Part shown: positions 1 through 64,000 of the stretch, one piece after another
Layout: each line of letters opens with the position of its first letter
Numbering within the stretch: the first letter of the stretch is position 1
From: an uncultured Verrucomicrobiae bacterium
Lineage (GTDB): Bacteria; Verrucomicrobiota; Verrucomicrobiia; Limisphaerales; UBA1100
Length of the DNA stretch: 64,000 nt
Direction: 5' to 3'
NCBI GenBank assembly: GCA_937775205.1
Contig: CALKBX010000005.1
Span: 269,087 to 333,086, forward strand
Translations under genes and position numbers: made by a program
Notes under the pieces: generated by a model
Seen by the model: only the letters and a program-made list of their open reading frames with translations
What the model was told of the DNA's origin: nothing
The model's database searches: none

Positions 1-120
1 CATGCCGCCCATGCCGCCCATCTGACCGCCCATCTGACCGCCCATGCCGCCCATCTGACCGCCCATCTGACCGCCCATCTGACCGCCCATCTGACCGCCC
101 ATGCCGCCCATCTGACCGCC
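1..120. repeat. Coding tandem repeat of 9-nt (catgccgcc) and 12-nt (catctgaccgcc) units
   Basis: Eleven perfect units, in the order 9,9,12,12,9,12,12,12,12,9,12 nt, fill 1-120 exactly. On the minus strand they encode GGM and GGQM. The array continues beyond the window edge. Confidence 0.95.
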
Positions 121-312
121 CATGCCTTGGGCGCTGTTCATAGCGCTGCCCATTCCACCCATGCCCATATTTTGGAGTCCGCCGGCCATGCCCATGGCGG
201 AGCCCATGCCGCCGAGGGTGAATTGGGCGAGGAGCGCGGGGGCGGTTGCGATGAATGCGAAAAGGAGCGCCACGGGGATGGCGCGCGGGCAGGTTTTAAT
301 GCGGGTCTTCAT
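1..312 (-). CDS. Secreted Gly/Met/Gln-rich repeat protein, N-terminal part only (gene runs off the left edge)
   Basis: The ATG on the complement of 310-312 opens 104 codons with no stop down to position 1. It is missing from the ORF track because no stop lies in the window. Translation is MKTRIKTCPRAIPVALLFAFIATAPALLAQ (signal-peptide-like), then FTLGGMGSAMGMAGGLQNMGMGGMGSAMNSAQGM, then (GGQM/GGM)n. Confidence 0.7.
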   Translation of the reverse strand, partial: MKTRIKTCPRAIPVALLFAFIATAPALLAQFTLGGMGSAMGMAGGLQNMGMGGMGSAMNSAQGMGGQMGGMGGQMGGQMGGQMGGQMGGMGGQMGGQMGGMGGM

Positions 313-480
313 ATTATTACCACTCTGTTGGACGGTTAGCGTCTTGGTTTGGTCACTTTATTTCAAGTTATTTTGAAAAAAATTATGACATTGGGTCGTG
401 GCCGAATGCTACGTAAACGTACTAGTTGGGCGGGGTTTGTCAACTGATTTGGTGATTTTTTTTGCACTTATTTTGGGAAA

Positions 481-2583
481 TCATTCGAGGCCTTGTTCTT
501 CGCCTCGGGCGGTTTTTACCGCTTCGTTGTAGGCTTGGATGATGTTGGCTTCGTGGATGATGCCAGAAAGCTGCATATTATTGGTGTTTTCGACGACTGG
601 AATGCTGACACCGACGAATTCTTCGATGATCTCAAAGCCGGTGTTGAGGTCGGTTTCTTCGGTGAGAATGTGCTCGGGCATTTGGGCGAGGTCGGCGGCG
701 GTTTGGTTGCCGCGGGATTTGAGGGCGTCCCACGCGCTGGCGAGGGTGATGGCGCCGAGGAGTTTTTGGCTGGCATCGGTGACGTAGAGATCGGCTTCGG
801 GGTTGGCGCGCAGGGCTTTTTCGATGGCGGGTAAATCGGCATCGGGCGCGATGGTGTGGTATTCGGATTCCATCACTTCGCGAATGCGGCGGCGTTGGAG
901 GATGAGTACTTCGCGTCCGGCATTGATGTCGATGCCGGCGGCTTGCACTTGATGCAGAAAAAATGAGCGGGCAAAAAATTTGTTGGTGACGAGGTTGCTG
1001 ATGACCACGGCGACCATCACGGCGGTGGCGACGGAGTAGTTTTGGTTTAATTCAAAGACGATCAAAATCGTGGCGATGGGCGCGCCGACGACGGAGCTGA
1101 TGCAGGCGCCCATGCCGGCGAGGGCAAAGATTTGATAATAGCTCGGATCGGTGGCCATGGCGATGGCGGCGCCGACCATGGCACCAATGCACAGCGCGGG
1201 GCCGAACACGCCGCCGTGCATTCCGCAGCTGAGGCAGAGCGCGGTGGCGGCGATTTTGAAAATAATTAAAAAACATAATAATTGCAGGATATATTCGCGG
1301 CCCTGATCTTGGATGACTTGGGTGGTGGTTTCTTCCACGAGCCCGAGGAGGTTGGGCAGCCAAATGGCGACGAGGCCGATGGCGAGTCCGGCGAGGGCGG
1401 GCCGCAGCCAAAGTGGGACTTTGGTTTTCTTGACCGCTTTGCCCATGGCTACGATGCCGCGCATATAAACGAGGGCGAAGAATGCGGCGATGAGGCCGAC
1501 GATGGCGAAGAGTGGGTATTGACTGAGGGTGAGTTCGGCGGGGGCGGTGAGGTTCTGGAAGCCATCAAAGAAGCGGCCGTGATGGATGGCCACGGCGTTG
1601 CCGGCCACGGCGGCGATGGTGATGGGGGCAAAGGCGCGGAGCGAGTAGTGGCCGATGATGGCTTCGTGCGTGAAAATGACGGCGGCAATGGGGGTGTTAA
1701 AGGAGGTGGCAATGGCGCTGGCAATGCCGCAGCCGAGAAAGGTGACGGTGTTGGTGCGGCCGAGTTTGAAGACTCGGCCGAAGCCGGAGCCGAGTGTGGC
1801 GCCCAAATGCACGGCGGGGCCATAGCGGCCAACCGATGCGCCGAGGCCGATGGAGCTTATGCAAACGAGCGCGGTGGAGATGCCTTCGCGGATGGGCATG
1901 ATGCCGTCGTTATTGATGCGGGCGATGATGGCGTCGGCGGGCCCGTGGCCGCGCGGGAGTTTGAAGGCAACATAGAGCAGCCCAATGAAAAGTCCGCCGC
2001 CGATGAGGGCAGCGAGGATATGCCACTTCGGGACGTCGGTGAAGGAGCCTTGTTTGTAGTCAAACCGAATCGTGTGGTTCGGCTCGGGGCCCGGCAAATG
2101 TGCGGCGAGCTGAGTGGCATTGGCGTCGGCGATGATGGGGATGAGATTTTTGCCGTCGAATTTCAGCTCGATGGGTTGACCTTCATCGACTTCCACGCGG
2201 ACTTGGTCATTTTCAAAATTCCATTCGCCGGTGACGGGGGCTTGGCGCACTCCATCGCGGGTGGTGATGAGGGTGCACTTGCCGGTGGTGGGCCACTGGG
2301 TTTGCTTGAGGGCATCGAGGTTGTGCGGGTTGTTGCCGCGAAAATCGAGCGAGAGTTTGTTGTGAGCATCAACCTTGTGCGTGTAGCGACCGCTGGGGGA
2401 ATCGTTCCAGTCGAAGTACACCCAGTTCACCACGCGATCGAAGGCATCCATAAAGCCCAGCGTGGCATAGGAAACGCCCGAGCCGATTACCACGGAAAGA
2501 ACGAGTAACAGCAGCAGATTAGTGCCGGCCTGATAAGGCGGTTTCTGCTTGCGGTCGAACAGTTTTTTAAAAGCCTCCAGCAT
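481..2583 (-). CDS. ClC-family voltage-gated chloride channel/transporter with C-terminal CBS domain pair
   Basis: 700 aa, polytopic. ClC-like motifs are present: GASVGRYGPAVHLGA, GIASAIATSFNTPIAAVIFTHE and GMHGGVFGPALCIGAMVG. The C-terminal ~150 aa resemble a CBS pair (REVMESEYHTIAPDADL..., VGVSIPVVENTNNMQLSGIIHEANII). Confidence 0.85.
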   Translation of the reverse strand: MLEAFKKLFDRKQKPPYQAGTNLLLLLVLSVVIGSGVSYATLGFMDAFDRVVNWVYFDWNDSPSGRYTHKVDAHNKLSLDFRGNNPHNLDALKQTQWPTTGKCTLITTRDGVRQAPVTGEWNFENDQVRVEVDEGQPIELKFDGKNLIPIIADANATQLAAHLPGPEPNHTIRFDYKQGSFTDVPKWHILAALIGGGLFIGLLYVAFKLPRGHGPADAIIARINNDGIMPIREGISTALVCISSIGLGASVGRYGPAVHLGATLGSGFGRVFKLGRTNTVTFLGCGIASAIATSFNTPIAAVIFTHEAIIGHYSLRAFAPITIAAVAGNAVAIHHGRFFDGFQNLTAPAELTLSQYPLFAIVGLIAAFFALVYMRGIVAMGKAVKKTKVPLWLRPALAGLAIGLVAIWLPNLLGLVEETTTQVIQDQGREYILQLLCFLIIFKIAATALCLSCGMHGGVFGPALCIGAMVGAAIAMATDPSYYQIFALAGMGACISSVVGAPIATILIVFELNQNYSVATAVMVAVVISNLVTNKFFARSFFLHQVQAAGIDINAGREVLILQRRRIREVMESEYHTIAPDADLPAIEKALRANPEADLYVTDASQKLLGAITLASAWDALKSRGNQTAADLAQMPEHILTEETDLNTGFEIIEEFVGVSIPVVENTNNMQLSGIIHEANIIQAYNEAVKTARGEEQGLE

Positions 2584-2636
2584 GCTCCCGGCGCGCTGGG
2601 GTTATATAAAAAACCGGCTAAAAATGCAATGACGGA

Positions 2637-3377
2637 CTAGGCGTTAGCCGTGGCGAGTACGAGGTCGAACTGGCCTTGCAAGTACGCGCCGTATTCGCCT
2701 TTTACTTTTTTGAGATCCACAATGAGTGGCGACTTGCTGGCCCATGGGTCGTTGGCGATATGTTTGTCGCCCTTGAAATAACATTGGGTGATCACTCGCG
2801 CGTGGCCTTTGGCTTGGGCCATATAATGAATGTGCGCCGGCCGCGTCGTGCGACCAATTCCGTATGCGGCGGGCTTGATGGTTTCGTATTCGTAATAGCC
2901 TTGCTCGTCCGTAATGAGTCGGATGCGGTTCTTAAAATTTTTGCGGGCGGGTTGGGTGCCGCCGCTGAAGCCGCGGGCATCGGCAAGGGTGGGGCGCTTG
3001 TCAGTGCGTTGAGCGGTTTGGAAATCGTACACGCCTTTGTGATCGGCCTGCCAAACATCGAGCACCGTGTGGGCGAGCGGTTCGCGGGTGCGATGGCTCC
3101 ACATGCGGCCGCGCATCACCAGCAATTCACCCGGCGCGAGGGGCGGGGTCACCTTGCCGCGGTACGGCGCGCCGCCAGCCCAGAACGGCCCGAGGATGTC
3201 CGCGTGCGTGGCCTTCCATTTGCCTTCGGGCACGATGTCCTCGCCTTTGCCTTTGAGGAAATTGATGTAGCCGTGGCTGTCATCGGTGGATGGCGTAGCC
3301 TCGGCAAAGGCGGGCAAGGCAAGGGCGGTCAAACCACTGAAAGCCAGAAAATCGCGACGGGTGGAGTCATTTTTCAT
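2637..3377 (-). CDS. Exported intradiol ring-cleavage dioxygenase family protein (Tat signal)
   Basis: The N-terminus TRRDFLAFSGLTALALPAFAEA is a twin-arginine signal. LDVWQADHKGVYD and RPAHIHYM are intradiol dioxygenase core motifs. Confidence 0.8.
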   Translation of the reverse strand: MKNDSTRRDFLAFSGLTALALPAFAEATPSTDDSHGYINFLKGKGEDIVPEGKWKATHADILGPFWAGGAPYRGKVTPPLAPGELLVMRGRMWSHRTREPLAHTVLDVWQADHKGVYDFQTAQRTDKRPTLADARGFSGGTQPARKNFKNRIRLITDEQGYYEYETIKPAAYGIGRTTRPAHIHYMAQAKGHARVITQCYFKGDKHIANDPWASKSPLIVDLKKVKGEYGAYLQGQFDLVLATANA

Positions 3378-3473
3378 AATTGCTTTGTGTTTAATGTGAC
3401 GCTACGCGGCGGGTGAAGGTTACTAAGCCTTTTCGTTGCCAACGCCGTCTCGGGACATTATACTCCGATTCCG

Positions 3474-3650
3474 ATGACCAAGCATCTTTTTATTTCAGGC
3501 ATGGCCTGTGTTTGTCTTTTGGCAGGATTGGCGGGGTGTGTTTCACAAAACACCACGCCGCCCACTAATGTACAAAACCACCTCGACGTGCCGCCAGCTC
3601 CCGGGAGCGCGGCAGTGACGCCCATCGAAACGATCTGCCCGCTGCAATAA
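3474..3650 (+). CDS. Small putative lipoprotein (58 aa)
   Basis: ATG at 3474, TAA at 3648-3650. Translation is MTKHLFISGMACVCLLAGLAGCVSQNTTPPTN..., with lipobox LAGC. It is below the ORF-track length cutoff. Third-codon positions are GC-rich like neighbouring genes. Confidence 0.5.
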   Translation: MTKHLFISGMACVCLLAGLAGCVSQNTTPPTNVQNHLDVPPAPGSAAVTPIETICPLQ

Positions 3651-3660
3651 CCCGTCGCCT

Positions 3661-3867
3661 ATGGACGCCGTGCAAGAACGGCTGGCGCGCTGGACCGCGC
3701 CGGACCAAACGCACCCCCTCGCCAAACGCGAGGCTGACCTCGCCGCCTTGGTGGACGGCGACAAAACCGCGTGGGAATCCTACGGCCAACACTACGAAGG
3801 CTGGACGATGGAAGAAATGGAACTCCTCCTCGCCGGCGTGCGCGCGGCCCGGCGCGACACACTTTAA
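3661..3867 (+). CDS. Hypothetical small protein (68 aa)
   Basis: The ORF lies in an otherwise empty gap directly upstream of the PrsW-like gene. Codon third positions are GC-rich. No family was recognised. Confidence 0.4.
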   Translation: MDAVQERLARWTAPDQTHPLAKREADLAALVDGDKTAWESYGQHYEGWTMEEMELLLAGVRAARRDTL

Positions 3868-3892
3868 TACGCTTTAAGTTTCACTTGCTCTC

Positions 3893-4963
3893 ATGATTTG
3901 GATTGTACCCGCCGTCGTGCTCGTGGTGCCTTTAGTGGCGGTTTACTTTCTGCTCATTCGGTCGATGGACCGCTATCATCCCGCGCCGTGGTGGATGCTG
4001 GGGCTGTGCCTTGCTTGGGGTGCGGTGGGCGCAGTCGGCCTTTCGGTGGTGGGCGATCTGCTCGGGCAAGGGGCCATCAGCTTTGCGGTGGATCGTGATT
4101 TCGATGACGAATCCGTATTCAACGCGACGGCTACATTCGTCGCGCCGTTGGTGGAGGAACCGGCTAAAGCGCTGGGGCTACTATTTATATACCTGTTTTC
4201 CAAAAAGCGCGGGCACGAAACTTTGGGGCCATTGCGCGGCGCGGTGTTTGGCGGCATCATAGGGTTGGGGTTCACTCTCTCCGAAGACATCGCCTACATC
4301 GTCCAAGGCGGCACCGCGGCGGGCGGCGTGGGATTTGTCGGCACGTTTTTCCTGCGCACGGTGATGCTCGGGTTGGGGCACGCCACCTTCACGGCGATGT
4401 CCGGCCTGGGCTTCGGACTCTTTGCCACCCTGAAAAGCCGCTGGCGCTGGGCAATGCCACTGGCGGGGATGGCGCTGGGAATGCTGCTGCATTTTGGGCG
4501 AAACCTGTTCGGCTCATATTTGGTGATGGAAGGCTTGGGCGTAGTGGTCACACTGCTGCTCAACGCGATGGTGGTGCTGGCGCTGTTGGGGTTGTTGATT
4601 TGGCTGGGCTGGCGTGATCGGCAGCGCGTCATCGAAGGCTTGCAAGGCGTCACCGGCGTACTCATCACGCCGGCCGAATACGCCGCGGCCACCAGCGGAT
4701 GGATGCTCCTGCCCGGCTGGAATTTGTTTAACCTCATCGGCTTGCCCGGCGGCTTCCGTGCCGCGCGCCGCAAACAGGCGAACCTCTTCCAACTCGCCTT
4801 CCACCGCCAACGCGCACGCCACGCGATTCCGCCCATCCCCGGCCAACCCCCCACGCTCGATACCGAGCAAGACCACCTCATCGCCGAACTCCACACCGCT
4901 AACCAACAAGGCACTCGCCTCGCCAACGAAGCAACGAACCCGCCGCCAGTGATACGGGGTTGA
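3893..4963 (+). CDS. PrsW-family intramembrane metalloprotease
   Basis: Polytopic membrane protein with the PrsW signature pair EExxK (VEEPAKALG) and HxxxN (LLHFGRNLF). Confidence 0.75.
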   Translation: MIWIVPAVVLVVPLVAVYFLLIRSMDRYHPAPWWMLGLCLAWGAVGAVGLSVVGDLLGQGAISFAVDRDFDDESVFNATATFVAPLVEEPAKALGLLFIYLFSKKRGHETLGPLRGAVFGGIIGLGFTLSEDIAYIVQGGTAAGGVGFVGTFFLRTVMLGLGHATFTAMSGLGFGLFATLKSRWRWAMPLAGMALGMLLHFGRNLFGSYLVMEGLGVVVTLLLNAMVVLALLGLLIWLGWRDRQRVIEGLQGVTGVLITPAEYAAATSGWMLLPGWNLFNLIGLPGGFRAARRKQANLFQLAFHRQRARHAIPPIPGQPPTLDTEQDHLIAELHTANQQGTRLANEATNPPPVIRG

Positions 4964-5003
4964 TTTCCATCCGCGTTGGCGCGACACTTTCGGCACCCAA
5001 ATT

Positions 5004-5957
5004 ATGAAACATTCTACTGACCCCACATCCCGGCGTGCTTTCATTGGCGCTTCCGCTGCGTTGGCCGCCGGCGCTTTGCCGTTGCCGGTTTCTGCTGCTG
5101 CCAAAGATAAACCGCCCACTGCGGCTAAGGCACGCACCAAGCTGGCGTTGGCTACGTATTCGTATTGGCATTTCACGGCCAAGAAATACCCCATCGAAAA
5201 GGTCATCGATCACGCGGCCGATTTAGGCGTGGAGGGCGTGGATGTTTTGCACATGCAAATGGCCGAGGAAAAACCGGCGTACTTGCGCAAGCTCAAGCGG
5301 CACGCGTTTCTTAATGGCGTGGGCTTGGTGGGATTGTCCATTCACCAAGGCTTTGTGAAAACCAAGGCGGCGGATCGCCAAAAGAATATCGATCACACCA
5401 TTCATTGTATGGAGCTGGCGCACGAGATGGGCATCCCGTGCATCCGGCTAAACACCGGCCGTTGGCGCACGATTTCGTTTGATGAACTGATGGCCAATCG
5501 CGGCATCGAGCCGGTGCCGAAAGGGCACACGGAGGAGGAAGCTTTCAAGTGGTGCATCGATTCCATCCAGAAACTCATCCCCGTCGCTGAAAAGCTCGGC
5601 GTGCATATGGCGCTGGAAAATCACTGGGGCCTCGCGCGCACGCCGGAAGGTTTGCTGCGCATCGTGAAAGCCATCCCATCGCCGTGGCTCGGCGTGCTGA
5701 TGGATACCGGAAATTTCCTGGAAAATCCGTACAAGAAACTGGAGATGATCGCCTCGCGCACCACCTTCGTTCAGGCGAAAACATATTACGGCGGCGGCGA
5801 ATGGTACTCGTTGGATTTGGATTACAAACGCATCGCCAAAATGTTGGCCAAAGAAAACTACCGCGGCTACGTGTCCATCGAATTCGAGGGCAAAGAAAAC
5901 CCACAAACCGCCGTGCCCAAAAGCGTGGCCATGATGCGCAAGGCATTTGGGGCCTAG
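5004..5957 (+). CDS. Exported sugar-phosphate isomerase/epimerase (xylose-isomerase-like TIM barrel), Tat signal
   Basis: SRRAFIGASAALAAGALPLPVSAAA is a Tat signal. The body resembles AP-endonuclease-2/xylose-isomerase-like TIM barrels (LALENHWG, MDTGNF, YRGYVSIEFEG). Confidence 0.75.
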   Translation: MKHSTDPTSRRAFIGASAALAAGALPLPVSAAAKDKPPTAAKARTKLALATYSYWHFTAKKYPIEKVIDHAADLGVEGVDVLHMQMAEEKPAYLRKLKRHAFLNGVGLVGLSIHQGFVKTKAADRQKNIDHTIHCMELAHEMGIPCIRLNTGRWRTISFDELMANRGIEPVPKGHTEEEAFKWCIDSIQKLIPVAEKLGVHMALENHWGLARTPEGLLRIVKAIPSPWLGVLMDTGNFLENPYKKLEMIASRTTFVQAKTYYGGGEWYSLDLDYKRIAKMLAKENYRGYVSIEFEGKENPQTAVPKSVAMMRKAFGA

Positions 5958-5959
5958 TG

Positions 5960-8572
5960 ATGCGGGCCTTCGCTGGCATTGCTGGCATTGCCGCCATGTT
6001 GTTGGCAGTGGGATGCGGAAAAAAAGATCCGCCGCCCAAGCCATCGGTGTCGAATGCCCCGGCTGTGGTGCCCGCCACTCAAGTGCAAAAACAAGCCGAC
6101 GGCTTTTTTTATCGCGATGGCGAAGTGCATCCCTTTACTGGCCGAACGGAGGCCACTCACACCAATGGCGTGCAGCGCGGCGCGTTTGCTTTTCGTGCGG
6201 GACGGCCGGATGGTTTGTGGCAGGAATGGCATTCCAACGGAAAACCACGCCGCAAGTTGTTTTACAAATCGGGTAAATTGCACGGCGAGTTTGTGGAATG
6301 GCACGACAACGGCAAGGTGAAACAGCGCGCCAACTTTGCTGACGACCAACCGCACGGCGAATGGAACGAATGGGACGCGACCGGCCTGCACGCGGTGCAG
6401 CGCAAGTATCAGCACGGGCTGTTGGTGAGCGAACAAATGCCGGTGGAGTTGATGCAGCGCGTGGATCTCATCACGCAATTTCGCGCCCGGTTTGATCGGC
6501 TCGTGTGGCAACCCGAACTGGACGCGCAACGCTTCCACGAAACGATGGTGGCCGCTTGGGATTCGCTGCGCACGGCGAAGGATAAATTAGCAGCGTTGGA
6601 GGAATTCCAGTTTGACACATTGTCGATCGAGCCGGGCCGCTCATTCACGCCCGCCGAATGGAAGGCGTGGCTGCACGCGCGGCGCGGGGAAGGATGGGAA
6701 ATCGAAGGCACCCACTGGCGGCAGGAGCAATTCAAATTTCAAAACAAAAAGGCCGAATCAAAATATGCGTTCATCGTGCGCGCTCGCAAAGACCGGCAGC
6801 GGTCAGTGCTGCGCGGGATGCTTGCCGTTCACTGGACGGAAGCGCAGGACGCGCGGGGAAATTTTATGCCGGGCAAGTTGGCGGTGAGTGAATTGCGGCG
6901 AGACGACCGCAAAGCCGCGCCGGGATTTGTGGGGCAGCCCGCACCGCAGGGCGTCGGGCCGGTGTTGGTGCAGGATTTGGATCACGACGGATTGCCGGAA
7001 ATCATTTTCCCCGCTGTGAACGCCGTGCATTGGAATCGCGGGGGTTGGAAATTTGAAGCGCGGAAGTTGTGCGCCGTGTTTCCGGAACCCTTAACGGCGG
7101 CGGTGTTGGCCGATTTCACAGGCGACGGCGTGGCGGATTTGCTGGGCGTGCCCGTGAGTAGCGCGCCCTGGCTGTGGGCGGGAGCGGGGAATGGAAAATT
7201 CAAAAAGCCCACGCGCGCGGCCACGGGCGAGGCGGAATGGCGCGGAGCCAGCGCGATTGCCGCAGGCGATGTGGATGGCGATGGCGACCTCGATGTGTGG
7301 GTTGCCAATCACAAACCGCCCTTTGTGGACGGCCAGTTTCCGCTTCCCTATTTTGATGCTAATGACGGGCAGCCATCGCGCTTGATGTTAAACGATGGCG
7401 CGGGAAAATTCACGGAGACCGCCACGCCGGGCTTGCGCAAACTGCGTCGCACGCGCAGCACTTCGTGGGTGGACCTCGATGGCGACGGCGATTTGGATTT
7501 GCTCAACGTGGCCGACTTTGGCGGGCTCGACCATTACGCCAACGACGGCCAGGGAAAATTTACCGACCTCAACGGCACGCTCGGCGCAGCGCGGTACGGT
7601 TTCGGGCAAGGCCACGCGGTGGGCGATTTTAATGGCGACGGCCGGCCGGATGTGTTTATGGCGGGGGTGGATTCCACCGCCGCGCGGCGTTTGTCTCAAA
7701 TGAAGCTCGGCCACAAATCACTGCCGGAATTTCTGTCGCGCCGGGCGATGATGGCCGGCGGCAATCGATTGTTTCTCGGCAGCGCCAAGGGGTTGGTTTT
7801 TAAGCAATCGAAAACCGGAATGCTCGAACGCACCGGATGGGCGCACGGCGTGAGCGGCGCGGATTTTGATCTCGATGGCGACCGCGATCTGTTTGTGGCC
7901 ACCGGCTATTCCAGCCGTCGCACTACCGAGGATTACGACAGCATTTATTGGCGGCACGATATTTACACCCAAAACAATCAACCCGATGTCGCGTTGGCCG
8001 CACATTTCAAGGGAGTGATGGGGCCGGTGCGCGCGAGTCTGTCGTGGCATGGTTTTCAACCCAACGCGTTGTTGCTCAATGACGGCAAAGGCGGCTGGCG
8101 CGAGGCGGGATTTTTGCTGGGCGCGGGCAGTCAACGCGATGGGCGAAGTGTGGTGGCGGCGGATTTCGACGCGGATGGGCGGCCGGATTTACTGGTGACC
8201 GATCGCCAGTGGGAATTCAAAACCGGAATGAATTTGCCCCGCGTTCGGTTATTGGCCAATCACTTGGAACCGGAGGGTGGCTGGATTGGCGTGCACTTGT
8301 GGGGCGCGCCGGGGCGGTCGGCAGTGGGCGCAGTGGTGACGGCGCGAGCGGGCAAAAAAATATGGCGGCACTGGGTGGTGACGGGTGATTCGTGGGAGGC
8401 GCAGCATCCGTTCACCGCGCATTTCGGGTTGGGCGATGTGACGGCGGTGGACTCTCTGGAGGTGCGCTGGCCGGACGGGCGGGTGACGCGTTTGGCCAAT
8501 CCGCCAGCGGGGAAATATCATATGTTGTCAGCCTCGAAGGCGGGGCTTGATAAACCCGGCGAAGGGCGGTAG
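5960..8572 (+). CDS. CRTAC1-like lipoprotein: MORN/YwqK-type repeats + FG-GAP/VCBS repeats + ASPIC/UnbV C-terminal domain
   Basis: The track ORF (5684-8572) was trimmed to the ATG at 5960, giving MRAFAGIAGIAAMLLAVGCGKK (lipobox). The upstream part overlaps the previous gene. There are repeated G.l.G.w.eWh.nGk motifs and multiple DxDGDGDLD FG-GAP calcium loops. The C-terminus reads LEVRWPDGRVTRL. Confidence 0.8.
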   Translation: MRAFAGIAGIAAMLLAVGCGKKDPPPKPSVSNAPAVVPATQVQKQADGFFYRDGEVHPFTGRTEATHTNGVQRGAFAFRAGRPDGLWQEWHSNGKPRRKLFYKSGKLHGEFVEWHDNGKVKQRANFADDQPHGEWNEWDATGLHAVQRKYQHGLLVSEQMPVELMQRVDLITQFRARFDRLVWQPELDAQRFHETMVAAWDSLRTAKDKLAALEEFQFDTLSIEPGRSFTPAEWKAWLHARRGEGWEIEGTHWRQEQFKFQNKKAESKYAFIVRARKDRQRSVLRGMLAVHWTEAQDARGNFMPGKLAVSELRRDDRKAAPGFVGQPAPQGVGPVLVQDLDHDGLPEIIFPAVNAVHWNRGGWKFEARKLCAVFPEPLTAAVLADFTGDGVADLLGVPVSSAPWLWAGAGNGKFKKPTRAATGEAEWRGASAIAAGDVDGDGDLDVWVANHKPPFVDGQFPLPYFDANDGQPSRLMLNDGAGKFTETATPGLRKLRRTRSTSWVDLDGDGDLDLLNVADFGGLDHYANDGQGKFTDLNGTLGAARYGFGQGHAVGDFNGDGRPDVFMAGVDSTAARRLSQMKLGHKSLPEFLSRRAMMAGGNRLFLGSAKGLVFKQSKTGMLERTGWAHGVSGADFDLDGDRDLFVATGYSSRRTTEDYDSIYWRHDIYTQNNQPDVALAAHFKGVMGPVRASLSWHGFQPNALLLNDGKGGWREAGFLLGAGSQRDGRSVVAADFDADGRPDLLVTDRQWEFKTGMNLPRVRLLANHLEPEGGWIGVHLWGAPGRSAVGAVVTARAGKKIWRHWVVTGDSWEAQHPFTAHFGLGDVTAVDSLEVRWPDGRVTRLANPPAGKYHMLSASKAGLDKPGEGR

Positions 8573-8581
8573 ACACGCCGC

Positions 8582-10015
8582 ATGAAATCGACCTTTTTGA
8601 TGTGTTCAATTTGTTTCCTGTTCGCACAGGCTGGCTCACTGCTTGCCGCCGACTCCACCAATGCCCCGCCCAAGGGCGTTCACACCGTCAAGGCCGGTGC
8701 GTTTAAGGTGGAGGTGAAGCTTTCCGGCGCGTTTGGCCCGGCGAAATCTGCGGCGGTTAAGTTGCACCCCAAGGTGTGGACCGATCTCACGGTGAAAAGC
8801 GTGGCCGCCCACGGCGCGGTAGTGGGTGAGGGCACGGTGTTGATTGAGTTTGAAACCGAAAAGCTCGACCGCCGCATCACCGATAGCCAGCGTTCGCTGG
8901 AATCGGAGCGGCTGAATCTCGCGCTGGCGAAGGCGGAACATCAGTTTGCTTCCGAGAGCGCCAAGCTCGATCGCGTTGCCGCGAAGCTCGCCTTCAAACG
9001 ATTGGGGGAAGATCTTAAACATTTTCAGGAACACATCAAAGAGTTCAGCGTGAAGTCCACGCATCAAAGTTACGCGAGCTATTCCAACTCGCTCGCTTAC
9101 GCGGAAGAGGAACTCAAGCAACTCAAGAAAATGTACGAGGCCGATGATCTCACCGAGGAGACGGAGGAAATCATCATCCAACGCGCGCTCAACACCGTGA
9201 ACCGCGCGCGCTTCACGCTGGAACGCGCCGAGATCACGCGGCTGGCCTCGCTCAAATTTGGTTTGCCGCGCGAGGTGGAAGATCGCGCCACCGCCCAGGT
9301 GCGCTCCCAACTTTCGCAGGAACGCCTCAAGGCCACCTTCGAAACCTCCGCCCAACGCCGCGAACTTTCCATCCGGCAAAAACAAGTGGACTTCGATAAA
9401 GCCGAAAAAGCCCACGCCAAGCTCGAGGCCGACCGCAAGCTGCTCGACGTGAAAGCCGCCACCAACGGCGTGGTCTATTATGGTGAATTTATCCGGGGCC
9501 TGTGGACGGGCCGCAAACATCTCGCTGCCAAGCTGCGCCCCGGTGGCAAAGTGATGCCCAACGAAATTTTTATGACCGTGGTATCCCCGCGCCCGCTCAT
9601 CATCAGCGGCAGCGTGGCCGAAAAAGATTTGCGCCATCTAAACCTCGGCACCTCCGGCTGGGCCACGCCCACGGCCGCGCCCGAGCAACGCATCCCCGTC
9701 ACCGTCACCGCCATCAGCCGCGTGCCCAGCGCGCCGGGGAAATTCGCCGTCACCCTCGCCGCCCGCCTCGGCGCGGATCACGGCTACCTCGCCCCCGGCA
9801 TGGGTTGCGCGGTGAAGCTGAAAACCTATTCCAAGGCCGACGCCATCACCGTGCCCTCCGCCGCTCTGCATTACGGGGCGGATCAAAAGCCCTACGTGAA
9901 AGTGGTGGCCGGGGATTCCACGGAAAACAAAGCGGTGCAAACCGGCCGCACCGCCAACGGTAAAACTGAAATCACCAGTGGCCTCAACGTGGGCGACAAA
10001 GTGAAAACTGATTAA
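8582..10015 (+). CDS. HlyD/membrane-fusion-protein-like periplasmic adaptor
   Basis: Signal peptide, a lipoyl-like N-terminal segment, a long coiled-coil middle and a beta-barrel-like C-terminus (GMGCAVKLKT..., TGRTANGKTEITSGLNVGDKV). No cognate pump gene is adjacent. Confidence 0.65.
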   Translation: MKSTFLMCSICFLFAQAGSLLAADSTNAPPKGVHTVKAGAFKVEVKLSGAFGPAKSAAVKLHPKVWTDLTVKSVAAHGAVVGEGTVLIEFETEKLDRRITDSQRSLESERLNLALAKAEHQFASESAKLDRVAAKLAFKRLGEDLKHFQEHIKEFSVKSTHQSYASYSNSLAYAEEELKQLKKMYEADDLTEETEEIIIQRALNTVNRARFTLERAEITRLASLKFGLPREVEDRATAQVRSQLSQERLKATFETSAQRRELSIRQKQVDFDKAEKAHAKLEADRKLLDVKAATNGVVYYGEFIRGLWTGRKHLAAKLRPGGKVMPNEIFMTVVSPRPLIISGSVAEKDLRHLNLGTSGWATPTAAPEQRIPVTVTAISRVPSAPGKFAVTLAARLGADHGYLAPGMGCAVKLKTYSKADAITVPSAALHYGADQKPYVKVVAGDSTENKAVQTGRTANGKTEITSGLNVGDKVKTD

Positions 10016-10046
10016 CCCCCGCCGCGCAGGCGGCTATGGAATTTTC

Positions 10047-12623
10047 ATGAAACATCTAATTCTAATAATCATCTTCAGCCTCACGGGATGGATAGGTTGC
10101 AAGGATGAGCCGGAGGAAAAAGCGCCGGCCCCACTTAGCGGTCCGCGCGTGGCCACTCCCGCGAATTTGTTACGCGGGAAGGATGGCCGGATGTATTTCC
10201 AAAATGAGTTGGTGCCCTTCACCGGCTTTATGAAGGCGACCTTTCCTGATGGGACGCCGCGCATTGAGTTCCCCCACACGCGCGGGATTTTGAACGGTCG
10301 TTTGCGCCTTTGGCATCCCAACGGCCAGTTGAAGATGGAAGCCCATTATAGCTTGGGTCGGCAGCATGGCAATAGGGACGAGTGGGATCCGGAGGGCTTG
10401 CACACAGATCATCGTGTGTATGCGCAAGGCAAACTGGTGCACGAAGAAATGCCTGAAGAGTTTAGCCGGCAAGTGGATTCCGTGGTCAGCAAGCGGAATC
10501 AGCTTGACCAAACCGTGTGGCGCGAGGAAACCGCTGCGCAACAAGCTGAAGATGTTTTCGTGAAATTATGGGATGATTTGCGCGCGGCAAAAGACAAATA
10601 CGTGCCGCTGAGCGAACTGGCCATTTCAAATATCATCCTACCCGTTGGAGCAGAAACGCGCGCGGTGGATTGGGGGATTCGCGAACACACGCTGAGCGCA
10701 GGCACTGAGGCGCTTGGGGTGGACGAATGGCGCGCATGGCTCAAGGGTTGGGAAAAGAAAGGTTGGCGGATTGTGGAAACTGAATGGCATCAGGAGAAAT
10801 TTTCGCTAGGCAAAGGGGCGCCGGAGTCGCTGTTCAAAATTGTCATTCACGCCCAACGCGAGAATCACAGGGCAATCTTGCGCGGTGAGTTGGAAGTGCA
10901 TTGGATCAAAGTCGCAGGAAAATTTCAGGTGGGCGCGTTGAAGGTGCTTTCCGCGCGCATGTTTGAGCGCGAAGGAGCTGTACCCTTTGCCGCGCATCAG
11001 GAAATACTTACTCAAACTGACCGCTTGGGTTCGTGCTTGCCTACGATTGTCAAGGACATCAACGGTGACGGCCTTCCGGAAATCCTATTGCCCGGTGCTA
11101 ACGAAGTGCATTGGAATCGGGGCGGCTGGAAATTTGAACGTGCGCGGTTGTTCAACCATTATCCTACGGAGCTTACCGCGGGCGTGGCGGGGGATTTCAA
11201 TGGTGACGGCCGTGTTGATTTCTTTGGCCTACCCCAGCAAGGCCAGCCATGGCTGTATGTGGCTGATGATAGTGGCCGTTTCACCGCCCGGCCGCAGGCC
11301 ATCCGCGTGCCCATTTCCGAACTCGAAGGCCATTCCGCCGTCACAGCCGGCGATGTGGATGGTGACAATGACCTGGATATCTGGGTAATGCAGTATAAGT
11401 TTCCCTATGTTCGCGGCCAATTTCCCACGCCTTACTATAATGCAAATGACGGGTTTCCTTCATATCTTTTATTGAACGATGGCCACGGCAAATTCACCGA
11501 GGCTACGGGTTTAGCTGGTCTCGCTGCCAAGGGCCGCCGCCGCACGTACAGCGGGTCCTTCGTGGATTTCGATGGAGATGGTGACCTTGACTTACTCAAT
11601 GTCAGTGATTTTGCCGGGCTGGACTTGTACCTAAACAACGGGAAAGGCAAGTTCACCGACATTACCGAGCAACTGGGTGACACGCGTTACAGCTTCGGCA
11701 TGAGCCATGCGCTGGGCGATTTCAACGGCGATGGCCGGTTGGATCTGTACATGGCCGGCATGGGCTCCACCACCGCGCGGCGACTTGAATCCATGGGCGC
11801 GGGCCGCGCGGAATACACGAAGCATCAGGCGTATCGCATGAAAATGGGTTATGGCAATCGTCTTTATCTTGGCGGCGAGGCCGGTTTTAAACAGTCACCG
11901 GACAGTGACGCGGTGTCGCGTGCGGGCTGGTGCTGGGGTGTTACGAGCGCGGACTTTGATCTCGATGGCGATCGGGATATATATGTTGCTAACGGCCATC
12001 TCAGTCGCGGGTCGTGCAAGGACCATTGCACGGTGTTTTGGAGGCACGACATTTATATTAACAACTCCGCCGACAGCCTCGTGATGAATAAATTTTTCAC
12101 TTCTCCCGAACACGGAAAATTCTCCACATCATGGAATGGTTTTGAGCACAATGTATTTTATCTGAATGCCGGCCAGGGGCGGTTTGAAAACGTGGCTTTT
12201 CTATTGGGCGTGTCGCATGAGTTTGATGCGCGTATGGTGGTGAGTGCAGATTTCGACGCCGATGGCTTACCGGATCTGCTGGTAGCCGAATTGAGCGGCC
12301 TCGGAACTGATGCTGCCCGTGAAGTGCTGCATCTGCATCGCAACCAGTGGCCTACGAAAGGCAATTGGATTGGCGCGCGCCTGCGCGGCGCACCGGGAGT
12401 GTCGCCGTTGGGCGCGGTGGTCACCGTGAAAGCTGCAGGTCGCACGTGGAGCCAGCCAGTGTTATCCGGCGATTCCCTTTGGTCACAACATCCAGCCATC
12501 ATCCATTTTGGGCTAGGTAAAACGACAAAGGTGGACTCCCTTGAAGTACGCTGGCCCGGCGGCCAACGAATTTCCCTCAAAAAGCCCAAGCTCAACCAAT
12601 ACCATCCCGTATTGGCAAAATAA
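10047..12623 (+). CDS. Paralogue of 5960-8572: CRTAC1-like lipoprotein (MORN/YwqK repeats + FG-GAP + ASPIC/UnbV)
   Basis: Lipobox LTGWIGC. It is collinear with 5960-8572 along the whole length, for example NRGGWKFERARLF versus NRGGWKFEARKLC, and LEVRWPGGQRISL versus LEVRWPDGRVTRL. Confidence 0.8.
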   Translation: MKHLILIIIFSLTGWIGCKDEPEEKAPAPLSGPRVATPANLLRGKDGRMYFQNELVPFTGFMKATFPDGTPRIEFPHTRGILNGRLRLWHPNGQLKMEAHYSLGRQHGNRDEWDPEGLHTDHRVYAQGKLVHEEMPEEFSRQVDSVVSKRNQLDQTVWREETAAQQAEDVFVKLWDDLRAAKDKYVPLSELAISNIILPVGAETRAVDWGIREHTLSAGTEALGVDEWRAWLKGWEKKGWRIVETEWHQEKFSLGKGAPESLFKIVIHAQRENHRAILRGELEVHWIKVAGKFQVGALKVLSARMFEREGAVPFAAHQEILTQTDRLGSCLPTIVKDINGDGLPEILLPGANEVHWNRGGWKFERARLFNHYPTELTAGVAGDFNGDGRVDFFGLPQQGQPWLYVADDSGRFTARPQAIRVPISELEGHSAVTAGDVDGDNDLDIWVMQYKFPYVRGQFPTPYYNANDGFPSYLLLNDGHGKFTEATGLAGLAAKGRRRTYSGSFVDFDGDGDLDLLNVSDFAGLDLYLNNGKGKFTDITEQLGDTRYSFGMSHALGDFNGDGRLDLYMAGMGSTTARRLESMGAGRAEYTKHQAYRMKMGYGNRLYLGGEAGFKQSPDSDAVSRAGWCWGVTSADFDLDGDRDIYVANGHLSRGSCKDHCTVFWRHDIYINNSADSLVMNKFFTSPEHGKFSTSWNGFEHNVFYLNAGQGRFENVAFLLGVSHEFDARMVVSADFDADGLPDLLVAELSGLGTDAAREVLHLHRNQWPTKGNWIGARLRGAPGVSPLGAVVTVKAAGRTWSQPVLSGDSLWSQHPAIIHFGLGKTTKVDSLEVRWPGGQRISLKKPKLNQYHPVLAK

Positions 12624-12629
12624 ATTCCC

Positions 12630-13826
12630 ATGGGAAAAATCATCCATTCCATCCTGCTATGCGCCATGGCCGTGACCCTTTCGGCCGCCAACCCCGTGCC
12701 TGTGCCCAAGCTGCCCGACGTGCCGCCGGTGCCGCGGGCGGACTTGGAGAAGCAGATTGAGAAAGGCGTTTATTTCCTGCTGGATCGGCAGAACAAAGAC
12801 GGTTCGTGGGGCAGCCCGCGCAACACCAAGGGGCTCAATATTTATGCGCCCGGTTTTCAAAGCCATTATGCCTTTCGGCTGGCGGTGACTTCGCTTTGCG
12901 TCTCAGCCCTCATCGAGACGGGCGGCGACACTCCCCAAACGCGCGCGGCGCTGAAGGACGCCGAGGCCTATTTGCTGGAGCACCTGCCCAAGCTGCGCCG
13001 CGCCGATGCCACGGCGATGTACAATGTGTGGTCGCATGGTTATGGATTGCAGGCATTGGTGCGGCTACGCGCGCGGGCGAAGGCTGAACCGGCGAAGATC
13101 AAAAAAATCGACGCGCTCATCGCGCAACAGTTTAAAATGCTGGGCCGGTACGAATCCGTGGACGGCGGCTGGGGCTATTACGACATGCGTTTGGGCACCA
13201 TGAAACCCGCGAGCAGTTCGATCTCGTTTGTGAATGCCACCGTGCTGGTCGCGTTTCACGAAGCCAAGATGGCCGGCCTTGAGCCGCCCAAAAAACTAGT
13301 GACCCGCGCGCTGGCCGCGCTCAAGCGGCAGCACTTGCCCGACGGCAGTTTTCTTTATGGCGAGTATTTGAAATACTCGCCGCGCCGCGGCATCAACCGC
13401 CCCGGCGGCAGCCTCGGCCGTTCGCAGGCGGGCAACATCGCGCTGCGTTTGTGGGGCGATAAACGCATCACCGACAAAGTTTTGGTCGACTGGCTCGACC
13501 GCCTTTACGCCCGCAACGATTGGCTCGGCATTGGCCGCAAACGCCCGCGGCCGCACGAGGCGTGGTTTCAGGTGGCCGGTTATTTTTATTATTACGGCCA
13601 CTACTACGGCGCGCTGTGCCTCGATCACGTGCCCGCCGCCGAGCGCCCGCGCCTGCAGGATCACATGGCCACCATCATCATGAAGTACCAGGAAAAAGAC
13701 GGCAGTTGGTGGGACTTCCCCTTCTACGATTACCACCAACAATACGGCACCGCGATGGCGCTGATGACATTGCAACGCTGCCTCAAAACCAAATCACCTA
13801 AGGCACCGGCGGTCCCTGAAAAGTAA
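12630..13826 (+). CDS. Secreted prenyltransferase/squalene-oxidase-repeat (terpene-cyclase-like alpha/alpha toroid) protein
   Basis: Signal peptide plus recurring DGSWG, DGGWGYY, DGSFLYG and DGSWWDF repeat motifs. Confidence 0.65.
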   Translation: MGKIIHSILLCAMAVTLSAANPVPVPKLPDVPPVPRADLEKQIEKGVYFLLDRQNKDGSWGSPRNTKGLNIYAPGFQSHYAFRLAVTSLCVSALIETGGDTPQTRAALKDAEAYLLEHLPKLRRADATAMYNVWSHGYGLQALVRLRARAKAEPAKIKKIDALIAQQFKMLGRYESVDGGWGYYDMRLGTMKPASSSISFVNATVLVAFHEAKMAGLEPPKKLVTRALAALKRQHLPDGSFLYGEYLKYSPRRGINRPGGSLGRSQAGNIALRLWGDKRITDKVLVDWLDRLYARNDWLGIGRKRPRPHEAWFQVAGYFYYYGHYYGALCLDHVPAAERPRLQDHMATIIMKYQEKDGSWWDFPFYDYHQQYGTAMALMTLQRCLKTKSPKAPAVPEK

Positions 13827-16755
13827 GCACGAAAGGCCCCGCCAACTGCACGGCGGCCTTGGTGCCTTCGGTGCTCCGCAACTTCACCAGCCAATCGCGC
13901 TGGGTGTTACACAACGAGCGCGGCGCGCGGCGCGTGCGCAGGGCGCGTTGATAAAAATCCTCCATGATTTTAGCCGTCACCGCGTCCGAGATGGGCCAGA
14001 GTGTGAACAGCAGATTTTGCGTGCCCGCCTGCACGAATGCCCGGCGCAGCCCCATCACGCCTTCGCCGGAGTGCACGCGGCCCATTCCGGTTTCGCACGC
14101 GGAAAGCACCGTGAGCCAGTTATCCTCCAAATGCAGCAGGCTGATCTCGGCGGCGGTGACGATGCCGTCGGTGGTGGTGGCGGGAATGCGGCCGGCTTTC
14201 CATTCGGTCAGCGTGCGGTCGGCTCCGGCCAAGGCGAGTCCGCTATTGAGGAGAGATTTTGGAAGGATGCCGCCGGCGCGCGTGCGTCCGCCGGTTTTAG
14301 AAATTTCCTTTGAAGGATTTTTGTTTTTCGGCTTGGTCGCGTTCACGAAAAATCCGTGGGTGGCGAGGTGCAAAATGTGTGGCTGACGCACCGCGTGCAA
14401 TTGGGCTTCGGTGGCAGCTGCGCCGGTGAAGATGCTGGGCTTGAGCTTCCAGCCTTGGGCGGATTGGCGGAGGAATTCCGATTCGCGCAGGGTGCCGGGC
14501 AGCGGGGGCAGAGAGAGCGATTGGAGGTCGCCCGCGCGGGTTTTTCCGCCACCGGCGGGTTGGCCGGGCTTGAATTGTGGATTGGCAAAAGCGATCAACG
14601 CGTCGCTGGCGGGTTTGCGGACGGGCCGCAGTAGGTCACGCCCCGTGGCGATGTGCAGCACTTGATAATTCTCGCAGAGAAATTTTCCGTCCGGCGTCAT
14701 CACGGTGGCGAAGTTAATAAAATTCAACTGGCCGGCGGCGGCGAAGATGAGGGTGTCGGTGGTGGGCGGCAGTTCGTCCAGCACCGGCTGGAGCAAGCGC
14801 CGGTGAAGTTGCCGTAATACTTTTTCATAATCCGCATTGGAGCTGGGCGCGGTGGGATTATAATTTTCAACCAGTTTATTAATGGCCGCCGCGCGCCGAA
14901 TCGGCACCCAGCGTGGCGCGCGCCCGGCGGTGAACACCAGCGCGCTGTATTGGTTGTGCCATTGTTCGCCAAATGCATTTCGGCCCTGATAAGTTTGGTG
15001 CTGCACAAATTCCACCAAAGTGGTTCCGGGCGGGAGGGCCTTTAGCAAATCCGCTACGCGATATTCGGTCCGCGCCTGCCGGGTGTGGCGGGCTAGGGCC
15101 TTTTGCAATCCGTTGAGGATTTGTTTTTGTTTGAACACTTGCAACCCTAGCGGATTCAGCGTTTTGGCATCCTTGGCGAGTGCCTTCTGAAGTTGCAGTC
15201 CAATGAGTTGGGCAGTGGCGGCCTCGATTTGCTCAATGTTTTTCTTCAGCTCCGGCCGCGCCGACAACCGAGCCTGTCGCTGAGCGGCGGCGAGGGAATC
15301 AAGCACGCGCCCTTTTTGGTGCAGCACCAGTTCTGCGATATCCGCGCCGGTACCAAGGCTGATCAGCGGGTGTAGCGGGTCGGTTCTCTCCAGAAAATCA
15401 AAACGCTCTTTTTCTGAGGAGAACGAAAACACTTCCTCGGTGAGCTGCCGTTCGATGGCCCATTTACTACGGGCCCATTCCCGGGCTTGGGCGGGGTTGC
15501 CGAGGTCGTGCTCCAGCAGCGCCAGCTCGCGCATCACCCGCGTGGCCTCGAGGGTGTGGCCGGTGTGAAGGCGGGCGTGGAGGGCGAGTGTTTGTTTGTA
15601 AATATCGCGGGCTTTTTTCAGATTATCCTGCAACACGTGATTGGCGGCGAGGTTGTCGAGTGTGGCGGTGTGGGTGGTGTCGGGCGGGTCGTTGCGTTGT
15701 TTGATGAGTTTCAGGGCAGCAAGCAGATGGGTTTCCGCTTGATTGGGTTCATCGAGTTCCTGATAAAGCTGGGCGAGGTTGTTGTGATCCACGATGACGT
15801 AGGGGTGGTCCGCGCCGAGTTGTTTGCGGTCGATCTCGAGGCATCGCAAATAGAGCCGTTTGGCTTCGTCCATCTTTCCAGTGGCTTGGTGGATGCGGGC
15901 GAGGTTGGCCATGTCGATGGCGGTGAGGTGATGGTCGGCCCCAATGCGGAGGGTGCTGATTTCTAAATTCAACTTGAACTGAGTTTCGGCTTTTTTGAAA
16001 TTGCCGAGCGTTTCGTAGAGCACCGCAAGGTTGGCGCGGGGGATGGTGGTGCGTGGATGGTGCTGGCCGTAGTATTCACGATAGCCATCCAGCGCCTTGA
16101 GATAGGCTTCCTCGGCGAGCTTGTATTGGCCGATGTCCATATAATAAAAGCCGAGGTTGTTGGCGATTTCGCTTTCCACTTCGGCGGCGTGTTCGGGATG
16201 TTTTTTGAGTAATGCGCTGGCCTCATCGAGCCACACTTTGGCGCGCGGATAATGCCCGGCCTCCAGCTCCACCATCGCGGCGTCGGTGATGAGCAGAATG
16301 CGGCTCAACATATCCGCCTCGGGATGCTTGGCGAGTTTAGTGGCTTTCTCGAAAAATTTCATCGAAGCCGCGTACCGGCCGGACTCGTATTCAATGAGCC
16401 CGCGTTCCCATTCGATCTCCATCTGCAAATTGCGATCCGGCTTGGCGGCGAGCAATCCTTCGGCCTGTTTCAGCGCGGCTTGGGCCTTGGGGTAGCCCTG
16501 CAATTCCCGATGCACCACGGCGATTTGGATGAGTGACTTGGCTTGTTCTACGAGGGCGCCATCATTTTTTTGAAAGAGCGCCAGTGCTTTTTGATACGAG
16601 GCGAGTGCTTTTTTGAGTTCGTAATCCTCAAGGTGTTGATCGCCCTGATCGTGCAGCTTTTGGGCTTCTTCCAAAGGCGTAGCGGCGGAAGTAGGCATGG
16701 CAAAACACAACAGCCCGAGGCAAAGGCACAAGAGGATTGTCCGGCTGCGTCCCAT
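13798..16755 (-). CDS. Exported TPR-repeat + CHAT-domain (caspase-like) protease
   Basis: The track ORF (13798-16983) was trimmed to the internal ATG at 16755, giving MGRSRTILLCLCLGLLCFAMPTSAA (signal peptide). The N-terminal ~450 aa are TPR-like. The C-terminus carries a His/Cys dyad typical of CHAT (HLATHGFF ... LSACETG). Confidence 0.8.
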   Translation of the reverse strand: MGRSRTILLCLCLGLLCFAMPTSAATPLEEAQKLHDQGDQHLEDYELKKALASYQKALALFQKNDGALVEQAKSLIQIAVVHRELQGYPKAQAALKQAEGLLAAKPDRNLQMEIEWERGLIEYESGRYAASMKFFEKATKLAKHPEADMLSRILLITDAAMVELEAGHYPRAKVWLDEASALLKKHPEHAAEVESEIANNLGFYYMDIGQYKLAEEAYLKALDGYREYYGQHHPRTTIPRANLAVLYETLGNFKKAETQFKLNLEISTLRIGADHHLTAIDMANLARIHQATGKMDEAKRLYLRCLEIDRKQLGADHPYVIVDHNNLAQLYQELDEPNQAETHLLAALKLIKQRNDPPDTTHTATLDNLAANHVLQDNLKKARDIYKQTLALHARLHTGHTLEATRVMRELALLEHDLGNPAQAREWARSKWAIERQLTEEVFSFSSEKERFDFLERTDPLHPLISLGTGADIAELVLHQKGRVLDSLAAAQRQARLSARPELKKNIEQIEAATAQLIGLQLQKALAKDAKTLNPLGLQVFKQKQILNGLQKALARHTRQARTEYRVADLLKALPPGTTLVEFVQHQTYQGRNAFGEQWHNQYSALVFTAGRAPRWVPIRRAAAINKLVENYNPTAPSSNADYEKVLRQLHRRLLQPVLDELPPTTDTLIFAAAGQLNFINFATVMTPDGKFLCENYQVLHIATGRDLLRPVRKPASDALIAFANPQFKPGQPAGGGKTRAGDLQSLSLPPLPGTLRESEFLRQSAQGWKLKPSIFTGAAATEAQLHAVRQPHILHLATHGFFVNATKPKNKNPSKEISKTGGRTRAGGILPKSLLNSGLALAGADRTLTEWKAGRIPATTTDGIVTAAEISLLHLEDNWLTVLSACETGMGRVHSGEGVMGLRRAFVQAGTQNLLFTLWPISDAVTAKIMEDFYQRALRTRRAPRSLCNTQRDWLVKLRSTEGTKAAVQLAGPFVLTFQGPPVP

Positions 16756-16841
16756 ACCCAAATATGCGATTTCCAGTGGCGGGCTGTCAATGGCGCAAAA
16801 TGGATGTATCCAAATCGCGCGGCGCGGCGTCCAATGGGACG

Positions 16842-17811
16842 ATGCATGCAATTGTGATTTTACTGATTTTGAGCGCGGGCCTGTTGTCGGCGCAGACGCG
16901 GCAAAATGGCGCGGGTGGATTCCGCCAGCGGATGGATGCCAACGGCGACGGCAAATTTTCGCGCGAGGAATTTCCCGGGCCAAAAAATTTCTTCGACCAG
17001 TTTGACAAAGACAAAAACGGATTCCTCACCCAACCCGAAATGGAAGCCATGCGCCGCGCACGAATGCAACAGGGCGGCGCGTCCGGGGCAGGGCGGGGGT
17101 GCGGCGCAGGAATTATTTCGCGGGCTGGATTCAAATGCGGATCAGAAAATTTCCGCTAAGGAATGGGCGACCCTGCTTCAGGCGGCGGATTTCAAAAAAG
17201 CCGACACCCAAGCCGACGGCCTCGTGACGCCGGAAGAATGGATGCGCTATTTCGGGCAAGATCAGCGGCCCGCTGGCGTTGGTGCTGGCGGTGCGCAGGT
17301 GGGAGCGCTTGTGCCCAAGGTATCCGCGCAGTTCATGAAGGGCGATCGCGTGTTGGATTTTTCTAAAATCAAGCGCCACACCGTCGTGGTGTTTGGCTCG
17401 TACACGTGAGGCCCCTTCTCACGCGAGGCCGGGCGCCTCCAGAAATCGTACGAAACCTACGGAAAGCAGGCTGATTTTTATTGGGTCTACATCCGCGAAG
17501 CGCACCCCACCGATTCCAGCCGGCCCGCGCGCCATGTGAAGATTGAACAGCCCAAGACGTTTCTGGCCCGCAAAGAAGTGGCCGCGGCGTGTTCGGCAGG
17601 ACTGAAACTTTCCATCCCAATGTTGGTAGATGACATCGACAACACCATCATGAACGCCTTCAGTGCCTTTCCCGACCGCCTGTACATCATCGGCCCCGAT
17701 GGGCGCATTGCCTTTCAAGGCGGTCGCGGTCCGCGCGGTTTTAGTGTGGATGAAATGGAAACCACATTAAAAAAACTGCTGGCCGTAAAATCAGCTCCCG
17801 CCAAGGATTGA
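16842..17811 (+). CDS. EF-hand / iodothyronine-deiodinase-like thioredoxin-fold selenoprotein (TGA=Sec at 17407; needs one frame correction near 17075-17105)
   Basis: - Frame 0 from the ATG at 16842 reads MHAIVILLILSAGLLSAQ (signal), then EF-hand loops DANGDGKFSREE and DKDKNGFLTQPE.
- Frame +1 from about 17100 has two more EF-hand loops (DSNADQKISAKE, DTQADGLVTPEE), then VVVFGSYT-TGA-GPF.
- The same frame stays open after the TGA, through ADFYWVYIREAHPTD ... FPDRLYIIGPDGRIAFQGGRGPRGF, to the stop at 17809-17811.
- The ORF track splits this into 16737-17159, 16906-17409 and 17536-17811. The last two are in the same frame. Confidence 0.65.
17407..17409 (+). other. Candidate selenocysteine (UGA) recoding codon
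   Basis: The TGA sits exactly where deiodinases have Sec (FGS-x-T-U-P/G-x-F). The reading frame stays open and family-like for 134 more codons. Confidence 0.65.
17425..17439 (+). promoter_or_regulatory. Candidate bacterial SECIS apical hairpin
   Basis: GAGGC-CGGGC-GCCTC forms a 5-bp GC-rich stem with a G-rich 5-nt loop, starting 16 nt after the TGA. It was found by eye only and no folding energy was computed. Confidence 0.3.
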
Positions 17812-17841
17812 CTGCCCCGGCCAACGGGGTAACCTCTCGCG

Positions 17842-18297
17842 ATGTTCAAGCTGCTGATTCTTTTGCCCGCGATTGCGTTGATGATGGGTTGCGCAATCTC
17901 CATTCAATCCATCAAAAATCCTGTTGCCGATTCAATCGCCGAACCCACTGCCACGGAGGTGCGCAATGCGTGGTTCGAGGCATTGGATCGCGCGAATCCG
18001 GATTTGCACGATTCGCTTTTGGTGGCGCTGCATTTGAGCAGGCAAACCGGGGGTGAAGTGTTTGTGCGCCGCCTCGAAATCGAAGGCGCAAAGTCGCTGC
18101 CTCAACGCTATCGCGTATCCGCCGAGCGCGGCGGCGGGGATAATGTGGTGGGCGTGAATTACGCCACGCGCGAATTTCTTTTCGACCACTACCTCCCCGC
18201 CGATGGTCCCTCGATGCAGGATATCCGAACCCACCTCCAAAACGCCGCCAGCATCCGCCGCATCAAGCGCGACCTCGAAATTTTTGGAGACCAATAA
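17842..18297 (+). CDS. Hypothetical lipoprotein
   Basis: MFKLLILLPAIALMMGCAIS carries a lipobox. No family was recognised. Confidence 0.6.
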   Translation: MFKLLILLPAIALMMGCAISIQSIKNPVADSIAEPTATEVRNAWFEALDRANPDLHDSLLVALHLSRQTGGEVFVRRLEIEGAKSLPQRYRVSAERGGGDNVVGVNYATREFLFDHYLPADGPSMQDIRTHLQNAASIRRIKRDLEIFGDQ

Positions 18298-18300
18298 AAA

Positions 18301-18385
18301 TGGTACGCGAGAGAGGACTCGAACCTCCACCCCTTGCGAGACCGGAACCTAAATCCGGCGCGTCTACCAATTCCGCCACTCGCGC
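18301..18385 (-). tRNA. tRNA-Leu (anticodon UAG), CCA encoded
   Basis: The reverse complement reads GCGCGAG-TG-GCG-GAATTGGTAGA-CGC-G-CCGGA-TTTAGGT-TCCGG-TCTCGCAAGGGGT-GGAGG-TTCGAGT-CCTCT-CTCGCGT-A-CCA. That gives a 7-bp acceptor stem (G1:U72), a Leu-type D arm, a long variable arm and the T-loop TTCGAGT. Confidence 0.9.
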
Positions 18386-18471
18386 GTGGGCCCATCTTTC
18401 GGCAAACGGGCGCGCGGGTCAAAGGGCTTTTTCATTGCCGCGCGCGCCCGCCGTGGTGAAGACTGCGCCGC

Positions 18472-19629
18472 GTGCGATTTTTAATGCTCAACTGGCGCGA
18501 CCCGCGCAACCCCCTCGCCGGCGGCGCTGAACGCGTGACCCACGCCTATCTGCACGGTCTCGTGCAGCGCGGCCACGAGGTTACGTGGTTTGCCAATGAA
18601 TTTCCCGGTGCTGATCCGGCGGAGGTCATTGATGACATCGACGTCATTCGCGGCGGCGGCAAATTCACCGCATGGATGGCCGCGCGCAAATGGCACGCCA
18701 CGCAAAAGCCTTTCGATCTGGTTATCGACCAGCACCACGGCATTCCGTGGTACGCGCCCATTTGGTGCACAGACAAATGCGTCGCGTACATTCACGAGGT
18801 GCTCGGCCCAATTTGGAAAGCGTTTTATCCGTGGCCACTCAGCAGCATCGGTAGTTGGCAGGAACGCCTCACGCTGCGCCAATATCGCGACGTGCCCTTT
18901 TGGACCGCGAGCAGCCACACGCGCGGACATTTGCAGGAACAAGGCATCGACTGCGTGACGCAAATTCCCTACGGAGTCGACACGCGCGCACTCGAGGCGC
19001 TGCCGGAAAAGGAACTCGATGAGCCGCTGCAACTCATCACCGTCTCCCGCCTCGCGCCCAACAAACAGGTGGACCATGCCATCGCCGCGCTGTGGAGTTT
19101 GCTTGGCGAACACGAGGTGAAGGCGAAATTAAAAATCGTCGGCCAAGGCCAGGAAGAACCCGCGCTGCGTCGGTTGGCGGCTGAGTTAAAAGTGGAAGAC
19201 CACGTCGAGTTTTGCGGCCAACTCCCCGAGGCCGAAAAAGACGCCGCTCTGCGTGACGCCCATTTTCTGCTGCACACTTCCCTGCGCGAAGGCTGGGGGC
19301 TCAACGTCATCGAAGCCAACGCCCTCGGCACGCCGGCCATTGTGTATCCCACGCCCGGTTTGGTGGAATCCACCTTGCACCGCCAAACCGGCCTCGTTGC
19401 CGACGAGGAATCCCCCGCCTCACTCGCCGCGATGATCGCCGACGTGCAATGCCACGATGGCGCGTATCAGGATTGGCGCATCGCCGCCCGCGATCGCGCC
19501 GCCACCTTTCACTGGGATCAAGTGCTCCCCGCCGCCTGCGACCAACTCGAAGCCTGGGCAAAGGGGGACGAATTGGACTGGAAGGATGAGGAGGAAGAAT
19601 CCGACATCGATGAAATTGACGACGAATGA
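18472..19629 (+). CDS. Glycosyltransferase family 4 (GT-B, retaining)
   Basis: VSRLAPNKQVDHAI ... HTSLREGWGLNVIEANALGTPAIV contains the EX7E motif. The C-terminal tail is acidic. Confidence 0.85.
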   Translation: MRFLMLNWRDPRNPLAGGAERVTHAYLHGLVQRGHEVTWFANEFPGADPAEVIDDIDVIRGGGKFTAWMAARKWHATQKPFDLVIDQHHGIPWYAPIWCTDKCVAYIHEVLGPIWKAFYPWPLSSIGSWQERLTLRQYRDVPFWTASSHTRGHLQEQGIDCVTQIPYGVDTRALEALPEKELDEPLQLITVSRLAPNKQVDHAIAALWSLLGEHEVKAKLKIVGQGQEEPALRRLAAELKVEDHVEFCGQLPEAEKDAALRDAHFLLHTSLREGWGLNVIEANALGTPAIVYPTPGLVESTLHRQTGLVADEESPASLAAMIADVQCHDGAYQDWRIAARDRAATFHWDQVLPAACDQLEAWAKGDELDWKDEEEESDIDEIDDE

Positions 19630-20348
19630 GCGCTCATCTTTACAGCGGCCCCACCGGCAAAGTGAGATGGTTCGCCAGGCGCTTTGGCTGGAGTGAAATT
19701 TTCCTGCTGCCCCTGCGCAAACTCGCCTCGCCCATCGTGCGACCCTTCCTCCGCCCGCGGGAATTCGAATACCGCGGCGAACGCCTCCAATGCGTTTACG
19801 AAAACTACAACGTCACGTGGAGCAACGAACGCTGCGCCGAACTCCCAATCGCCCGCTGGCACCTCGCCCAAACCGAAGGCCCCGTGCTCGAAGTCGGCAA
19901 CGTGCTCGGCCATTACGGTCCCCACTCGCACACCGTCATCGACAAATACGAAACCGCCCCAAGCGTCATCAATGCCGACATCACCCAATGGCAAACCGAC
20001 TGGCGATTTGCGCTCATCATTTCCATTTCCACCTTCGAGCACATTGGCTTCGATGATGAGGCCGAAGGCGATTCCGGCGAAAAAATCCGCGGCGCCATCG
20101 CCGCCTGCCGCGCCTTGCTCGCGCCCGATGGATGCCTCGTCATCACCGTGCCGCTCGGCTACAATCCCGCCTTGGACGATTTAATCGCCAACGAAACCCT
20201 CGGCGCAAATGAAGCGCGCTTTCTCCTGCGCCACAGCCACCGTGAATGGCGCGAAGCCTCGCCCAACAAAGCCCTCGGCACAAAATACGGCAAACCGTTT
20301 CCCTACGCCAACGGCCTGTGGATCGCCCAATTTAACGCCCCAAGCTAA
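19626..20348 (+). CDS. Hypothetical protein, possibly class I SAM-methyltransferase-like
   Basis: There is a 4-nt overlap with the upstream GT4. VLEVGNVLG and FALIISISTFEHIGFDD ... LLAPDGCLVITVP weakly resemble a Rossmann methyltransferase fold. Confidence 0.45.
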   Translation: MSAHLYSGPTGKVRWFARRFGWSEIFLLPLRKLASPIVRPFLRPREFEYRGERLQCVYENYNVTWSNERCAELPIARWHLAQTEGPVLEVGNVLGHYGPHSHTVIDKYETAPSVINADITQWQTDWRFALIISISTFEHIGFDDEAEGDSGEKIRGAIAACRALLAPDGCLVITVPLGYNPALDDLIANETLGANEARFLLRHSHREWREASPNKALGTKYGKPFPYANGLWIAQFNAPS

Positions 20349-20384
20349 TGCAGTTACTCCACAAAAACCTGAACCCGGGGACCG

Positions 20385-20464
20385 CACGCGGCTCGCGTGC
20401 TCGCCTTGGCGGCCTGCCAAGGCGCATTTCGGTGGGCCACCGAAATGAACACGCGAGCCGCGTG
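20385..20464. repeat. Nested-hairpin structured intergenic element
   Basis: A 15-bp perfect outer inverted repeat (20385-20399 cacgcggctcgcgtg / 20450-20464 cacgcgagccgcgtg) encloses two further hairpins. One is 20403-20410/20416-20423 (gccttggc/gccaaggc). The other is the palindrome 20426-20446 (atttcggtgg g ccaccgaaat). Confidence 0.7.
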
Positions 20465-20478
20465 TTCTCCCCAAACTA

Positions 20479-21663
20479 ATGCGTCTCCTGCTGGTTTCAT
20501 TTTTTTACGAGCACGACCACGGCGGCGCCGAGATGGTTGCGCGCGAAGCCGCCGCGTTGTTGCGGTGTTGCGCGGGGTGGGAGGTGGAGGTGCTGTGCCT
20601 CGCCGGCGGGCCCGATCGCGGCGAGTCGGGAATGCATCGCATCACGCCGCCGCGTTGGTGTTCGCAAAACGCGCAGACGTTTAAGCGAACGATTTTATTT
20701 TTGCCAAACCGGATGCTCGACCGATCGCTTTTCCGCGCCGCCCAAAGCGCCGGCGTGCGATCGGAAAATTACGACGCTATTTTCTGTCCGGACATGAATG
20801 CCCTTGTCCTTGCGCACGCCCTCGCCGAAGCCGCCGACAAACCGCTCTTCACGTGGTGCCAGGAAGTCGTCCCCAAACGGATGGACGCAGACGCCACTCG
20901 CGCCACTCTCGCGCCCTTGATCAATGTGTGGCTGCGCGGCCGCGATACCCCGTGGAAAAAAGCCCTCGCCGCCAGCGCGCGCGTGGCCGGTGTTTCTGAT
21001 TTCATCACCGACCGCTGCCGCGCCTTCGCGGGCGATGGCACTGTTGAAAGCGATGCAAAATTCACCACGCTGTATCAGCCCGTTGAAGATTATTTTTTAC
21101 AACCGCCCGCGCGCCCGGTCGCCACTGAAGGCCCCGCGAAGGTTTTATTTTATGGACGCCTTTCCGCCGAGAAAGGCATCGACCTCCTCCTCGCCGCGTG
21201 GCGCAAACTCCAACCCAACGCCACCCTTTCCATTCTCGGAATGGACGGCCCGCTGCGCACCGAAGTGGAACGCGCCACGGGCGACGACATCCATCTGCTG
21301 AACCACGTTGCCCACGTGGATGTGCCAAAACTAATTTCCCAACACGACATCGTCGTCTGCCCCTCCCGCGTGGAAGAAAGCCTCTGCCGCACCGCCCTCG
21401 AAGCCCGCCTCCTTGAACGCGTTGTGGTCGCCAGCCAATCCGGTGCCATCCCCGAAGTGGTTAGCGGCTATCCGCTGGCACATTCCACAGAGATTCGCAC
21501 CGATGACGCAACGGCAATCGGCAATCTCACCAAGACACTGCAGACCGCGCTAGAGGAACGACGTCCGTTGGCGAATGCGGAACGTGATGCGGAGAAAACC
21601 TTTCGTGAAAAATTCCTGCCCGTAACTTTCGTGCACCAATTTCGAATGTTGACGGAAATTTAA
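20479..21663 (+). CDS. Glycosyltransferase family 4
   Basis: GRLSAEKGIDLLLAAW ... PSRVEESLCRTALEARLLERVVVAS is a GT4 C-terminal domain pattern. Confidence 0.8.
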   Translation: MRLLLVSFFYEHDHGGAEMVAREAAALLRCCAGWEVEVLCLAGGPDRGESGMHRITPPRWCSQNAQTFKRTILFLPNRMLDRSLFRAAQSAGVRSENYDAIFCPDMNALVLAHALAEAADKPLFTWCQEVVPKRMDADATRATLAPLINVWLRGRDTPWKKALAASARVAGVSDFITDRCRAFAGDGTVESDAKFTTLYQPVEDYFLQPPARPVATEGPAKVLFYGRLSAEKGIDLLLAAWRKLQPNATLSILGMDGPLRTEVERATGDDIHLLNHVAHVDVPKLISQHDIVVCPSRVEESLCRTALEARLLERVVVASQSGAIPEVVSGYPLAHSTEIRTDDATAIGNLTKTLQTALEERRPLANAERDAEKTFREKFLPVTFVHQFRMLTEI

Positions 21664-22671
21664 TCCACCTTCTCCATCCAAAAACACGCGCCACTTGGCG
21701 GTTCGCCGTTTTGCATCGCCTCGGCGGTGATGGGGCATTTTTTCTGAATGGCCTTGGGGTGGGTGTGCAGGAGGTGATTCATCATCCAGCGGATTTGCCA
21801 CGCGCGGTTGTGCGTTAAAAATGCTTCGAGGAGGTATTGTTCGTTCCAGAGTTTGACTTGGTCGATGATGAGCGGGGTGGGATAATCCATCGGGGTGGCG
21901 ATGTCGTGGACGTGGACCCACACGCCCTTGGGGAGGCGCGGGAGGATTTGCAGGTATTCGGTGACGACATCGCCTTGCGGGCGGATGACGTGCGAGGAAT
22001 CGATGAACACTACATCGCGCGGCGCGAGGTCCGGCAAAGACATCGGGGCTCACCTCCTCCACGCGTTGGCGCAGGACGGTGACGTCGAGTTGCTCGAGCC
22101 ACGGGTTTTCGTAGGGCTCAATGCAGGTGTGTTCGCACCGGGGTGCGCCGTCTTTTTCGTTTTGGGCAAAGGCGAGTTGGGCAAGGCGCGTGCTCATGCC
22201 GCAGCCGATTTCGATGAACCGCCGCGGCTTGAGATGACGCAGGAAATTATAAAGCATCTCCGCGTCGCCGCGTCCGTAGCCGGGGTTGTTGTAAAAAAAG
22301 CCATCGGTGCCCTCCATCGGAATGGCGAGTAACTCGTCATTGAAATCAAAGTCATCGAGTTGCGCGAGCATTTCGGCGTCATCCCATTCAATGCCCGGCA
22401 GCGCGCGCGGTTCTTCCAGCGAACGCGTGAGGTGGGCGGGGTTGACGAGCGGCTCGTAATAATGATCGCGTACGGGGAACACCCGTGTTTTGCGAAACAC
22501 CCAGCGCGCCACGCGAAACCGCTCCACCCCAGCCATCCGAATGGCGCCGAGCAATAGCGCCCCCGCCAGCGTGAATGGCACCAACAACACATCCGCCACC
22601 GGCAACAACGCCTCCACGCCGCGCCGCAACAGGCCGTTGGGCGGAAACAAGTTGAACAAAAAATCACGCAC
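21660..22671 (-). pseudogene. Class I SAM-dependent methyltransferase (FIDSSH type), frame-disrupted
   Basis: - The upstream part is in the frame of track ORF 21550-22875 (...FIEIGCGMSTRLA...LRQRVEEVSP).
- The downstream part is in the frame of track ORF 21660-22043 (SLPDLAPRDVVFIDSSHVIRPQGDV...WNEQYLLEAFL).
- These are two halves of one domain, offset by +1 somewhere in 22016-22049. A CCCC run lies on the coding strand at 22045-22048.
- The start was set at the GTG at 22671 (MRDFLFNLF...) to avoid overlap with rfbF, and is uncertain. Confidence 0.6.
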
Positions 22672-22765
22672 GATTGGCGTGACCGTAGCAATCGCCCGCG
22701 GGCCGCAAGCCGCCGCAACGGCGAAGGTGTTGACCTTCCGGCCCGAAACCGCGTAGCCTCCCGCG

Positions 22766-23539
22766 ATGCAGGTGGTTATCCTATGCGGCGGCCAGGGCAC
22801 GCGATTGCGCGAGGAGACGGAGTATCGTCCCAAGCCGATGGTGCCCGTCGGTGGCCGGCCGATTCTCTGGCACATTATGAAAACCTACGCCCACCACGGG
22901 CATCGCGATTTCATTCTGTGCCTCGGTTACAAAGGCGAGGTCATCAAGGATTATTTTCGAAACTACCTTTGGCAAACCAGCGACGTGACGCTCAAGCTCG
23001 GCCGCGAGCCGGAGGTGAAGTACCACACCCATCACGACGAGGAAGACTGGACGGTGACCCTCCTCGACACCGGCCCCGCCACCGAGACCGGTGGCCGTCT
23101 TGCGCGCGCGCTGCCGCATGTGCGCGATGAAAATTTTCTGTTCACCTACGGCGACGGCCTGACCGACAGCGACCTCAACGCCTCCATTGAGTTTCACCAA
23201 AACCACGGCGCGATCGCGACCGCCACCGCCGTGCAACCGGCCGGCCGTTTTGGCGAGCTTTCCATCAACGAAGGTACCATCACCACCTTCAGCGAAAAAC
23301 CCGACCGCGAGCCGCGCTTTGTCAACGGCGGCTTTTGCGTGTTCAACAAACGCATCGGCGATTATTTGACCGGTGACGATTGCATCCTCGAGCGCGAGCC
23401 ATTGGAGCGCCTCGCCAGCGAAGGCCAGCTCAAGGCCCATTGTCACACTGGCTTTTGGCAGTGCATGGACACCCATCGCGAGCAGCAACAACTCGAGTCC
23501 CTCTGGGCCGCCGGCGATGCGCCGTGGAAAATCTGGTAG
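22766..23539 (+). CDS. rfbF: Glucose-1-phosphate cytidylyltransferase
   Basis: MQVVILCGGQGTRLREETEYRPKPMVPVGGRPILWHIMKTY... 257 aa, the canonical RfbF N-terminus and length. Confidence 0.9.
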   Translation: MQVVILCGGQGTRLREETEYRPKPMVPVGGRPILWHIMKTYAHHGHRDFILCLGYKGEVIKDYFRNYLWQTSDVTLKLGREPEVKYHTHHDEEDWTVTLLDTGPATETGGRLARALPHVRDENFLFTYGDGLTDSDLNASIEFHQNHGAIATATAVQPAGRFGELSINEGTITTFSEKPDREPRFVNGGFCVFNKRIGDYLTGDDCILEREPLERLASEGQLKAHCHTGFWQCMDTHREQQQLESLWAAGDAPWKIW

Positions 23540-23541
23540 GA

Positions 23542-24623
23542 ATGTTCGGTAAATTTTATAGCGGTAAAACCGCGTGGGTCACCGGCCACACCGGCTTCAA
23601 GGGCGCGTGGCTCAGCCTGTGGCTGCGCGACCTCGGCGCGACACGTCCACGGCCTTGCCCTCGCGCCGCACGCCCCGCCCAATCTCCACGAAACCCTCGC
23701 GCCCAAAACGTTCGCCAGCGAAACCATCGGGGACATCAGCGATTTTGATTTGGTCAAACAAACCGCTGCCAAAGCAAAGCCCGACATCGTTTTCCATCTC
23801 GCCGCCCAACCGCTCGTGCGGCGCTCGTACGACGCGCCATTGGAAACCGCCACCACCAACATCCTCGGCACCGCTCACGTGCTCGAGGCGTTGCGGCAAA
23901 ACAAAAACGACTGCCCCGTCGTCGTTATCACCAGCGACAAATGTTATGAAAATGATGGCAGCCTCCCGCGCCTTCACCGAGGCCGACCCGCTCGGCGGGC
24001 ACGACATTTATTCCGCCAGCAAAGCCGCCACCGAAATTATGACCCGCAGTTGGCAGCGCGCCTTCGGTGGCCGCATCGCCACCGCCCGCGCCGGCAACGT
24101 CATCGGCGGCGGCGATTACGGCGTCGACCGCATCGTGCCCGATTGCGTCCGCTCGCTCGAAGCCGGTGAGCCTATCGCCGTCCGAAGCCCCGCCGCCACG
24201 CGTCCGTGGCAGCACGTGTTCGATTGTCTTTCCGGCTACCTTTGGCTCGGCGCGCGCTTGGCCGAGGACGATGCCTTCGCCGACGCCTTCAACTTCGGCC
24301 CCACTCCCGAGGCCCAACGTCCCGTGCGCGAGCTCGTGGAAAATTTCCTCCAACACTGGCCCGGCGAATGGACCGACGCCTCCGATCCAGCCGCCCCGCA
24401 CGAAGCCGCCACGCTTTCCCTCGCCATTGATAAAGCCCGCGAGCAACTCGGCTGGCAACCCGTTTGGGATTTCGCCAACGCCGTCCAGCGCACCGCGCGC
24501 TGGTATCATCAACGCCACGTCGTAAACGCCGAAGACCTCCACGGCCTCAGCCTCGCCCAACTCGAGGCGTACACCGCCGATGCCACCGCCAAAACCAGTG
24601 CATTCGCTGCGTGGGCCAAATAA
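23542..24623 (+). pseudogene. rfbG: CDP-glucose 4,6-dehydratase, interrupted by two +1 frame disruptions
   Basis: - Segment 1, frame of 23542: MFGKFYSGKTAWVTGHTGFKGAWLSLWLRDLGA.
- Segment 2, +1 frame from about 23642: VHGLALAPHAPPNLHE...IVFHLAAQPLVRRSY...VVVITSDKCYENDGSL.
- Segment 3, a further +1 from about 23967: RAFTEADPLGGHDIYSASKAATE...RTARWYHQRH.
- Removing one base at each junction restores spacing equal to what I recall for enterobacterial RfbG. Confidence 0.8.
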
Positions 24624-24624
24624 A

Positions 24625-25843
24625 ATGCTCGAGAATTTCCAATGCCGCTCGTGCGCCGCGTGCTCCGGCGAATTGATTCTCGATCTCGGCGAACAACCGC
24701 TCGCCAACAATCCTGCCTCGCGCCCACGAAGACCTCGCCCAACCCGAGCCGCGCTTTCCGCTGCGCCTCGCCGTGTGTACCGAATGTTGGTTGCTGCAAA
24801 TCACCGACCTCGTGCCGCCGGTCGAATTGTTCAGCAATTACATTTATTTTTCGTCGTACTCCGACGCGTGGACGCAACACGCCGCCGAATGCGCCGCGCG
24901 CTATCGCGATGAGTTCGCGCCAAACTACGTCATCGAAATCGCCAGCAACGATGGGTATCTCCTGCGCCACTTTGCCGAAGCCAACACGCCGCACCTCGGC
25001 ATCGAGCCCGCCGAAAACATCGCCACCGCCGCGCGCGAAAAAGGCATCAAAACTCGCACGGATTTTTTTACTGAAAAACTCGCGCAAGAATTAGCTGCCG
25101 AAAAACCGGCCGACCTCATCCTCGCCAACAACGTCTTCGCCCACGCGCCGGACATCAACGACTTCGTCGCCGGCCTCAAAACACTGCTAGCTCCCGAAGG
25201 CCGCGCCATCCTCGAATTCCCTCACGCGGTCGAAATGATTGCCCAAGACGAATTCGACACCATCTATCACGAGCACGTTTTCTATTTCACCCTCACCGCT
25301 CTCGAACCTGTTTTTGCGCGCCACGCCCTGCGCGTCACGCGCGCCGAACGCACGCCGATGCACGGCGGTTCGCTGCGGATTTTTGTGCGACACGAATCGC
25401 ACGCCGCCGATGAAACCGTCGCGGCGTTGCGCGCGGAAGAAAACCAATCGGGCGTCGGCAGTCTCAGCTATTATCAAAACTTTTCCGCCAACGCCTCCGC
25501 CATCCGCGACCAATTACGCGACCAAATCGCCGCCCTCAAAGCCGAAGGCAAAACCCTCGCCGCCTACGGTGCGGCGGCCAAGGGCAGCACGTTGCTGAAT
25601 TTTTGTGGCATCACGGCTGATGATCTTGCCTTCGTGGCCGACTGCAGTCCACACAAGCAGGGCAAGCTAATGCCCGGCGCGCACGTGCCGATTGTGCCAC
25701 CGGAAGAGCTGGCCGATCGCGCGCCGGACGTCACTTTATTGTTGGCGTGGAATTTCGCTGATGAAATCCTTGCGCAGCAGCAAGCGTACCGCAACGCGGG
25801 CGGGAAATTCCTGATCCCCATCCCCGAGGTGCGGCTGGTTTGA
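24625..25843 (+). pseudogene. Sugar C-methyltransferase (zinc-ribbon N-domain + class I SAM MTase + C-methyltransferase C-domain), one +1 frame disruption
   Basis: The frame of 24625 reads MLENFQCRSCAACSGELILDLGEQPLAN. The +1 frame from about 24710 reads ILPRAHEDLAQPEPRFPLRLAVCTECWLLQITDLVPPVELFSNYIYFSSYS... and continues to 25843 (track ORF 24773-25843). Confidence 0.75.
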
Positions 25844-26376
25844 CCATGAAATTTACCGAAACGAAAATCCACGGCGTGTTTGTCATCGAGCTGGAAAAGC
25901 ACGAGGACGACCGCGGCTGGTTCGCTCGCGCGTGGTGCTGCGAGGAATTCACCGCGCACGGTTTACCGACCGATCTCGCCCAAACCAATCTATCGCACAA
26001 CGCCCAACGCGGCACCGTGCGCGGAATGCATTTCCAAACCGCCCCGCACGCGGAAGCCAAGCTCGTCCGTTGCGTCGCCGGCGCGGTGCACGACATCGCG
26101 CTGGATCTCCGGCCGGAGTCGCCGACCTTCAAGCAATCCGTCGCCACCGAACTCAGCGCCGACAATGGACGTGCCGTGTTTCTGCCCGAAGGCATCGCGC
26201 ACGGATTCCAAACGCTCACCGACGATGCCACGCTATTTTATCAAATGAGCGCGCCGTACGCGCCGGAGTTCGCCCGCGGTGTGCGCTGGGATGACGCGGC
26301 GTTTCAAATCGAGTGGCCCATCGCCGAGGCCATCGTGTGCGAGCGCGATTTGGCTTTTCCTATTTTCACCGAATGA
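25840..26376 (+). CDS. RmlC-like NDP-4-keto-6-deoxyhexose 3,5-epimerase (cupin)
   Basis: IHGVFVIELEKHEDDRGWFARAW ... RGMHFQ ... KLVRCVAGAVHDIALDLR. The start overlaps the upstream stop (ATGA). Confidence 0.85.
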   Translation: MTMKFTETKIHGVFVIELEKHEDDRGWFARAWCCEEFTAHGLPTDLAQTNLSHNAQRGTVRGMHFQTAPHAEAKLVRCVAGAVHDIALDLRPESPTFKQSVATELSADNGRAVFLPEGIAHGFQTLTDDATLFYQMSAPYAPEFARGVRWDDAAFQIEWPIAEAIVCERDLAFPIFTE

Positions 26377-27212
26377 GCACGCTACTCACAGATGAACAGC
26401 TCGCCGCCTTTGCGCGTGATGGATTTTTGGTGTTGGCGGATTTTTATGAACGCGCCGAAATGGAAGCCGTGCAACGCGGCGTCCATTCAATAATTGGTTT
26501 GCTCATCGAACAACACCAACTCGCCATCGAGCAAACCGACTTTGCGGCGGAGACATTCGACGCGGGCTACCAAGCCCTCATCGCGCACGACCGCGCCTTG
26601 GGCGGGGTGGTTTATGATGCGGCAAAACAAATCCCCGCGTTCATCCGGCTCGTGGCCAGCGCCCAACACGAGGCAGTGATGCGGCAAGTGCGCGGCACGG
26701 ACGCGCCGGCCATCGCGGCGGGCGGTTACGGCATTCGCATTGACAATCCCGCTGAGGAAAAATTTCGCGCCGGATGGCATCAGGATTATCCCGCGCAGTT
26801 TCGCAGTTTGGATGGGCTGGTTTTTTGGAGTCCGCTCATTGCGATGACGGATGAACTCGGCCCCGTTGAGTTTTGCATCGGCTCGCACAAAGACGGCCTT
26901 GCGCCTTTACGCGAAAGCGATTCGGCTAATCCCGACAAAACCGGCGCGTACGGATTGACCTTGGCCGACGAAGCGGCGCGCGTGGCCAAATACCAAAAGG
27001 CTGCGCCACTCACGGAGCCGGGCGATTTGGTGCTCGTCGATTTCCTTACATTACACCGATCGGGCGAAAACTGCAGTGCCCGCTCGCGGTGGTCGATGCA
27101 AATACGTTGGTTCAACTTCGCCGAGCCCACCGGCAAACGCCTCGGCTGGGTCGGCTCCTTTGCCGCCGGCAACGACCTCCGCGCGGTGCATCCGGAATTG
27201 GTGGTGGAATGA
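26373..27212 (+). CDS. Phytanoyl-CoA dioxygenase (PhyH) family Fe(II)/2-oxoglutarate oxygenase
   Basis: The start was trimmed to the ATG at 26373 (ATGA overlap). LTDEQLAAFARDGFLVL, GWHQDYP (HxD) and LTLHRSGEN are present. Confidence 0.75.
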   Translation: MSTLLTDEQLAAFARDGFLVLADFYERAEMEAVQRGVHSIIGLLIEQHQLAIEQTDFAAETFDAGYQALIAHDRALGGVVYDAAKQIPAFIRLVASAQHEAVMRQVRGTDAPAIAAGGYGIRIDNPAEEKFRAGWHQDYPAQFRSLDGLVFWSPLIAMTDELGPVEFCIGSHKDGLAPLRESDSANPDKTGAYGLTLADEAARVAKYQKAAPLTEPGDLVLVDFLTLHRSGENCSARSRWSMQIRWFNFAEPTGKRLGWVGSFAAGNDLRAVHPELVVE

Positions 27213-28342
27213 TGGGCGCCTGCAACATTTGCGGGGAGAGCTTGGGCGCGCCGGGTTACGAATCCGCGCGGCCGGTTTCCATCACTTCCCTTTGCCAAGT
27301 GCTCGAGGGCTACACGCGCGTTTGGCATTGCGCGAGTTGTGGCCACACCCAAACCGCGCCGCTGCCCGCGCTGGAAAAATTTTATGCCGAGGATTATCAC
27401 ATCCTCACCGCCAGTGAGGAGGAAGATCAACTGTACGCCGTGCGCGAAGGCCAGAAAATTTTCCGCACCGAACATCAAGTTTCCACACTTTTGGCGAAAC
27501 TGGATTTACCGCCCAACGCCCAAGTGCTTGATTACGGCTGCGGCAAGGCCTCCACGCTCAAATCCCTTTGCGGCCGCCGTGATGATATTGCCCCGCACGT
27601 CTTCGATGTGGGCGAACAGTACCGTGACTTTTGGAATGCCTTTGTGACCGCTGAAAACCAAGCGGTGAACGAAGTGCCCGCCGAATGGGCCGGACGATTT
27701 GATGCAGTGATTTCATTTTTTGCGCTGGAACACGTGGCCGCGCCGCGCGAGTTTGTGGCGGAGGCGTATCGTTTGTTGCGTGAAGGTGGCACGTTTTATT
27801 TTCTCGTGCCCAATGTGTTTGCGAACACCGCTGACTTGGTGGTGGCCGACCACGTGAATCATTTTTCCGAAATCTCGCTGCAACGATTGCTGTCCGATGC
27901 CGGTTTTTCAGTGCGCGAAATTGACGGCACGGCGCACAACAGCGCGTGGGTGGTGGTCGCTGAAAAAAGTGATTCGGATGGAATGGCGCCGACCACAAAC
28001 TCGGTCGCCGATGCCATCAACGAGATGGCCGAATACTGGAATGAATTCGGCAACCGCGTCCGGGCGTTTGAAAATGCGAGCAACGGCGAAGCGGTGATTT
28101 ACGGCTCCGGATTTTACGGCACATTCATTCACGCCTGCCTTGCTCGGCCCGAAGTGGTGAACTGTTTTCTCGACCAAAATCCACATCGGCAAAGGCAGGC
28201 TTTGTTGGAGAAACCTATCCTCGCGCCCGAAAAACTGCCGGAAACGGCGCGTCGATTATATGTGGGATTGAATCCGCGCATTGCCCGTGAAGAATTGTCG
28301 GCGGTGGATTGGCAGCGGGAATTGGAGGTTTTTTTCCCGTGA
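27209..28342 (+). CDS. Class I SAM-dependent methyltransferase with N-terminal Cys4 zinc ribbon
   Basis: The start was trimmed to 27209. Supporting motifs are CNICGE...CASCGH, the SAM motif VLDYGCGKAS, and FDAVISFFALEHV...LREGGTFYFLVPN. Confidence 0.75.
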   Translation: MMGACNICGESLGAPGYESARPVSITSLCQVLEGYTRVWHCASCGHTQTAPLPALEKFYAEDYHILTASEEEDQLYAVREGQKIFRTEHQVSTLLAKLDLPPNAQVLDYGCGKASTLKSLCGRRDDIAPHVFDVGEQYRDFWNAFVTAENQAVNEVPAEWAGRFDAVISFFALEHVAAPREFVAEAYRLLREGGTFYFLVPNVFANTADLVVADHVNHFSEISLQRLLSDAGFSVREIDGTAHNSAWVVVAEKSDSDGMAPTTNSVADAINEMAEYWNEFGNRVRAFENASNGEAVIYGSGFYGTFIHACLARPEVVNCFLDQNPHRQRQALLEKPILAPEKLPETARRLYVGLNPRIAREELSAVDWQRELEVFFP

Positions 28343-28830
28343 AACTGATGCTTCGCGTGCCGGTGAAAACAGATTTCGCCGTGTTGTCCGCCCTGCGCAA
28401 TGACTCGGCGGTGCAACGGCAATTAATGATTGAGCCGCGGCAGTATTCGCCGGCGCAAGTGCGGGCGTGGATTCGGCGGCGCACGACGGATCCGAGCGGC
28501 GTGTTTTTGGTGATCGACTGCAGCGGCCCGTGCGGTTTTGTGCAGTTAACGCGGATTGACCGCGGTCGGGGCACGGCGGATTTGGGGATTTGTCTGGCGC
28601 GATCGATTCGAGGCAAGGGCGTTGCGGCAAAGGCGATGGGGCTTTTGGAATTGCACGCGAAGAAAAAGTTGCGTTGTAAAAAACTGACGTTGCGAGTGTT
28701 GCGCGTGAATCATCGGGCGATTGCGTTGTATCGCAAATTGAAATTTAAGATGTTGGAAATCAAGCGGCGGCATCACTTCGATGGCGCGCACTGGCGGGAC
28801 GTGGTTTTTATGGAGAAGGCGCTGCGATGA
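28339..28830 (+). CDS. GNAT-family N-acetyltransferase
   Basis: The GTG at 28339 overlaps the upstream stop; the ATG at 28348 is an alternative start. IRGKGVAAKAM...NHRAIALYRKLKFKM is GNAT motif A. Confidence 0.75.
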   Translation: MKLMLRVPVKTDFAVLSALRNDSAVQRQLMIEPRQYSPAQVRAWIRRRTTDPSGVFLVIDCSGPCGFVQLTRIDRGRGTADLGICLARSIRGKGVAAKAMGLLELHAKKKLRCKKLTLRVLRVNHRAIALYRKLKFKMLEIKRRHHFDGAHWRDVVFMEKALR

Positions 28831-29543
28831 AAACGGTGGTCATTTCCCAGCCGATGTATTTCCCGTGGGTGGGGTTACTGGAACAGATGCGGCACGCCGA
28901 TGTGTTTGTGCATTTGGACGACGCGCAGTTTTCGAAGGGCAGTTTTTTTAATCGCGTGAAAATAAAAACCGCCGAGGGCACGCCGTGGCTCACGGTGCCG
29001 TTGGCGGAAACCAAACTTGGGCAGTCGCTCAATGAAACGCAATTGGCCAAACACAATTGGCGGCGCAAACAGCTTGTGACGCTGCGGCAAGCGTACTCCG
29101 CCGCACCGCACGTTGAGGAAACGTTGGGCTTGGTGGAATCGGTTTTTGAAATTGAACACGAATCGCTGGGGGCGTTGAGCGCGGCGAGCGTGGAGGCGTT
29201 GGGGGGGTTTTTTGACATCGCACCGGCGGAGATGCAGTGGTCATCTGCAATGGCCATCGAGGGCACGGGCTCGGCGCGGGTATTGGCGATTTGCGAGGCG
29301 TTGGGCGCGGAGCGATATGTGACTGGCCACGGCGCGCGGGAGTATTTGGATCACGAATCCTTCGAGGCAGCGGGTGTTCGCGTGGAGTATTTGGATTATG
29401 AAAAACGCGAATATCCGCAGTTGCACGGGGCGTTTACGCCCTTTGTCAGCGCGTTAGATTTGGCGGCCAATTGCGGTCGCACCAACGCAATGCGGGAAGT
29501 GATTGCCTCGGGGACGGTTTACTGGAAGGATTTCGCGCGATGA
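28827..29543 (+). CDS. WbqC-family protein
   Basis: MKTVVISQPMYFPWVGLLEQMRHADVFVHLDDAQFSKGSFFNRVKIKT is the characteristic WbqC N-terminus. Confidence 0.8.
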   Translation: MKTVVISQPMYFPWVGLLEQMRHADVFVHLDDAQFSKGSFFNRVKIKTAEGTPWLTVPLAETKLGQSLNETQLAKHNWRRKQLVTLRQAYSAAPHVEETLGLVESVFEIEHESLGALSAASVEALGGFFDIAPAEMQWSSAMAIEGTGSARVLAICEALGAERYVTGHGAREYLDHESFEAAGVRVEYLDYEKREYPQLHGAFTPFVSALDLAANCGRTNAMREVIASGTVYWKDFAR

Positions 29544-30277
29544 GTGAGGTAGCTAAATTTTTTGTCGAGGTGGAGGACAACATCGACGGACTGCGGGCGG
29601 ATGCGTCCGTGAGGCGGGCGACGCTCGACTGGGTGACCGCCATTGCGCCGCATAATTACACATATAATTTCACGTGGCTGGGTCGGCCGGTCATTCAGTT
29701 TCCGCAGGACCTTGCCGCGTTGCAGGAAATTATTTGGGACACGCGGCCCGACCTCATCATTGAAACTGGCATCGCCCACGGCGGATCTCTGATTTTTCAC
29801 GCGTCGATGCTGCAACTGCTCAGCAACGATGGCCGCGTGCTCGGCATCGACATCGACATTCGCGAACACAACCGCGCCGAGATTGAAGCGCATCCAATGT
29901 TCGAACGCATCGACATGATTCAAGGCTCGTCGATTGACGACGCCATCGCCGCGCAAGTAGCCGCCATCGCCACCGAGGCGAAGCGCGTGATGGTGGTGCT
30001 CGATTCGAACCACACGCATGAGCACGTTTTGCGGGAACTGGAATTGTACGCGCCGCTCGTCACGAAGGGGTGCTATTTGGTCGTGTGCGACACACTTATT
30101 GAAGACATGCCGGAGGGCTCGTTTCCCAATCGCCCATGGGACAAGGGCGATAATCCGCGCACGGCGGTGGATGCTTTTTTGGAAACGACTGAACGCTTTG
30201 AGGTCGACACCGCCCTCGATGCGAAGCTGCAAATCAGTGTGGCGCCGGGCGGTTATTTGAAATGCGTTGCCGACTAA
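29540..30277 (+). CDS. CmcI/cephalosporin-hydroxylase-family methyltransferase
   Basis: The start was trimmed to 29540. Motifs are IIETGIAHGGSLIFHA...VLGIDIDIR...VMVVLDSNHTHEHVLRELELYAPLVTKGCYLVVCDT. Confidence 0.75.
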   Translation: MSEVAKFFVEVEDNIDGLRADASVRRATLDWVTAIAPHNYTYNFTWLGRPVIQFPQDLAALQEIIWDTRPDLIIETGIAHGGSLIFHASMLQLLSNDGRVLGIDIDIREHNRAEIEAHPMFERIDMIQGSSIDDAIAAQVAAIATEAKRVMVVLDSNHTHEHVLRELELYAPLVTKGCYLVVCDTLIEDMPEGSFPNRPWDKGDNPRTAVDAFLETTERFEVDTALDAKLQISVAPGGYLKCVAD

Positions 30278-31407
30278 TGAGCGACCGCATCCCCATCGCC
30301 GGCCCGAGCATCACACAGCGAGAAATCGACTGCGCCACCGACGCGGCGGCGAATGGGTGGTACGAGCGCGCGGGCGAATACCCGCGCCGCTTCGAGAAGT
30401 CGTTTGCCGAGTACATCGGAGTGAAGCATGCGGTGAGTTTGCCTTCGTGTACTTCGGGGCTGCACCTCGCGCTGGCGGGGCTGAGCATTGGGCCGGGCGA
30501 TGAGGTGATTGTGCCGGACCTCACGTGGATTGCCAGCGCCGCGCCCATCACGTATGTCGGCGCCACGGTAGTGTTTGCGGACATCGACGAATGCACGTGG
30601 TGCCTCGACGCTGAGAGCGTCCGCGCGTGTATTACCGAAAACACAAAGGCGATTTTGCCGGTGGATTTATATGGTGGCGTGCCGGATTACACCGCGCTGC
30701 GGGCTATTGCGGATGAGCATGGCTTGAAAATTATTGAGGATGCCGCCGAGGCCATTGGCAGCGAATTTGATGGACGCAAAGCGGGGTCGCTCGGTGACGT
30801 GGCGACGTTTAGTTTTCACGGATCCAAAACCTTCACCACCGGCGAGGGCGGAATGCTCGTGACGGATGACGACGAACTGCACGCGCGCGTGATGCAGTTG
30901 CGCGATCACGGCCGCGAGCCAGGCGACATCCAATTCAAAAATACGGAAGTCGCTTTCAAATACAAAATGCCGCCCGTGGCCGCAGCGATTGGCTTGGCGC
31001 AAGTAGAGCGCGCGGAGGAATTGGTGGCCCGCAAGCGGGAAACTTTCGAATGGTATCGCGAAGCATTGGCGGATGTGGAAGGCATCACGTTGAATCACGA
31101 ACCGGCCAACACGAAGAACACATTTTGGATGGTCACCGCCGTGCTCGATCCGATGCTGGAGTGGCCGAAGGAAAAACTGATGGTGGCGTTCGACGCCGAA
31201 GGCATTGACAGTCGGCCGATGTTTCATCCGATCAGCAGTTTGCCGGCGTACGATGGCCAAGCGGAAGCGGCGGTGGCGCGCAAGCGAAATGCAGTGAGCT
31301 ATCGCCTCAGCCCGTGGGGCATCAACTTGCCGTCGGCGATGAACCTCACTTACGAACAAGTCCAGCGCGTGGCAGAAACTTTGCGCCGCATCCTCGGCTT
31401 GTCATGA
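30277..31407 (+). CDS. DegT/DnrJ/EryC1/StrS-family sugar aminotransferase
   Basis: The start was trimmed to 30277. IPIAGPSITQREI..., DLYGGVPD and FSFHGSKTFTTGEGGMLVT (PLP lysine) are present. Confidence 0.85.
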   Translation: MSDRIPIAGPSITQREIDCATDAAANGWYERAGEYPRRFEKSFAEYIGVKHAVSLPSCTSGLHLALAGLSIGPGDEVIVPDLTWIASAAPITYVGATVVFADIDECTWCLDAESVRACITENTKAILPVDLYGGVPDYTALRAIADEHGLKIIEDAAEAIGSEFDGRKAGSLGDVATFSFHGSKTFTTGEGGMLVTDDDELHARVMQLRDHGREPGDIQFKNTEVAFKYKMPPVAAAIGLAQVERAEELVARKRETFEWYREALADVEGITLNHEPANTKNTFWMVTAVLDPMLEWPKEKLMVAFDAEGIDSRPMFHPISSLPAYDGQAEAAVARKRNAVSYRLSPWGINLPSAMNLTYEQVQRVAETLRRILGLS

Positions 31408-32363
31408 GTGAGTTGGTCACAGTCATTCCCGTTTACAACGGCGAACGCTTTCTCGAGGCTACCCTCGAATCGGTGGCCAGCCAAACGCGGCGGCCCGATC
31501 GCGTTATCATTCAAGACAACTGCTCCACCGACGGCACGCATCGCATTGCCAAGGCGTTTGAAAAAGAAGGCTTCGAGTGGCGACTCACCGGGGAGCACGT
31601 TAGCTCGACGGAAAATTTTAATGACGCGTTGCGCTATGCGGAGGAGGCGGATGTGCTGCATTTGCTCACGGCGGATGACTTGATCAAGCCGGAGTTTTAT
31701 GAGCGCATGCTTGAGCCGTTGGAAGCGGTGAAAGGGCGCGCGCTGGTTTATGCGGCGTACGAAGTCATCGACGGAGACGGCGCGTTGGTGGACGGCGGGG
31801 ATTTGATGTGCCCGTTTCCCATCGTGCCGGGTGGTGCGCCCCTCGATATTCCGCAAAAAGAATTCATCGCCGCGCAGGCGGATCTGCGGACGATTTGTTT
31901 GCCGGCGGTTTTGATGAAGACCAACCGCGCGCCGTTGCCGGTGGCGTTTTACACGCACTTCATCCAATGCGCGGACGCGGTGTTTTACGCGGAACTGGCC
32001 GCCGCGTGTGAGGCGGTCATCGAGGTGCCCTCGGCCCTTTGCGAATATCGGCGGCACGAGCACAGCGCCACCTCCTGCAACCGGCGCGAGCCCGGCGCGG
32101 TGATTGCCGATGAATGGCAGGCGATGGTGGCGGCCTCGGCGTTGTTGGAAAAATCCGGCTTCGGCGCGTGGCTGTGGGGTTTCCGGCAGCGTTGTCTGCT
32201 GGCTGCGCGCAGTCGGGTAAAAATTCAACAATCGGCGGATGAGACGCCGCATTACCGGCAGGAAATCGAACAGGCCACCCGCACCCTCACCGGTCCGTGG
32301 GCGGGGATGCTGGGCAACTTGGCCGTTGCGTTGCGGGGCATTTCGGGGCAAGGTCGCCGCTGA
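31404..32363 (+). CDS. Glycosyltransferase family 2
   Basis: The start was trimmed to 31404 (ATGA overlap). VTVIPVYNGERFLEATLESVASQT...IIQDNCSTDGT. Confidence 0.8.
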   Translation: MSELVTVIPVYNGERFLEATLESVASQTRRPDRVIIQDNCSTDGTHRIAKAFEKEGFEWRLTGEHVSSTENFNDALRYAEEADVLHLLTADDLIKPEFYERMLEPLEAVKGRALVYAAYEVIDGDGALVDGGDLMCPFPIVPGGAPLDIPQKEFIAAQADLRTICLPAVLMKTNRAPLPVAFYTHFIQCADAVFYAELAAACEAVIEVPSALCEYRRHEHSATSCNRREPGAVIADEWQAMVAASALLEKSGFGAWLWGFRQRCLLAARSRVKIQQSADETPHYRQEIEQATRTLTGPWAGMLGNLAVALRGISGQGRR

Positions 32364-32370
32364 GGTTTTG

Positions 32371-35300
32371 ATGTCCGAATCTTCAGGCGAACCCCGTTCC
32401 CCCAAGTGGCTTGACGCGCTGATTGTGCTCGCGTGTTTGGCACTGGTGCTGGGCTTTCTCTTTCGTGGCAGCCTTGAGCGCGGTCAGGTAATTTTCGCCA
32501 ATGATTCCCCGCTGGCGGGAATTCAGTCCCACGCCTTCGATGAAAAATCCGGATGGAGTTTTTGGCAGGATCAAAACTGGCTCGGCGGCGAGGTGCCCTC
32601 GGCGATGCCCAACTTCACCAAAGCTTACTTCGATGTGTGCCTCGCGCTGGGCGGCGACAGCGGCCCTGTGCTTTTTACCAAAACCTACGCCCCGATGGCC
32701 CTCCTGCTCCTTGGCTTGAGCGGCTGGTTGCTTTTCCGTTCGCTGCGATTTTCGCAACCGGTTTGCGTGCTCGGCGCGCTGGCGTTGGCGCTCAATGGCG
32801 ATCTGCTCACGCACGCTACTTGGGGATTACCCAGCGTGGCACTCGGCGCGGCGGGCGCGTGTTTGTGTTTGGCGGCGGTGTTCCATGGGCTCCGGCAAAC
32901 CGGATGGCGCGCTTGGGCGTGGACGGTACTGGGCGGCTTGGCGCTCGGGCAGGGCGTGATGGAAAGCTTTGATGTCGGCGGTATCTTCAGCTTATGCGTG
33001 GCGGCGGTGGTGTTCGTGGCGGTGCTGAATCGTGACGGTCAAAAATCCAAAAGCCTTATTCCCAACAGCTTGCTGGGTTTTGCCAAAGTCGGCGTTATCG
33101 CGTTGGCGGCCGCATTGATGGCGGGGCACACGCTGGTGAATCTTTTTCAAACCGCTGGCGGAACGGCTGCGGCCATGAAGGCGTCGCCTCTGAAACGGTT
33201 GGATGACGCCGTGCAACAAGCCCGCGAGCAGATTCAATCCTCGACCGACCTTGATCCCTTCCAGAAACAACAACTCTTGGCTGAGGTGGGAAAACAACGG
33301 CTGGCCCAATTCGATCAAATCCGGCAGCAACAATTTGATGCCGCCACTCAATGGAGCGTGCCGCCGGGCGAAACGCTGCGGCTGGCCATTCCGGGCTTGT
33401 ATGGGTATCGCGAAAGCCCGCACGGCTGGCTCAACCTGCCCGTGTCCGATGCCCACCGTTATTGGGGCGCGGTGGGGCAGGAGCCGGCCTACACCCGCGC
33501 CTTGGCGGAAAATCCGCGCAGTCATTTGAATGCTTTGGAATCCTATGCAAAAGTAGCCGGCCCTCAGCGCGCGCCGTTCAGGCGGCATGCGTATCCCGGC
33601 TTGTACGCGGGGCTGCTGGTGCTGTTGGTCGTGGTGTGGGCTTTGCTGCAAAGCCTCCGCAAGCAAGGTGTGTACAGCCCCGCCGAGCGGCGGTTGGTTT
33701 GGCTTTGGGCGGCCGGCGCGCTGGGATGCTTGCTGTTGGCTTGGGGGCATCACGTGCCGTTTTATCAACTGATTTATCAACTCCCATTTTTTGATACCAT
33801 CCGCAATCCCATCAAATTCATGCACCCCATGAACGTGGCGTTGGCAGTGCTGTTTGCTTATGGGCTGGAAGGCATGGCGCGGGTATATCTTTCGAATGCG
33901 CCCTCGAGGATTTCATTACCAAAGCGGCTGGCCGCGCTGCGCGGTTGGAACCGCACTTGGGGCGTGGGCCTGTTGGGGTTTCTGGGAATCGCGTTATTGG
34001 CGTGGATAATTTACGCCGTATCGTTGCCGGATCTTCGGATGCATCTCATCGACTCGCTTGGGTTTGAAGAGGGCGCGGCCAAGGAAATGGCGCGCCACAG
34101 TATCACCGCCGGCGGGGTGGCTTTGTTGGTCATGTTGTTGGCCGTGGGCTGGATGGCGCTGATGATGGCCGGCGTGCGCGCGGCCTGGGTTTGGATGGCG
34201 TGTGGAGTGCTCTTGTGCGCGGATCTCGGGCGGGGGAGTGCGCCGTTTATCGCGTATTTCAATCACCACACTCAGTACGCTTCCAACGACATCGTGCGCA
34301 TCATCAGCCAGCGGCCGTACGAACAGCGCGTCCAGTTTGCGCAGGGCGTGATGGTATCCGAACTGCGCACACTGACGCAGCAGCAACAGCGATTGATTCT
34401 GGAGCATCAAGGCACGGCGGATCCCATCAAAAAAAATCAACTCGAAGTCGCCATCGCAGATTTGAGCGCGCAGTCGCAGCACCTGCAGTTATTTTTTCGG
34501 GTTTATCAAACCGACTGGAAACAGGGCCTGTTCCCTTGGCATCGGGTGCACACCATTGACCTCATTCAAGAACCGCGCGTGGCACCGGAGAATGCCGCCT
34601 TCCGCGCGGCGGTGGGCGCGAATCCCCGGCGCTCGATGGAGCTCACCAGCACGCGCTGGTTGTTGGGCGGGCGAGTGAGCATCATTCCCGAATTGCCCGC
34701 GATGTTTAACACGCACACCAATGCGTTTCGTTTGCGCGAAGCGTTTAATCTGGTGGCGCGCCCGGGCATCACCAATGGCATTCCGAACTATACCGCCAAA
34801 GCCACTCCGCGTGGACTGCTCGCGTTGGTGGAGTTTGAGGGTGCGTTGCCGCGGGCGGGCCTGTACTCGCATTGGCGGAGCGGGGTGGCGGATGAAACGG
34901 CGCTGGCGTTATTGCCGGATCCGGAATGGGATCCGCATCGGGAGGTGTTGGTGACAGAGGGTTTGCCTGCGCCGGACAGCACGGATGCGAACGCCACGGT
35001 CATCCCAGCGCGGTATGAATTTTATGATCCCAAGCGGGTGGTGATTTCGACTGATGCGGAAACCTCCACGGTGTTGATGCTCAACGACAAGCATCATCCG
35101 GCGTGGCAAGTGACGGTGGATGGCAAGCCGGCGAAATTATTGCGGGCGAATTATTTGATGCGCGGCGTGTATTTGTCGGCGGGGAAACACACGGTAGAAT
35201 TTAGATTTGCTCCGCCCGCGGGGAGCATTCGCATCAGCCTTGCGGGGCTGGGATTGGCGGGCGTGCTGGGGGCGTTATTGATTTTTATGCCGAGTCGTCG

Positions 35301-35478
35301 GCGCGAAGAGGAAGAGGAGGAGGATGGCGATGGTCCAGAGGAAGTGGATTTGGAAATCATAATCCCGTCGGATGATCCAGAAACTCCCACGGCAGACGAA
35401 ACTGCTTCGACAGATGAGCCGCCAGCGCCTTCACACCGAAAGTCTCGGTCGCGTAGTGGCCGCCGTAGAAAACGTTGA
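32371..35478 (+). CDS. Very large polytopic membrane protein, possibly YfhO/ArnT-like glycan-processing enzyme; charged C-terminal tail
   Basis: The start was trimmed to the ATG at 32371. It has at least 12 hydrophobic segments with a large soluble region between them, and ends RREEEEEEDGDGPEE...RKSRSRSGRRRKR. The functional guess rests only on its position at the end of the glycan cluster and on topology. Confidence 0.5.
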   Translation: MSESSGEPRSPKWLDALIVLACLALVLGFLFRGSLERGQVIFANDSPLAGIQSHAFDEKSGWSFWQDQNWLGGEVPSAMPNFTKAYFDVCLALGGDSGPVLFTKTYAPMALLLLGLSGWLLFRSLRFSQPVCVLGALALALNGDLLTHATWGLPSVALGAAGACLCLAAVFHGLRQTGWRAWAWTVLGGLALGQGVMESFDVGGIFSLCVAAVVFVAVLNRDGQKSKSLIPNSLLGFAKVGVIALAAALMAGHTLVNLFQTAGGTAAAMKASPLKRLDDAVQQAREQIQSSTDLDPFQKQQLLAEVGKQRLAQFDQIRQQQFDAATQWSVPPGETLRLAIPGLYGYRESPHGWLNLPVSDAHRYWGAVGQEPAYTRALAENPRSHLNALESYAKVAGPQRAPFRRHAYPGLYAGLLVLLVVVWALLQSLRKQGVYSPAERRLVWLWAAGALGCLLLAWGHHVPFYQLIYQLPFFDTIRNPIKFMHPMNVALAVLFAYGLEGMARVYLSNAPSRISLPKRLAALRGWNRTWGVGLLGFLGIALLAWIIYAVSLPDLRMHLIDSLGFEEGAAKEMARHSITAGGVALLVMLLAVGWMALMMAGVRAAWVWMACGVLLCADLGRGSAPFIAYFNHHTQYASNDIVRIISQRPYEQRVQFAQGVMVSELRTLTQQQQRLILEHQGTADPIKKNQLEVAIADLSAQSQHLQLFFRVYQTDWKQGLFPWHRVHTIDLIQEPRVAPENAAFRAAVGANPRRSMELTSTRWLLGGRVSIIPELPAMFNTHTNAFRLREAFNLVARPGITNGIPNYTAKATPRGLLALVEFEGALPRAGLYSHWRSGVADETALALLPDPEWDPHREVLVTEGLPAPDSTDANATVIPARYEFYDPKRVVISTDAETSTVLMLNDKHHPAWQVTVDGKPAKLLRANYLMRGVYLSAGKHTVEFRFAPPAGSIRISLAGLGLAGVLGALLIFMPSRRREEEEEEDGDGPEEVDLEIIIPSDDPETPTADETASTDEPPAPSHRKSRSRSGRRRKR

Positions 35479-36130
35479 TCCCCAATTCCTCGGCCAGCGC
35501 CCCGGTCCAGTGCGGGCCTTCGCCGGTGATAAACGTATCCACCCCTTCCGCCGCCGCGCGCGCGATGCTGCCGCCGGCGCCACCGGTTACGATGCCGATC
35601 TTTTTGCAAACACTCGGACCACCACGCAACAGTGTAGGTGCCGCGCCGAGGATGGTTTTTAATCGGCTGGTTAAAATATCACGGCACAAGCGCGTGCTTA
35701 CGCGCAGTCCGATGGGCGCGCCGTGTTCCACGAAAAATGGTTTGGGCTTCGTGAACTTTAGTGCTTTGCAAAGGCCGGCGTTATTGCCAAGGCGCGGATG
35801 GGCGTCCAGCGGCAAGTGGGCGCTGTACACGGCGAGATTGTTTTCGACCAACTCGCCGATGAGCGCGCGCTTGGGGCCGGTCCACGGCAGTTGCGGGCTC
35901 CAAAAGAGGCCGTGATGCACGACTAACAAATCCGCCTTCGCTTCGGCGGCAAGTCGCACGGTGGCGAGCGAGGCGTCCACGGCGGCGGCAATGCGGGTGA
36001 CTTGCCCGTTGTTTTCCACCTGCAAACCGTTGTGCGCGCCATCGTAATCGCCGATGGCGTCGAGCCGCAGAGTCTTGTCGCAGTGGGCCACGATGGTTTT
36101 GAGGTTTGCTTTCTTCTGAACGGATGGCAT
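35357..36130 (-). CDS. Nif3-family dinuclear-metal-centre protein (GTP cyclohydrolase 1 type 2 homologue)
   Basis: DNGLQVENNGQVTRIAAAVDASL...ADLLVVHHGLFW...ITGEGPHW...GGHYATETFG. Confidence 0.85.
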   Translation of the reverse strand: MPSVQKKANLKTIVAHCDKTLRLDAIGDYDGAHNGLQVENNGQVTRIAAAVDASLATVRLAAEAKADLLVVHHGLFWSPQLPWTGPKRALIGELVENNLAVYSAHLPLDAHPRLGNNAGLCKALKFTKPKPFFVEHGAPIGLRVSTRLCRDILTSRLKTILGAAPTLLRGGPSVCKKIGIVTGGAGGSIARAAAEGVDTFITGEGPHWTGALAEELGINVFYGGHYATETFGVKALAAHLSKQFRLPWEFLDHPTGL

Positions 36131-36209
36131 CCGGCATAAAAAGCCCTCGCGGAAAATTTTGCAATGCCCGTATTGAAAAACTATTTTCTGTCCCTATGAT
36201 GCCCCGCCG

Positions 36210-38159
36210 ATGACGGATGCTGCCGCCAACAAAATGAACAGCGAGTGGACGATTGAGGACGCGCGTGCCGTGTACAATATCGATCGCTGGGGCGCGGAGT
36301 ATTTTGGCATCAACGCCGCCGGTCGCGTGGTGGCCCGGCCACAACAGGCGGCCGGCGCGGAGGTGGAGCTGATGGAAGTGCTGGCCACTGCCCGCGAGCG
36401 GGGGCTAAAGGCGCCGTTGCTGGTGCGGTTTCAGGATATTTTGCGGCATCGGGTGGAAGCGATTTGCGCGGCGTTCGGCAAATCGATTGAGGCGCACGAT
36501 TATCGCGCGCGCTATCGCGGGGTGTTTCCGGTGAAAGTGAATTCGCTGCGCGAAGTGGTGGAGGAAATTCTCGATGCCGGCCGGCCGCACGGGTTTGGGT
36601 TGGAAGTGGGCAGCAAACCTGAATTGCACGCCGCGCTGGCGTTGCAAAATGAGCCTGGGAGTTTGCTGATTTGCAATGGCTACAAAGATGACGCCTTCAT
36701 CCGCACGGCGTTGATGGGCACGCGGCTCGGGCGGCAAGTGGTTTTGGTGGTGGAGAAGCCCGATGAATTGCGCCGGATTATTTCCGTGTCCAAACGCGAA
36801 GGCGTGCGGCCGCAGCTCGGCATTCGCATGCGGTTGCTTAGCCGCAGCACAGGCAAGTGGGCGGACAGCGGCGGCGAGGATGCGAAGTTCGGCCTCAACA
36901 CCGCCGAACTGATGGCCGCCATCGAGCTGCTGCGCGCCGAGGGCTGGGAGGATTGCTTTCGGTTGCTGCATTTTCACATCGGCTCGCAAGTGCCGGACAT
37001 CCTCACCGTGCGCAAGGCTGTGCAGGAGGGTGCCCGGTTTTATGCAAAGGTGCGGCAGCTCGGGTTCCCTCTGGAATACCTCGACGTGGGCGGCGGGCTC
37101 GCCGTGGATTACGATGGCTCCCGCGCCGCGTTCGAAAGTTCCGCAAATTATTCGCTACAGGAATACGCCAACGACGTCGTGCAAACCATCGCTGAAGTGT
37201 GCAACGCCGAGGACGTGCCGCATCCGGACCTCATCAGCGAAAGCGGCCGCGCCGTGGTTGCTCATCACAGCGTGCTGTTGGTGGAAGTGTTTGGCGCAAA
37301 TAACAAAACGCCAAAGACCCGCAAGCCGCATTTGAAATACGGCAAGGAGGAACATCCGCTCGTGCAGCAACTCTTGCGCATCCGGCGCGGCCTCGCGCGC
37401 GGCGGCAAGCTCGCCGCGTATCACGACGCCCTCAATTGCAAGGACGACGCCACCAATATGTTCACCCTCGGCGTGCTCGGCCTTGAGGAAAAAGCTAAAG
37501 TCGAAACGCTCTATTGGGAAATTTGCCAAAAAGTACTGGTTTTTTTTCGCAACGAGGAACACGTGCCCGAGGAAATTGCCGAGCTCGAAGACCAAATGGG
37601 CGACCAGTATGTTTGCAATTTTTCCGTGTTCCAATCGTTGCTCGATCACTGGGCGGTGGATCAGCTTTTTCCCATCGTGCCGCTCAGCCGCCACACCGAA
37701 CGCCCAACCCGTGAGGCCACGCTGGTGGACATCACCTGCGATTCGGACGGCGCGGTGCGCAAATTCATCGACCTCGAGGACGTGCGCGACACGCTGCCGT
37801 TGCATCCATTACGCAAAAATGGCAGACGCAATGAGCCGTATTTTCTGGGGTTCTTTTTGATGGGCGCGTATCAGGATGTGATGGGCGACCTGCATAATCT
37901 CTTCGGGCGGGTGAATGAAATCCATGTGTTTCTCGACCCCGACGAGCCGAGCGGTTATTACATCGAAGAAATCATCCGCGGCCAAACCCTCAGCGAAAGC
38001 CTCGGTAGCGTGCAATATCACCGCCGCGAATTGCAGCGGCAAATGAAAAAGCAATTTGATGCTGCCATCCGCGACAACCGCCTCAAGCCCAGCGAAGGGA
38101 TGCGGTTGCTCGAGGAATACGAGCGCGGCCTCGACGAGTACACTTATCTTTCATTTTAA
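36210..38159 (+). CDS. speA: Biosynthetic arginine decarboxylase
   Basis: 649 aa. WTIEDARAVYNIDRWGAEYFGINAAG..., FPVKVNSLREVVEEI, LHFHIGSQ and YLDVGGGLAVDYDG are present. Confidence 0.9.
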   Translation: MTDAAANKMNSEWTIEDARAVYNIDRWGAEYFGINAAGRVVARPQQAAGAEVELMEVLATARERGLKAPLLVRFQDILRHRVEAICAAFGKSIEAHDYRARYRGVFPVKVNSLREVVEEILDAGRPHGFGLEVGSKPELHAALALQNEPGSLLICNGYKDDAFIRTALMGTRLGRQVVLVVEKPDELRRIISVSKREGVRPQLGIRMRLLSRSTGKWADSGGEDAKFGLNTAELMAAIELLRAEGWEDCFRLLHFHIGSQVPDILTVRKAVQEGARFYAKVRQLGFPLEYLDVGGGLAVDYDGSRAAFESSANYSLQEYANDVVQTIAEVCNAEDVPHPDLISESGRAVVAHHSVLLVEVFGANNKTPKTRKPHLKYGKEEHPLVQQLLRIRRGLARGGKLAAYHDALNCKDDATNMFTLGVLGLEEKAKVETLYWEICQKVLVFFRNEEHVPEEIAELEDQMGDQYVCNFSVFQSLLDHWAVDQLFPIVPLSRHTERPTREATLVDITCDSDGAVRKFIDLEDVRDTLPLHPLRKNGRRNEPYFLGFFLMGAYQDVMGDLHNLFGRVNEIHVFLDPDEPSGYYIEEIIRGQTLSESLGSVQYHRRELQRQMKKQFDAAIRDNRLKPSEGMRLLEEYERGLDEYTYLSF

Positions 38160-38161
38160 TT

Positions 38162-38962
38162 ATGGCTGAAACTGAATCGCCCGAACCGTTGCACCCCGAT
38201 CTCATGCCCTCGTTGCGCAAACTGGTGCGCGGGTTGGAGGTGCTCTTTTGGGCGCTGCCCTTCGCGCTGCTCGTGTGTGTGCAGGAAACGATGGTGTCGT
38301 GGTGGGAATCGTGGGGCATCGCCCCCGCGCTGGCGGCGATGGTGCTGCTGTGGTACGGCACGTACAGCCTCAGCCATTTTCAAAAACAAGAACGCGTGTG
38401 GCAGGGCACGGTGAATTTCGCGCAAGTGCTCGCGCTGCTGATGGTGGGGCTCGTGCCCTTCCTCCATTGGCAGCAGCAAATCACGTCCGACACAATGACG
38501 TGGAGCCAAATGAGCGAAGCACAAAAACACGTCGTCTATTCTGCGTGCATCTTTTTCACCGCCGGAATGATGTACGTGCTAAATCTCAACCATGTGCTCG
38601 CACGGCTCGCTGCGATGTTGCCCGATCCCATTCTGCGCGCAGATGTGCGGCTGTTTGTGTATTTGAATTTCGGCCTGTTTCTGTTGTTGGTCATTGGCCT
38701 GTGGATGCATCAAAAAGCGGACGTAGTATTCCTCGGCTTGCGCGAGTTTGCACCGGCGTTTGCTGAAAGCATCGGCAGCTACCTTGGACTCGCCGCGATG
38801 ATGAAAGCCGCCATCCTGTGGGCGGCCACGCTCGTCGTCACCTTGACGATGACGATGCTGTGGAAAACGAAAGAGGCCATTCTCAAAAGCGTATTCAGCC
38901 TTGAACCGCCACCCTTACCGGAAGCGGCGGCCGCGGATGAAGTAGATCCCTCGCTGAATTAA
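38162..38962 (+). CDS. Hypothetical integral membrane protein
   Basis: About 6 hydrophobic segments, starting 3 nt after the speA stop. No family was recognised. Confidence 0.6.
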   Translation: MAETESPEPLHPDLMPSLRKLVRGLEVLFWALPFALLVCVQETMVSWWESWGIAPALAAMVLLWYGTYSLSHFQKQERVWQGTVNFAQVLALLMVGLVPFLHWQQQITSDTMTWSQMSEAQKHVVYSACIFFTAGMMYVLNLNHVLARLAAMLPDPILRADVRLFVYLNFGLFLLLVIGLWMHQKADVVFLGLREFAPAFAESIGSYLGLAAMMKAAILWAATLVVTLTMTMLWKTKEAILKSVFSLEPPPLPEAAAADEVDPSLN

Positions 38963-40062
38963 GCGGCTTTGGCATCGACGAGCCCGTACCAATTATCCCG
39001 CTGGCGCGGTTCGTAGCCGAGGTCTTTTATCAATCGCTGCATATCGGCCACGTCCATGCAGTAAACCGTGCCGGCTTTGGACACCACGTTTTCTTCGATC
39101 ATAATGCTGCCCAGATCGTTCGCCCCGTGTCGCAGTGCCACTTGGCCAATCTCGCGCCCTTGCGTGACCCACGAGCTTTGGATGTTGTCGATGTTATCCA
39201 AATAAATCCGCGAGAGCGCCTGCATCCGGAGGTACTCATGCGCGCCGACGGTGGGCGCTTTGAGTCGCGTGTTCTCCGCTTGAAACGTCCACGCGATGAA
39301 TGCGGTGAAGCCTTTGGTATCATCCTGCTGCACGCGCACGCGCTCCAAATGTTCGATGCGTTCCTCCACCGTTTCCACGTGGCCGAACATCATCGTGGCG
39401 GTAGTGGCGAGACTTTGGCGGTGGGCGATGGCCATTACTTCCAGCCATTCGTCGCTCATCGCTTTGAGTGGAGAAATTTTTTGGCGCACGCGGTCCACCA
39501 GAATTTCCCCGCCGCCGCCGGGGATGGAGCCCAATCCCGCCGCGCGGAAATCGCGGATGATGTCTTCCAGCGGCTCATCAAAAACCTCGCGGAAATGAAT
39601 GAACTCGCTCGGCGAAAATCCGTGCACGTTGATGGACGGGAATTTTTCACGAATGTGCGAAAGTAAATCGAGATACCATTGCTTATTCAATTTGGGATGG
39701 TGTCCGCCTTGCATTAAAATTTGCGTGCCATCCAGCGCGAGGGTTTCCTCGATTTTTTGGTCGATCTCATCGTGCGTGATCACGTAAGCATCCGCCGCTT
39801 TCTCGCTGCGCCAAAACGCGCAAAACTTGCAGTACACATTGCAGACGTTGGTGTAATTGATATTGCGGTCGATGCTGAAGGTGATGATGTCATTGCCGCG
39901 TCCTTCAAAGGCATCTTCTTTAGCCAGTTCACGCCTGCGATGAGCCAGAGCTCCTAAGGTTTCCAAGGGAAGCGTATAAAGACGCAAGGCTTCGTCAGAA
40001 GAAATGCGTTTTCCTGACCATGTTTTGTGCAGGAGTTTGTCTATGGAAGGATCATGGATCAT
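38959..40062 (-). CDS. mqnC: Radical-SAM cyclic dehypoxanthinyl-futalosine synthase
   Basis: NINYTNVCNVYCKFCAFW (CxxxCxxC), ILMQGGHHP. The start was set at the ATG at 40062 (MIHDPSIDKLL...) rather than the TTG at 40101. The mqnC versus mqnE assignment rests on my recollection of the QGGHHP/CAF pattern. Confidence 0.75.
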   Translation of the reverse strand: MIHDPSIDKLLHKTWSGKRISSDEALRLYTLPLETLGALAHRRRELAKEDAFEGRGNDIITFSIDRNINYTNVCNVYCKFCAFWRSEKAADAYVITHDEIDQKIEETLALDGTQILMQGGHHPKLNKQWYLDLLSHIREKFPSINVHGFSPSEFIHFREVFDEPLEDIIRDFRAAGLGSIPGGGGEILVDRVRQKISPLKAMSDEWLEVMAIAHRQSLATTATMMFGHVETVEERIEHLERVRVQQDDTKGFTAFIAWTFQAENTRLKAPTVGAHEYLRMQALSRIYLDNIDNIQSSWVTQGREIGQVALRHGANDLGSIMIEENVVSKAGTVYCMDVADMQRLIKDLGYEPRQRDNWYGLVDAKAA

Positions 40063-40129
40063 CCGGGGAGCAAATGTACGCACTTCACTCCCGAACCGCA
40101 AGGAAGGGGGGGCACTCCTTTATAAAAGA

Positions 40130-41320
40130 TTATTTTTCGGAAGCAGAATTTTGTTTTCCGATTTTGAGATCATAGGTGGTTTCTCCAATTTTCACAACCA
40201 CGGTGCTGGCGGTCACATCAACGCTGATCACTTTCACGCCATCCTGATCTTCTCCAACTGCCAGTTCGTAGTATTGGGCTTTCTTTCCTCTCGGTGGCGA
40301 TATTCTCAGGATGGCTTTTGTGCGGCCATTAATCCGAAGCAGTCCCGCAAGTTGCGGGGCATCGACAGGGACGAATTCTTCAATTTCAGGAGGCTTTTCA
40401 ACTTTGGGCGGCGGTATTAGGCGAAAAGCATCTGATTTCGCAAATGTTTGGGAGGCATTGTCGAGATATTGATGTATTGCTTTGTTTTGCTCTTCATTAT
40501 TGTTCATACCAAATAGTAGCTGGCCGATGGCCTCGAAGCCATTTACTCCCGCATTTGGTTTGAGGATATGAATGCTCAAGGAAAGCTGAACTTGGAGCCG
40601 CTGGCGGTCAGCGGTGGTCGATATCTTCATATCACGCACACGAACGCTCGCCATTTCCTGGTTGATGCCTCGGATGAAATCCGCCAGATCCTTAGGATCA
40701 CACACGAAAGAAACGTTACGCCTGTGTTCATGGAAAATCTGGGCCTTTTTTGGGCGGGCACCGCGAGCAACACTATTGCGTGTAAGAGTAATGCCAGCAC
40801 GTTGGGCGTTTCTTCGAATTCCTTCCAGTAGCTTTTGGGCTTGACTGGCATCCCCAGCGAAGGGGAGGGAGCCACTGGGTATTGATTTACCTCCAGCTTC
40901 ATTAGTCTGTATACTGGCAAATATCTGGTTGTAGGCTTTCTTTTCCTTTTGCAGTTTGGCGGCAACACTCTTTAAACGCTTCTTTCCATCGAGAAATATT
41001 TTCAGGGGGCTTCGTTCCTCCATTTCCCACTTGTAATTAACAGGCTCCGGGGCTTCAGGCAGGATTAGGTTGCTTGCGTTAACAGCATCCGGCCGAATCA
41101 TGCAAACAATTGTCCACCGCCCACGCCCTTCAGTGCCGGCTGCCTCTTCGTGCTGCGATGAGAGCATGACATCGTGAAACAACTTCCGTTGTTTTTTGGA
41201 AACCGGATCAGGCACCATAATTCTTGCGAGGTTATTGCGATAGTCATCCACCCGTTTGCCCTGCCCGGATTTCACCTCACCGTTGAGCGTGATATTGTTT
41301 CCCTCACCCCTCACCTTCAC
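40130..41320 (-). CDS. Hypothetical protein with PilN-end / PilO-like / PilP-like segments (low-GC insert)
   Basis: GTG start, 396 aa. VKVRGEGNNITLNGEVKSGQ...YRNNLARI resembles the PilN core. SFVCDPKDLADFIRGINQEMASVRVRDMKISTT...LQVQLSLSIHIL resembles a PilO/GspM ferredoxin-like end. LLRINGRTKAILRI...YYELAVGEDQDGVKVISVDVTASTVVVKIGETTYDLKI resembles a PilP/GspC beta domain. It is in the same frame as 41348-41632. Confidence 0.5.
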   Translation of the reverse strand: MKVRGEGNNITLNGEVKSGQGKRVDDYRNNLARIMVPDPVSKKQRKLFHDVMLSSQHEEAAGTEGRGRWTIVCMIRPDAVNASNLILPEAPEPVNYKWEMEERSPLKIFLDGKKRLKSVAAKLQKEKKAYNQIFASIQTNEAGGKSIPSGSLPFAGDASQAQKLLEGIRRNAQRAGITLTRNSVARGARPKKAQIFHEHRRNVSFVCDPKDLADFIRGINQEMASVRVRDMKISTTADRQRLQVQLSLSIHILKPNAGVNGFEAIGQLLFGMNNNEEQNKAIHQYLDNASQTFAKSDAFRLIPPPKVEKPPEIEEFVPVDAPQLAGLLRINGRTKAILRISPPRGKKAQYYELAVGEDQDGVKVISVDVTASTVVVKIGETTYDLKIGKQNSASEK

Positions 41321-41347
41321 CGAATTGATAAAGCCCAGTGACAGTTC

Positions 41348-41632
41348 TTACGGAATGTTGCCCGCAGCTGCTTCCAAGGTGTTCATTGCCAACAGGCGAG
41401 ACCTCTTGGCATTCACAACCTGCATTAATATACTCTGCCGATCTTCGTATTCTTTGCTTAGCTTATGATTTTCCCTTGATAATTGGTAGGCACGTTCCTC
41501 CTCGGCCGCAATAGGTTTCAATATGAATTGATTGAAGGCGAGATAGCTGGTTAATCCAAAAATAATCAATATGCCGGGGATAATTAAAAAAAGCCTAGGC
41601 CCTTTCAATCCAGTGTTTGTCTTGTGGCTCAC
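41348..41632 (-). CDS. Single-pass membrane + coiled-coil protein (PilN/PilO N-terminal-like), ends at an in-frame TAA
   Basis: MSHKTNTGLKGPRLFLIIPGILIIFGLTSYLAF (TM) is followed by a coiled coil. Its stop TAA (41348-41350) is followed by 9 sense codons and then ORF 40130-41320, all in the same frame. Confidence 0.5.
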   Translation of the reverse strand: MSHKTNTGLKGPRLFLIIPGILIIFGLTSYLAFNQFILKPIAAEEERAYQLSRENHKLSKEYEDRQSILMQVVNAKRSRLLAMNTLEAAAGNIP

Positions 41633-41710
41633 ACCACTTAAACTACCATTCCCGATTTCTGAGTCAAATTATATCCCATTACAATTTAGGCGGAAAATTA
41701 TAGTGTATTA

Positions 41711-41842
41711 TTATACGATAACTGGCTTGAACACGGGTTGGTTGCCATGAGTCCCTAGTAGCTCAATGAATTTATTGAGGCCGGCCTTTTCACGTCCGCC
41801 AAAGTTGTAGCGGATATGGTCTCTGTATTTCTGTGGTGAAAA
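41711..41842 (-). pseudogene. Orphan duplicate of the last ~43 codons of an mqnA homologue
   Basis: Translation is FSPQKYRDHIRYNFGGREKAGLNKFIELLGTHGNQPVFKPVIV*. The intact MqnA C-terminus is NFRQTYLGGHIQYELGDAEKAGLAKFSELLETHGETEVFTPLFV*. The last 29 residues are 17/29 identical by my count. The fragment begins 1 nt after the intact mqnA stop and is visibly more AT-rich. Confidence 0.7.
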
Positions 41843-41843
41843 A

Positions 41844-42593
41844 TCAAACAAACAAAGGCGTGAAGACCTCTGTTTCTCCGTGCGTTTCCAGCAGCTCCGA
41901 AAATTTTGCCAAACCTGCTTTCTCGGCGTCGCCGAGTTCGTATTGGATGTGGCCGCCGAGGTAGGTTTGGCGGAAATTGGCGTCGTAGTCGGGGTAGGTT
42001 TCGATGGTTTGGGCGAGGTGAGCGAGTCCGTTGGTTTTGGCGGTACGGAGTTTTTCGCGCAGGGGCTTGTCGTGATGACCACGGCGGAGTGCCCAGACGG
42101 CGTAGACGAAAGGGAGGTTGGTGAGTTCGTGCCACGCGGCGCCGAGATCCCAGATTTTGTGCTCGTGCGGGGCTCGTAGGAAATCGATGGCGGGATTGCC
42201 GATAAGTAAAACATTTTCCAACGAAACGGATTGGCGATAGCCACCGAGAGGTTCCAGCTTTGGGCTGCGGCCGCGCTCGGCGAAGAGCACGCGCAGGAGG
42301 TTCACGCTGGTGAGGCTGGCGGTGTCGCAGTGGATGGTTTCGATTTCATCCAGCGGCTGGCGGTGTGCGAGGAAGACGCTCTTCACCGCGCCGCGCGAGG
42401 CGACGGCCACGCCATCGAGCATATCGTAGCCGTCGTGAAAAAGCGCCTCGGTGATGCTCACAAGAGCGGCATCGTGTTGGCCGGCCCGCAGTTTTTCTGC
42501 CAAACGCGAGGGCACATCGTATTCCGTTTCGTGCTCGATGCCATGAGTGAGCGGCACGGAATTGAGATAAGGAACGGAGCCGATGCGTTTCAT
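41844..42593 (-). CDS. mqnA: Chorismate dehydratase (futalosine pathway)
   Basis: MKRIGSVPYLNSVPLTHGI..., 249 aa, periplasmic-binding-protein-like fold family. It overlaps mqnE by 4 nt. Confidence 0.85.
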   Translation of the reverse strand: MKRIGSVPYLNSVPLTHGIEHETEYDVPSRLAEKLRAGQHDAALVSITEALFHDGYDMLDGVAVASRGAVKSVFLAHRQPLDEIETIHCDTASLTSVNLLRVLFAERGRSPKLEPLGGYRQSVSLENVLLIGNPAIDFLRAPHEHKIWDLGAAWHELTNLPFVYAVWALRRGHHDKPLREKLRTAKTNGLAHLAQTIETYPDYDANFRQTYLGGHIQYELGDAEKAGLAKFSELLETHGETEVFTPLFV

Positions 42594-43765
42594 GCGGTGG
42601 CCAAATTATCGTCCAGTAAATTGGGCGGCACGGAATCATCCGGCGAATGGGGGGCGTCAGGTGTGTCATCGGTCCATTCGCGGACGGGTTCGTAAAAGGT
42701 GTTGCGTTGCACGGGCGTTTTGCCGGCTTCGCGAATGGCTTTGATGAGGGCGGCCTCGGGTTGGCATTGGGGCGCGCCGGTACCGGCCATTCGGAAAATG
42801 TTTTCTTCCACGATGGTGCCGTGCAAATCATCGGCGCCGTAGCTGAGTGCCACTTGGGCGAGTTTCATCCCGAGGCCCACCCAATACGCGGTGAGATGGT
42901 CAAAGTTATCAAGAAATAAACGGCTAACGGCGATGGTGCGGAGTGCGTCGTTGCCGGTGGGCGGATGCGTGACGGGTATGGCGTTATTCTCGGGTTGATA
43001 AGGCAGCGGAATGAAACCGGTGAAGCCGCCGGTCTCGTCCTGCAAAGCGCGCAGTTGGGCGAGGTGATCAATGCGTTGCTCGATGGTTTCTACGTGGCCA
43101 AAGAGCATCGTGCACGTGCTGCGCCCGCCGAGTTGATGCCACGTGCGATGGGCATCGAGATATTCGCTGGCGGTTTCTTTGCCCTTGGCGATAGCGTCAC
43201 GCACGTCTTGCTGGAAAATTTCCGCACCGCCGCCAGTGAGCGAATCCAGTCCGGCGGCCTTCAACGTGGCGAGCACTTCGGGCATTGGCTTTTTGCTGAT
43301 GCGGGCGAGGTGGTAAATCTCCACGGCGGTGAAGCATTTGAGCTGGAGATTTGCATTGAGCGCCTTCAGCGCGCGCAGCATTTCGGTATAATAATCAAAC
43401 GGCAGCGAGGGATGCAGTCCGCCGACGATGTGGAGCTCGGTTATATTGAGCGCCAGCGCTTCCTTGGCCTTCGCCACTATTTCGTCGATAGAAAGTTCGA
43501 AGCCATCGCCATTGCGTTTCTTGCGCGCGAAGCTGCAGAATTGGCATGAGAGGATGCAGTAGTTGGAATAATTGATGTAGCGGTTGACGATGTAACTGGC
43601 GCGGTTGCCGACCTTGCGTTCGGTGGCCAGCGAGGCGAGTCGGCCGAGGGCATTGAGGTCTGGCGTGCGAAATAGGCGCAGGGCATCGTCGGCCTCAAGG
43701 CGCGTGTTGGATTCGACTTTTTCGGCAAGGTCGGCCAGTTCGCTTTTTTGCAAAATGAAATCCAT
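42590..43765 (-). CDS. mqnE: Radical-SAM aminodeoxyfutalosine synthase
   Basis: The start was trimmed to the ATG at 43765 (MDFILQKSELADLAEKV...). NYSNYCILSCQFCSF, TELHIVGGLHP, LDSLTGGGAEIF, CTMLFGHVE and LQDETGGFTGFIPLPYQ match what I recall of SCO4494-type MqnE. Confidence 0.75.
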   Translation of the reverse strand: MDFILQKSELADLAEKVESNTRLEADDALRLFRTPDLNALGRLASLATERKVGNRASYIVNRYINYSNYCILSCQFCSFARKKRNGDGFELSIDEIVAKAKEALALNITELHIVGGLHPSLPFDYYTEMLRALKALNANLQLKCFTAVEIYHLARISKKPMPEVLATLKAAGLDSLTGGGAEIFQQDVRDAIAKGKETASEYLDAHRTWHQLGGRSTCTMLFGHVETIEQRIDHLAQLRALQDETGGFTGFIPLPYQPENNAIPVTHPPTGNDALRTIAVSRLFLDNFDHLTAYWVGLGMKLAQVALSYGADDLHGTIVEENIFRMAGTGAPQCQPEAALIKAIREAGKTPVQRNTFYEPVREWTDDTPDAPHSPDDSVPPNLLDDNLATA

Positions 43766-44919
43766 CACCACAATCTCCACGAAACAAAGCGGCCAACAAG
43801 GCTGACCTCGGTGACCACCATAATCAAAAACACCATGCTGACAACGCCGTTGAGATTGAAGAACGCGCGTTGTACCCAATCGAGGCTGCGCTTGCGGGCG
43901 ATCCAATGCTCGAGCAACACGCACGCGGAAATGATAATCAGGCCAATCCAGTAAGACATTTTGAACGCGGCGAACAATCCAAAGAGCGTCAGCAACGCGA
44001 GCAACAACATATGCATCAGCAGCGAAGCGGTCAGCGCGTTGTCGGGCCCCCAGCGGACAACCAGTGAATGCAGCTTGTGATCACGGTCGAATTCGAAATC
44101 CTGAATCGCATAAATGATGTCGAAGCCGATGAGCCACAGCACCACCGACGCCGCCATAATGGTGGGCAGGAAAGCGCTGTGTCGCAGCGGGTCTTTAATG
44201 TCCGGCGAAAAATCAAACGAACCATTCACCGCCAGCCACGCGCCAATCGGGGCGATGGCCAGCGCGATGCCGAGGAAGACGTGCGTGAAATCGGTAAATC
44301 TTTTTGTGAGTGAATAGCCGAGAATAAAAAGTAACGCCACCGGCGACAGAAAAAAACACACGAGTCGTCCTTGATGCGCGTCGCGCACCATATCGATTCC
44401 GTAAGTGGTGGCGATGAAACCCAGCGCGCTAAGGATGCAAAGCGTCCACGCGCTGGTGAGGGAGATTTTGCCGGCGGGTAAATGGCGGTCCTTCGTGCGC
44501 GGATTGGCGGCATCGAATTTGCGGTCCGCGATGCGATTGAACGCCATCGCGCAAGTGCGCGCGGTGATCATCGCCAGCAGGATGAGGCCGAAAAGTTTCC
44601 AGCCCGGCCAGCCGAGCTTCATCAACGGCGCGGCTTCTTGTGCTTCGAGATCCAGCACCGCAAACCCCGCCCGCGCCGCCAGCACCATCGAGGCCAGCGC
44701 GAAGGGGAGGGCAAAGATGGTGTGCGAAAACTTGACGAACCCGCCCCATTTTTCGAGGAGGGAGGGTTTGGGTTCGTTGGATTCGTCTTTGCGCGGCACG
44801 GACACAGCGTGGAGGTTTGGCGGGGGAAAAGCAAAAGAAGAAATCACAATTGAAAATTGTGATGGTAGGGCGGTTTCTCCGAAACCGCTTTGGCGCGCTC
44901 GGAGAGCACTCCCTACCAT
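43765..44919 (-). CDS. UbiA-family aromatic prenyltransferase (likely the futalosine-pathway MqnP role)
   Basis: FVKFSHTIFALPFAL..., NRIADRKFDAANPRTKDR (the Asp-rich NxxxDxxxD motif) and a second DFEFDRD motif. The start is uncertain. The ATG at 44919 overlaps the ubiX stop by 1 nt in the same way mqnE overlaps this gene, but the first ~45 aa are not family-like. Confidence 0.75.
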   Translation of the reverse strand: MVGSALRARQSGFGETALPSQFSIVISSFAFPPPNLHAVSVPRKDESNEPKPSLLEKWGGFVKFSHTIFALPFALASMVLAARAGFAVLDLEAQEAAPLMKLGWPGWKLFGLILLAMITARTCAMAFNRIADRKFDAANPRTKDRHLPAGKISLTSAWTLCILSALGFIATTYGIDMVRDAHQGRLVCFFLSPVALLFILGYSLTKRFTDFTHVFLGIALAIAPIGAWLAVNGSFDFSPDIKDPLRHSAFLPTIMAASVVLWLIGFDIIYAIQDFEFDRDHKLHSLVVRWGPDNALTASLLMHMLLLALLTLFGLFAAFKMSYWIGLIIISACVLLEHWIARKRSLDWVQRAFFNLNGVVSMVFLIMVVTEVSLVGRFVSWRLW

Positions 44920-45488
44920 TAGTCCTCCTCTTTCCGCCAGCGGGGGGAGATTTCATTTTCTACGCCGAGGTGGTCGAGGACGCGTGCGACTACGGTGTCA
45001 GCCAAATCCTCCAGCGTTTTTGCTTCGGAATAAAAATATGGGTTGGTGGGCATCATCGTGGCGCCGGCTAATAGAAGCAGCTCCATGTTTTTGACGTGGA
45101 CGAGACTGAGTGGCGTTTCGCGAGGGCAAAGGATCAGTATTTTGTTTTCCTTGAGCATCACGTCAGCGGCGCGCAGGAGGGCATCATCGCTGATGCCGTG
45201 GGCAATGCGGCCGAGGGTTCCCATCGTGCAGGGGAGGATCACCATCGAGTCGAATGCATTGGAGCCGCTTGCGAAGGGGACGTTCATGCTTTTGGAGGCG
45301 TGTAGCTGCACGCCCTCGGCGAGGCGCAATCCGTTGGGCAGTTCTTCCTTCAGCACGATTTGCGCGTAGCTACTGGTGATGACGTGAATTTCATGCTCGG
45401 TGGGGTCCAACCGATCGAGCAGGCGTTGGGTATAAATAGCGCCACTGGCGCCTGTGATGGCAACGAGAATTCTCACGGGCACGAGCAT
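44919..45488 (-). CDS. ubiX: Flavin prenyltransferase UbiX
   Basis: The start was trimmed to the ATG at 45488. MLVPVRILVAITGASGAIY..., ILPCTMGTLGRIAHG and CPRETPLS are present. Confidence 0.85.
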   Translation of the reverse strand: MLVPVRILVAITGASGAIYTQRLLDRLDPTEHEIHVITSSYAQIVLKEELPNGLRLAEGVQLHASKSMNVPFASGSNAFDSMVILPCTMGTLGRIAHGISDDALLRAADVMLKENKILILCPRETPLSLVHVKNMELLLLAGATMMPTNPYFYSEAKTLEDLADTVVARVLDHLGVENEISPRWRKEED

Positions 45489-45610
45489 TGCTTTTTCGGG
45501 GTAAATGGTGCAAGCGATTTGTTCACCATTGTGAATAACCTCGACATGGAGGCGGGTTAGGGGCAGGGTGCGCGTCGCATTTTTCGTGCCCTGTCGGCGC
45601 GACAAAGGAG

Positions 45611-46801
45611 GTGCAAACAAAATCAAAACGGGCGTATTCCGCTCTCTTGGCGGTCGTGGCCTTGGCGTCGTGTGAAATGACGCCACGCAGTCACGGACCG
45701 ATAACCTATCGTGTGCCCGCAGCCAAAAAACCTGCGGTCGCAAAACATCAACCTGCGCAACCGGTGAAACCCGTGCGCGTTGCCACGGCCAAGCCACCGC
45801 GGTATTTGCCGCCGGGCACGGGCACTGCGCCCACCACGCCTCCCACGCGTCCGAAGTTGCAGCCGGCGCAGCCGGTTATTTTGCAGGGCGAAAAACTAAT
45901 GCCCGCGCAAGCCTCGCCCAAGGATTACCGCGTGAAGGTTGCCAGCGCGGAATGGATTTCCCTCGAGCGCTGGGGAAAATTATATGAAGGCTGGTTTGGC
46001 CGCATCCAACAACGCAGCGGCACGGTACATCGTTTGGTGGCGGCGAATATGCGGTTTGACTTCACGCCGCGCCAGCGGCTCATCACCTGTCAAGGCATGC
46101 AAATCTGGATTGGCTTTGGGCCGCGTTTGGTGAAGGGCCATCTTTATATCCACGTGCTGGATGTGCAGAAACATCTCGCGCCGCTCATTTCCGGCATGCC
46201 CACGCTCGGCCGCGTGGCGGTGATCGATGCCGGGCACGGCAAGGACAACAAAGGAACGCGCAGCATCTTCAACAAGAAATACGAAAAGGAATACACGCTC
46301 GACTGGGCGATGCGGCTCAAGCCGCTTTTGGAGCGCAAAGGCTGGCGGGTGTATCTCACGCGCGCCACGGATGACAGCCTCTCGCTGACCGACCGCGTGA
46401 AGTTCGCCGATCGCGTGCACGCGTCGGTCTTCATCAGCCTGCACTTTAATGCTGCCGCCGCGAAGGTGAGCGGGTTGGAAACCTATTGCATTTCTCCCAC
46501 CGGCATGCCCTCGCACTTCACGCGTGGCAACCCTGATCCGGTTGCCACCAAACTCCCCAACAACCCGTGGGACGCCAGCAGCTTTCAACTCGCCGCGCGC
46601 GTGCATAATCAATTACTGCTCACTTGCCGCATGCCCGACCGCGGCGTGCGGCGCGTGCGTTTCATGTCCGTCATCAAAGGCCAGAAACGCCCCGCGATTT
46701 TGGTGGAAGGCGGCTATCTTTCCAACCCCACCGAATCAAGAAAAGTCGACACCGCAGCCTATCGGCAAAAGTTAGCTGAAGGCGTGGCATCGGCGTTATA
46801 A
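45611..46801 (+). CDS. N-acetylmuramoyl-L-alanine amidase (Amidase_3), lipoprotein with Pro-rich linker
   Basis: GTG start with aaggag 3 nt upstream. Lipobox LASC. VAVIDAGHGKDNKGT...EYTLDWAMRLKPLLERKGWRVYLTR...FISLHFNAA...ILVEGGYLSNPTE. Confidence 0.85.
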   Translation: MQTKSKRAYSALLAVVALASCEMTPRSHGPITYRVPAAKKPAVAKHQPAQPVKPVRVATAKPPRYLPPGTGTAPTTPPTRPKLQPAQPVILQGEKLMPAQASPKDYRVKVASAEWISLERWGKLYEGWFGRIQQRSGTVHRLVAANMRFDFTPRQRLITCQGMQIWIGFGPRLVKGHLYIHVLDVQKHLAPLISGMPTLGRVAVIDAGHGKDNKGTRSIFNKKYEKEYTLDWAMRLKPLLERKGWRVYLTRATDDSLSLTDRVKFADRVHASVFISLHFNAAAAKVSGLETYCISPTGMPSHFTRGNPDPVATKLPNNPWDASSFQLAARVHNQLLLTCRMPDRGVRRVRFMSVIKGQKRPAILVEGGYLSNPTESRKVDTAAYRQKLAEGVASAL

Positions 46802-46804
46802 ATT

Positions 46805-47341
46805 TCACCACTCCACTTCCACCTTCAGCTTATTTCCAAACCGATTGGTGTAAAACAAATGCCCGTGGGCCGCGCCGTATTCGTGGACGAGCTTGGTGAT
46901 CTTCACATCGAAGCAGCAGTACTCGGCGATCTCGGCGAGCTTGCCTTGCTTGAACCACTCGATGGCCTGCAATCCCTCGGCGGATTTCTCGCAGCCGAGC
47001 GTGGCTTGGGCGATGGAGTCGAGCTTGAGCCGATGGCCGAGCGTGTCATTGAGCACAATCAACATATCCAGCGAAGGCACCTGGCTGAAATCAAAAATCG
47101 AGTAGCCCTCCAGCACGCGATAATCAAACCGGATGTGATTGAACCCCACCACGAGATCGGCGCGCTGGAGTTCCTTGATTAAGTCCTCCACCTCCGGTTC
47201 GCCATAAATTTTGTAATCCCCGCGCGCCGTGCTGTACGTGACGCCGATGCTCATCCCCATCTTGTCAATATGGCTCCACCCACCCACATCATCAGCGGCG
47301 TGCTTAGTTTCCAAATCGAAGTAGACGATGTTTTGACTCAT
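46805..47341 (-). CDS. RNase-H-like DEDD 3'-5' exonuclease domain protein
   Basis: VYFDLET (Exo I), VVGFNHIRFDYRVL (Exo II-like) and HRLKLDSIAQ (Exo III-like). 178 aa. Confidence 0.6.
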   Translation of the reverse strand: MSQNIVYFDLETKHAADDVGGWSHIDKMGMSIGVTYSTARGDYKIYGEPEVEDLIKELQRADLVVGFNHIRFDYRVLEGYSIFDFSQVPSLDMLIVLNDTLGHRLKLDSIAQATLGCEKSAEGLQAIEWFKQGKLAEIAEYCCFDVKITKLVHEYGAAHGHLFYTNRFGNKLKVEVEW

Positions 47342-48753
47342 TAGCGTTCGCGGGCTTTTGGTAAATGGGTGGCTTGGCCGAAGAGGGCTTCGGAGGCTTC
47401 GAGGATGGCTTCGCTGAGGGTGGGGTGGGCGAAGATGGTTTCGGTGAGTTGCTCGGCGGTGGCTTTCAATTTGATGGCGAGGGTGATTTGGCCGATGAGT
47501 TCGGCGGCGTGACCGCCGAGGATGTGGCCGCCGAGGAGTTGGCCGGTTTCGGCGTGGGCGATGAGTTTGACGAATCCATCAGTCTCCCCCTGCGCAAGGG
47601 CTTTGCCAATGGCGGCGAAGGGGAAGCGGCCCATTCGGATGGGGATGCCACGCGCCTCAGCCTCTGCTTCGGTGAGGCCGATGGTGGCGATCTCGGGATG
47701 CGTGAACACGGCGGCGGGGATTTCATCGTAATTCATCCGGGCCTCGTTTTCGTTGGCGATGAGGTTATCCACCACCACGCGGCCTTGGGCGGTGGCGACG
47801 TGGGCGAGTTGCATTTTGCCGGTCACATCGCCAATGGCAAAAATGTTAGGCACGTTGGTTTGGAGGAATTCATTAACACCAATCGCGCGGCCATCGAGCG
47901 CCACGCCGGCGGTTTCGAGGCCTAGGTCTTCGGTGTTGGGCGTGCGGCCCACGGCGACGAGGAGGTGCGTGCCTTCGAGGGTTTCATCGGCTAATTGGAC
48001 GGTGACGCCTTCGGCGGTGGCGGTGGCGGTTTGGACGGTTTCGTTCAGGCGCACGGTGATTTTTTGGCGTTTGAATCCGCGTCGCAAAAAATCGCAGAGA
48101 TCGGGATCCATCCCGGGGAGCAAGCGCGGTTCGGCCTCGAGCACGGTGACTTCGCTGCCGAGCGCGGCAAAGATGCTCGCAAACTCGCAGCCGATGTAGC
48201 CGCCGCCGAGGATGAGCAGGCGCGGCGGCAAATCAGTGAGCGTCAGCAAATCATCGCTGTTGAGAATACGCGCGCCATCGCGCGGGGCGATTGGCAATTC
48301 CGTGGGGCGCGAACCGGTGGCGAGGATAATGGCGCGCGGATTGGCAATCGTTTGGGTGACGTTGCCTTCGGCATCGGTCACTTCAATCTCGGTGGGGCTC
48401 TTCAATCGCCCGCGGCCTTTGATGAAATCGACGCCGTTTTTATCGATGAGATTTTGCACGCCCGCCGCGAGCTTGGTCACCACCTTTTGGCGGCGCTCCA
48501 CAATGGCGGCCAACTGCGCCTCCGCCTGGGAAATGCTCACGGCCCATTGGCTGGACTGCTGCGCTTGGCGGAGGAGATCCACGCTGGCCACCATCGTTTT
48601 GGTGGGGATGCAGCCGGTGTGCAGGCACACGCCGCCGGGCGGATTGGGATCCACCAACGCCACCCGCAGCCCGTGATGCGCCGCGCGAATGGCGGACACA
48701 TACCCACCGGGGCCGGCGCCAACGATGGCGAGGTCATAATTCGAATCACTCAC
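47341..48753 (-). CDS. lpdA: Dihydrolipoyl dehydrogenase
   Basis: YDLAIVGAGPGGYVSAIRAA...GGVCLHTGCIPTK (redox disulfide) and the C-terminal HAHPTLSE. Confidence 0.9.
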   Translation of the reverse strand: MSDSNYDLAIVGAGPGGYVSAIRAAHHGLRVALVDPNPPGGVCLHTGCIPTKTMVASVDLLRQAQQSSQWAVSISQAEAQLAAIVERRQKVVTKLAAGVQNLIDKNGVDFIKGRGRLKSPTEIEVTDAEGNVTQTIANPRAIILATGSRPTELPIAPRDGARILNSDDLLTLTDLPPRLLILGGGYIGCEFASIFAALGSEVTVLEAEPRLLPGMDPDLCDFLRRGFKRQKITVRLNETVQTATATAEGVTVQLADETLEGTHLLVAVGRTPNTEDLGLETAGVALDGRAIGVNEFLQTNVPNIFAIGDVTGKMQLAHVATAQGRVVVDNLIANENEARMNYDEIPAAVFTHPEIATIGLTEAEAEARGIPIRMGRFPFAAIGKALAQGETDGFVKLIAHAETGQLLGGHILGGHAAELIGQITLAIKLKATAEQLTETIFAHPTLSEAILEASEALFGQATHLPKARER

Positions 48754-48803
48754 GCGCGCAATCTAGCGACGAAGCGGCCAGAGGCAAACAAAGAATTTTT
48801 TAA

Positions 48804-48878
48804 GGGAGTAGTGAATGGGGATTAGGGAGTAGGGGTGTGAATTTGGCCACTACTCCCTAATCCCTATTCACCACTCCC
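48804..48878. repeat. Long imperfect palindrome in the lpd/pssA divergent intergenic region
   Basis: The arms 48804-48832 (gggagtagtgaatggggattagggagtag) and 48850-48878 (ctactccctaatccctattcaccactccc) are complementary at 27 of 29 positions, with a 17-nt spacer. Each arm contains an internal direct repeat (GGGAGTAG x2; ACTCCCTAATCCC x2). An extra taatccccc follows at 48879-48887. Confidence 0.8.
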
Positions 48879-48961
48879 TAATCCCCCTATTATCGGCTTT
48901 AGTTTTTGGCTGTGTTGGGGTAGCGTGCGGCTGTTTTCCGGTGCTGGGCGCCGGGGTATTG

Positions 48962-49900
48962 ATGTCTGAATCCAAACCCAACGAGCGTGGTTCGAACGGT
49001 TCGAGTGGCTCCAATGATAATGGGGAGTTGAAGATTTATTTTCTGCCGAATTTGTTGACGGCGGGGAATTTGTTTTGTGGCTTTTTGGCGTTGACGATTA
49101 TTGTGGGGGCGCCGTCGTTGTACGAGTGGGACCCAACGAAGTACTCGGCATTTGGCGATCAATTTGTTGCGGCGAAGCAGGCGATTTATTGGGCGCTGGA
49201 ATTGATTTTGCTGGCGTGTGTGTTTGATGTGTTGGACGGGCGGGTGGCGCGGCTCGGGGGGTATGATAGTCCGTTCGGGCGGGAGTTTGATTCGCTGGCG
49301 GATGTGGTTTCCTTCGGGATTGTGCCGGCGTTTTTGGTGCATCGGGTGGTGTTGGGCGATGTGTTTCAGAAATCGCCGGAGGTGGGCTGGGGGATCGCCT
49401 CAATTTATGTGATTTGCGGGGCGCTGCGGTTGGCTCGGTTTAATTGTTATGCGGCCATGGAGGATGACTGTAAGGCGCGGGGCGAGGTGGCGGGGAGTCA
49501 TTCTAGGGAGTTCATGGGATTCCCCATCCCGGCGGCGGCGGGGATGGTGGCGAGCATCACTTATTTTTTGATTTGGTTTGAGGATAAAGGGTTTACGCAG
49601 GGCGCCTGGAAATTCGCGCTGCCGGTGTTGTTGCTGTTTCTCTCGGCGATGATGGTGAGCAAGGTGGCTTACCCGACTTTCAAGAAAGTAAACCTGCGAG
49701 GGTCGCGTTCATTTTTCTTTATGGTAATCGCCGCAGTGGGCATTGGGCTGGTGGCGACGGTGGGGCGGAAGTACGCGCTGCCGATAGGCGCGCCGTTGAT
49801 TTTTATTGTGTATCTCGTGTACGGCTTTGTGCGGCCGTGGATGCCGCATCGCGCGCGGCGCGAGATTGAGGAGGATGTGTCGGAGGAAAGCAGGGAGTGA
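48962..49900 (+). CDS. pssA: CDP-diacylglycerol--serine O-phosphatidyltransferase
   Basis: LPNLLTAGNLFCGFLAL; DVLDGRVARLGGYDSPFGREFDSLADVVSFG carries the CDP-alcohol phosphatidyltransferase motif. The ATG at 48962 was preferred over the track start at 48941. Confidence 0.85.
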   Translation: MSESKPNERGSNGSSGSNDNGELKIYFLPNLLTAGNLFCGFLALTIIVGAPSLYEWDPTKYSAFGDQFVAAKQAIYWALELILLACVFDVLDGRVARLGGYDSPFGREFDSLADVVSFGIVPAFLVHRVVLGDVFQKSPEVGWGIASIYVICGALRLARFNCYAAMEDDCKARGEVAGSHSREFMGFPIPAAAGMVASITYFLIWFEDKGFTQGAWKFALPVLLLFLSAMMVSKVAYPTFKKVNLRGSRSFFFMVIAAVGIGLVATVGRKYALPIGAPLIFIVYLVYGFVRPWMPHRARREIEEDVSEESRE

Positions 49901-49927
49901 ATTGTGCTTCCGGCACGTGGGGTAAAT

Positions 49928-52285
49928 TTATTTTGAGAATTGTTTTGCTCTGGCTATGGCTTCGTCGATGCCGGTAGCTTTGAGGGTGGCGAGCTTGTCA
50001 AGTTCGGTCATGAGCTCGTCAAGTTCGGCCATGATTTCACCCAATTCACCCCATGGTTCAAGGAGTCCGGCGCTGAGCAGCGGGACGATAATTTTGGCGG
50101 CTTCAGGATGCTTGGGGGATTCTGCAAAATAATTATCACGGACGAATTTTTTCAGTGTTCCGGTTTTAGCTTCGGACCATTGCTCTAGTGGGCCGATGAT
50201 CTTTTTATCGATGATGCCGGCTTGCTTCAGGCTGTCCGCGAGTTGTCGGGCAATTGGCTGTTCTTTATCGGCAATTGTCTGTTCTTTATATAAAATATTC
50301 TCTTTAACTTCACTGATTTCCGAAGGCAATCCTTTCTTGCGGCCTTCGAGCGAGCTAATGATAATTTCGGAATTCAGTTGGCGTAGGTGGCTGGCAAACC
50401 AATCGTTGGCGGCGGCTTGAGTGCGGGTATTTTTTCGTTGTTGCGCGGCGTAATTGCGGAGCTCGCTCGCATCGGTCGCAGCACCTTCCCGGCGTTCGGT
50501 GATGTGCAGCACGTAACCTGCGATGGTGTCATTAAAGGAAACGCCACCCCCGCCGCCGAAGTTCTCGAGAAAGCCGGTGAGGTTTTCTTTTTCGGGGTCG
50601 GCTTTGGCCTGTTGAGTTTGTTCGTGGGTGAACAGGGCGTTTTGAAGGGTGCTTAATGGCACGAGATCTCTCAGCAAATCAATGTGGTTGGTGTCGGCAT
50701 TGGCGTACAGTGAAAAGGCCGGGAGAGTCACGATGCTCAGGCCAGCGTTGGTGGCGGCGTGGGTGAAGGATTGCCCTTCTTTGAGGCTGGCCTCGGCGGC
50801 GGCCTGAAATTCTTCACCGGCTTCAAGCGCTAACCGGCGAGTTTCGGATGTGAGGAAACTTTCGTGAACTTTATTTTGCTCATCCTTGGTAAGCTCGGCG
50901 TATTGTCGCAGTTTGAGGGGCGTAATGGTTTGCAGGCCGAGAATGTAAATGTGGTTCGGGTTTGTGGTAAATACGGCGCTCTCGAGCAATTTGCCGGACT
51001 TGAGAGAGGGGGCAAAGGCGGCCTCGATGAGGGAGCCGGGTAAATCTTCGGGGGGTTCTTCCCGGCTAAAGGTGGCGGTTTGGAGCTGCAAATTGAATTG
51101 TTTTGCGCTCGCCGCCAGATTGGCGGTGGCAAAGGGGCGCAGGCTGAAGAGGGCTTTGCGGAAGGCCAGTGCTTGGACGCGTGCGGCGGCGTTGGAGGCT
51201 TCAAAAATCCGGTCGCCCAAGGGCGTTTTGCGCACTTCTTCCTCGGCGCGGGCGAGGAGGTTGGTGGCGTTGATGGGCAGTGCGGTGCCGTTGGTTTCGG
51301 TAATTCGGTTGGTGGTGGTGTTGTGCAGCTCGATGAGTTTTTGCACCTCGTCATCAAATTTTAATTCCTTGCGGATGTCGCCCTCGAAATCGGCGAGGTT
51401 GATTTTTACATAGGCGATGGTGCGGTGCACGGGCACTTGGTATTGATTGGCGACTTGGTTGAAATGATTGGTGAAGCCTTCAGCTTTCGTGAAGTCGGTG
51501 TAATTGGTGGCGCTGGCGGTGTGGTTGGTGAGTGAAATAAACGCGGCTTCGAGGGCGTACTTGCGGTTTTGTCGCGCGAGAGTGTCGTCCATATCCGTAT
51601 CGGGCCAAAACCCGGCGCTGCGGTTCATCATTTCGTTGAGCTGCTGAAGCGTGAGCCGGCTGCGCAGATAATCTTCGAATTGTTCCTGCCCAATGCGGCC
51701 GGAAGCGATGAAGTCGCCTTTGGCCAGTTGTTTCAGTAGTTGGTCAAATTGGTCGGTGCTGAATTCCTGAGTGCCAGTGAGGTTTTGCACCATGTAATTT
51801 CGCGAGGCGTTTACGGCGTTGTCGCTGATGACAATGCCCAGCTCGGCGGCCAGAGACAATTTCCGCAAACGAACGCGGGCGCTGTATTCCAAGCTGTTGA
51901 TGTCGTTGTAGTCGTCGCCGTTGAGATCGATGTGGCGCGAATTCCCGGCCATGCGGCTGGCGCTGGCGTTGGACAGGATGTCCGGAGATTGCATCAATCG
52001 AAAGGCCTCTTGAAAATTTCCACCGGACATTTGAATGGCTTCCTGCATTCGGCCGGCGCGCGAGAGCATTTGCACCCGCACTTGGCGCTGGCGCAGTCCG
52101 ATGACTTCCTCGAGAAGAATCTGATTCTGTGCCTGTTTCACCGCGGCGGCATCGGCGGTGAGATTGCCCGGGCCGGTGTCGAAGGGGTCAAAGTTGGGTG
52201 TGAAAAAGACGACAAAGCTGATGACGACCACAATAATGATTGCGATCCACAGCGGCTGCGAGTGTTTACGAAAGGTTCCAAACAT
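49928..52285 (-). CDS. PpiD/SurA-N-domain-like periplasmic chaperone, N-terminally membrane-anchored
   Basis: MFGTFRKHSQPLWIAIIIVVVISFVVFF matches the PpiD-type N-terminal anchor. A long helical periplasmic region follows. I could not see an obvious parvulin PPIase motif. Confidence 0.5.
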   Translation of the reverse strand: MFGTFRKHSQPLWIAIIIVVVISFVVFFTPNFDPFDTGPGNLTADAAAVKQAQNQILLEEVIGLRQRQVRVQMLSRAGRMQEAIQMSGGNFQEAFRLMQSPDILSNASASRMAGNSRHIDLNGDDYNDINSLEYSARVRLRKLSLAAELGIVISDNAVNASRNYMVQNLTGTQEFSTDQFDQLLKQLAKGDFIASGRIGQEQFEDYLRSRLTLQQLNEMMNRSAGFWPDTDMDDTLARQNRKYALEAAFISLTNHTASATNYTDFTKAEGFTNHFNQVANQYQVPVHRTIAYVKINLADFEGDIRKELKFDDEVQKLIELHNTTTNRITETNGTALPINATNLLARAEEEVRKTPLGDRIFEASNAAARVQALAFRKALFSLRPFATANLAASAKQFNLQLQTATFSREEPPEDLPGSLIEAAFAPSLKSGKLLESAVFTTNPNHIYILGLQTITPLKLRQYAELTKDEQNKVHESFLTSETRRLALEAGEEFQAAAEASLKEGQSFTHAATNAGLSIVTLPAFSLYANADTNHIDLLRDLVPLSTLQNALFTHEQTQQAKADPEKENLTGFLENFGGGGGVSFNDTIAGYVLHITERREGAATDASELRNYAAQQRKNTRTQAAANDWFASHLRQLNSEIIISSLEGRKKGLPSEISEVKENILYKEQTIADKEQPIARQLADSLKQAGIIDKKIIGPLEQWSEAKTGTLKKFVRDNYFAESPKHPEAAKIIVPLLSAGLLEPWGELGEIMAELDELMTELDKLATLKATGIDEAIARAKQFSK

Positions 52286-52398
52286 AGGCCTGTAAAATGA
52301 GACGCGAACGCATACCGCACCGGCTCGGATGGGTCAAATCAATTTGACCGCCAAATCGCTTTACAAGCCGCCGCGCCGGTGCAAGGCTTCGGCGCATC

Positions 52399-52785
52399 AT
52401 GACACGGCAAACGGGTATCCTCATCATTTTCCTCACGGCGCTGCTGCTGGGCGGCTGCGCCCGCGCCACGCTCACCAACCTCACGGTGGGCCAACAGCCG
52501 CGCGACGCCAATGGCCTTTATCGCGTGGAAATCATTTGGGAAAACAACGCCAACGGCGTCCGCCACGAGACGGTGCAGCCAGTGGTGCTGGTGGGCACCA
52601 ATGTATTCCCCATGGCGCGCACGGCACTGGTTTCCAGCCGCTGGGAGACGCTCCTGCCCGTGGCGGCCGATGCGGCGGGCGTGGCTTATCGCGTTCGGGT
52701 GGACTGGGAATTCAATGCCATTCCTGTTCCTGAGGCCAATAGTAAAATGTCTGGGGCGTTTCAGTTGATCATAAAAGACAAATGA
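52399..52785 (+). CDS. Hypothetical lipoprotein (128 aa)
   Basis: ILIIFLTALLLGGCARA carries a lipobox. The stop overlaps the next start (ATGA). Confidence 0.6.
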   Translation: MTRQTGILIIFLTALLLGGCARATLTNLTVGQQPRDANGLYRVEIIWENNANGVRHETVQPVVLVGTNVFPMARTALVSSRWETLLPVAADAAGVAYRVRVDWEFNAIPVPEANSKMSGAFQLIIKDK

Positions 52786-53198
52786 GCCGGTCGATGCCAA
52801 GCTGGATTCGTCACGCCATGCGGATTGCCGTGGTTGTCACTCTTGCTTTTGGGTTGGGGCCGCGTTTGGAATTGCTGCAATTGGTTGCTTGGAGTAATAT
52901 GACTTCAGTGAATCTCGAGGTCATGCCTATGGATCAGGCAATTGAGAAAGCTATGAGTGGGCAGGATATCTGTGGCATTTGCCGAATCATCCAGCAAACC
53001 CAAAACTGCCAGAATGAAGTGCCTGACGAATCCATTTTGGCGAAGATTTTCAATCCGTTGATCTCTTTACCCCCCCCCAATGGCGTTAGAGTTACTGAGG
53101 TTTCCTTTGGGTCATCATATTTAATTTTCGATCCGTGTTCTATTTTTATAATTGAACAACCCTCTCCCCCATCGCCACCGCCTCAATTGGTGGTTTAG
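52782..53198 (+). CDS. Hypothetical membrane protein with CGIC motif and Pro-rich C-terminus
   Basis: One N-terminal hydrophobic segment, LELLQLVAWSNM, DICGICRII, and an end reading QPSPPSPPPQLVV. It lies in lower-GC sequence. Confidence 0.5.
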   Translation: MSRSMPSWIRHAMRIAVVVTLAFGLGPRLELLQLVAWSNMTSVNLEVMPMDQAIEKAMSGQDICGICRIIQQTQNCQNEVPDESILAKIFNPLISLPPPNGVRVTEVSFGSSYLIFDPCSIFIIEQPSPPSPPPQLVV

Positions 53199-53315
53199 CT
53201 TCCTTTTCCTTCAAACACAAAATCCGTCAAGTGCCTATGAGGCTCTCTACGGTTTATAGAAGTGACCTGACACGTTGCTACTCAAAATACAAAAATTTAA
53301 AATCCGAGATATAAC

Positions 53316-54068
53316 ATGAATAAAGAGAAAATAAATAAAACGCGTCAAACAGGTTTTACTCTAATTGAACTTCTGGTGGTTATCGCAATTATTGGAATCT
53401 TAGCCTCCATGCTCCTGCCCGCCCTCGCGCGTGCTAAGGCCAAGGCTGCCCGCATCAAGTGCGTAAACAATCTTGCGCAGATTGGCAAAGCTTCCATTGG
53501 CTTTGCTCAGGACAACGGAGGTCGGATGCCTTGGCAATTGACCCCCCGTGGAATCATGAATCATTTTGGTCATCACACAATGCATTCCCGAATGACGGGT
53601 TGTATTATTGGGACGGCGGCCATGAAAAGCGAACTGCAGACGGCTAAGATAATCACCTCCCCCTGTGATGCCGCCCGCGAGGCTGCAAATGAGGTTTGCC
53701 AGTCCAAATGGGCAAGCTATAACACAAAGGCTCAAGGCCATAACATGGAGTTGGCAAAGGCGATCAGTTATGGGTTTGTAGAGGGTGCTGACAGTGTTCG
53801 TCCCGCCTCCATCCTCGCGGTGACACTAAACGTGCATGGCGAGGACCTTGCGGCTGCTGATTGGTGTGGTGCGGATGAAGACTCCCCGCCTGCGAACGCT
53901 TTCACCGGGCTAAATAAAAGTCAGGGCCAGTTGGTGTTAATGGATGGTAGCGCGAAGCAATCTACCGATGCAGACCTTGGAGCCAGTGGTAAGCTCGTTA
54001 AGTCGCACATTAATTCCAGAGGCGGAGTGACCATGGGGCCTTCTAAAACTAAGGTGTTTCGAAAATAG
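53316..54068 (+). CDS. Prepilin-type N-terminal cleavage/methylation domain protein (DUF1559-like pseudopilin)
   Basis: [35 protein letters not shown] is the class III signal (G/F cleavage, E+5). The C-terminal [10 protein letters not shown] resembles the DUF1559 HX9DG-type end. Confidence 0.85.
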
Positions 54069-54086
54069 AGCACGGACATCCTCACG

Positions 54087-54115
54087 AAGGCACCCTGCAA
54101 AGGGTGCCTTTTTTA
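54087..54115 (+). terminator. Rho-independent terminator after the pseudopilin gene
   Basis: aaggcaccc-tgcaa-agggtgcctt followed by a T-run (tttttt). It starts 19 nt after the stop. Confidence 0.75.
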
Positions 54116-54193
54116 TGTCAATAAGACTAACAAAAGCCCCTTGACCGCGGGCGGGCAAATGCTGTCTTTGGGGGCGCAGCCTTTTTTGAAGGA

Positions 54194-54433
54194 ATGAAAG
54201 CCAAAGTCATCATCACCCCCAAGCGCGCGGTGCTCGATCCGCAGGGCAAGACCGTGCAGACCGCTCTCGAGCATATGGGCTGCGCCGGCGTGCGCGACGT
54301 GCGCATCGGCAAATACATCGAGATCGAAATGGATGGCGACCGCGAAACCGTTGAGGCCAAGCTCAGCGAATACGCCGATAAATTTCTCGCCAACCCAAAC
54401 ATCGAAGACTACCGGCTGGTTTTTGAGGACTGA
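54194..54433 (+). CDS. purS: Phosphoribosylformylglycinamidine synthase subunit PurS
   Basis: 79 aa. [29 protein letters not shown]... Confidence 0.9.
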
Positions 54434-55146
54434 TGAAGTTTGCCGTCCTTCAGTTCCCCGGCTCCAATTGCGACCAGGATTGCGTGCACGTGTTGCGCTC
54501 CGTGCTCGGTCGCCCCACGGAGTTGCTGTGGCACAAGGAATACTCGGTGGGTGATGCCGATGCGGTTTTCATTCCCGGCGGTTTCAGCTATGGCGATTAT
54601 CTCCGCACCGGCTCCATCGCACGCTTCAGCCCCGTGATGGGCGCGGTGAAGGAATTTGCCGAAAACGGCGGCCACGTGTTCGGAATCTGCAACGGGTTCC
54701 AAATCCTTTGCGAAGCGGGAATGCTCCCCGGCGCACTCATTCGCAACCGCTCACTGCAATTTCGTTGCGAACACGTGTACCTGCAAATCGCCTCGCGCGT
54801 TTCCCCCTTCACCGGCCAAATCCCCGAAGGCAAAAACCTCCGCCTCCCCATCGCCCACGGCGAAGGCAATTATTTTTGTGACGACGAAACGCTGCAGTCA
54901 CTCGAGGCAAACGACCAAATCCTTTTCCAATACGTCGATGCCGAAGGCGACCTCACCGATCACGCCAACCCCAACGGCTCGTTGGCCAACATCGCCGGCA
55001 TCTGCAACGAAAAACGCAACGTCGCCGGCATGATGCCCCACCCCGAACGCGCCGCCGAAGCGGCCCTCGGCGGCACCGATGGCCGCCTCATTTTCGAAAG
55101 CCTCATCGCCGCATTAAAAACCCAATCCACCCTCGCCTCCGTCTGA
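54433..55146 (+). CDS. purQ: Phosphoribosylformylglycinamidine synthase glutaminase subunit PurQ
   Basis: [16 protein letters not shown]..., GICNGFQIL (nucleophile Cys) and MPHPER. Confidence 0.9.
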
Positions 55147-57461
55147 TGCCCACCGAACCCGCCATTACGCCGGAGTTGGTTGCGGAGCACAATCTTACGC
55201 CGGAGGAGTACGAAGGCATTTTGGAATTGCTCGGTCGCGCGCCTAACTACACCGAGCTGGGTATTTTCAGTGTGATGTGGAGCGAGCATTGTTCGTACAA
55301 AAACACGCGCGCTTTATTAAAGGGCTTCCCCACAGAATCACCGCGCGTGCTCGTGGCGGCGGGCGAGGAGAACGCCGGCATTCTCGACATCGGTGATGGC
55401 CTCGCCATCTCGTTCAAGATCGAAAGCCACAATCACCCCAGCGCCGTGGAGCCATTCCAAGGCGCGGCCACGGGCGTGGGCGGGATCATTCGCGATATTT
55501 TTACAATGGGCGCGCGGCCGGTTTGTGCCATCAACTCGCTGCGCTTTGGCGAGCTTTCCAACCCCGAAGTGCGGAGGCTCTTTCGCGGTGTGGTCAGTGG
55601 CATCGCGCATTATGGAAATTGCTTTGGCATTCCAACCGTCGGCGGTGAAGTTTATTTTGATAAAAGCTACGAAGGTAATCCGCTTGTAAACGCATTCGCC
55701 CTCGGCGTGTTGCGGCACGACCAAATTGCGCGTGGCGCGGCGAAGGGCGTGGGCAATCCGGTTTTTTACGTCGGCCCCGCCACAGGGCGCGATGGCCTCG
55801 CGGGCGCGGCGTTTGCTTCGCAGGATCTCACCGAGGAATCGGCCGAGATTCAACGTGGAGCGGTGCAGGTGGGCGATCCATTTATGGAAAAACTTTGCAT
55901 GGAGGCGTGCCTCGAATTGTTGGCCACCGGCGCAGTGGCGGGCATTCAGGATATGGGCGCGGCGGGGCTCACTTGCTCGACTTGCGAAACCGCCGCACGC
56001 GGCGGCACGGGCATCGAGATTGATTTAGCAAAAGTGCCGCAGCGTAGTCCGGGCATGACGCCTTACGAAATTTTATTGAGCGAATCGCAGGAGCGAATGC
56101 TCATCATCATTGAGCAAGGCCGCGAAGAGGAGGTCAAACGCATTTTCGACAAATGGGATTTGCCGTGGGCGGAAATCGGCCACGTGACAGACACCGGCCA
56201 AATGGTCGTAAAAAACCACGGCGAAATTGTCGTCGACCTCCCCGCCAGCAAGCTCGCCGATGACGCGCCCCTTTATCATCGCGAAGCTACGGAGCCCAAG
56301 TACCTCGCCGCCGTGCGCGCCTTCACGCTCGAGGGCATCGACGATTTGGACGACCCCACCGCCGCGCTCGGCAAACTGCTCAAGTGGCCGACCATCGCCT
56401 CCAAAAATTGGGTGTACCGCCAGTACGACCACATGGTGCGCGCCAACACGATGGTCAATCCCGGCAGCGACGCCGCTGTCATTCGCATCAAGGCCGACAG
56501 CATTCCTGGCGGCGATGACCGCAACGGCGACTTCCCCGAAAAGCTGCTCGCGCTCGCGGTTGATTGCAATGCCACGCACGTTTATCTCGATCCATTTGAG
56601 GGTGCCAAAGCGGCGGTCGCCGAGTGCGCGCGCAACCTTGCGTGCAGTGGCGCCACGCCGATTGGCTCCACCGATAATTTGAACTTCGGCAATCCGCACA
56701 ATCCTGAGTTGTTTTGGCAACTCAAAGAATCCGTGCGCGGCTTGGCCGAGGGCTGCGCGGCATTTGACGCGCCGGTCACCGGCGGCAACGTCAGCCTTTA
56801 CAACCAAAACCCCGAAGGCGCAATTGACCCCACGCCCACGATGGCGATGGTGGGCATCATCGAAGACGCGGCCCACGTGACGACGCAGTGGTTCAAGGAC
56901 GAAGGCGACGCGATTATTTTATTGGGCGAACCAGTGGACACTGAAGACCCGCTCCACGGCCTCGGTGGCTCGGCGTTTTTGCAGGTGTTGCACGAGCAAA
57001 AAACCGGCACGCCGGCGCGTTGTAATTTGGAAACCGAACGCACGCTCGGCACCACGCTGCTCGGTCTCATCCAAAGCGGTCTCGTAAAAGGCGCGCACGA
57101 TTGCGCCGAGGGCGGCCTCGCCGTGGCCTTGGCGGAATGCTGTTTTTCAGAATTGGAAGGCCGCAACACGCCGCGCTTCACCGGCGCGGAAATTGATTTG
57201 AGCGAACTGGAATGCGACCGTCTCGACGCGCTTTTGTTTGGCGAAACCCTCGGGCGCATTGTCATCACCACCTCGGAGCTGGACTCCGTAAAAGCCATCG
57301 AGCGCGCCAAACTGATGGGCGTGCCCGCGCGGCGCATTGGCACGGTGAGTGCCGAAAAAGGCGCGGCCTTGAAAATTAAGTCGACGACTGGCGAGTGGTC
57401 GTGGGAGGTTGCCGGTTTGCACGATCTTTGGTGGAACTCAATCGACAACGCAATGGCTTAG
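55146..57461 (+). CDS. purL: Phosphoribosylformylglycinamidine synthase subunit PurL
   Basis: 771 aa. [18 protein letters not shown] and GGIIRD motifs. It overlaps purQ by 1 nt. Confidence 0.9.
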
Positions 57462-57465
57462 CAGA

Positions 57466-58923
57466 ATGAGCGACGAACAGGATTACCCCAAACATTACTG
57501 CGGCGTGTTCGGCGTGCACGGCCATCCCAACGCCGCCGAGCTGACGTATTACGGCTTGTACGCGCTGCAACATCGCGGGCAGGAAAGCGCCGGCATTGTC
57601 TCCAATGACGGCACGCAGTTTCGCGAGCACAAAGGGATGGGCCTCGTGCCGCAGGTTTTCAAAGGCGACGTGCTGCACGACTTGGTCGGCCACACCGCCA
57701 TCGGCCACGCGCGCTATTCCACCACCGGCAGTTCAAACATCGGCAACGCGCAGCCGCTCACGGTGGATTGTTCGCGCGGCCAAATTTCCATCGCCCACAA
57801 CGGCAACCTCACCAACGCCGCCGTGCTGCGCGAGGAACTCGAAGAGCGCGGCTCCATTTTCCAAACCACGGTCGACAGCGAAATCGTTTTGCATTGGCTC
57901 GCCCAGCCGACGAGCAATGGCGAGAACACGCTCGTCAGTACCATTCGCAAACTCGAAGGCGCGTACTCGCTCATCATTCTTACTGAAAACGAAATGATCG
58001 GCGTGCGCGATCCGCACGGCTTCCGCCCGCTGTGCATCGGCCAGCTCGCGAGTGGCGCGTACGTGCTCAGCAGCGAAACGTGCGCGTTGGATTTGATTGA
58101 GGCCAAGTTTGTGCGCGACGTGGAGCCGGGCGAAATTGTCATTATTAACGACGATGGATTGCGCAGCATCGAGGCTTTTCCCGAACAGGAGAAACGGTCA
58201 TTTTGCATTTTTGAGTACGTCTACTTTTCACGGCCGGACAGCAACCTCAACGGCCGCAATGTTTACAAAGTGCGCGTGGATATGGGGCGCGAGTTGGCGC
58301 GCGAAAACCCCATCGAAGCCGACATCGTGGTGCCCATTCCCGACAGCGGCAACTGCGCTGCGCTGGGTTACGCGCTGGAAAGCGGGATCCCCTTCGAGAT
58401 GGCTTTCGTTCGCAATCACTACGTGGGCCGTAGCTTTTTGCAGCCGAGCCAGCTCATTCGCGATTTCAACGTGCGCGTGAAGCTCAACCTCATCACCGAT
58501 CTCGTGAAGGACAAGCGCGTCATCATCGTGGATGATTCCATCGTGCGCGGCACCACATGTCAAAAGCGCGTGAATGGACTCAAGGAAGCCGGGGCCAAAG
58601 AAGTGCACGTGCTGGTAAGCTGTCCGCCGCACAAAAATCCGTGCGTGTATGGAATTGATTTTCCTGATCGCAGCAAGCTGATGGCGGCCAATAACACCAT
58701 TGAAGAAATTTGCACTTATCTGAATGCCGACTCGCTGAATTATCTTTCGCAAGACGGAATGGTGCGCGCCACGGGCCATCCAAAGGAATCATTTTGCATG
58801 GCGTGTTACGATGGAAATTATCCGGTGGAATACGATCCCGCCGTGGACAAGCACATTATGGAACGCCAGCGTGATCGCGCCAAAAGCCTCTTGGCGGATG
58901 ACGACCAGCCCAGACTTTTGTGA
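57466..58923 (+). CDS. purF: Amidophosphoribosyltransferase
   Basis: The start was trimmed to the ATG at 57466. There is a propeptide, then CGVFGV (N-terminal nucleophile Cys). RHRGQESAGI and the PRPP loop VIIVDDSIVRGTT are present. Confidence 0.9.
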   Translation: MSDEQDYPKHYCGVFGVHGHPNAAELTYYGLYALQHRGQESAGIVSNDGTQFREHKGMGLVPQVFKGDVLHDLVGHTAIGHARYSTTGSSNIGNAQPLTVDCSRGQISIAHNGNLTNAAVLREELEERGSIFQTTVDSEIVLHWLAQPTSNGENTLVSTIRKLEGAYSLIILTENEMIGVRDPHGFRPLCIGQLASGAYVLSSETCALDLIEAKFVRDVEPGEIVIINDDGLRSIEAFPEQEKRSFCIFEYVYFSRPDSNLNGRNVYKVRVDMGRELARENPIEADIVVPIPDSGNCAALGYALESGIPFEMAFVRNHYVGRSFLQPSQLIRDFNVRVKLNLITDLVKDKRVIIVDDSIVRGTTCQKRVNGLKEAGAKEVHVLVSCPPHKNPCVYGIDFPDRSKLMAANNTIEEICTYLNADSLNYLSQDGMVRATGHPKESFCMACYDGNYPVEYDPAVDKHIMERQRDRAKSLLADDDQPRLL

Positions 58924-58998
58924 ATGACCAATCCCCAAAATTCAATGACCAAGGAATGAGCAATCCTCAAACTCCAACGGGTCATTTTGTCATTCGCC

Positions 58999-60054
58999 AT
59001 GGGTAAAACCGCTTACGCACAAGCCGGCGTCGACCTCGCCTTGGGCAACCAAGTTAAGGCCGGTCTTTCGCGGTTGCTCAAATCCGCATCGCGTCCCGAA
59101 GTGCTCGGCAAAGTCGGCGGCTTCGGCGGTCTCTTCGCGCTCAAGACCGGTAAGTACAAAAACCCCGTCCTCGTCTCCAGTGTCGATGGCGTGGGTACCA
59201 AGCTCAAGGTCGCCTTTGCGATGAATCGCCATCACACCATCGGGCAGGATTTGGTCAACCACTGCGTGGACGACATCGCCGTGCTCGGCGCGGAGCCATT
59301 ATTTTTTCTCGATTATCTCGGCACGGGCGTCTTGAAGCCGAATGTGTTTGAGCAAATCATTGCCGGCTTCGCGCTCGGCTGCGCGGAAAATAACTGCGCC
59401 CTCATCGGCGGCGAAACGGCGCAGATGTCCACCTTTTATCAAAAAGGTGAGTACGACGTCAGCGGCACCATCGTCGGTGTGGTCGAGAAAAGCGTGATGC
59501 TCGACGGACGCGGCATCAAGCCCGGCGACGCCGTCATCGGCATCGCCAGCAGCGGACTGCACACCAATGGCTACTCGCTCGCGCGCCAAGTGTTTTTCGA
59601 AACCATGAAACTCAAACCGCGCAGCCGCGTGCCCGAGCTCGGCTGCAGCGTGGGCGATGAGCTGCTGAAAATCCACGTCAGCTATGGCCCGCTCGTGCGT
59701 GCGTTGCTGAAAAGCTTCAACAAACCCCGCCGCGTCCGCGCCATAAAAGGGCTCGCGCACATTACCGGCGGCGGCTTCATCGACAACATCCCGCGCGTGC
59801 TGCCCAAAAACTGCGGCGTCACCATTCGCCAAGGCACGTGGCCCGTGCTGCCGGTTTTTGACCTCATCCAAAAACACGGCAAAGTTTCCACCGCCGAGAT
59901 GCATCAAGTTTTCAACATGGGCATCGGCATGACCGCCATCGTCAGCGGCACGAAGGCGGACAGCATCCTCCGCAGCATCCGCCGCCGAGGCCACGCCGCA
60001 TGGATCATCGGCGACGTGACAAAAGGCGGTGGCAAAGTTAAATTAACAACGTGA
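58999..60054 (+). CDS. purM: Phosphoribosylformylglycinamidine cyclo-ligase (AIR synthetase)
   Basis: MGKTAYAQAGVDLALGNQ..., SVDGVGTKL and GGETAQM. The ATG at 58999 was preferred over the TTG at 58987. Confidence 0.9.
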   Translation: MGKTAYAQAGVDLALGNQVKAGLSRLLKSASRPEVLGKVGGFGGLFALKTGKYKNPVLVSSVDGVGTKLKVAFAMNRHHTIGQDLVNHCVDDIAVLGAEPLFFLDYLGTGVLKPNVFEQIIAGFALGCAENNCALIGGETAQMSTFYQKGEYDVSGTIVGVVEKSVMLDGRGIKPGDAVIGIASSGLHTNGYSLARQVFFETMKLKPRSRVPELGCSVGDELLKIHVSYGPLVRALLKSFNKPRRVRAIKGLAHITGGGFIDNIPRVLPKNCGVTIRQGTWPVLPVFDLIQKHGKVSTAEMHQVFNMGIGMTAIVSGTKADSILRSIRRRGHAAWIIGDVTKGGGKVKLTT

Positions 60055-61343
60055 ACATTCTCTTAATAGGCGGTGGCGGGCGGGAGCACGCTTTGGCTTG
60101 GAAGTTGGCGCAGAGCAAACGCGTGAAGCGGCTTTGGGTGGCGCCGGGGAATGGCGGCATCGCAGGCGAGGTGACCGCGGGCGGCGAGCCGGTGGAGTGC
60201 GTGCCGGTGGGCGCGGAGGATTTGGAGGCGTTGCTGGATTTCGCGCGAGCGCATCAGCCAGAGCTCACGGTGGTGGGGCCGGATAATCCGCTGGCGGCGG
60301 GCATTGTGGATTTATTTGAGGAAAATGATTTGCGCATTTGGGGGCCCAACGCGGAGGCGGCGCAGTTTGAATCGTCCAAAGTGTTCGCGCAGGATTTCAT
60401 GGCGAGGCACAGCATCCCCACCGCGCGGGCGGGCACGTTCAATTTCCCGACGGCGGCCAAGGCATTCGCGGGCGAGTTGAATGGGCGTTGCGTGGTGAAG
60501 GCGGATGGGCTGGCATTGGGCAAAGGAGTTTTGATTTGCGAAACGCTGGAGGAAGCGGAGGCGGCGATTGACTCGGTGATGGTCGATCAACAATTTGGCG
60601 AGGCGGGCGATCAAGTGGTGATCCAGGAATTTCTCAAAGGCACCGAAATTTCGCTGCACGTGATGTGCGATGGCCGCACCACGATTTTGTTTCCCACTTC
60701 GCAGGATCACAAACGTGCGCTGGACGGCGACCGCGGCCTCAACACCGGCGGCATGGGCACCTTTTCGCCCGCGCCGTTTTTAAGCGATGAGGATTTAGCG
60801 CAAGCCGCGAAGGCCATCATTGACCCGTGGCAGTTGGGGTGTCAGGTGGAGGGTATTGATTTTCGCGGCATGCTTTATCCCGGCCTGATGTTAACCGACG
60901 CCGGCCCGAAGGTGCTGGAGTTTAACGCGCGCTGGGGCGACCCCGAAACTCAGGTGTACCTCGCGCGATTGGAAACGGATCTCGTGGATTTATTCGAGGC
61001 GAGCATTGACCGCCGCCTCGCGGAGATGGACGTGCACTGGAACGATCAAGCCGCCGTGTGCGTGGTGATGGCTTCCGGCGGTTATCCCGAAAGCTACGCC
61101 AAAGGCAAACCCATCACTGGTATCGCGGATGCCGACGCGATGGAAGGCGTCAAAGTCTTCCACGCCGGAACCAAAATAAATGGCGAAAACCTCGTCACAA
61201 GCGGCGGCCGCGTGCTGGGCGTTACGGCGCTGGGCGACACGCTAGGCGAGGCGCGCGATCTCGCTTATGCGGCGGTGGATAAAATAAAGTTTGAAGGCGC
61301 GCACGTTCGCGGGGATATTGCCGCCAAGGCGTTGACCGATTGA
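60051..61343 (+). CDS. purD: Phosphoribosylamine--glycine ligase
   Basis: GTG start overlapping the purM stop. [19 protein letters not shown]..., with an ATP-grasp body. Confidence 0.9.
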
Positions 61344-61366
61344 CCGGCCGCGCCACCCAACCGGGA

Positions 61367-63511
61367 ATGAAAAAAATTCTCTTTATCTGCACGGGCAACA
61401 TCTGCCGCAGCCCGATGGCCGAAGGCTTTTTCCGCGAACTCATGCAAGAGCAGGGCGGCTATGAAGCACTGTCGGCCGGCCTCGGCGCGATCGATGGCGC
61501 TTCGCCCAGCGTGCACTCGGTCACCGCGATGCAGGGATTGGGCATCGACATCACCGCCCAGCGCAGCGCGCAAATCACCCCGGAAATGGTCGCGGAATCC
61601 GATTACATTTTTGGCCTCGCTAGCGGGCACGTGGACAATATTATTCGCTTTTTCCCTCAAGCGCGCGAGCGGGTGTTTCTGCTGCGCGAGTTTGTGGAGG
61701 CACTTCCCGCCGATCGCAAGGATATTGCCGATCCCATCGGCGGCGACCTTGCAATTTACAAAGTCTGCCGCAATCAAATCAAGGAGGGCATCGAGGCGCT
61801 CATTCCATTTGTGAATCAAACTTCAATGACATCATCAGTGAAAAAAAATAACACCCTCGCCATCGGCGCGGATCATGGCGGGTTTGCGCTCAAGGAAACC
61901 CTGCGCGAGCATCTCGAAACCCAAGGCATCACCGTGCAGGATTACGGCCCCGCCAACGAAGACTCCTGCGATTATCCCGACTTCGCCCAAGCCGTGGCTC
62001 GCAGCGTGGCCAGCGGGCAACACGCCCGCGGCGTGCTCATTTGCAAATCCGGCGTGGGTATGAGCATGGCCGCCAACAAAGTGGCCGGCGTGCGCGCAGC
62101 GCTCATCGACGAGCCCGGCACGGCGGTGCTCGCGCGTCAGCACAACGACGCCAACGTACTTTGTTTGTCCGCCAACAAAACCGGCGCGGAGGCGGCTAAA
62201 GATATTTTGGAATCATTCCTCGGTACGGAGTTCGAGGGCGGCCGCCACGCGCGGCGCGTTGACAAACTTGAATCCGATCATCGCGTGGAAGTGGTGGATC
62301 CCGATGTGGACGAGGTGCTGCGCAAGGAGAAACAACGCCAACAGGAAAACATTGAGCTGATTGCCAGCGAGAATTTCACTAGCCCCGCCGTGATGGAGGC
62401 GCAGGGCTCCACGCTCACCAATAAATATGCCGAGGGCTATCCCGGCAAACGCTGGTACGGCGGTTGCGAACACGTGGACGTCGTGGAAGAACTGGCCATT
62501 GAGCGCGCGAAAAAAGTTTTCGGCGCGGATTATGTGAACGTCCAGCCGCATTCCGGCAGTGGCGCGAATATGGCCGTGTATTTCGCGGTGCTCAAACCGG
62601 GCGATAAAATGCTGACGATGGATCTCAACCACGGCGGCCATCTCACGCACGGCAACGCAGCGAATTTTTCCGGCAAGTTTTTCGAGATTGTCCACTACGG
62701 CGTGCGTAAGGAGGACGAGCGGATTGATTACGATCAACTCGCCGAAATGGCGATGGAGCACAAACCGAAAATGATCACCGTGGGCGCGAGCGCGTATCCG
62801 CGGCTCATCGATTTTCAGCGGATGGGCGAGATCGCCAAGGCAAGCGGCGCAATGTTGCTGGCGGACATCGCACACATCGCCGGGCTCGTGGCCGCCGGAT
62901 GCCATCCCAGCCCCGTGCCGCACGCGGATTTTGTCACCACCACCACCCACAAAACTTTGCGCGGCCCGCGCGGCGGCCTCATTATGGCGCGCGCGGAATA
63001 TGCCAAAAAGCTCAACAGCAATGTGTTCCCCGGCATCCAAGGCGGGCCGCTCATGCACGTCATCGCCGCCAAGGCGGTGTGTTTGAAAGAAGCGCTTGCG
63101 CCGGAGTTCAAGGAATACCAACAGCAAATTATTTTGAACGCCAAGGCGTTGGCCGATGGAATGGAGCGCAATGGATACCGGTTGGTGAGTGGCGGCACGG
63201 ATAATCATTTGCTGCTGGTGGACGTGCAAAGCAAGGGTCTCACCGGCAAGGAATGCCAGGAAGCGCTCGATACCGCGGGCATTACGGTGAATAAAAACAC
63301 GATTCCGTTTGAGACGCTTTCGCCGTTCAAGGCCAGTGGCGTGCGGCTGGGCACGCCGGCGATGACCAGCCGTGGGATGCGCGAGGAGGAAATGGAGGCC
63401 ATCGCGGACATGATTGCCGAGGTTTTGGCCGATGTGAAAAATGTTGACGCCGCCCGCAAAGTCCGCCAGCGTGTCCGCGAACTGACCACGCGTTTCCCGC
63501 TTCCGTATTGA
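61367..63511 (+). CDS. glyA: Three-domain fusion ORF: LMW protein (Tyr/Arg) phosphatase + ribose-5-phosphate isomerase B + serine hydroxymethyltransferase
   Basis: - One uninterrupted frame, with the start trimmed to the ATG at 61367.
- Residues ~1-155 form the phosphatase domain: [19 protein letters not shown] (CX5R-S P-loop) and DIADPIGG.
- Residues ~165-310 form RpiB: [14 protein letters not shown]..., [23 protein letters not shown].
- Residues ~315-714 form SHMT: [45 protein letters not shown] (PLP lysine). Confidence 0.85.
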
Positions 63512-63613
63512 TCTGCCGGGAGATTGCCGGTTCCGCATTCCTCGAATTCCCAACCACGGCTGGGCGCACATTGCGCGGGGCACAAAAAATTTAATCCACA
63601 TAAAATACACGAC

Positions 63614-64000
63614 ATGCCCAGACCCCCGAACAAATCCGCCAATAAAAATCCCAAGCGCCGCCCCATGAAGCGCGGCTCACGTAAGCGCAGCGGCAGCAAT
63701 GTTCCCGATGGATTGCCGCGCGACGTGGAGGAACACGGCGAAGATCTCGCCGCGTTGGAGGAAGCCGATGGCGAAGAAATTCGCATGGGCGATCTCCAGC
63801 AAAAAGACATCGCCGAGCTCAACATCATCGCTAAGGAAATGGAGGTGGAGAACTTCGGCACCATGCGCAAGCACGAGGTCATTTTCCAAATCCTCCGCAA
63901 ACACGCCGATAACCGCGGCATCCTCATCGCCGAGGGCGTGCTGGAAATTCTGCCCGAGGGCTTTGGTTTCCTGCGCTCGCCTTATTATAATTACCTGCCG
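63614..64000 (+). CDS. rho: Transcription termination factor Rho, N-terminal part (runs off the right edge)
   Basis: ATG at 63614, 129 codons with no stop. A basic N-terminal extension is followed by DLQQKDIAELNIIAKEMEVENFGTMRKHEVIFQILRKHADNRGILIAEGVLEILPEGFGFLRSPYYNYLP, the canonical Rho N-terminal domain. Confidence 0.9.
   Translation, partial: MPRPPNKSANKNPKRRPMKRGSRKRSGSNVPDGLPRDVEEHGEDLAALEEADGEEIRMGDLQQKDIAELNIIAKEMEVENFGTMRKHEVIFQILRKHADNRGILIAEGVLEILPEGFGFLRSPYYNYLP

What the first reader, a model, noticed from the sequence alone, without database searches (positions are those of the whole stretch)
16842..17811. Unannotated selenoprotein: deiodinase-like thioredoxin-fold domain with in-frame UGA, apparently fused to a secreted four-EF-hand module
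**Seen in the sequence**
- Track ORFs 16906-17409 and 17536-17811 are in the same frame, and the 126 nt between them contain no stop.
- The only interruption is the TGA at 17407-17409.
- Reading through gives VVVFGSYT-U-GPFSREAGRLQKSYETYGKQADFYWVYIREAHPTDS...NAFSAFPDRLYIIGPDGRIAFQGGRGPRGFSVDEMETTLKKLL.

**Established knowledge**
- Iodothyronine deiodinases (Pfam T4_deiodinase) have the active site FGS(C/A)T-U-P(P/S)F.
- It is followed by ADFLxIYIxEAHxSDGW and later PERLYxI..G.I.YxG..GP..Y....V...L.KL.
- All four blocks are recognisable here, with the TGA exactly at the Sec position.

**Inference**
- Upstream, the same gene appears to carry a signal peptide and four canonical EF-hand loops. That would make a calcium-binding periplasmic redox selenoprotein, an architecture I do not recognise.
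- A short GC hairpin with a G-rich loop (17425-17439) lies at about the right distance for a bacterial SECIS.
- Standard gene callers would report two or three unrelated small ORFs here.
Basis: partly seen in the sequence, partly recalled or inferred. Interest (0 to 1): 0.85.

Follow-up and report, generated by a model that had tools for sequence, protein, structure and literature searches.

The report
Frameshifted EF-hand deiodinase-like selenoprotein gene
This is a real bacterial selenoprotein gene, a deiodinase-like redox domain with an in-frame UGA and its recoding hairpin joined to a secreted four-EF-hand calcium module, but this kind of protein is already published and the copy in this window is broken by a 2-base loss.

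Summary
The core observation holds. TGA 17407-17409 lies in frame inside a T4_deiodinase domain (Pfam E=1e-25, spanning the TGA). It aligns with Sec170 of mouse Dio3 (4TR3, E=3e-20). The same codon is TGA in 61 of 80 related genome loci from at least six bacterial phyla and Cys in the rest. The 133 codons after it are under purifying selection.

Two corrections:
- **Frames.** The signal peptide and EF-hands 1-2 (frame of 16842) are not in the same frame as EF-hands 3-4 and the deiodinase domain (frame of 17407). The window lacks 2 nt at 17077-17080 that four intact near-identical contigs carry. A same-strain contig instead has an in-frame 21-nt deletion there. The site is an indel and assembly hotspot, and the window has frameshifts in other conserved genes, so an assembly error or a very recent lesion is likely.
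- **Novelty.** Bacterial deiodinase-like selenoproteins were described in 2005. The EF-hand fusion was published in 2021 (PMC9402790, Fig. 2B), and NCBIfam NF038285 covers the architecture.

No selA, selB, selD or tRNA-Sec lies in the 64 kb; the rest of the genome could not be searched. Verdict: a real but ordinary member of a known kind.

The parts
16842..16898 (+). N-terminal signal-peptide-like segment MHAIVILLILSAGLLSAQT (frame of 16842). An upstream in-frame ATG at 16800 (MDVSKSRGAASNGT...) is the start chosen by public gene calls.
   Evidence: Translation. P0001 starts MDVSK. The hydrophobic core followed by SAQ is read by eye; no signal-peptide predictor was available.
16935..16970 (+). 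EF-hand loop 1, DANGDGKFSREE (frame of 16842)
17004..17039 (+). EF-hand loop 2, DKDKNGFLTQPE (frame of 16842)
17070..17096 (+). Indel hotspot flanked by the 8-nt direct repeat CAGGGCGG (17070-17077 and 17089-17096). The window lacks T and A of GGTCGACG at 17077-17080, a 2-nt loss that shifts the frame.
   Evidence: L001, L002, L089 and L090 are intact. L087 has an in-frame 21-nt deletion. L086 has a scaffold gap ending at 17089. The L088 contig starts at 17089.
17128..17163 (+). EF-hand loop 3, DSNADQKISAKE (frame of 17407)
17203..17238 (+). EF-hand loop 4, DTQADGLVTPEE (frame of 17407)
17299..17808 (+). Deiodinase-like thioredoxin/peroxiredoxin-fold domain, read through the TGA
   Evidence: Pfam PF00837 E=1e-25. 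Dio3 4TR3 E=3.4e-20 and Dio2 9H48 E=2.6e-14. The model of homologue P0003 best matches 4TR3 and 9H48.
17407..17409 (+). In-frame TGA, the selenocysteine codon, in FGSYT-U-GPF. It aligns with Sec170 of Dio3.
   Evidence: TGA in 61 and Cys in 23 of the gene copies found in the 80 related genome loci.
17424..17440 (+). Bacterial SECIS hairpin. In this window the stem is 17425-17429 / 17435-17439 (GAGGC/GCCUC) and the apical loop is 17430-17434 (CGGGC). The pair 17424/17440 forms in relatives but is C-C here.
   Evidence: RNAalifold and pair counts: 95% paired, 4 of 6 pairs with compensatory changes, slid controls 29-49%, loop G (alignment column 25) invariant.
17488..17508 (+). YIREAHP motif, equivalent to Dio3 Y197, E200 and H202. 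It is invariant in 82 bacterial family members.
17590..17592 (+). Family-specific conserved Cys codon in AAACSAG, at the Dio3 L232 position. Candidate resolving thiol.
   Evidence: Cys in 80 of 82 unique family sequences. The resolving role is inferred.
17809..17811 (+). True stop codon (TGA) of the gene
   Evidence: TGA is the commonest stop of 42 long ORFs in the window.

Best explanation
The locus is a copy of the known bacterial EF-hand plus deiodinase-like selenoprotein, from a marine Verrucomicrobiota lineage.

**How it works**
- Shown by comparative evidence: UGA at 17407-17409 is decoded as selenocysteine. A short SECIS hairpin lies 18-32 nt downstream (apical loop at +23 to +27, with an invariant G). 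By analogy with all bacterial selenoproteins, it would recruit SelB with Sec-tRNA(Sec).
- Inferred: the product is exported by an N-terminal signal peptide and binds Ca2+ through four EF-hand loops.
- Inferred: the domain uses a Dio/Prx-type active site, FGSYT-U-GPF plus the invariant Y..REAHP, in which the selenolate attacks an electrophilic atom such as a peroxide oxygen or a halogen.
- Inferred: the resulting Se-X is resolved by the family-conserved Cys (codon 17590-17592) to a selenenyl-sulfide. Extracytoplasmic thiol reductants then reduce it. The substrate is unknown.

**State of this copy**
- As sequenced, the gene is interrupted by a 2-nt loss at 17077-17080. This separates the signal peptide and EF-hands 1-2 from EF-hands 3-4 and the catalytic domain.
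- I judge this more likely an assembly or consensus error at a polymorphic repeat-flanked indel site (about 0.6) than a real inactivating mutation (about 0.35).
For: - **Domain identity.** Pfam T4_deiodinase spans the TGA. The TGA aligns with Sec170 of Dio3.
- **Conservation of the codon.** In 80 genome loci the gene copies carry TGA (61) or Cys (23) at this column. The loci come from Verrucomicrobiota, Planctomycetota, Terriglobia, Armatimonadota, delta/Myxococcota, Dehalococcoidia and Binatus.
- **Downstream frame is coding.** Against L003, 35 of 51 differences are at third codon positions, and 30 changed codons are synonymous against 14 non-synonymous.
- **SECIS.**
  - In the window's register, 95% of cells are paired and 4 of 6 pairs show compensatory changes.
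  - A second register in other clades is 94% paired, with 5 of 7 pairs compensatory.
  - Sec forms fold more stably than Cys forms: median -10.9 against -5.3 kcal/mol, p=5e-7.
- **Genetic code.** TGA is the main ordinary stop codon in the window.
- **Single ORF in relatives.** About 60 public proteins run from the signal peptide through four EF-hands to ...FGSYT. P0003 and P0004 read the TGA as W and continue.
- **Frameshift is specific to this assembly.** The same-strain contig L087 is in frame. The frame-1 ORF product occurs on a single contig among 15 billion proteins. Other conserved genes in the window are also frameshifted.
- **Prior description.** PMC1088965, PMC9402790 and NCBIfam NF038285.
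Against: - No tRNA-Sec, selA, selB or selD lies in the 64 kb (ORF 58987-60054 is purM). Sec capacity of this genome is therefore not shown.
- No Rfam SECIS family matches.
- The single-sequence fold of 17407-17470 is no better than shuffles (z=-0.24). The hairpin here is among the weaker ones in the family, -8.1 kcal/mol.
- The sequences of the SECIS alignments were grouped by which register pairs best, which inflates the percentage paired.
- As sequenced, the catalytic half has no signal peptide.
- Over the 3.75 kb shared with L001, the frameshift is the only indel. A generally error-prone assembly is therefore not proven.
- Ca2+ binding, export, the resolving Cys and the chemistry are all untested.
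Confidence: 0.85

Rival explanations
1. The gene is a genuine, recently inactivated pseudogene in this strain. The 2-nt loss is real. Only a truncated secreted two-EF-hand peptide is made, and possibly a cytoplasmic leaderless fragment.
For: - The deletion is in the deposited sequence. The frame-1 ORF was called as a 167-aa protein on one NCBI contig of 483 kb.
- The site is a repeat-flanked indel hotspot where real alleles differ; L087 carries a 21-nt deletion.
- There is no other indel over the 3.75 kb shared with L001.
Against: - The rest of the gene is undegraded: 0 mismatches to L087 over 1012 nt, with the TGA, SECIS and all motifs intact.
- Every other near-identical contig that spans the site without a gap is in frame.
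- Assemblers break or gap exactly here (L086, L088).
- The window has at least 3 more frameshifts in conserved genes, which suggests sequence error.
Confidence: 0.3
2. The TGA is an ordinary stop. The locus holds separate small genes: an EF-hand protein and an unrelated 91-aa ORF.
For: All public gene calls annotate it this way. No Sec machinery is seen in the window.
Against: - One Pfam domain spans the TGA.
- Cys replaces the TGA in homologues.
- The 126 nt before the called GTG start are conserved as coding sequence.
- The hairpin covaries.
- The region after the TGA is under purifying selection.
Confidence: 0.02
3. The organism reads TGA as a sense codon (Trp or Gly, code 4 or 25), so the residue is not Sec.
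For: P0003, P0004 and P0031 in public collections carry W at this position.
Against: - TGA ends 20 of 42 long ORFs in the window, including this gene.
- W appears only at the one column where others have TGA or Cys. That is the signature of a gene caller run with table 4.
- The lineage is Verrucomicrobiota.
Confidence: 0.01

Closest known systems
EF-hand-fused deiodinase-like selenoprotein of marine metagenomes (Xu et al. 2021, PMC9402790, Fig. 2B)
   Same: The domain combination (EF-hand pair Pfam13499 plus Pfam00837 with Sec), the marine origin, and extra conserved Cys of unknown role.
   Different: The window copy is frameshifted. This work adds the reverse domain order (EF-hands C-terminal in Terriglobia) and the phyletic spread.
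Bacterial deiodinase-like selenoproteins (Zhang, Fomenko and Gladyshev 2005, PMC1088965; later reviews PMC9312934 and PMC13188914)
   Same: Pfam00837, Sec and Cys forms, and a bacterial SECIS with a G in a small apical loop right after the UGA.
   Different: The reviews list the motif as UxxC. This clade has U-G/P-P-F with no Cys at +3, like animal Dio (TUPPF).
NCBIfam NF038285 'deiodinase family protein' (deiodinase_rel)
   Same: The 347-position model covers both an EF-hand region and the Dio domain. The repaired window protein matches both parts.
   Different: It scores 199 bits, below the 250 cut-off. Cys-type homologues P0057, P0058 and P0066 score 340-402 bits. The window protein is a relative outside this equivalog.
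Mouse iodothyronine deiodinases Dio3 and Dio2, catalytic cores (PDB 4TR3, 9H48)
   Same: Sequence E=3.4e-20 and 2.6e-14. F165, G166, T169, U170, P172, F173, Y197, E200, H202, R225, D244, R260, Y262, G276 and P277 are conserved. The homologue model matches with TM 0.76.
   Different: - A bacterial in-ORF SECIS instead of a 3'-UTR SECIS.
- A signal peptide and EF-hands instead of an N-terminal membrane anchor.
- Dio3 His219 is replaced by Pro, and Cys239 is absent.
- A new conserved Cys sits at the L232 position.
- Thyroid hormones are not an expected substrate.
SELENON (selenoprotein N), cited from my own knowledge and not tested here
   Same: A selenoprotein in a secretory or extracytoplasmic compartment that combines an EF-hand with a Sec redox centre.
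   Different: Different fold family and motif (SCUG). Eukaryotic ER protein. No homology is claimed.
ResA/TlpA/DsbE extracytoplasmic thiol-disulfide oxidoreductases and peroxiredoxins
   Same: Next-best structural matches (Foldseek E about 1e-7). Exported thioredoxin-fold redox proteins.
   Different: They have a CxxC or Prx motif and lack the Dio-specific insertion and the EAHP motif. Pfam AhpC-TSA and Redoxin hits are below threshold.

Membership tests
Bacterial deiodinase-like selenoprotein (Pfam PF00837) | T4_deiodinase domain above Pfam's gathering score | tested here: met
   90.8 bits against a cut-off of 27. The match covers residues 161-313 of the repaired protein and spans the TGA.
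Bacterial deiodinase-like selenoprotein (Pfam PF00837) | In-frame UGA at the catalytic Sec column, with Cys in some homologues | tested here: met
   It aligns with Sec170 of Dio3. The gene copies in the 80 loci carry TGA (61) or Cys (23) at this column.
Bacterial deiodinase-like selenoprotein (Pfam PF00837) | Bacterial SECIS: a stem-loop just 3' of the UGA with G in a small apical loop | tested here: met
   Hairpin 17425-17439 with loop CGGGC. Covariation is shown. No Rfam model matched.
Bacterial deiodinase-like selenoprotein (Pfam PF00837) | Coding conservation downstream of the UGA | tested here: met
   30 synonymous against 14 non-synonymous codon changes relative to L003. Downstream motifs are invariant.
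Bacterial deiodinase-like selenoprotein (Pfam PF00837) | Host genome encodes selA, selB, selD and tRNA-Sec | not testable with these tools
   None lies in the 64-kb window.
Bacterial deiodinase-like selenoprotein (Pfam PF00837) | Selenium actually incorporated | not testable with these tools
   Needs 75Se labelling or mass spectrometry.
EF-hand-fused deiodinase-like selenoprotein (PMC9402790) | EF-hand domain and Dio-like domain in one polypeptide | tested here: inconclusive
   EF-hands 3-4 are in frame with the Dio domain. The signal peptide and EF-hands 1-2 are out of frame because of the 2-nt loss at 17077-17080. The same-strain contig L087 and L001-L004 are single ORFs.
NCBIfam NF038285 deiodinase_rel | Whole-protein score at or above the curated cut-off of 250 bits | tested here: not met
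   199.4 bits for the repaired protein. Cys-type relatives score 308-402 bits.
Animal iodothyronine deiodinase (Dio1-3) | Catalytic core with FGS.TU.PF and EAHP | tested here: met
Animal iodothyronine deiodinase (Dio1-3) | His219 and Cys239 of Dio3, N-terminal membrane anchor, 3'-UTR SECIS (feature list from my own knowledge of the Dio3 structure paper) | tested here: not met
   His219 is Pro in 77 of 82 sequences and no Cys occupies position 239. The N-terminus is a signal peptide plus EF-hands. The SECIS lies inside the ORF.
Animal iodothyronine deiodinase (Dio1-3) | Reductive deiodination activity | not testable with these tools
   Biochemical assay needed.
Peroxiredoxin / Redoxin (PF00578, PF08534) | Pfam gathering score | tested here: not met
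   16.1 bits against 26, and 11.8 bits against 26.6.
Lanmodulin (NF053806) | Curated score, and Pro at EF-loop position 2 | tested here: not met
   34 bits against 135. Position 2 of the four loops is A, K, S and T.

The most novel reading that the evidence does not exclude
The EF-hand-coupled bacterial deiodinase-like selenoproteins are Ca2+-dependent extracytoplasmic reductive dehalogenases. They would act on iodinated or brominated phenolics released by marine algae, which would make them functional bacterial counterparts and evolutionary forerunners of thyroid-hormone deiodinases. The repeated, independent fusion to EF-hands, N-terminal in Verrucomicrobiota and Planctomycetota and C-terminal in Terriglobia, would reflect calcium gating of that activity.
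Probability: 0.1. Interest if true: 0.7.

Novelty: new member of a known kind. Interest (0 to 1): 0.25.

Why it matters
- **Annotation.** The locus shows how a widespread selenoprotein is systematically mis-annotated. Every public gene call seen here splits it at the UGA or translates the UGA as Trp. The genome scan found 588 relatives, and most of the 80 examined carry TGA.
- **Biology.** The family is the closest bacterial relative of the thyroid-hormone deiodinase catalytic core, and its substrate is still unknown. The recurrent EF-hand coupling hints at calcium-linked extracytoplasmic redox or dehalogenation chemistry.
- **This finding.** The family and the fusion are already in the literature, and the copy here is frameshifted, so it adds an instance rather than a discovery.

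Tried and rejected
- **Rfam.** The whole window at gathering thresholds and 17380-17500 at E<=10 gave no SECIS family match. This is uninformative, because the curated bacterial SECIS models did not reach this family.
- **Sec machinery.** ARAGORN plus Pfam or NCBIfam on about 47 window ORFs found none. The AIRS-family ORF at 58987-60054 is purM, not selD.
- **Other selenoprotein genes in the window.** A scan for in-frame TGAs with long flanks gave 73 candidates. All but this one look like off-frame noise or ordinary stops.
- **A systematic TCGA-motif error as the cause of the 2-nt loss.** Rejected. TCGA is not depleted: 322 sites against about 236 expected, and 13 of the 15 L001 sites are kept in the shared segment.
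- **A conserved gene neighbourhood as a functional clue.** The divergent CHAT/TPR gene and the downstream 151-aa lipoprotein-like gene are conserved only in the close clade. Distant loci have unrelated neighbours.
- **Structure prediction of the repaired window protein.** The 52%-identical full-length homologue P0003 was modelled instead. pTM was 0.52, so the packing of the EF module against the Dio domain was not interpreted.
- **Lanmodulin-like lanthanide binding.** Rejected.
- **Exact-product look-up of the frame-1 ORF for its source record.** The product is in the protein collection, but no gene position is on record.

Full report
**1. What is in the sequence**

ORFs 16906-17409 and 17536-17811 share a frame. 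The 126 nt between them hold no stop, so the only interruption is TGA 17407-17409. Reading through gives ...HTVVVFGSYT-U-GPFSREAGRLQKSYETYGKQADFYWVYIREAHPTDS...PDRLYIIGPDGRIAFQGGRGPRGFSVDEMETTLKKLL.

- Pfam T4_deiodinase (PF00837) matches across the TGA: E=1.1e-25, 90.8 bits against a cut-off of 27. With X at the Sec position it still gives E=6e-24.
- Against solved structures, the best matches by sequence are the catalytic cores of mouse Dio3 (4TR3, E=3.4e-20) and Dio2 (9H48, E=2.6e-14). The TGA aligns with the Sec-to-Cys position of FGSCTCPPF.
- A 52%-identical full-length homologue, P0003, was modelled with AlphaFold2 (pLDDT 77, above 90 over most of the catalytic domain). Foldseek again ranks 4TR3 and 9H48 first (TM 0.76). 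ResA/TlpA-type oxidoreductases and peroxiredoxins follow.

**2.

The signal-peptide-like N-terminus (MHAIVILLILSAGLLSAQ) and EF-hand loops 1-2 (16935-16970, 17004-17039) are in the frame of 16842. That frame runs into a nonsense tail and stops at TAA 17157-17159. EF-hand loops 3-4 (17128-17163, 17203-17238) and the deiodinase domain are in the frame of 17407.

- DNA alignment to near-identical contigs shows why. L001 (99.65% over 3.75 kb), L002 (98%), L089 and L090 (99.8%), and the 85%-identical L003 and L004, all read CAGGGCGGTCGACGTCC. The window reads CAGGGCGG-CG-CGTCC, a 2-nt loss at 17077-17080.
- In those relatives one ORF runs from the signal peptide through four EF-hands to the TGA and beyond.
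- The site lies between two copies of CAGGGCGG (17070-17077 and 17089-17096) and is a hotspot.
  - L087 has no mismatch to the window over 1012 nt but carries a 21-nt in-frame deletion there. Its protein reads ...RMQQGGGAAQELF...
  - L086 has a scaffold gap ending exactly at 17089.
  - The L088 contig begins at 17089.
- The window's frame-1 ORF product (MARVDSAS..., 167 aa) exists on a single NCBI contig of 483,422 nt among about 15 billion proteins.
- The window has frameshifts in other conserved genes.
  - A CDP-glucose 4,6-dehydratase gene is spread over three frames. Joined, it matches TIGR02622 end to end at 425 bits.
  - A C-methyltransferase gene has its N-terminal part in another frame.
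- Together these favour an assembly or consensus error at a polymorphic indel. A real, very recent inactivating mutation cannot be excluded.

**3. Evidence that the TGA encodes selenocysteine**

- **Protein search.** The repaired protein found about 60 proteins of 182-220 aa that all end ...VVVFGSYT, truncated at the TGA. Three full-length entries (P0003, P0004, P0031) carry W there, which is what a gene call under translation table 4 would give. Cys-type homologues carry FGS[YF]TC.
- **Genome scan.** Scanning one genome per GTDB species with the domain alignment found 588 relatives. In the best 80 loci, 61 gene copies have TGA at this codon and 23 have Cys. They come from Verrucomicrobiota, Planctomycetota, Terriglobia, Chthonomonadaceae/Armatimonadota, delta/Myxococcota, Dehalococcoidia and Binatus.
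- **Selection.** After the TGA, window against L003 shows 35 of 51 differences at third codon positions. Thirty changed codons are synonymous and 14 are non-synonymous.
- **Genetic code.** TGA is the commonest normal stop in the window (20 of 42 long ORFs) and ends this gene too. The code is not reassigned.

**4. SECIS**

RNAalifold predicts exactly this structure for the 21 distinct sequences that share its register.

- 95% of cells are paired, and 4 of 6 pairs show compensatory double changes. Examples are GAGGC/GCCUC, CAGGC/GCCUG and GAUGU/ACAUC.
- Slid controls reach only 29-49% paired. The second loop base (G, alignment column 25) is invariant.
- Other clades have a 7-bp hairpin 4 nt closer to the UGA. 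It is 94% paired, with 5 of 7 pairs compensatory.
- The same region folds more stably in Sec genes than in Cys genes: median -10.9 against -5.3 kcal/mol, Mann-Whitney p=5e-7.

Caveats:
- Sequences were assigned to a register by which stem pairs best, which inflates the paired fraction. The whole close clade (L001-L015, L018) falls in the window's register without exclusion.
- The window's hairpin is at the weak end of the family, -8.1 kcal/mol.
- A single-sequence fold of 17407-17470 is no better than shuffles.
- No Rfam SECIS model matches.

**5. Sec machinery**

ARAGORN finds only tRNA-Leu at 18301-18385. Family scans of about 47 ORFs found no selA, selB or selD, and the AIRS protein at 58987-60054 is purM.

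**6. How it probably works**

- Shown comparatively: SECIS-dependent recoding of the UGA, and a deiodinase-type active site.
- Across 82 unique family sequences, F165, G166, T169, U170, P172, F173, Y197, E200, A201, H202, P203, R225, D244, R260, Y262, G276 and P277 (Dio3 numbering) are conserved.
- Dio3 His219 is Pro in 77 of 82 sequences, and Cys239 is absent. A family-specific Cys at the L232 position (window codon 17590-17592) is present in 80 of 82.
- Inferred:
  - export by the signal peptide;
  - Ca2+ binding by four canonical loops;
  - selenolate attack on an electrophilic O or halogen;
  - resolution by the conserved Cys to a selenenyl-sulfide;
  - re-reduction by extracytoplasmic thiols.
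- EF-hands occur N-terminally in Verrucomicrobiota and Planctomycetota and C-terminally in Terriglobia, and many members have none. This suggests a recurrent functional coupling rather than an accident.
- Gene neighbourhoods are not conserved beyond the close clade.

**7. Comparison with what is known**

- Bacterial Sec and Cys deiodinase-like proteins with bacterial SECIS elements were reported from the Sargasso Sea in 2005 (PMC1088965). They are listed in later reviews.
- NCBIfam NF038285 models an EF-hand region plus the Dio domain. Cys-type relatives score 308-402 bits. The repaired window protein matches both parts but scores 199 bits, below the cut-off of 250.
- The reviews give the motif as UxxC. 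This clade has U-G/P-P-F, as animal deiodinases do.

**8. Verdict**

This is a real selenoprotein gene of a known family and a known architecture. Public records mis-call it as separate ORFs, and in this window a 2-nt loss interrupts it. Interest is low to moderate. The open question of biological value is the substrate of these calcium-module-bearing bacterial deiodinase relatives.

Noticed in passing
window 23545-24623 (+): A CDP-glucose 4,6-dehydratase gene is split over three reading frames by two frameshifts, near 23630 and near 23955. The joined pieces match TIGR02622 over positions 1-352 of 352 at 425 bits. Neither site is a homopolymer.
   Followed up: yes
window 24608-25843 (+): A C-methyltransferase (Methyltransf_14/23) has its N-terminal Cys-rich part (MLENFQCRSCAACSGELILDLGEQPLANN) in a different frame from the rest. 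This is probably another frameshift. The homologue on the P0009 contig has an extra Methyltransf_13 N-terminal domain.
   Followed up: partly
window 17070-17096; L086, L087, L088: The 8-nt direct repeat CAGGGCGG flanks a 21-nt segment that is present in some otherwise identical contigs and absent in others. Metagenome assemblers gap or break exactly here. It looks like a strain-level indel polymorphism in the linker between EF-hands 2 and 3.
   Followed up: yes
L016-L079 (class B loci) versus the window clade: The family uses two SECIS registers. One has a 5-6-bp stem with a 5-nt loop centred 26 nt from the U of UGA. The other has a 7-bp stem with a 3-nt loop centred at 22 nt. Both are supported by covariation.
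   Followed up: yes
L022, L025, L065, L068, L070, L073, L075; P0026, P0027, P0031: In Terriglobia the deiodinase-like Sec domain comes first, and 3-6 EF-hand loops follow at the C-terminus. This is the reverse of the window's domain order.
   Followed up: partly
L060 3112 and 3881; L029 1675 and 3037: A Dehalococcoidia MAG has two tandem Sec copies with identical local sequence. A Planctomyces MAG has a Cys paralogue next to a Sec paralogue.
   Followed up: no
P0003, P0004, P0031 (public protein collections): The Sec codon is translated as Trp in these entries, presumably because gene calling used translation table 4 on those contigs. Such entries mask selenoproteins as ordinary full-length proteins.
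   Followed up: partly
window 61340-63511 (+): One 723-aa ORF combines a low-molecular-weight phosphotyrosine phosphatase domain, RpiB and serine hydroxymethyltransferase. Given the frameshifts elsewhere, it could be a real fusion or lost stop codons. The Rho N-terminal domain follows in the same frame after the TGA at 63509.
   Followed up: no
window 17842-18297 (+) and 18301-18385 (-): A 151-aa ORF with a lipoprotein-like N-terminus (LMMGC) starts 31 nt after the selenoprotein gene. It has no Pfam or NCBIfam match and is conserved only in the close clade. A tRNA-Leu gene follows on the opposite strand.
   Followed up: partly
window 13798-16983 (-): A large TPR plus CHAT-domain protein is transcribed divergently from the selenoprotein gene. 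The arrangement is conserved in L001, L002 and L085 but not in more distant loci.
   Followed up: partly
window 38959-45797 (-) and 54433-61343 (+): A futalosine-type menaquinone gene cluster (two radical-SAM CofH/MqnC-like genes, VitK2_biosynth, UbiA, flavoprotein) and a purine cluster (purQ, purL, purF, purM, purD). These are ordinary housekeeping context.
   Followed up: no

What the first reader, a model, noticed from the sequence alone, without database searches (positions are those of the whole stretch)
40063..41843. Low-GC insert splitting the futalosine operon, encoding a single PilN/PilO/PilP-like reading frame interrupted by TAA
**Composition.** Between mqnA (stop at 41844) and mqnC (start at 40062) the sequence becomes visibly AT-richer. 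Several 60-nt lines are about 35-45% GC, against roughly 60% in the flanks. This is by eye, not computed.

**The reading frame**
- The insert holds ORFs 41348-41632 and 40130-41320. They are in the same frame, separated only by a TAA (41348-41350) plus 9 sense codons.
- The junction reads ...LEAAAGNIP*ELSLGFINSVKVRGEGNNITLNGEVKSGQ...YRNNLARI.
- This looks like one continuous PilN-type core (P-x-x-V-x-L..., then an x-L-x-G block) cut by the stop.
- Read through, it gives a ~500-codon protein: TM, coiled coil, PilN-like, PilO/GspM-like, and PilP/GspC-like beta domain. That would be three pilus or secretion alignment-complex modules in one chain.

**Context**
- No pilM, pilQ, ATPase or pilin gene is adjacent, and the position inside a menaquinone operon is unexpected.
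- It may be a horizontally acquired orphan, a nonsense-inactivated gene, or a new envelope protein unrelated to pili. The domain assignments rest only on my pattern recall.
Basis: partly seen in the sequence, partly recalled or inferred. Interest (0 to 1): 0.7.

Follow-up and report, generated by a model that had tools for sequence, protein, structure and literature searches.

The report
Broken pilus-scaffold gene inside menaquinone operon
A horizontally exchanged, AT-rich DNA tract wedged between two vitamin-K2 (menaquinone) biosynthesis genes of a marine verrucomicrobium carries a previously undescribed gene that strings pilus/secretion "alignment" modules (PilN-like, PilO/GspM-like, probably PilP-like) into one protein, and in this strain the gene has just been killed by a single stop-codon mutation.

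Summary
Window 39800-41823 is the most compositionally deviant stretch of the 64-kb window: GC 47.5%, z -5.2; tetranucleotide z +7.1; GC3 49-55% against 69-73% in the flanks.

The two ORFs are one gene, X. All relatives are single ORFs of 477-543 aa with Glu (GAA) where the window has TAA. The TAA recurs in independent assemblies, while sister strains 96-98% identical keep X intact. It is therefore a real, recent nonsense mutation.

X is a TM helix plus coiled coil followed by three modules:
- PilN/GspL-periplasmic-like, paralogous to the C-terminus of a PilM-like fusion (61%, 7e-60).
- PilO/GspM-like. This is well supported: 56% to a stand-alone 194-aa protein, whose family hits T2SSM and PilO and solved PilO structures.
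- A six-strand beta domain that is only suggestively PilP-like (TM 0.44, not significant).

X is the survivor of a four-gene cassette, found in relatives, that includes two pore-less secretin N-domain proteins. A 3.1-kb deletion removed the rest.

The cassette is absent from 80 reference Verrucomicrobiota loci. Where mqnA and mqnC are collinear there, 8 of 9 gaps are 9-374 bp.

A 37-codon relic of a foreign mqnA 3' end, and a 99-100% identical tract running into mqnC, mark import by one-sided homologous recombination.

X is a new variant of a known kind; the window's copy is a pseudogene.

The parts
41844..42593 (-). Resident mqnA (249 aa, GC 58.8%, GC3 70%). This is the left boundary of the insert.
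   Evidence: PF02621 E 3e-42. Only 72% aa identity to L001 mqnA with saturated dS, while its neighbours are 92-96% identical. Composition matches the host.
41824..41843 (-). About 20 nt of filler at the non-homologous left junction, directly after the mqnA TGA stop.
   Evidence: No counterpart in L001 or L012. Homology to L001 resumes at 41823.
41711..41823 (-). Relic of a second, foreign mqnA 3' end: 37 codons plus stop, reading HIRYNFGGREKAGLNKFIELLGTHGNQPVFKPVIV*.
   Evidence: 60% aa identity to the resident mqnA C-terminus, but 80-89% to the functional mqnA 3' ends of the X-bearing relatives L001 and L006. 96% nt identity to L001. Present in the window, L009, L004 and L005.
41633..41710 (-). 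78-nt spacer between the relic and the X start. It has the same length as the mqnA-X spacer of L001.
   Evidence: L001 mqnA ends at 9922 and X starts at 10001. 96% nt identity.
41351..41632 (-). X codons 1-94: a short cytoplasmic N-terminus, one TM helix (residues about 13-33, window 41534-41596) and a long coiled-coil helix.
   Evidence: Kyte-Doolittle maximum 2.3 at residues 14-32, and this is the only TM segment. AF2 helix 21-99 in P0001 numbering. dN/dS 0.15-0.5.
41348..41350 (-). TAA nonsense codon at X codon 95, which is GAA (Glu) in every relative.
   Evidence: Alignment of 10 intact homologues. The same split is seen in L009 (ENA, 190-kb contig), a JGI contig and a Logan assembly. X is intact in L004 and L005, which are 96-98% nt identical.
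41087..41364 (-). Module 1, the PilN/GspL-periplasmic-like alpha/beta core (X codons about 93-182). It is a gene-conversion patch derived from the 3' end of the core cluster's PilM-like fusion gene.
   Evidence: 84-90% nt identity to L002 11188-11464 and L093 7195-7464 in window-type alleles, and none in the L092/L003-type alleles. 61% aa identity, E 7e-60. AF2 shows beta-beta-alpha-beta-beta-beta at pLDDT about 70. The relatives hit PilM_2 (7 of 18), PilN (2 of 18) and T2SSL (1 of 18) weakly.
40538..41020 (-). Module 2, PilO/GspM-like: a long helix followed by an alpha-beta-alpha-beta-beta domain (X codons about 205-365).
   Evidence: Window X matches the L002 194-aa protein at E 6e-21. L001 X matches it at 56%, E 4e-30. 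NCBIfam GspM E 0.012 and Pfam T2SSM_b E 0.012 fall on the same segment. Of 31 stand-alone relatives, 22 hit T2SSM, 15 T2SSM_b and 10 PilO. Their profile hits PilO 3jc8_O at 6e-5 and 2rjz at 3e-3. Top Foldseek hits are PilO 2rjz and 5uvr, followed by Amuc_1100.
40163..40450 (-). Module 3: a conserved Pro-rich linker plus a six-strand beta domain (X codons about 395-490). It is possibly PilP/GspC-HR-like.
   Evidence: AF2 domain model pLDDT 75.7, core 82-90. PilP 2ivw, 2lc4 and 3jc8_P have the highest TM-scores (0.40-0.44) but E-values of 0.07-0.6. No Pfam or PDB sequence hit. More than 40 stand-alone relatives exist.
40130..40142 (-). Junction of a 3.1-kb deletion, plus the X stop codon. X codon 498 is joined at a TTCC microhomology to the last two codons and stop of cassette gene 4.
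   Evidence: L001 11495-14622 is missing. An independent second junction exists in L092.
39800..40129 (-). Right end of the exchanged tract: the X-mqnC spacer plus the first ~260 nt of mqnC (low GC, GC3 54.5%).
   Evidence: 99-100% nt identity to L001 over 40079-39854, against a genomic baseline of 87-88%. The GC dip is seen.
38959..40101 (-). mqnC (radical SAM). It is a mosaic: the 5' end is imported and the 3' part is resident.
   Evidence: PF19288 2.5e-39 and PF04055. Identity profile.

Best explanation
The region is a horizontally exchanged, low-GC tract of about 2 kb (about 39800-41823), sitting between the futalosine-pathway genes mqnA and mqnC of a marine verrucomicrobium. It carries one gene, X, which has been inactivated in this strain.

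What X encodes (shown).
- In all intact relatives X is a bitopic inner-membrane protein of about 500 aa.
- It has an N-terminal TM helix and a long coiled coil.
- These are followed by a PilN/GspL-periplasmic-like alpha/beta domain, a second helix with a PilO/GspM-like alpha/beta domain, and a C-terminal six-strand beta domain.

How it likely works (inferred).
- The PilN-like and PilO-like halves pair with each other within one chain, as PilN and PilO, or GspL and GspM, do as heterodimers.
- The C-terminal beta domain contacts secretin N0/N1 domains, as PilP or GspC do.
- The partner could be the core secretin, or the two pore-less secretin-N-domain proteins encoded next to X in the full cassette.
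- X would therefore be a one-polypeptide version of the periplasmic alignment scaffold of a type II secretion or type IV pilus machine.

Origin (shown).
- X is a paralogue of the core cluster seen in L002 and L093: ATPase, PilM-like/PilN-like fusion, 194-aa GspM/PilO-like protein, secretin.
- Pieces of those genes have been copied into X.

State in this window (shown).
- A 3.1-kb deletion removed the X tail and the three partner genes. This state is shared with many relatives.
- A G-to-T change then turned Glu95 (GAA) into TAA.
- What can be made is a 94-aa membrane stub. At most there is also a 396-aa fragment without any export signal.
- The periplasmic scaffold is therefore lost, and X is a young pseudogene in this strain lineage.

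How the tract arrived (inferred from the junctions).
- It entered by recombination that was homologous at one end, inside mqnC, and illegitimate at the other end, just after the resident mqnA stop.
- This left 37 codons of the donor's mqnA as a relic.
For: One gene.
- Ten homologues are uninterrupted with Glu at the TAA position.

TAA is real and recent.
- The same 94 + 396 aa split occurs in L009 (99.7-100% identical), in a JGI contig and in a Logan assembly.
- X is intact in L004 and L005 at 96-98% nt identity.
- There are no frameshifts or additional stops.

Modules.
- Paralogy E-values are 7e-60, 4e-30 and 7e-53.
- The profile search splits X into three groups of stand-alone relatives.
- Pfam and PDB hits of those relatives support T2SSM and PilO well, and PilM_2, PilN and T2SSL weakly.
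- Fold hits go to PilO and Amuc_1100, and more weakly to PilP.

Cassette and deletion.

Insert status.

Exchange.
- dS of X is 0.04-0.37 against 0.3-3.0 in the flanks.
- The tract running into mqnC is 99-100% identical to L001.
- The relic is documented.

Function in intact lineages.
- dN/dS is 0.3-0.6 over dS up to about 1, and the ORFs remain intact.

Gene conversion.

Recombination type.
- One-sided homologous integration is an established process, homology-facilitated illegitimate recombination (PMC3240628).
Against: - No experiment or structure shows that the modules pair, or that module 3 binds a secretin.
- The module-3 fold match to PilP is not significant.
- The full-length AF2 model is poor (pLDDT 51).
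- dN/dS of 0.6-1.3 in close comparisons could mean that X is already under relaxed selection in the X-only state. If so, 'functional scaffold' may hold only for the four-gene cassette.
- The direction of the mqnA replacement is inferred from GC and asymmetric dN, not proven. Either the resident mqnA is native and the relic imported, or the reverse.
- Whether this genome has the core ATPase/secretin cluster cannot be seen in a 64-kb window.
- Re-initiation at GTG 41320 and a residual role for the fragments are not excluded.
Confidence: 0.8

Rival explanations
1. The two ORFs are two genuine, separately functional genes: a 94-aa membrane-anchored coiled-coil protein and a 396-aa soluble protein. 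This would be a split-gene variant of X.
For: - The split is annotated as two genes in public assemblies and recurs in several of them.
- A GTG lies 10 codons after the TAA.
- No further lesions have accumulated.
Against: - The split is confined to one near-clonal lineage (99.7-100% identity).
- All ten other homologues, including strains 96-98% identical, are single ORFs.
- ORF2 has no TM segment or signal sequence, so its PilN/PilO/PilP-like domains would stay in the cytoplasm.
- The cut falls at the very start of the PilN-like core.
Confidence: 0.07
2. The TAA is a sequencing or assembly error, or it is read through or recoded, so a full-length protein is still made.
For: - It is a single-base difference (GAA to TAA) in an otherwise intact frame.
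Against: - The same TAA-implying split appears in independent assemblies from different sources: NCBI, ENA ERZ8136131, JGI and Logan SRR35646192.
- L009 DNA shows the same 94 + 396 aa arrangement.
- TAA also terminates X itself and the relic, so it is a normal stop codon here.
- No recoding signal is known for TAA in bacteria (general knowledge).
Confidence: 0.04
3. X is a decaying duplicate with no function of its own in any lineage. It would be a hitch-hiking remnant of a duplicated secretion cluster, kept only because deleting it risks the essential mqnA and mqnC neighbours.
For: - dN/dS is 0.6-1.3 in close comparisons.
- g2-g4 were deleted twice independently.
- X has a nonsense mutation here.
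- The cassette lacks an ATPase, PilM and a pore domain.
- L001 gene 4 appears N-terminally truncated.
Against: - The ORF is intact, without frameshifts, in at least six divergent lineages over dS of about 0.5-1.1, with dN/dS 0.3-0.5. A neutral sequence of 500 codons would not stay open that long.
- X has spread between lineages (low dS relative to the flanks), which is easier to explain if it is useful.
- Both deletions kept X in frame.
Confidence: 0.15
4. The low GC is not due to transfer. It reflects intrinsic constraints, such as the amino-acid composition of a Lys/Asn/Ile-rich periplasmic protein or a local mutation bias.
For: - X is low-GC in every host regardless of genome GC: 44-49% in genomes of 45-58%.
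Against: - GC3 is also depressed: 49-55% against 69-73%.
- The anomaly extends into non-X sequence: the relic, the spacers and the mqnC 5' end.
- dS of X is several-fold lower than in the flanks.
- There is a 99-100% identical tract against an 87-88% baseline.
- X is present or absent between genomes that are 92.5% identical.
Confidence: 0.05

Closest known systems
PilN-PilO-PilP alignment subcomplex of type IVa pili (P. aeruginosa, M. xanthus)
   Same: - The order and kind of parts match: a bitopic TM plus coiled coil plus ferredoxin-like periplasmic core, occurring twice (PilN then PilO), followed by a small beta domain in the position where PilP acts.
- Fold and profile hits go to PilO (2rjz, 5uvr, 3jc8_O).
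- PilP structures are the best TM matches for module 3.
   Different: - All three parts are in one polypeptide with a single TM helix.
- Module 3 is not a lipoprotein.
- No PilM-binding N-terminal motif was tested.
- No adjacent pilM, pilQ, ATPase or pilin gene.
- None of X's own modules reaches a Pfam gathering score.
GspL-GspM-GspC inner-membrane platform of type II secretion
   Same: - Module 1 is paralogous to the periplasmic end of a PilM-like/PilN-like fusion with GspL-type architecture.
- Module 2 and its relatives hit T2SSM and T2SSM_b.
- Module 3 plus secretin N0/N1 partners recalls the GspC-HR/GspD-N0 contact.
   Different: - No cytoplasmic GspL-like domain, so no link to the ATPase.
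- No PDZ domain.
- The cassette's secretin homologues lack the pore domain.
Verrucomicrobial pilus-like cluster containing Amuc_1100 (Akkermansia muciniphila)
   Same: - Amuc_1100 structures (6lad, 6kny, 6laf) are among the top fold hits.
- Amuc_1100 has two alpha-beta-beta motifs resembling T4P/T2SS proteins, and a protein of the same gene cluster, Amuc_1098, is annotated PilQ (PMC13119276).
- The core cluster in L002 and L093 (ATPase, fusion, 194-aa PilO-like, secretin) has a comparable make-up.
   Different: - X is a multi-module fusion placed in a menaquinone operon, not in that cluster.
- Sequence identity to Amuc_1100 is only 10-13%.
Orphan PilM/PilN/PilO co-opted into the Helicobacter pylori flagellar motor cage (PMC10823254)
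   Same: - These are PilN/PilO-type proteins encoded away from any pilus genes.
- It is a precedent for alignment-complex paralogues serving another envelope structure.
   Different: - In H. pylori they are separate genes with PilM, and they have a demonstrated location and phenotype.
- For X no partner structure is known, and Verrucomicrobiota of this clade show no linked flagellar genes here.
Homology-facilitated illegitimate recombination (PMC3240628)
   Same: - One end of the imported tract lies in homologous sequence: mqnC, 99-100% identity to L001.
- The other end is a non-homologous join with filler and a duplicated gene end.
   Different: - This is inferred from sequence only. The donor is unknown, and the uptake route (transformation, other) was not tested.

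Membership tests
PilO / GspM (Pfam PF04350, PF04612, PF10741): module 2 | Sequence match to the family profile at or above the curated threshold | tested here: not met
   X itself scores only E 0.012 (15-16 bits) against NCBIfam GspM and Pfam T2SSM_b. Both are below cutoff, but both fall on the same segment.
PilO / GspM: module 2 | Transitive homology through intermediate sequences to bona fide PilO or GspM | tested here: met
   X matches stand-alone ~195-aa proteins at E 1e-20 to 1e-30. Of 31 of these, 22 hit T2SSM (best 3e-7), 15 T2SSM_b and 10 PilO. Their profile hits solved PilO 3jc8_O at 5.7e-5 and 2rjz at 2.6e-3.
PilO / GspM: module 2 | Ferredoxin-like alpha-beta-beta repeat fold preceded by a coiled-coil helix | tested here: met
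   AF2 secondary structure shows H207-247 followed by alpha-beta-alpha-beta-beta at 269-364. Top Foldseek hits are PilO 2rjz (3.5e-5) and 5uvr (TMt 0.71, rmsd 3.8 A). Caveat: the model has low confidence, and the tool does not report which module aligned.
PilO / GspM: module 2 | Own N-terminal TM anchor | tested here: not met
   X has only one hydrophobic segment, at residues 9-34. Module 2 is tethered through module 1.
PilN / GspL periplasmic domain (PF05137, PF12693-type): module 1 | TM plus coiled coil plus alpha/beta periplasmic core, encoded after or fused to a PilM/GspL-like cytoplasmic domain in a cluster with ATPase and secretin | tested here: met
   This holds for the paralogue. The L002 and L093 fusion protein sits between the T2SSE ATPase and the 194-aa PilO-like protein plus secretin. 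X residues 17-182 are 61% identical to its residues 325-488. X itself lacks the PilM-like part.
PilN / GspL periplasmic domain: module 1 | Sequence match to the PilN or T2SSL profile | tested here: inconclusive
   X gives no hit. Among 18 fusion relatives, 7 hit PilM_2 (best 1e-3), 2 hit PilN (5.5e-3) and 1 hits T2SSL (4.8e-3). All are below threshold.
PilP / GspC HR domain: module 3 | Small beta-sandwich fold matching PilP or GspC-HR | tested here: inconclusive
PilP / GspC HR domain: module 3 | Sequence match to the PilP or T2SS_C profiles | tested here: not met
   No recurrent Pfam family among 39 members. No PDB sequence hit.
PilP / GspC HR domain: module 3 | Binding to the secretin N0 domain | not testable with these tools
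   The only evidence is circumstantial. The full cassette encodes two secretin N0/N1-only proteins next to X.
Functional T4P/T2SS locus | Presence of ATPase, platform protein, prepilin peptidase, pilins and a pore-forming secretin with X | tested here: not met
   None is adjacent in the window or in L001 and L003. The cassette secretin homologues lack PF00263. The core cluster lies elsewhere in the genome (L093).
Pseudogene (nonsense-inactivated) | Premature stop relative to intact orthologues, real in the population, with loss of an essential part | tested here: met
   GAA to TAA at codon 95 of 500. It is seen in independent assemblies. The downstream part lacks an export signal.

The most novel reading that the evidence does not exclude
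The intact four-gene cassette consists of single-chain PilN-PilO-PilP-like X, a 423-aa TM protein with 'ELGLxLYxG' repeats, and two pore-less secretin N0/N1 proteins.

It may build a previously unknown periplasmic ring or cage that needs neither an ATPase nor an outer-membrane pore.

This would be a co-opted 'alignment complex' comparable to the H. pylori flagellar PilMNO cage, serving some other envelope function. Candidates are modulating the core secretin, or organising a respiratory or menaquinone-linked membrane domain.

It would spread between marine Verrucomicrobiota as a recombination cassette targeted to the mqnA-mqnC junction.
Probability: 0.12. Interest if true: 0.7.

Novelty: new variant of a known kind. 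Interest (0 to 1): 0.42.

Why it matters
For this window, the practical result is an annotation correction. The two 'hypothetical proteins' are one nonsense-inactivated gene, the spacer after mqnA contains a relic of a foreign mqnA, and mqnC is a mosaic.

More broadly, X defines an undescribed protein family. It has no Pfam or NCBIfam model and every copy is annotated as hypothetical. It puts the PilN-, PilO/GspM- and probably PilP-type modules of pilus and secretion machines on one chain, next to secretin N-domain proteins that have no pore.

The family offers three things:
- a natural 'fused' construct for structural work on how these modules pair;
- a further example of alignment-complex paralogues living outside pilus loci;
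- a clean natural case of cassette exchange by one-sided homologous recombination, with repeated gene conversion from the paralogous core genes, two independent deletions and a fresh nonsense mutation. Together these form a time series of gain, reduction and loss.

It does not by itself open a long-standing question.

Tried and rejected
- Pfam and NCBIfam scans on the two ORFs gave nothing significant, only GspM at E 0.012.
- A PDB sequence search with the X profile gave only a chance bL17 hit at E 0.16. The module-3 profile gave nothing.
- The full-length AF2 model on 10 sequences was poor (pLDDT 51). I used it only for secondary structure and with caution for Foldseek.
- A scan of GTDB species representatives for X found no relative. 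The family is missing from reference genomes, so organism names came from an mqnC-anchored scan instead.
- An exact look-up of the window's own 396-aa product found no record, so the window's assembly accession stays unknown.
- My intermediate idea that the resident high-GC mqnA is the newcomer and X the old resident (after) was dropped.
  - The resident mqnA matches the host's GC and GC3.
  - L001's mqnA is low-GC and closer to the low-GC lineages (dN 0.17 against 0.25), while mqnE is equidistant.
  - X, the relic and the mqnC 5' end share very low divergence between lineages.
  - The opposite polarity is not formally excluded.
- Promoter and terminator scans gave nothing above shuffled expectation.
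- No tRNA or integrase-type landmark is near the insert; the only tRNA is at 18.3 kb. A classical genomic island or mobile element is therefore not supported.
Full report
**1. The observation**

The minus strand between mqnA and mqnC holds two ORFs, 41348-41632 (94 aa) and 40130-41320 (396 aa). They are in the same frame. They are separated by TAA at 41348-41350 and nine sense codons.

- 41844-42593 is MqnA (PF02621, E 3e-42).
- 38959-40101 is an MqnC-type radical SAM enzyme.
- 42590-43924 is a second enzyme of that type.

Composition is clearly abnormal.
- Window 40102-41843 is 47.0% GC, the lowest stretch of its size in the window (mean 58.2%, sd 2.8%).
- For the refined tract 39800-41823, GC is 47.5% (z = -5.2).
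- Its tetranucleotide distance from the window average is larger than in any non-overlapping window of the same size (z = +7.1).
- Third-position GC is 49-55%, against 69-73% in all neighbouring genes.

**2. One gene, broken by a real mutation**

A search with the read-through translation found ten homologues of 477-543 aa that cover the whole query without interruption. All have Glu at the TAA position ("NIPEELSL"), so the lesion is a single GAA-to-TAA change.

It is not a read error.
- The same 94 + 396 aa split is present in an independent 190-kb ENA contig (L009, 99.7-100% identical).
- The 396-aa product also occurs in a JGI contig and a Logan assembly, in a genotype that differs by two residues.

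Two metagenome contigs that are 96.2% and 97.6% identical to the window over 6.3-6.6 kb (L004, L005) carry the gene intact. The nonsense allele is therefore a recent variant within one species-level population. There are no other stops or frameshifts.

The only hydrophobic segment of the protein is at residues 9-34, upstream of the stop. Anything translated from the downstream ORF would lack an export signal.

**3. What the gene (X) encodes**

Neither Pfam nor NCBIfam recognises X. The only hints are GspM-type hits at E 0.012, from two different libraries, on the same middle segment.

A profile search of 1.8 billion representatives split X into three modules, each with stand-alone relatives:
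- residues about 18-180 match the C-terminal third of 450-550-aa proteins;
- residues about 255-363 match ~195-aa proteins;
- residues about 395-498 match 200-360-aa proteins.

Context of the first two.
- In L002 and L093, the 492-aa protein lies directly after a T2SSE/MshEN ATPase. Its N-terminal ~310 aa give weak PilM/GspL hits.
- It lies directly before a 194-aa protein and a full secretin.

Paralogy:
- X residues 17-182 are 61% identical (E 7e-60) to the C-terminus of that fusion.
- X residues 269-362 are 56% identical (E 4e-30) to the 194-aa protein.

Evidence that module 2 is PilO/GspM-like.
- Of 31 stand-alone relatives of the 194-aa type, 22 hit T2SSM (best 3e-7), 15 hit T2SSM_b and 10 hit PilO.
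- Their profile finds the solved PilO chains 3jc8_O (5.7e-5) and 2rjz (2.6e-3).
- The full-length AF2 model is weak (pLDDT 51). Its secondary structure nonetheless shows a TM plus long helix, an alpha/beta domain, a second long helix, an alpha-beta-alpha-beta-beta domain and a six-strand beta domain.
- Its best PDB matches are PilO (2rjz, 5uvr, 3jc8_O), followed by Amuc_1100 of Akkermansia.
- Amuc_1100 has two alpha-beta-beta motifs similar to T4P/T2SS proteins (PMC13119276).

Evidence for module 3.
- I modelled it separately on 39 sequences (pLDDT 75.7, core 82-90).
- No PDB match is significant.
- The three PilP structures have the highest TM-scores in the list: 0.44, 0.44 and 0.40, against 0.30 or less for the rest.
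- No Pfam family recurs among its relatives.

My reading of the three modules:

| Module | Assignment | Support |
|---|---|---|
| 2 | PilO/GspM-like | established |
| 1 | PilN/GspL-periplasmic-like | well supported by paralogy and context |
| 3 | PilP/GspC-like | a reasonable but unproven reading |

**4. X is the remnant of a cassette**

In the related genome L001 (87-88% nt identity, fully syntenic), the mqnA-mqnC gap holds four genes:
- X (543 aa, with a Ser/Pro/Gly-rich tail);
- a 423-aa TM protein with no known domain;
- two proteins of 273 and 247 aa that consist of secretin N0/N1 domains only. Gene 4 is 54% identical to residues 42-197 of the core secretin, and neither has a pore domain.

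A more distant contig (L003) has the same four genes.

The window lacks L001 positions 11495-14622. This 3.1-kb deletion joins X codon 498, at a TTCC microhomology, to the last two codons of gene 4.

A second lineage (L092) has a different junction. There, X "...KIEK" is joined to gene 4 "LKSNAKE*" at a 9-nt near-repeat. The three partner genes were therefore lost at least twice, each time leaving X in frame.

The same assembly that holds L001 also holds the complete core cluster (L093), so X is a paralogue and not a replacement.

The 64-kb window has no ATPase, PilM, secretin or cassette partner. It does have a prepilin-type gene at 53316-54068.

**5. Insert status and mode of arrival**

The cassette is a clade-restricted insertion.
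- Among 80 mqnC-anchored loci from species representatives of Verrucomicrobiota, none has X or a cassette gene.
- In 8 of the 9 loci where mqnA lies upstream on the same strand, the gap is 9-374 bp.
- The nearest reference, single-cell genome AG-365-D08 (L012), has a 71-bp gap.
- L012 is 92.5% identical to the X-bearing contig L008 right up to the mqnA stop.

X moves between lineages. Its synonymous divergence is several-fold lower than that of its neighbours:

| Comparison | dS in X | dS in flanks |
|---|---|---|
| versus L001 | 0.09-0.12 | 0.30-0.67 |
| versus L006 | 0.22-0.37 | 1.6-3.0 |
| L001 versus L006 | 0.04 | 0.83 |

The window-to-L001 identity profile shows the boundaries:
- 93-96% in mqnE;
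- about 70% across mqnA;
- 96-97% from 41823 through the start of X;
- 99-100% across the X-mqnC spacer and the first ~260 nt of mqnC;
- then back to the 87-90% baseline.

The left boundary consists of the resident mqnA stop, about 20 nt of filler, and then 37 codons plus stop of a second mqnA 3' end (41711-41823).
- This relic is 60% identical to the resident C-terminus.
- It is 80-89% identical to the functional mqnA ends of L001 and L006.
- The relic is shared by the window, L009, L004 and L005.

This geometry has homology at the mqnC end and a non-homologous join with a duplicated gene end at the other. It is what homology-facilitated illegitimate recombination produces (PMC3240628).

I favour the resident, host-like mqnA (58.8% GC, GC3 70%) as native, and the relic, X and mqnC 5' end as imported.
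- L001's mqnA is low-GC (50.5%).
- It is closer to the low-GC lineage than the window's mqnA is (dN 0.17 against 0.25), while mqnE is equidistant (0.15 against 0.16).
- The reverse polarity is not strictly excluded.

**6. Mosaicism**

- In window-type alleles, X codons 93-182 are 84-90% identical at the DNA level to the 3' end of the core fusion gene. This is the PilN-like core, and it contains the TAA site.
- The L092 and L003 type alleles have no DNA-level similarity there.
- A second patch of 58-69 nt matches the 194-aa gene in L001 and L005 only.
- Pieces of the core genes have therefore been copied into X repeatedly.
- This helps to explain the high apparent dN/dS of 0.6-1.3 in close comparisons.
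- In deeper comparisons dN/dS is 0.3-0.6 and the ORF stays open over dS of about 0.5-1.1. That argues for moderate purifying selection on intact copies.

**7. Mechanism**

Shown:
- the anatomy;
- the paralogy;
- the deletion;
- the nonsense mutation;
- the exchange signatures.

Inferred:
- intact X is anchored in the inner membrane by its single TM helix;
- its PilN-like and PilO-like halves pair within one chain, as PilN/PilO or GspL/GspM do;
- its C-terminal beta domain contacts secretin N0/N1 domains, either the core secretin or the cassette's pore-less paralogues.

In this window the stop at codon 95 leaves only the TM and coiled-coil stub. The scaffold is lost and the gene is a young pseudogene. 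Orphan PilM/N/O proteins co-opted into the H. pylori flagellar cage (PMC10823254) show that such modules can serve other envelope machines.

**8. Novelty and verdict**

I found no description of a single-chain PilN-PilO-PilP-type protein or of this cassette. All database copies are unnamed.

X is a new variant of a known kind of component. The copy in this window is an inactivated remnant.

The caveat is that the PilP assignment is only suggestive, and that the tract's true limits are about 39800-41823. Interest is moderate.

Noticed in passing
window 53316-54068 (+), within a second low-GC spot at about 52700-53800: A 250-aa protein with a classic prepilin/pseudopilin N-terminus (G|[17 protein letters not shown]; Pfam N_methyl E 2.5e-9). 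It sits in a stretch of 43-47% GC. Two small unknown ORFs lie just upstream, at 52399-52785 (lipoprotein-like) and 52782-53198.
   Followed up: partly
L001:11639-12910: Cassette gene 2 (423 aa). It has an N-terminal TM helix and a Ser/Arg/Gly-rich region. It carries three C-terminal repeats of the form (G/R)ELG(M/L)(L/V)(F/L)Y(K/T)G. It has no Pfam hit and no paralogue in the core cluster. The orthologue in L003 is 47-49% identical.
   Followed up: partly
L001:12921-13742 and 13892-14635; L003:2984-4500: Two tandem secretin paralogues that keep only the N0/N1 domains and lack the pore-forming secretin domain. Gene 4 of L001 starts at the equivalent of core-secretin residue 42, so as annotated it has no signal peptide.
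   Followed up: partly
protein P0054 (551 aa): A relative in which a Ser/Thr protein kinase C-lobe and a TM segment are followed by X-like modules 1 and 2 (profile positions 18-352). This suggests that PilN/PilO-type modules also serve as the periplasmic part of a membrane kinase.
   Followed up: no
L092:2830-2870 compared with window 40130-40165: Two independent in-frame deletions removed the X tail and genes 2-4, using different microhomologies: TTCC in one lineage and ATCGA(A/G)AAA in the other.
   Followed up: yes
L010:9001-9942 (P0038) and L011: Stand-alone module-3 proteins (~310 aa) are orphans located after ilvC, with no secretion genes nearby. They carry long Pro/Ser/Gly-rich tails that end like the X tail of L001 and L003. 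One family member carries a peptidoglycan-binding domain (PG_binding_1, E 1.7e-13).
   Followed up: partly
window 41844-42800 compared with L001, L004 and L005: mqnA and the 3' end of mqnE form a divergence hot spot even within the species. Against L004, dS is 0.22-0.34 here, compared with 0.02 in ubiA and mqnC. mqnA is only 72% identical to L001's. This indicates repeated allele replacement around the insertion site.
   Followed up: partly
window 38162-38962 (+): A conserved 266-aa multi-TM protein of unknown function (no Pfam hit). It lies convergent with mqnC and next to speA, and it is syntenic in all relatives (L001, L005, L009).
   Followed up: no
window 41850-41875 (-): A terminator-like hairpin with a T-rich tail overlaps the resident mqnA stop and the filler. 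It is weak (3 G-C pairs) and the scan is not above shuffled expectation.
   Followed up: no

What the first reader, a model, noticed from the sequence alone, without database searches (positions are those of the whole stretch)
41711..41846. Tandem duplicate of the mqnA 3' end marks the edge of the insert
**Seen in the sequence**
- Immediately after the intact mqnA stop (41844-41846), the next 43 codons plus stop (41842 down to 41711) encode FSPQKYRDHIRYNFGGREKAGLNKFIELLGTHGNQPVFKPVIV*.
- This is clearly homologous to the intact MqnA C-terminus ...FRQTYLGGHIQYELGDAEKAGLAKFSELLETHGETEVFTPLFV*. The last 29 residues are 17/29 identical.
- The fragment is encoded with AT-richer codons.
- The track ORF 41711-42244 is meaningful only in this 3' part.

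**Inference**
- A diverged copy of a gene's 3' end at an island boundary is the classic footprint of integration or recombination into the end of that gene.
- Because the fragment shares the low GC of the insert, the donor probably had the arrangement mqnA followed by the PilNOP-like gene.
- That would mean this odd linkage exists elsewhere and was transferred as a block by recombination within mqnA.
Basis: partly seen in the sequence, partly recalled or inferred. Interest (0 to 1): 0.65.

Follow-up and report, generated by a model that had tools for sequence, protein, structure and literature searches.

The report
Orphan mqnA tail from imported DNA
Just after an intact menaquinone gene (mqnA) lies a dead 35-codon copy of another lineage's mqnA tail, dragged in with a pilus-like gene by recombination: a clear but ordinary scar of gene transfer between related marine Verrucomicrobia.

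Summary
The peptide at 41711-41818(-) matches the MqnA C-terminus (Smith-Waterman score 104; shuffles 24±4; 0 of 5000 reach it). The same junction occurs in about ten other assemblies.

Corrections:
- Only 35 codons plus the stop derive from mqnA. The first 8 "codons" (41819-41843) are the left arm of the recipient's own intergenic hairpin.
- This is not an in-situ duplication. The fragment is 55% nt identical to the resident 3' end, but 93% identical to the functional mqnA 3' end of relative L004.

- Island-free close relatives (L006, L008-L010) have mqnA followed directly by mqnC and carry no fragment.
- Lower-GC relatives (L016-L018) have a full mqnA with this C-terminus followed by the PilN/O/P-like gene.

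The imported tract runs from 41818 to at least 39910. It ends in a 185-nt identical block inside mqnC, so one end is homologous and the other illegitimate. This is the pattern of homology-facilitated illegitimate recombination.

Two other left junctions exist in the population: a hybrid mqnA (L019) and a whole donor-type mqnA (L004, L022). The cargo gene carries a strain-specific nonsense codon (41348-41350).

Verdict: an ordinary mechanism, well documented here. Low-to-moderate interest.

The parts
41844..42593 (-). Resident (native-type) mqnA, intact, 249 aa
   Evidence: PF02621, E 3e-42. It is 95.6% aa identical to MqnA of the island-free relative L006 and 72% to donor-type L004. Nucleotide identity to L006/L014 is 92-100% right up to the stop.
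41819..41843 (-). 25-nt remnant of the native mqnA-mqnC intergenic region: the left arm of a long hairpin. It ends at the illegitimate junction (41818/41819).
   Evidence: TTTTTCACCACAGAAATACAGAGAC aligns with L009 TTTTTACCACAGAGACACAGAGAAC. In L009 that sequence is one arm of a hairpin of -49 kcal/mol, z -8.6. It is the only match in the window, with 0 expected by chance. L006 keeps the other arm.
41711..41818 (-). Orphan 3' end of a donor-lineage mqnA: 35 codons plus TAA. It has no start codon and is out of frame with the resident mqnA.
   Evidence: Score 104 vs shuffles 24±4. Nucleotide identity is 93% to the L004 mqnA tail, 77% to L017/L018, 72% to L011 and 55% to the resident tail. Variable sites among copies: 7 nonsynonymous to 2 synonymous.
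41633..41710 (-). Donor-type intergenic region between mqnA and the PilN/O/P-like gene. It is very conserved.
   Evidence: The same 36-mer occurs in L001-L004, L007, L020-L026. No Rfam family matches.
40130..41632 (-). Cargo gene: one PilN/PilO/PilP-like membrane protein (~500 aa in relatives). Here it is split by an in-frame TAA at 41348-41350.
   Evidence: The two ORFs share a frame. Homologues are single proteins of 483-543 aa. The codon is GAA in 9 relatives and TAA only here and in L001. The model shows a TM helix, coiled coil, two alpha/beta domains and a C-terminal beta domain, but at pLDDT 53. Best fold matches are PilO 2rjz (E 5e-5) and Amuc_1100.
39910..40129 (-). Donor-type intergenic region plus the first ~50 codons of mqnC, imported with the block
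   Evidence: The window is 97-100% identical to L004 here but only 37-80% to L006 and L009. It is 84% identical to low-GC L011, against 71-73% elsewhere. The last donor-specific site is 39910.
39725..39909 (-). Crossover zone: 185 nt identical in the window, L004 and L006 (radical-SAM cysteine-motif region of mqnC)
   Evidence: No variable site among the three sequences. Beyond it the differences are ordinary strain-level ones.
38959..40062 (-). mqnC (367 aa), chimeric: donor-type first ~50 codons, native-type remainder
   Evidence: TIGR03699 MqnC, 451 bits, above the cutoff of 428. Identity profiles.
42590..43765 (-). mqnE, upstream operon gene. It holds the left crossover in type-C relatives.
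   Evidence: TIGR03700, 456 bits, above the cutoff of 434.6. Identity between L004 and the window drops from ~95% to ~72% at about 42750.

Best explanation
The 35-codon fragment is a non-functional relic of the mqnA gene of a different, lower-GC Verrucomicrobia lineage. In that lineage a PilN/O/P-like gene, sometimes with three further T2SS/T4P-like genes, sits between mqnA and mqnC.

A piece of such DNA entered an ancestor of this strain. It ran from about codon 215 of the donor's mqnA, through the pilus-like gene, into the first ~50 codons of the donor's mqnC. That ancestor had mqnA, a hairpin, then mqnC, with nothing in between.

The right end recombined homologously in a 185-nt perfectly conserved stretch of mqnC. 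The result keeps the resident mqnA intact and strands the donor's mqnA tail behind it. This is the signature of homology-facilitated illegitimate recombination.

Shown: the homology, the donor-type arrangement in other genomes, both boundaries, the empty site in close relatives, and the hairpin remnant.
Inferred: the route by which DNA entered the cell, the order of events, and that the fragment has no function.
For: **Empty site.**
- In L006 (93% nt identical on the left flank), L008, L009 and L010, mqnA with the native tail is followed by mqnC within 80-230 nt. None carries a second tail.

**Donor arrangement.**
- L017 (GC 0.49), L018 (0.456) and L016 (0.446) have mqnA with the fragment-type tail directly upstream of homologues of the cargo protein (50-63% aa identity).
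- The block has GC 0.47, against 0.58 for the window.
- Inside the block, the window is 84-85% nt identical to low-GC L011. Outside it the figure is 71-73%.

**Boundaries.**
- Left: native sequence continues 25 nt past the stop and matches one arm of the L009 hairpin. It then switches abruptly to donor codon CAT (His).
- Right: 18 consecutive variable sites between 39958 and 39910 read window=L004≠L006 (63 of the 86 variable sites across 40062-39912 do). A 185-nt identical run follows, and after it the signal disappears.
- There are no att-like repeats. L001's gene calls across 20 kb show no integrase.

**Population variants.**
- Type B (L019) is a hybrid mqnA that crosses over in a shared 8-mer, GAGCTACT.
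- Type C (L004, L022) has a whole donor-type mqnA: 72% aa identical to the window but 80-82% to L011/L017. Its crossover lies in the mqnE 3' end.

**Decay.**
- Fragment copies differ at 7 nonsynonymous sites (L>F, L>P, E>G x2, A>G x2, D>N) and 2 synonymous sites. The intact tail in the same contigs shows 3 and 6.

**Mechanism as defined in the literature.**
- PMC3240628 (abstract) and PMC5361080.
Against: - **Polarity unproven.** The same final structure would arise if a type-C genome (whole donor-type mqnA plus island) received native mqnE-mqnA DNA, anchored upstream and joined illegitimately downstream.
- **Shared right boundary.** The window and L004 switch at the same place. This could mean a single import followed by changes on the left, rather than independent events.
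- **Weak microhomology.** The junction shares only about 1 nt (a C), which is uninformative.
- **Weak selection test.** The nonsynonymous/synonymous contrast is not significant (Fisher p = 0.15).
- **No exact donor.** No genome nearly identical to the block in a low-GC background was found. The best native-looking donors are only 72-77% nt identical in the tail.
- **Competence unknown.** Nothing is known about natural competence in these uncultured bacteria.
Confidence: 0.72

Rival explanations
1. Reverse polarity. The ancestor was type C, with a whole donor-type mqnA plus the island acquired by ordinary double homologous recombination. Later, native-type mqnE-mqnA DNA from an island-free strain replaced most of the donor-type mqnA. 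That incoming DNA was anchored by homology upstream and joined illegitimately between the native hairpin and donor codon ~215.
For: Type C exists in L004 and L022. The window and L004 share the same right-hand boundary and are 97-100% identical across 40115-39770. The window's mqnE-mqnA is ~100% identical to L014 over 43860-41930 but only ~90% upstream, which looks like a recent recombination tract ending at this junction.
Against: It needs two events where one suffices. The shared right boundary is equally expected from independent crossovers, because this is the first long identical stretch. Nothing in the data distinguishes the two orders.
Confidence: 0.2
2. The island and the duplicated tail are ancestral to the whole high-GC clade, and the island-free relatives lost them by deletion.
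For: The island is decaying. The short form lacks 3.1 kb relative to L004, and this strain carries a nonsense codon. L006's intergenic region shows a deletion of the hairpin's left arm.
Against: - Four island-free relatives keep a native-type mqnC 5' end and intergenic region that resemble each other and differ 20-60% from the block.
- A deletion cannot recreate those sequences.
- The window still holds half of the native hairpin.
- The block's GC and sequence affinities point to another lineage.
Confidence: 0.04
3. Site-specific integration of a mobile genomic island into the 3' end of mqnA, with the element carrying a replacement tail, as in tRNA-targeting islands.
For: A diverged copy of a gene's 3' end at an island edge is the classic footprint. 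The insert has low GC.
Against: - No integrase or transposase in the block or within 10 kb.
- No direct repeats at the ends.
- The resident tail, not the incoming one, is attached to the gene.
- The right end is a homologous crossover inside mqnC.
- The 'island' occupies the same chromosomal position in the donor clade.
- Three different left junctions exist.
Confidence: 0.02
4. In-situ tandem duplication of the mqnA 3' end followed by divergence, or an assembly chimera.
For: The two tails are adjacent and in the same orientation.
Against: - The copies are 55% nt identical to each other, while the fragment is 93-95% identical to functional tails in other genomes.
- The junction is reproduced in about ten independent assemblies, including diverged strains.
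Confidence: 0.01

Closest known systems
Homology-facilitated illegitimate recombination (HFIR), described in transformable Acinetobacter, Streptococcus pneumoniae and Pseudomonas stutzeri, and in E. coli conjugation (PMC3240628; references in PMC5361080)
   Same: Foreign DNA is fixed by one homologous anchor (here a 185-nt identical stretch in mqnC) and one illegitimate join with minimal microhomology. The recipient DNA between the two points is lost (hairpin right arm, intergenic region, mqnC 5' end).
   Different: This case is inferred from natural variation in uncultured marine Verrucomicrobia, not observed experimentally. The route of DNA entry is unknown. The donor is a homeologous relative, so the 'foreign' DNA includes orthologous gene ends. 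That is why a recognisable gene tail is left behind.
Orphan 3' ends in Rhs/CDI/T6SS effector loci (displaced C-terminal tips; PMC5361080)
   Same: Gene-tail fragments are stranded next to an intact gene after recombination with one conserved and one non-homologous end. Clean-replacement and scar-leaving variants coexist in one population.
   Different: In those loci the resident tail is displaced and the incoming tail becomes functional, and the process drives toxin diversification. Here the incoming tail is the orphan, and the gene is a housekeeping biosynthetic enzyme with no evident benefit from the swap.
Genomic islands integrated at the 3' end of tRNA or protein genes by tyrosine integrases
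   Same: A partial second copy of the target gene's 3' end marks one edge of a low-GC insert.
   Different: No integrase, no att repeats, no excision-competent structure. The other edge is a homologous crossover within the next gene.
Mosaic genes formed by homeologous recombination (for example pbp genes of naturally transformable streptococci; from general knowledge)
   Same: Blocks from a 20-45% diverged relative are embedded in otherwise native genes. Examples here are the mqnC 5' end, the L019 hybrid mqnA and L004's whole mqnA.
   Different: No known selective agent acts here. The mosaicism appears to be a by-product of importing the gene in between.

Membership tests
MqnA / VitK2_biosynth (PF02621): is the fragment derived from an mqnA gene? 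| Significant sequence similarity to the MqnA C-terminal region | tested here: met
   Score 104 vs shuffles 24±4, 0 of 5000 reaching it. 88.6% aa and 93% nt identical to the tail of L004's full-length MqnA.
MqnA / VitK2_biosynth (PF02621): is the fragment a functional gene? | Complete reading frame covering the domain (~250 aa) with a start codon | tested here: not met
   Only 35 of ~250 codons. No start codon. Offset by 1 nt from the mqnA frame. No Pfam hit on its own. Excess of radical substitutions among copies.
HFIR product | One end of the insert lies in sequence homologous between donor and recipient | tested here: met
   Donor-specific sites stop at 39910. A 185-nt identical block follows at 39725-39909 in mqnC.
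HFIR product | The other end joins non-homologous sequences with at most a few nt of microhomology | tested here: met
   Native hairpin arm ...ACAGAGAC is joined to donor CATATCCGC. Only about 1 nt (C) is shared.
HFIR product | Recipient DNA between anchor and illegitimate site is replaced, and an empty site is recoverable in relatives | tested here: met
   L006 and L009 show the uninterrupted mqnA-hairpin-mqnC arrangement. The window lacks the right arm, the rest of the intergenic region and the native mqnC 5' end.
HFIR product | Arises from linear incoming DNA through RecA-dependent anchoring (transformation or conjugation) | not testable with these tools
Integrase-mediated genomic island | Integrase or recombinase gene in the element | tested here: not met
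   The block holds a single PilN/O/P-like gene. The neighbours are housekeeping genes.
Integrase-mediated genomic island | Direct repeats (attL/attR) at both ends | tested here: not met
   Only chance-level 10-19-nt matches, none at the boundaries.
Tandem segmental duplication | Copies are more similar to each other than to orthologues elsewhere | tested here: not met
   55% nt identity between the copies, against 93-95% to tails in other genomes.
PilN/PilO/GspM-type alignment-complex proteins (cargo gene) | Profile match above the curated threshold (PF04350 PilO, PF10741/PF04612 T2SSM, NF040576 GspM) | tested here: not met
   Best E-values are 0.012-0.14, all below the cutoffs.
PilN/PilO/GspM-type alignment-complex proteins (cargo gene) | N-terminal TM helix, coiled coil and ferredoxin-like periplasmic domain, in a secretin/ATPase gene context | tested here: inconclusive
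   - The secondary-structure pattern fits, but the model has pLDDT 53.
- Foldseek matches PilO 2rjz (E 5e-5, TM 0.65 normalised to the target) and Amuc_1100.
- The long form of the island has two GspD N-domain proteins (E 1e-24 to 1e-25, below cutoff).
- A distant paralogue sits between a T2SSE ATPase and a secretin.

The most novel reading that the evidence does not exclude
The linkage may be functionally meaningful rather than accidental. In the lower-GC donor clade, a four-gene set of periplasmic T4P/T2SS-like parts is kept inside the futalosine menaquinone operon, between mqnA and mqnC. The set comprises a PilN/O/P-like fusion, an unknown 400-aa protein and two secretin N-domain-only proteins. 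This arrangement persists across lineages whose cargo proteins are only 50% identical. Its repeated spread into a second clade, through three different junctions, would then reflect selection for the cargo. The tandem native/donor tails would serve as a substrate that yields working chimeric mqnA alleles such as the one in L019.
Probability: 0.12. Interest if true: 0.55.

Novelty: new member of a known kind. Interest (0 to 1): 0.3.

Why it matters
This is a clean natural example of how non-mobile chromosomal genes move between related but 20-45% diverged bacterial lineages without any mobile-element machinery. One conserved enzyme motif region (in mqnC) serves as the anchor, and the other end is joined illegitimately.

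The population also preserves the alternative outcomes:
- the scar-bearing form (type A);
- a hybrid gene resolved at an 8-nt identity (type B);
- a clean double-homologous replacement (type C);
- the empty site.

There are practical lessons for annotation. ORF 41711-42244 and the 94-aa plus 396-aa gene pair are artefacts of a gene fragment and a nonsense mutation. The low-GC 'island' extends into the 5' end of mqnC. The finding does not reveal a new kind of system.

Tried and rejected
- **DNA alignment of the two tails.** No meaningful alignment (55% identity), so recent duplication is rejected.
- **Pfam and NCBIfam on the cargo proteins.** Nothing at default thresholds. Only sub-threshold PilO/GspM/GspD hits at relaxed thresholds.
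- **Structure of the full-length cargo homologue P0002.** AlphaFold with a 13-sequence alignment gave pLDDT 53 and pTM 0.34. Only the PilO-like domain gave credible Foldseek matches, and the remaining hits are noise.
- **Rfam on 39600-42100.** Nothing relevant.
- **Is the hairpin arm a multi-copy REP-like element?** No. It has a single match in the window, and among the fetched loci only L009 holds it.
- **Promoter/terminator scan.** No more sites than in shuffles.
- **Nonsynonymous/synonymous contrast, fragment vs intact tail.** 7:2 against 3:6, suggestive but not significant (Fisher p = 0.15).
- **P0007 contig.** Gene order was available but no DNA, so its junction type is only inferred from its 253-aa MqnA.
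- **Resident PilM/N-like paralogue (P0019 type).** It is not inside this window; only the cargo gene matches it.

Full report
**1. Observation**

On the minus strand the window carries a futalosine-pathway operon.

| Gene | Coordinates | Evidence |
|---|---|---|
| flavoprotein (UbiX-like) and UbiA prenyltransferase | upstream | |
| mqnE | 42590-43765 | TIGR03700, 456 bits, above cutoff |
| mqnA | 41844-42593 | PF02621, E 3e-42 |
| low-GC stretch | see section 4 | |
| mqnC | 38959-40062 | TIGR03699, 451 bits, above cutoff |

- Its local alignment with MqnA covers the last 35 residues. The score is 104, against 24.0±4.0 for 5000 shuffles (maximum 52). The other five frames of the same DNA score 19-36.
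- At DNA level the two tails are only 55% identical.
- The junction is identical in three other assemblies of the same strain: L001 from ENA, and L002 and L003 from two JGI samples. It is therefore not an assembly artefact.

**2. Relatives define three states of the site**

*Empty site.*
- L006 is a single-cell genome (AH-558-L06). Its MqnA is 95.6% identical and its left flank 93% nt identical to the window.
- In L006, and in L008, L009 and L010, an mqnA with the 'resident' type of tail (…THGE.E.F.PLFV*) is followed by mqnC after 80-230 nt.
- None has a cargo gene or a second tail.

*Donor-type arrangement.*
- The 94-aa and 396-aa ORFs of the window are one gene. They share a frame and are separated by a single TAA (41348-41350). 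Homologues are single proteins of 483-543 aa.
- The contexts of those homologues show mqnA immediately upstream in L017, L018, L016, L004 and the P0007 contig.
- Their MqnA tails are of the fragment type. L004 and L022 read HIRYNLGAREKAGLNKFIELLETHGDQPVFKPVIV*, 93% nt identical to the fragment. L017 and L018 are 77% identical.
- L016-L018 have GC 0.45-0.49. The block in the window has 0.47, and the window as a whole 0.58.

*The fragment-bearing state.* The window's arrangement also occurs in L007, L021 and L023-L026. These are 92-98% identical to the window, and the junction is at the same nucleotide in all of them.

**3. Left boundary**

- After the mqnA stop the window reads TTTTTCACCACAGAAATACAGAGAC (41843-41819), and then CATATCCGCTAC….
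- The first 25 nt align with L009's TTTTTACCACAGAGACACAGAGAAC. In L009 this is the left arm of a near-perfect hairpin (-49.2 kcal/mol, z -8.6).
- L006 keeps the right arm of that hairpin.
- The arm sequence has a single match in the window, with none expected by chance.
- So 'FSPQKYRD' is native intergenic DNA. The mqnA-derived fragment is 41711-41818, which is 35 codons plus the stop.
- Donor and recipient share about 1 nt at the join, so it is an illegitimate junction.
- No att-like repeats flank the block.

**4. Right boundary**

- The window is only 37-66% identical to L006 from about 40250 down to about 39920 in 100-nt windows. It reaches at least 95% from about 39920.
- The window is 97-100% identical to L004 across 40115-39770.
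- Site by site, 18 consecutive variable sites between 39958 and 39910 read window=L004≠L006. Across 40062-39912, 63 of the 86 variable sites show that pattern.
- A 185-nt run identical in all three sequences follows (39909-39725). It covers the radical-SAM cysteine-motif region. After it, only ordinary strain differences remain.
- The mqnC 5' end inside the block is 84% identical to low-GC L011, and the fragment 85% over 68 nt. The background identity to L011 is 71-73%.
- The imported tract is therefore 41818 to at least 39910, about 1.9 kb. It ends in a homologous crossover inside mqnC, so mqnC is a chimera.

**5. Mechanism**

- One homologous end plus one illegitimate end, with loss of the recipient DNA in between, is the definition of homology-facilitated illegitimate recombination. 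See the abstract of PMC3240628. The model is applied to orphan gene remnants in PMC5361080.
- I cannot decide whether the donor block entered a native chromosome or native mqnA DNA entered a genome already carrying a whole donor-type mqnA. I prefer the first because it needs only one event.
- Either way, the fragment is a relic of the donor-type mqnA.

**6. Other outcomes in the same population**

| Type | Loci | Left junction |
|---|---|---|
| A | window, L001-L003, L007, L021, L023-L026 | native mqnA, 25 nt of native intergenic DNA, then the 35-codon donor fragment |
| B | L019 | hybrid mqnA: native up to …KFSELL, then donor ETHGDQPVFKPVIV*; switch inside a shared 8-mer, GAGCTACT |
| C | L004, L022 | whole donor-type mqnA; crossover near window 42750, in the mqnE 3' end |

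- Type B's MqnA is 99% identical to the window's outside the last 35 residues. It is most simply explained as resolution of the tandem tails.
- Type C's MqnA is 72% aa identical to the window but 80-82% to L011 and L017, while its flanks are 87-96% identical to the window and L006.
- A metagenome scan with the donor intergenic 36-mer returned five contigs: four of type A and one of type C.

**7. State of the fragment and the cargo**

- Across type-A contigs the fragment varies at 7 nonsynonymous sites (L>F, L>P, E>G twice, A>G twice, D>N) and 2 synonymous sites.
- The intact tail next to it varies at 3 conservative nonsynonymous sites and 6 synonymous sites.
- This fits relaxed constraint, but the sample is too small for significance (p = 0.15).
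- The fragment has no start codon and is offset from the mqnA frame.
- The cargo gene's TAA is GAA in nine relatives and is shared only with L001, so it is a recent nonsense mutation.
- The window's form of the island also lacks 3.1 kb that L004 and L016 retain. The missing part holds a ~400-aa protein and two GspD N-domain-only proteins. The deletion joins gene 1 to the last codons of gene 4.
- The cargo protein has a TM helix, a long coiled coil, two alpha/beta domains and a C-terminal beta domain, in a low-confidence model (pLDDT 53).
- Its best fold matches are PilO (2rjz, E 5e-5) and Akkermansia Amuc_1100. Profile hits stay below threshold. 'PilNOP-like' is therefore reasonable but unproven.

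**8. Verdict**

- The mechanism is a known one and the fragment is most likely inert.
- The interest lies in the unusually complete natural series of recombination outcomes, not in a new kind of system.

Noticed in passing
window 41348-41350 (-): An in-frame TAA splits a ~500-aa PilN/O/P-like gene into the 94-aa and 396-aa ORFs. Nine relatives have GAA (Glu) at this codon. Only the ENA assembly L001 shares the stop.
   Followed up: yes
window about 41345-41085 (-); L005 8001-9479: About 80 aa of the cargo protein just after the TAA are ~81% identical to a resident PilM/N-like protein (P0019). P0019 sits in a T2SSE-ATPase/secretin cluster of the island-free relative AH-558-L06. Lower-GC homologues (P0007-P0014) have a different sequence in that segment. 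This looks like gene conversion of the imported gene by a resident paralogue.
   Followed up: partly
L004 9495-12622; L016 1777-4500: The long form of the island carries three more genes: a ~400-aa protein of unknown function and two tandem proteins that match only the N-terminal domains of the GspD secretin (E 1e-24 to 1e-25) and lack the pore domain. The window's short form is a 3.1-kb deletion derivative. It is also seen in the distant L017 and L018.
   Followed up: partly
L009 7748-7830; L006 7751-7800: The native mqnA-mqnC spacer is a long, near-perfect hairpin (-49 kcal/mol, z -8.6) with no T-run after it. L006 has lost its left arm, and the window retains only the left arm. L008 and L010 have different palindromic spacers. 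The spacer appears to be a hotspot for rearrangement.
   Followed up: partly
window 41633-41710 (-): The 78-nt spacer between the donor mqnA stop and the cargo gene is far more conserved than its surroundings. An identical 36-mer occurs across contigs that are 87-98% identical overall. The spacer contains two TATAAT boxes. It may be the cargo gene's promoter or leader. No Rfam family matches.
   Followed up: partly
window 43860-41930 vs L014; window 44700-43900: Identity to L014 jumps from ~90% to 97-100% at about 43860 and stays there to the end of mqnA. L004 and L006 are 94-99% identical to each other on the right flank, whereas the window is only 85-90% identical to either. The whole neighbourhood is a mosaic of recombination tracts.
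   Followed up: no
L014 end; L017 and L018 ends: The L014 contig stops at the mqnA stop codon. The L017 and L018 contigs both stop 118 nt after the cargo gene. These assembly breaks coincide with the polymorphic junctions and hint at co-occurring alleles in those samples.
   Followed up: no
window 39270-39397 vs 42987-43112: There is weak DNA similarity (70-74%) between mqnC and mqnE, which are paralogous CofH-family radical-SAM genes in the same operon. It explains the secondary BLAST hits and is unrelated to the finding.
   Followed up: no
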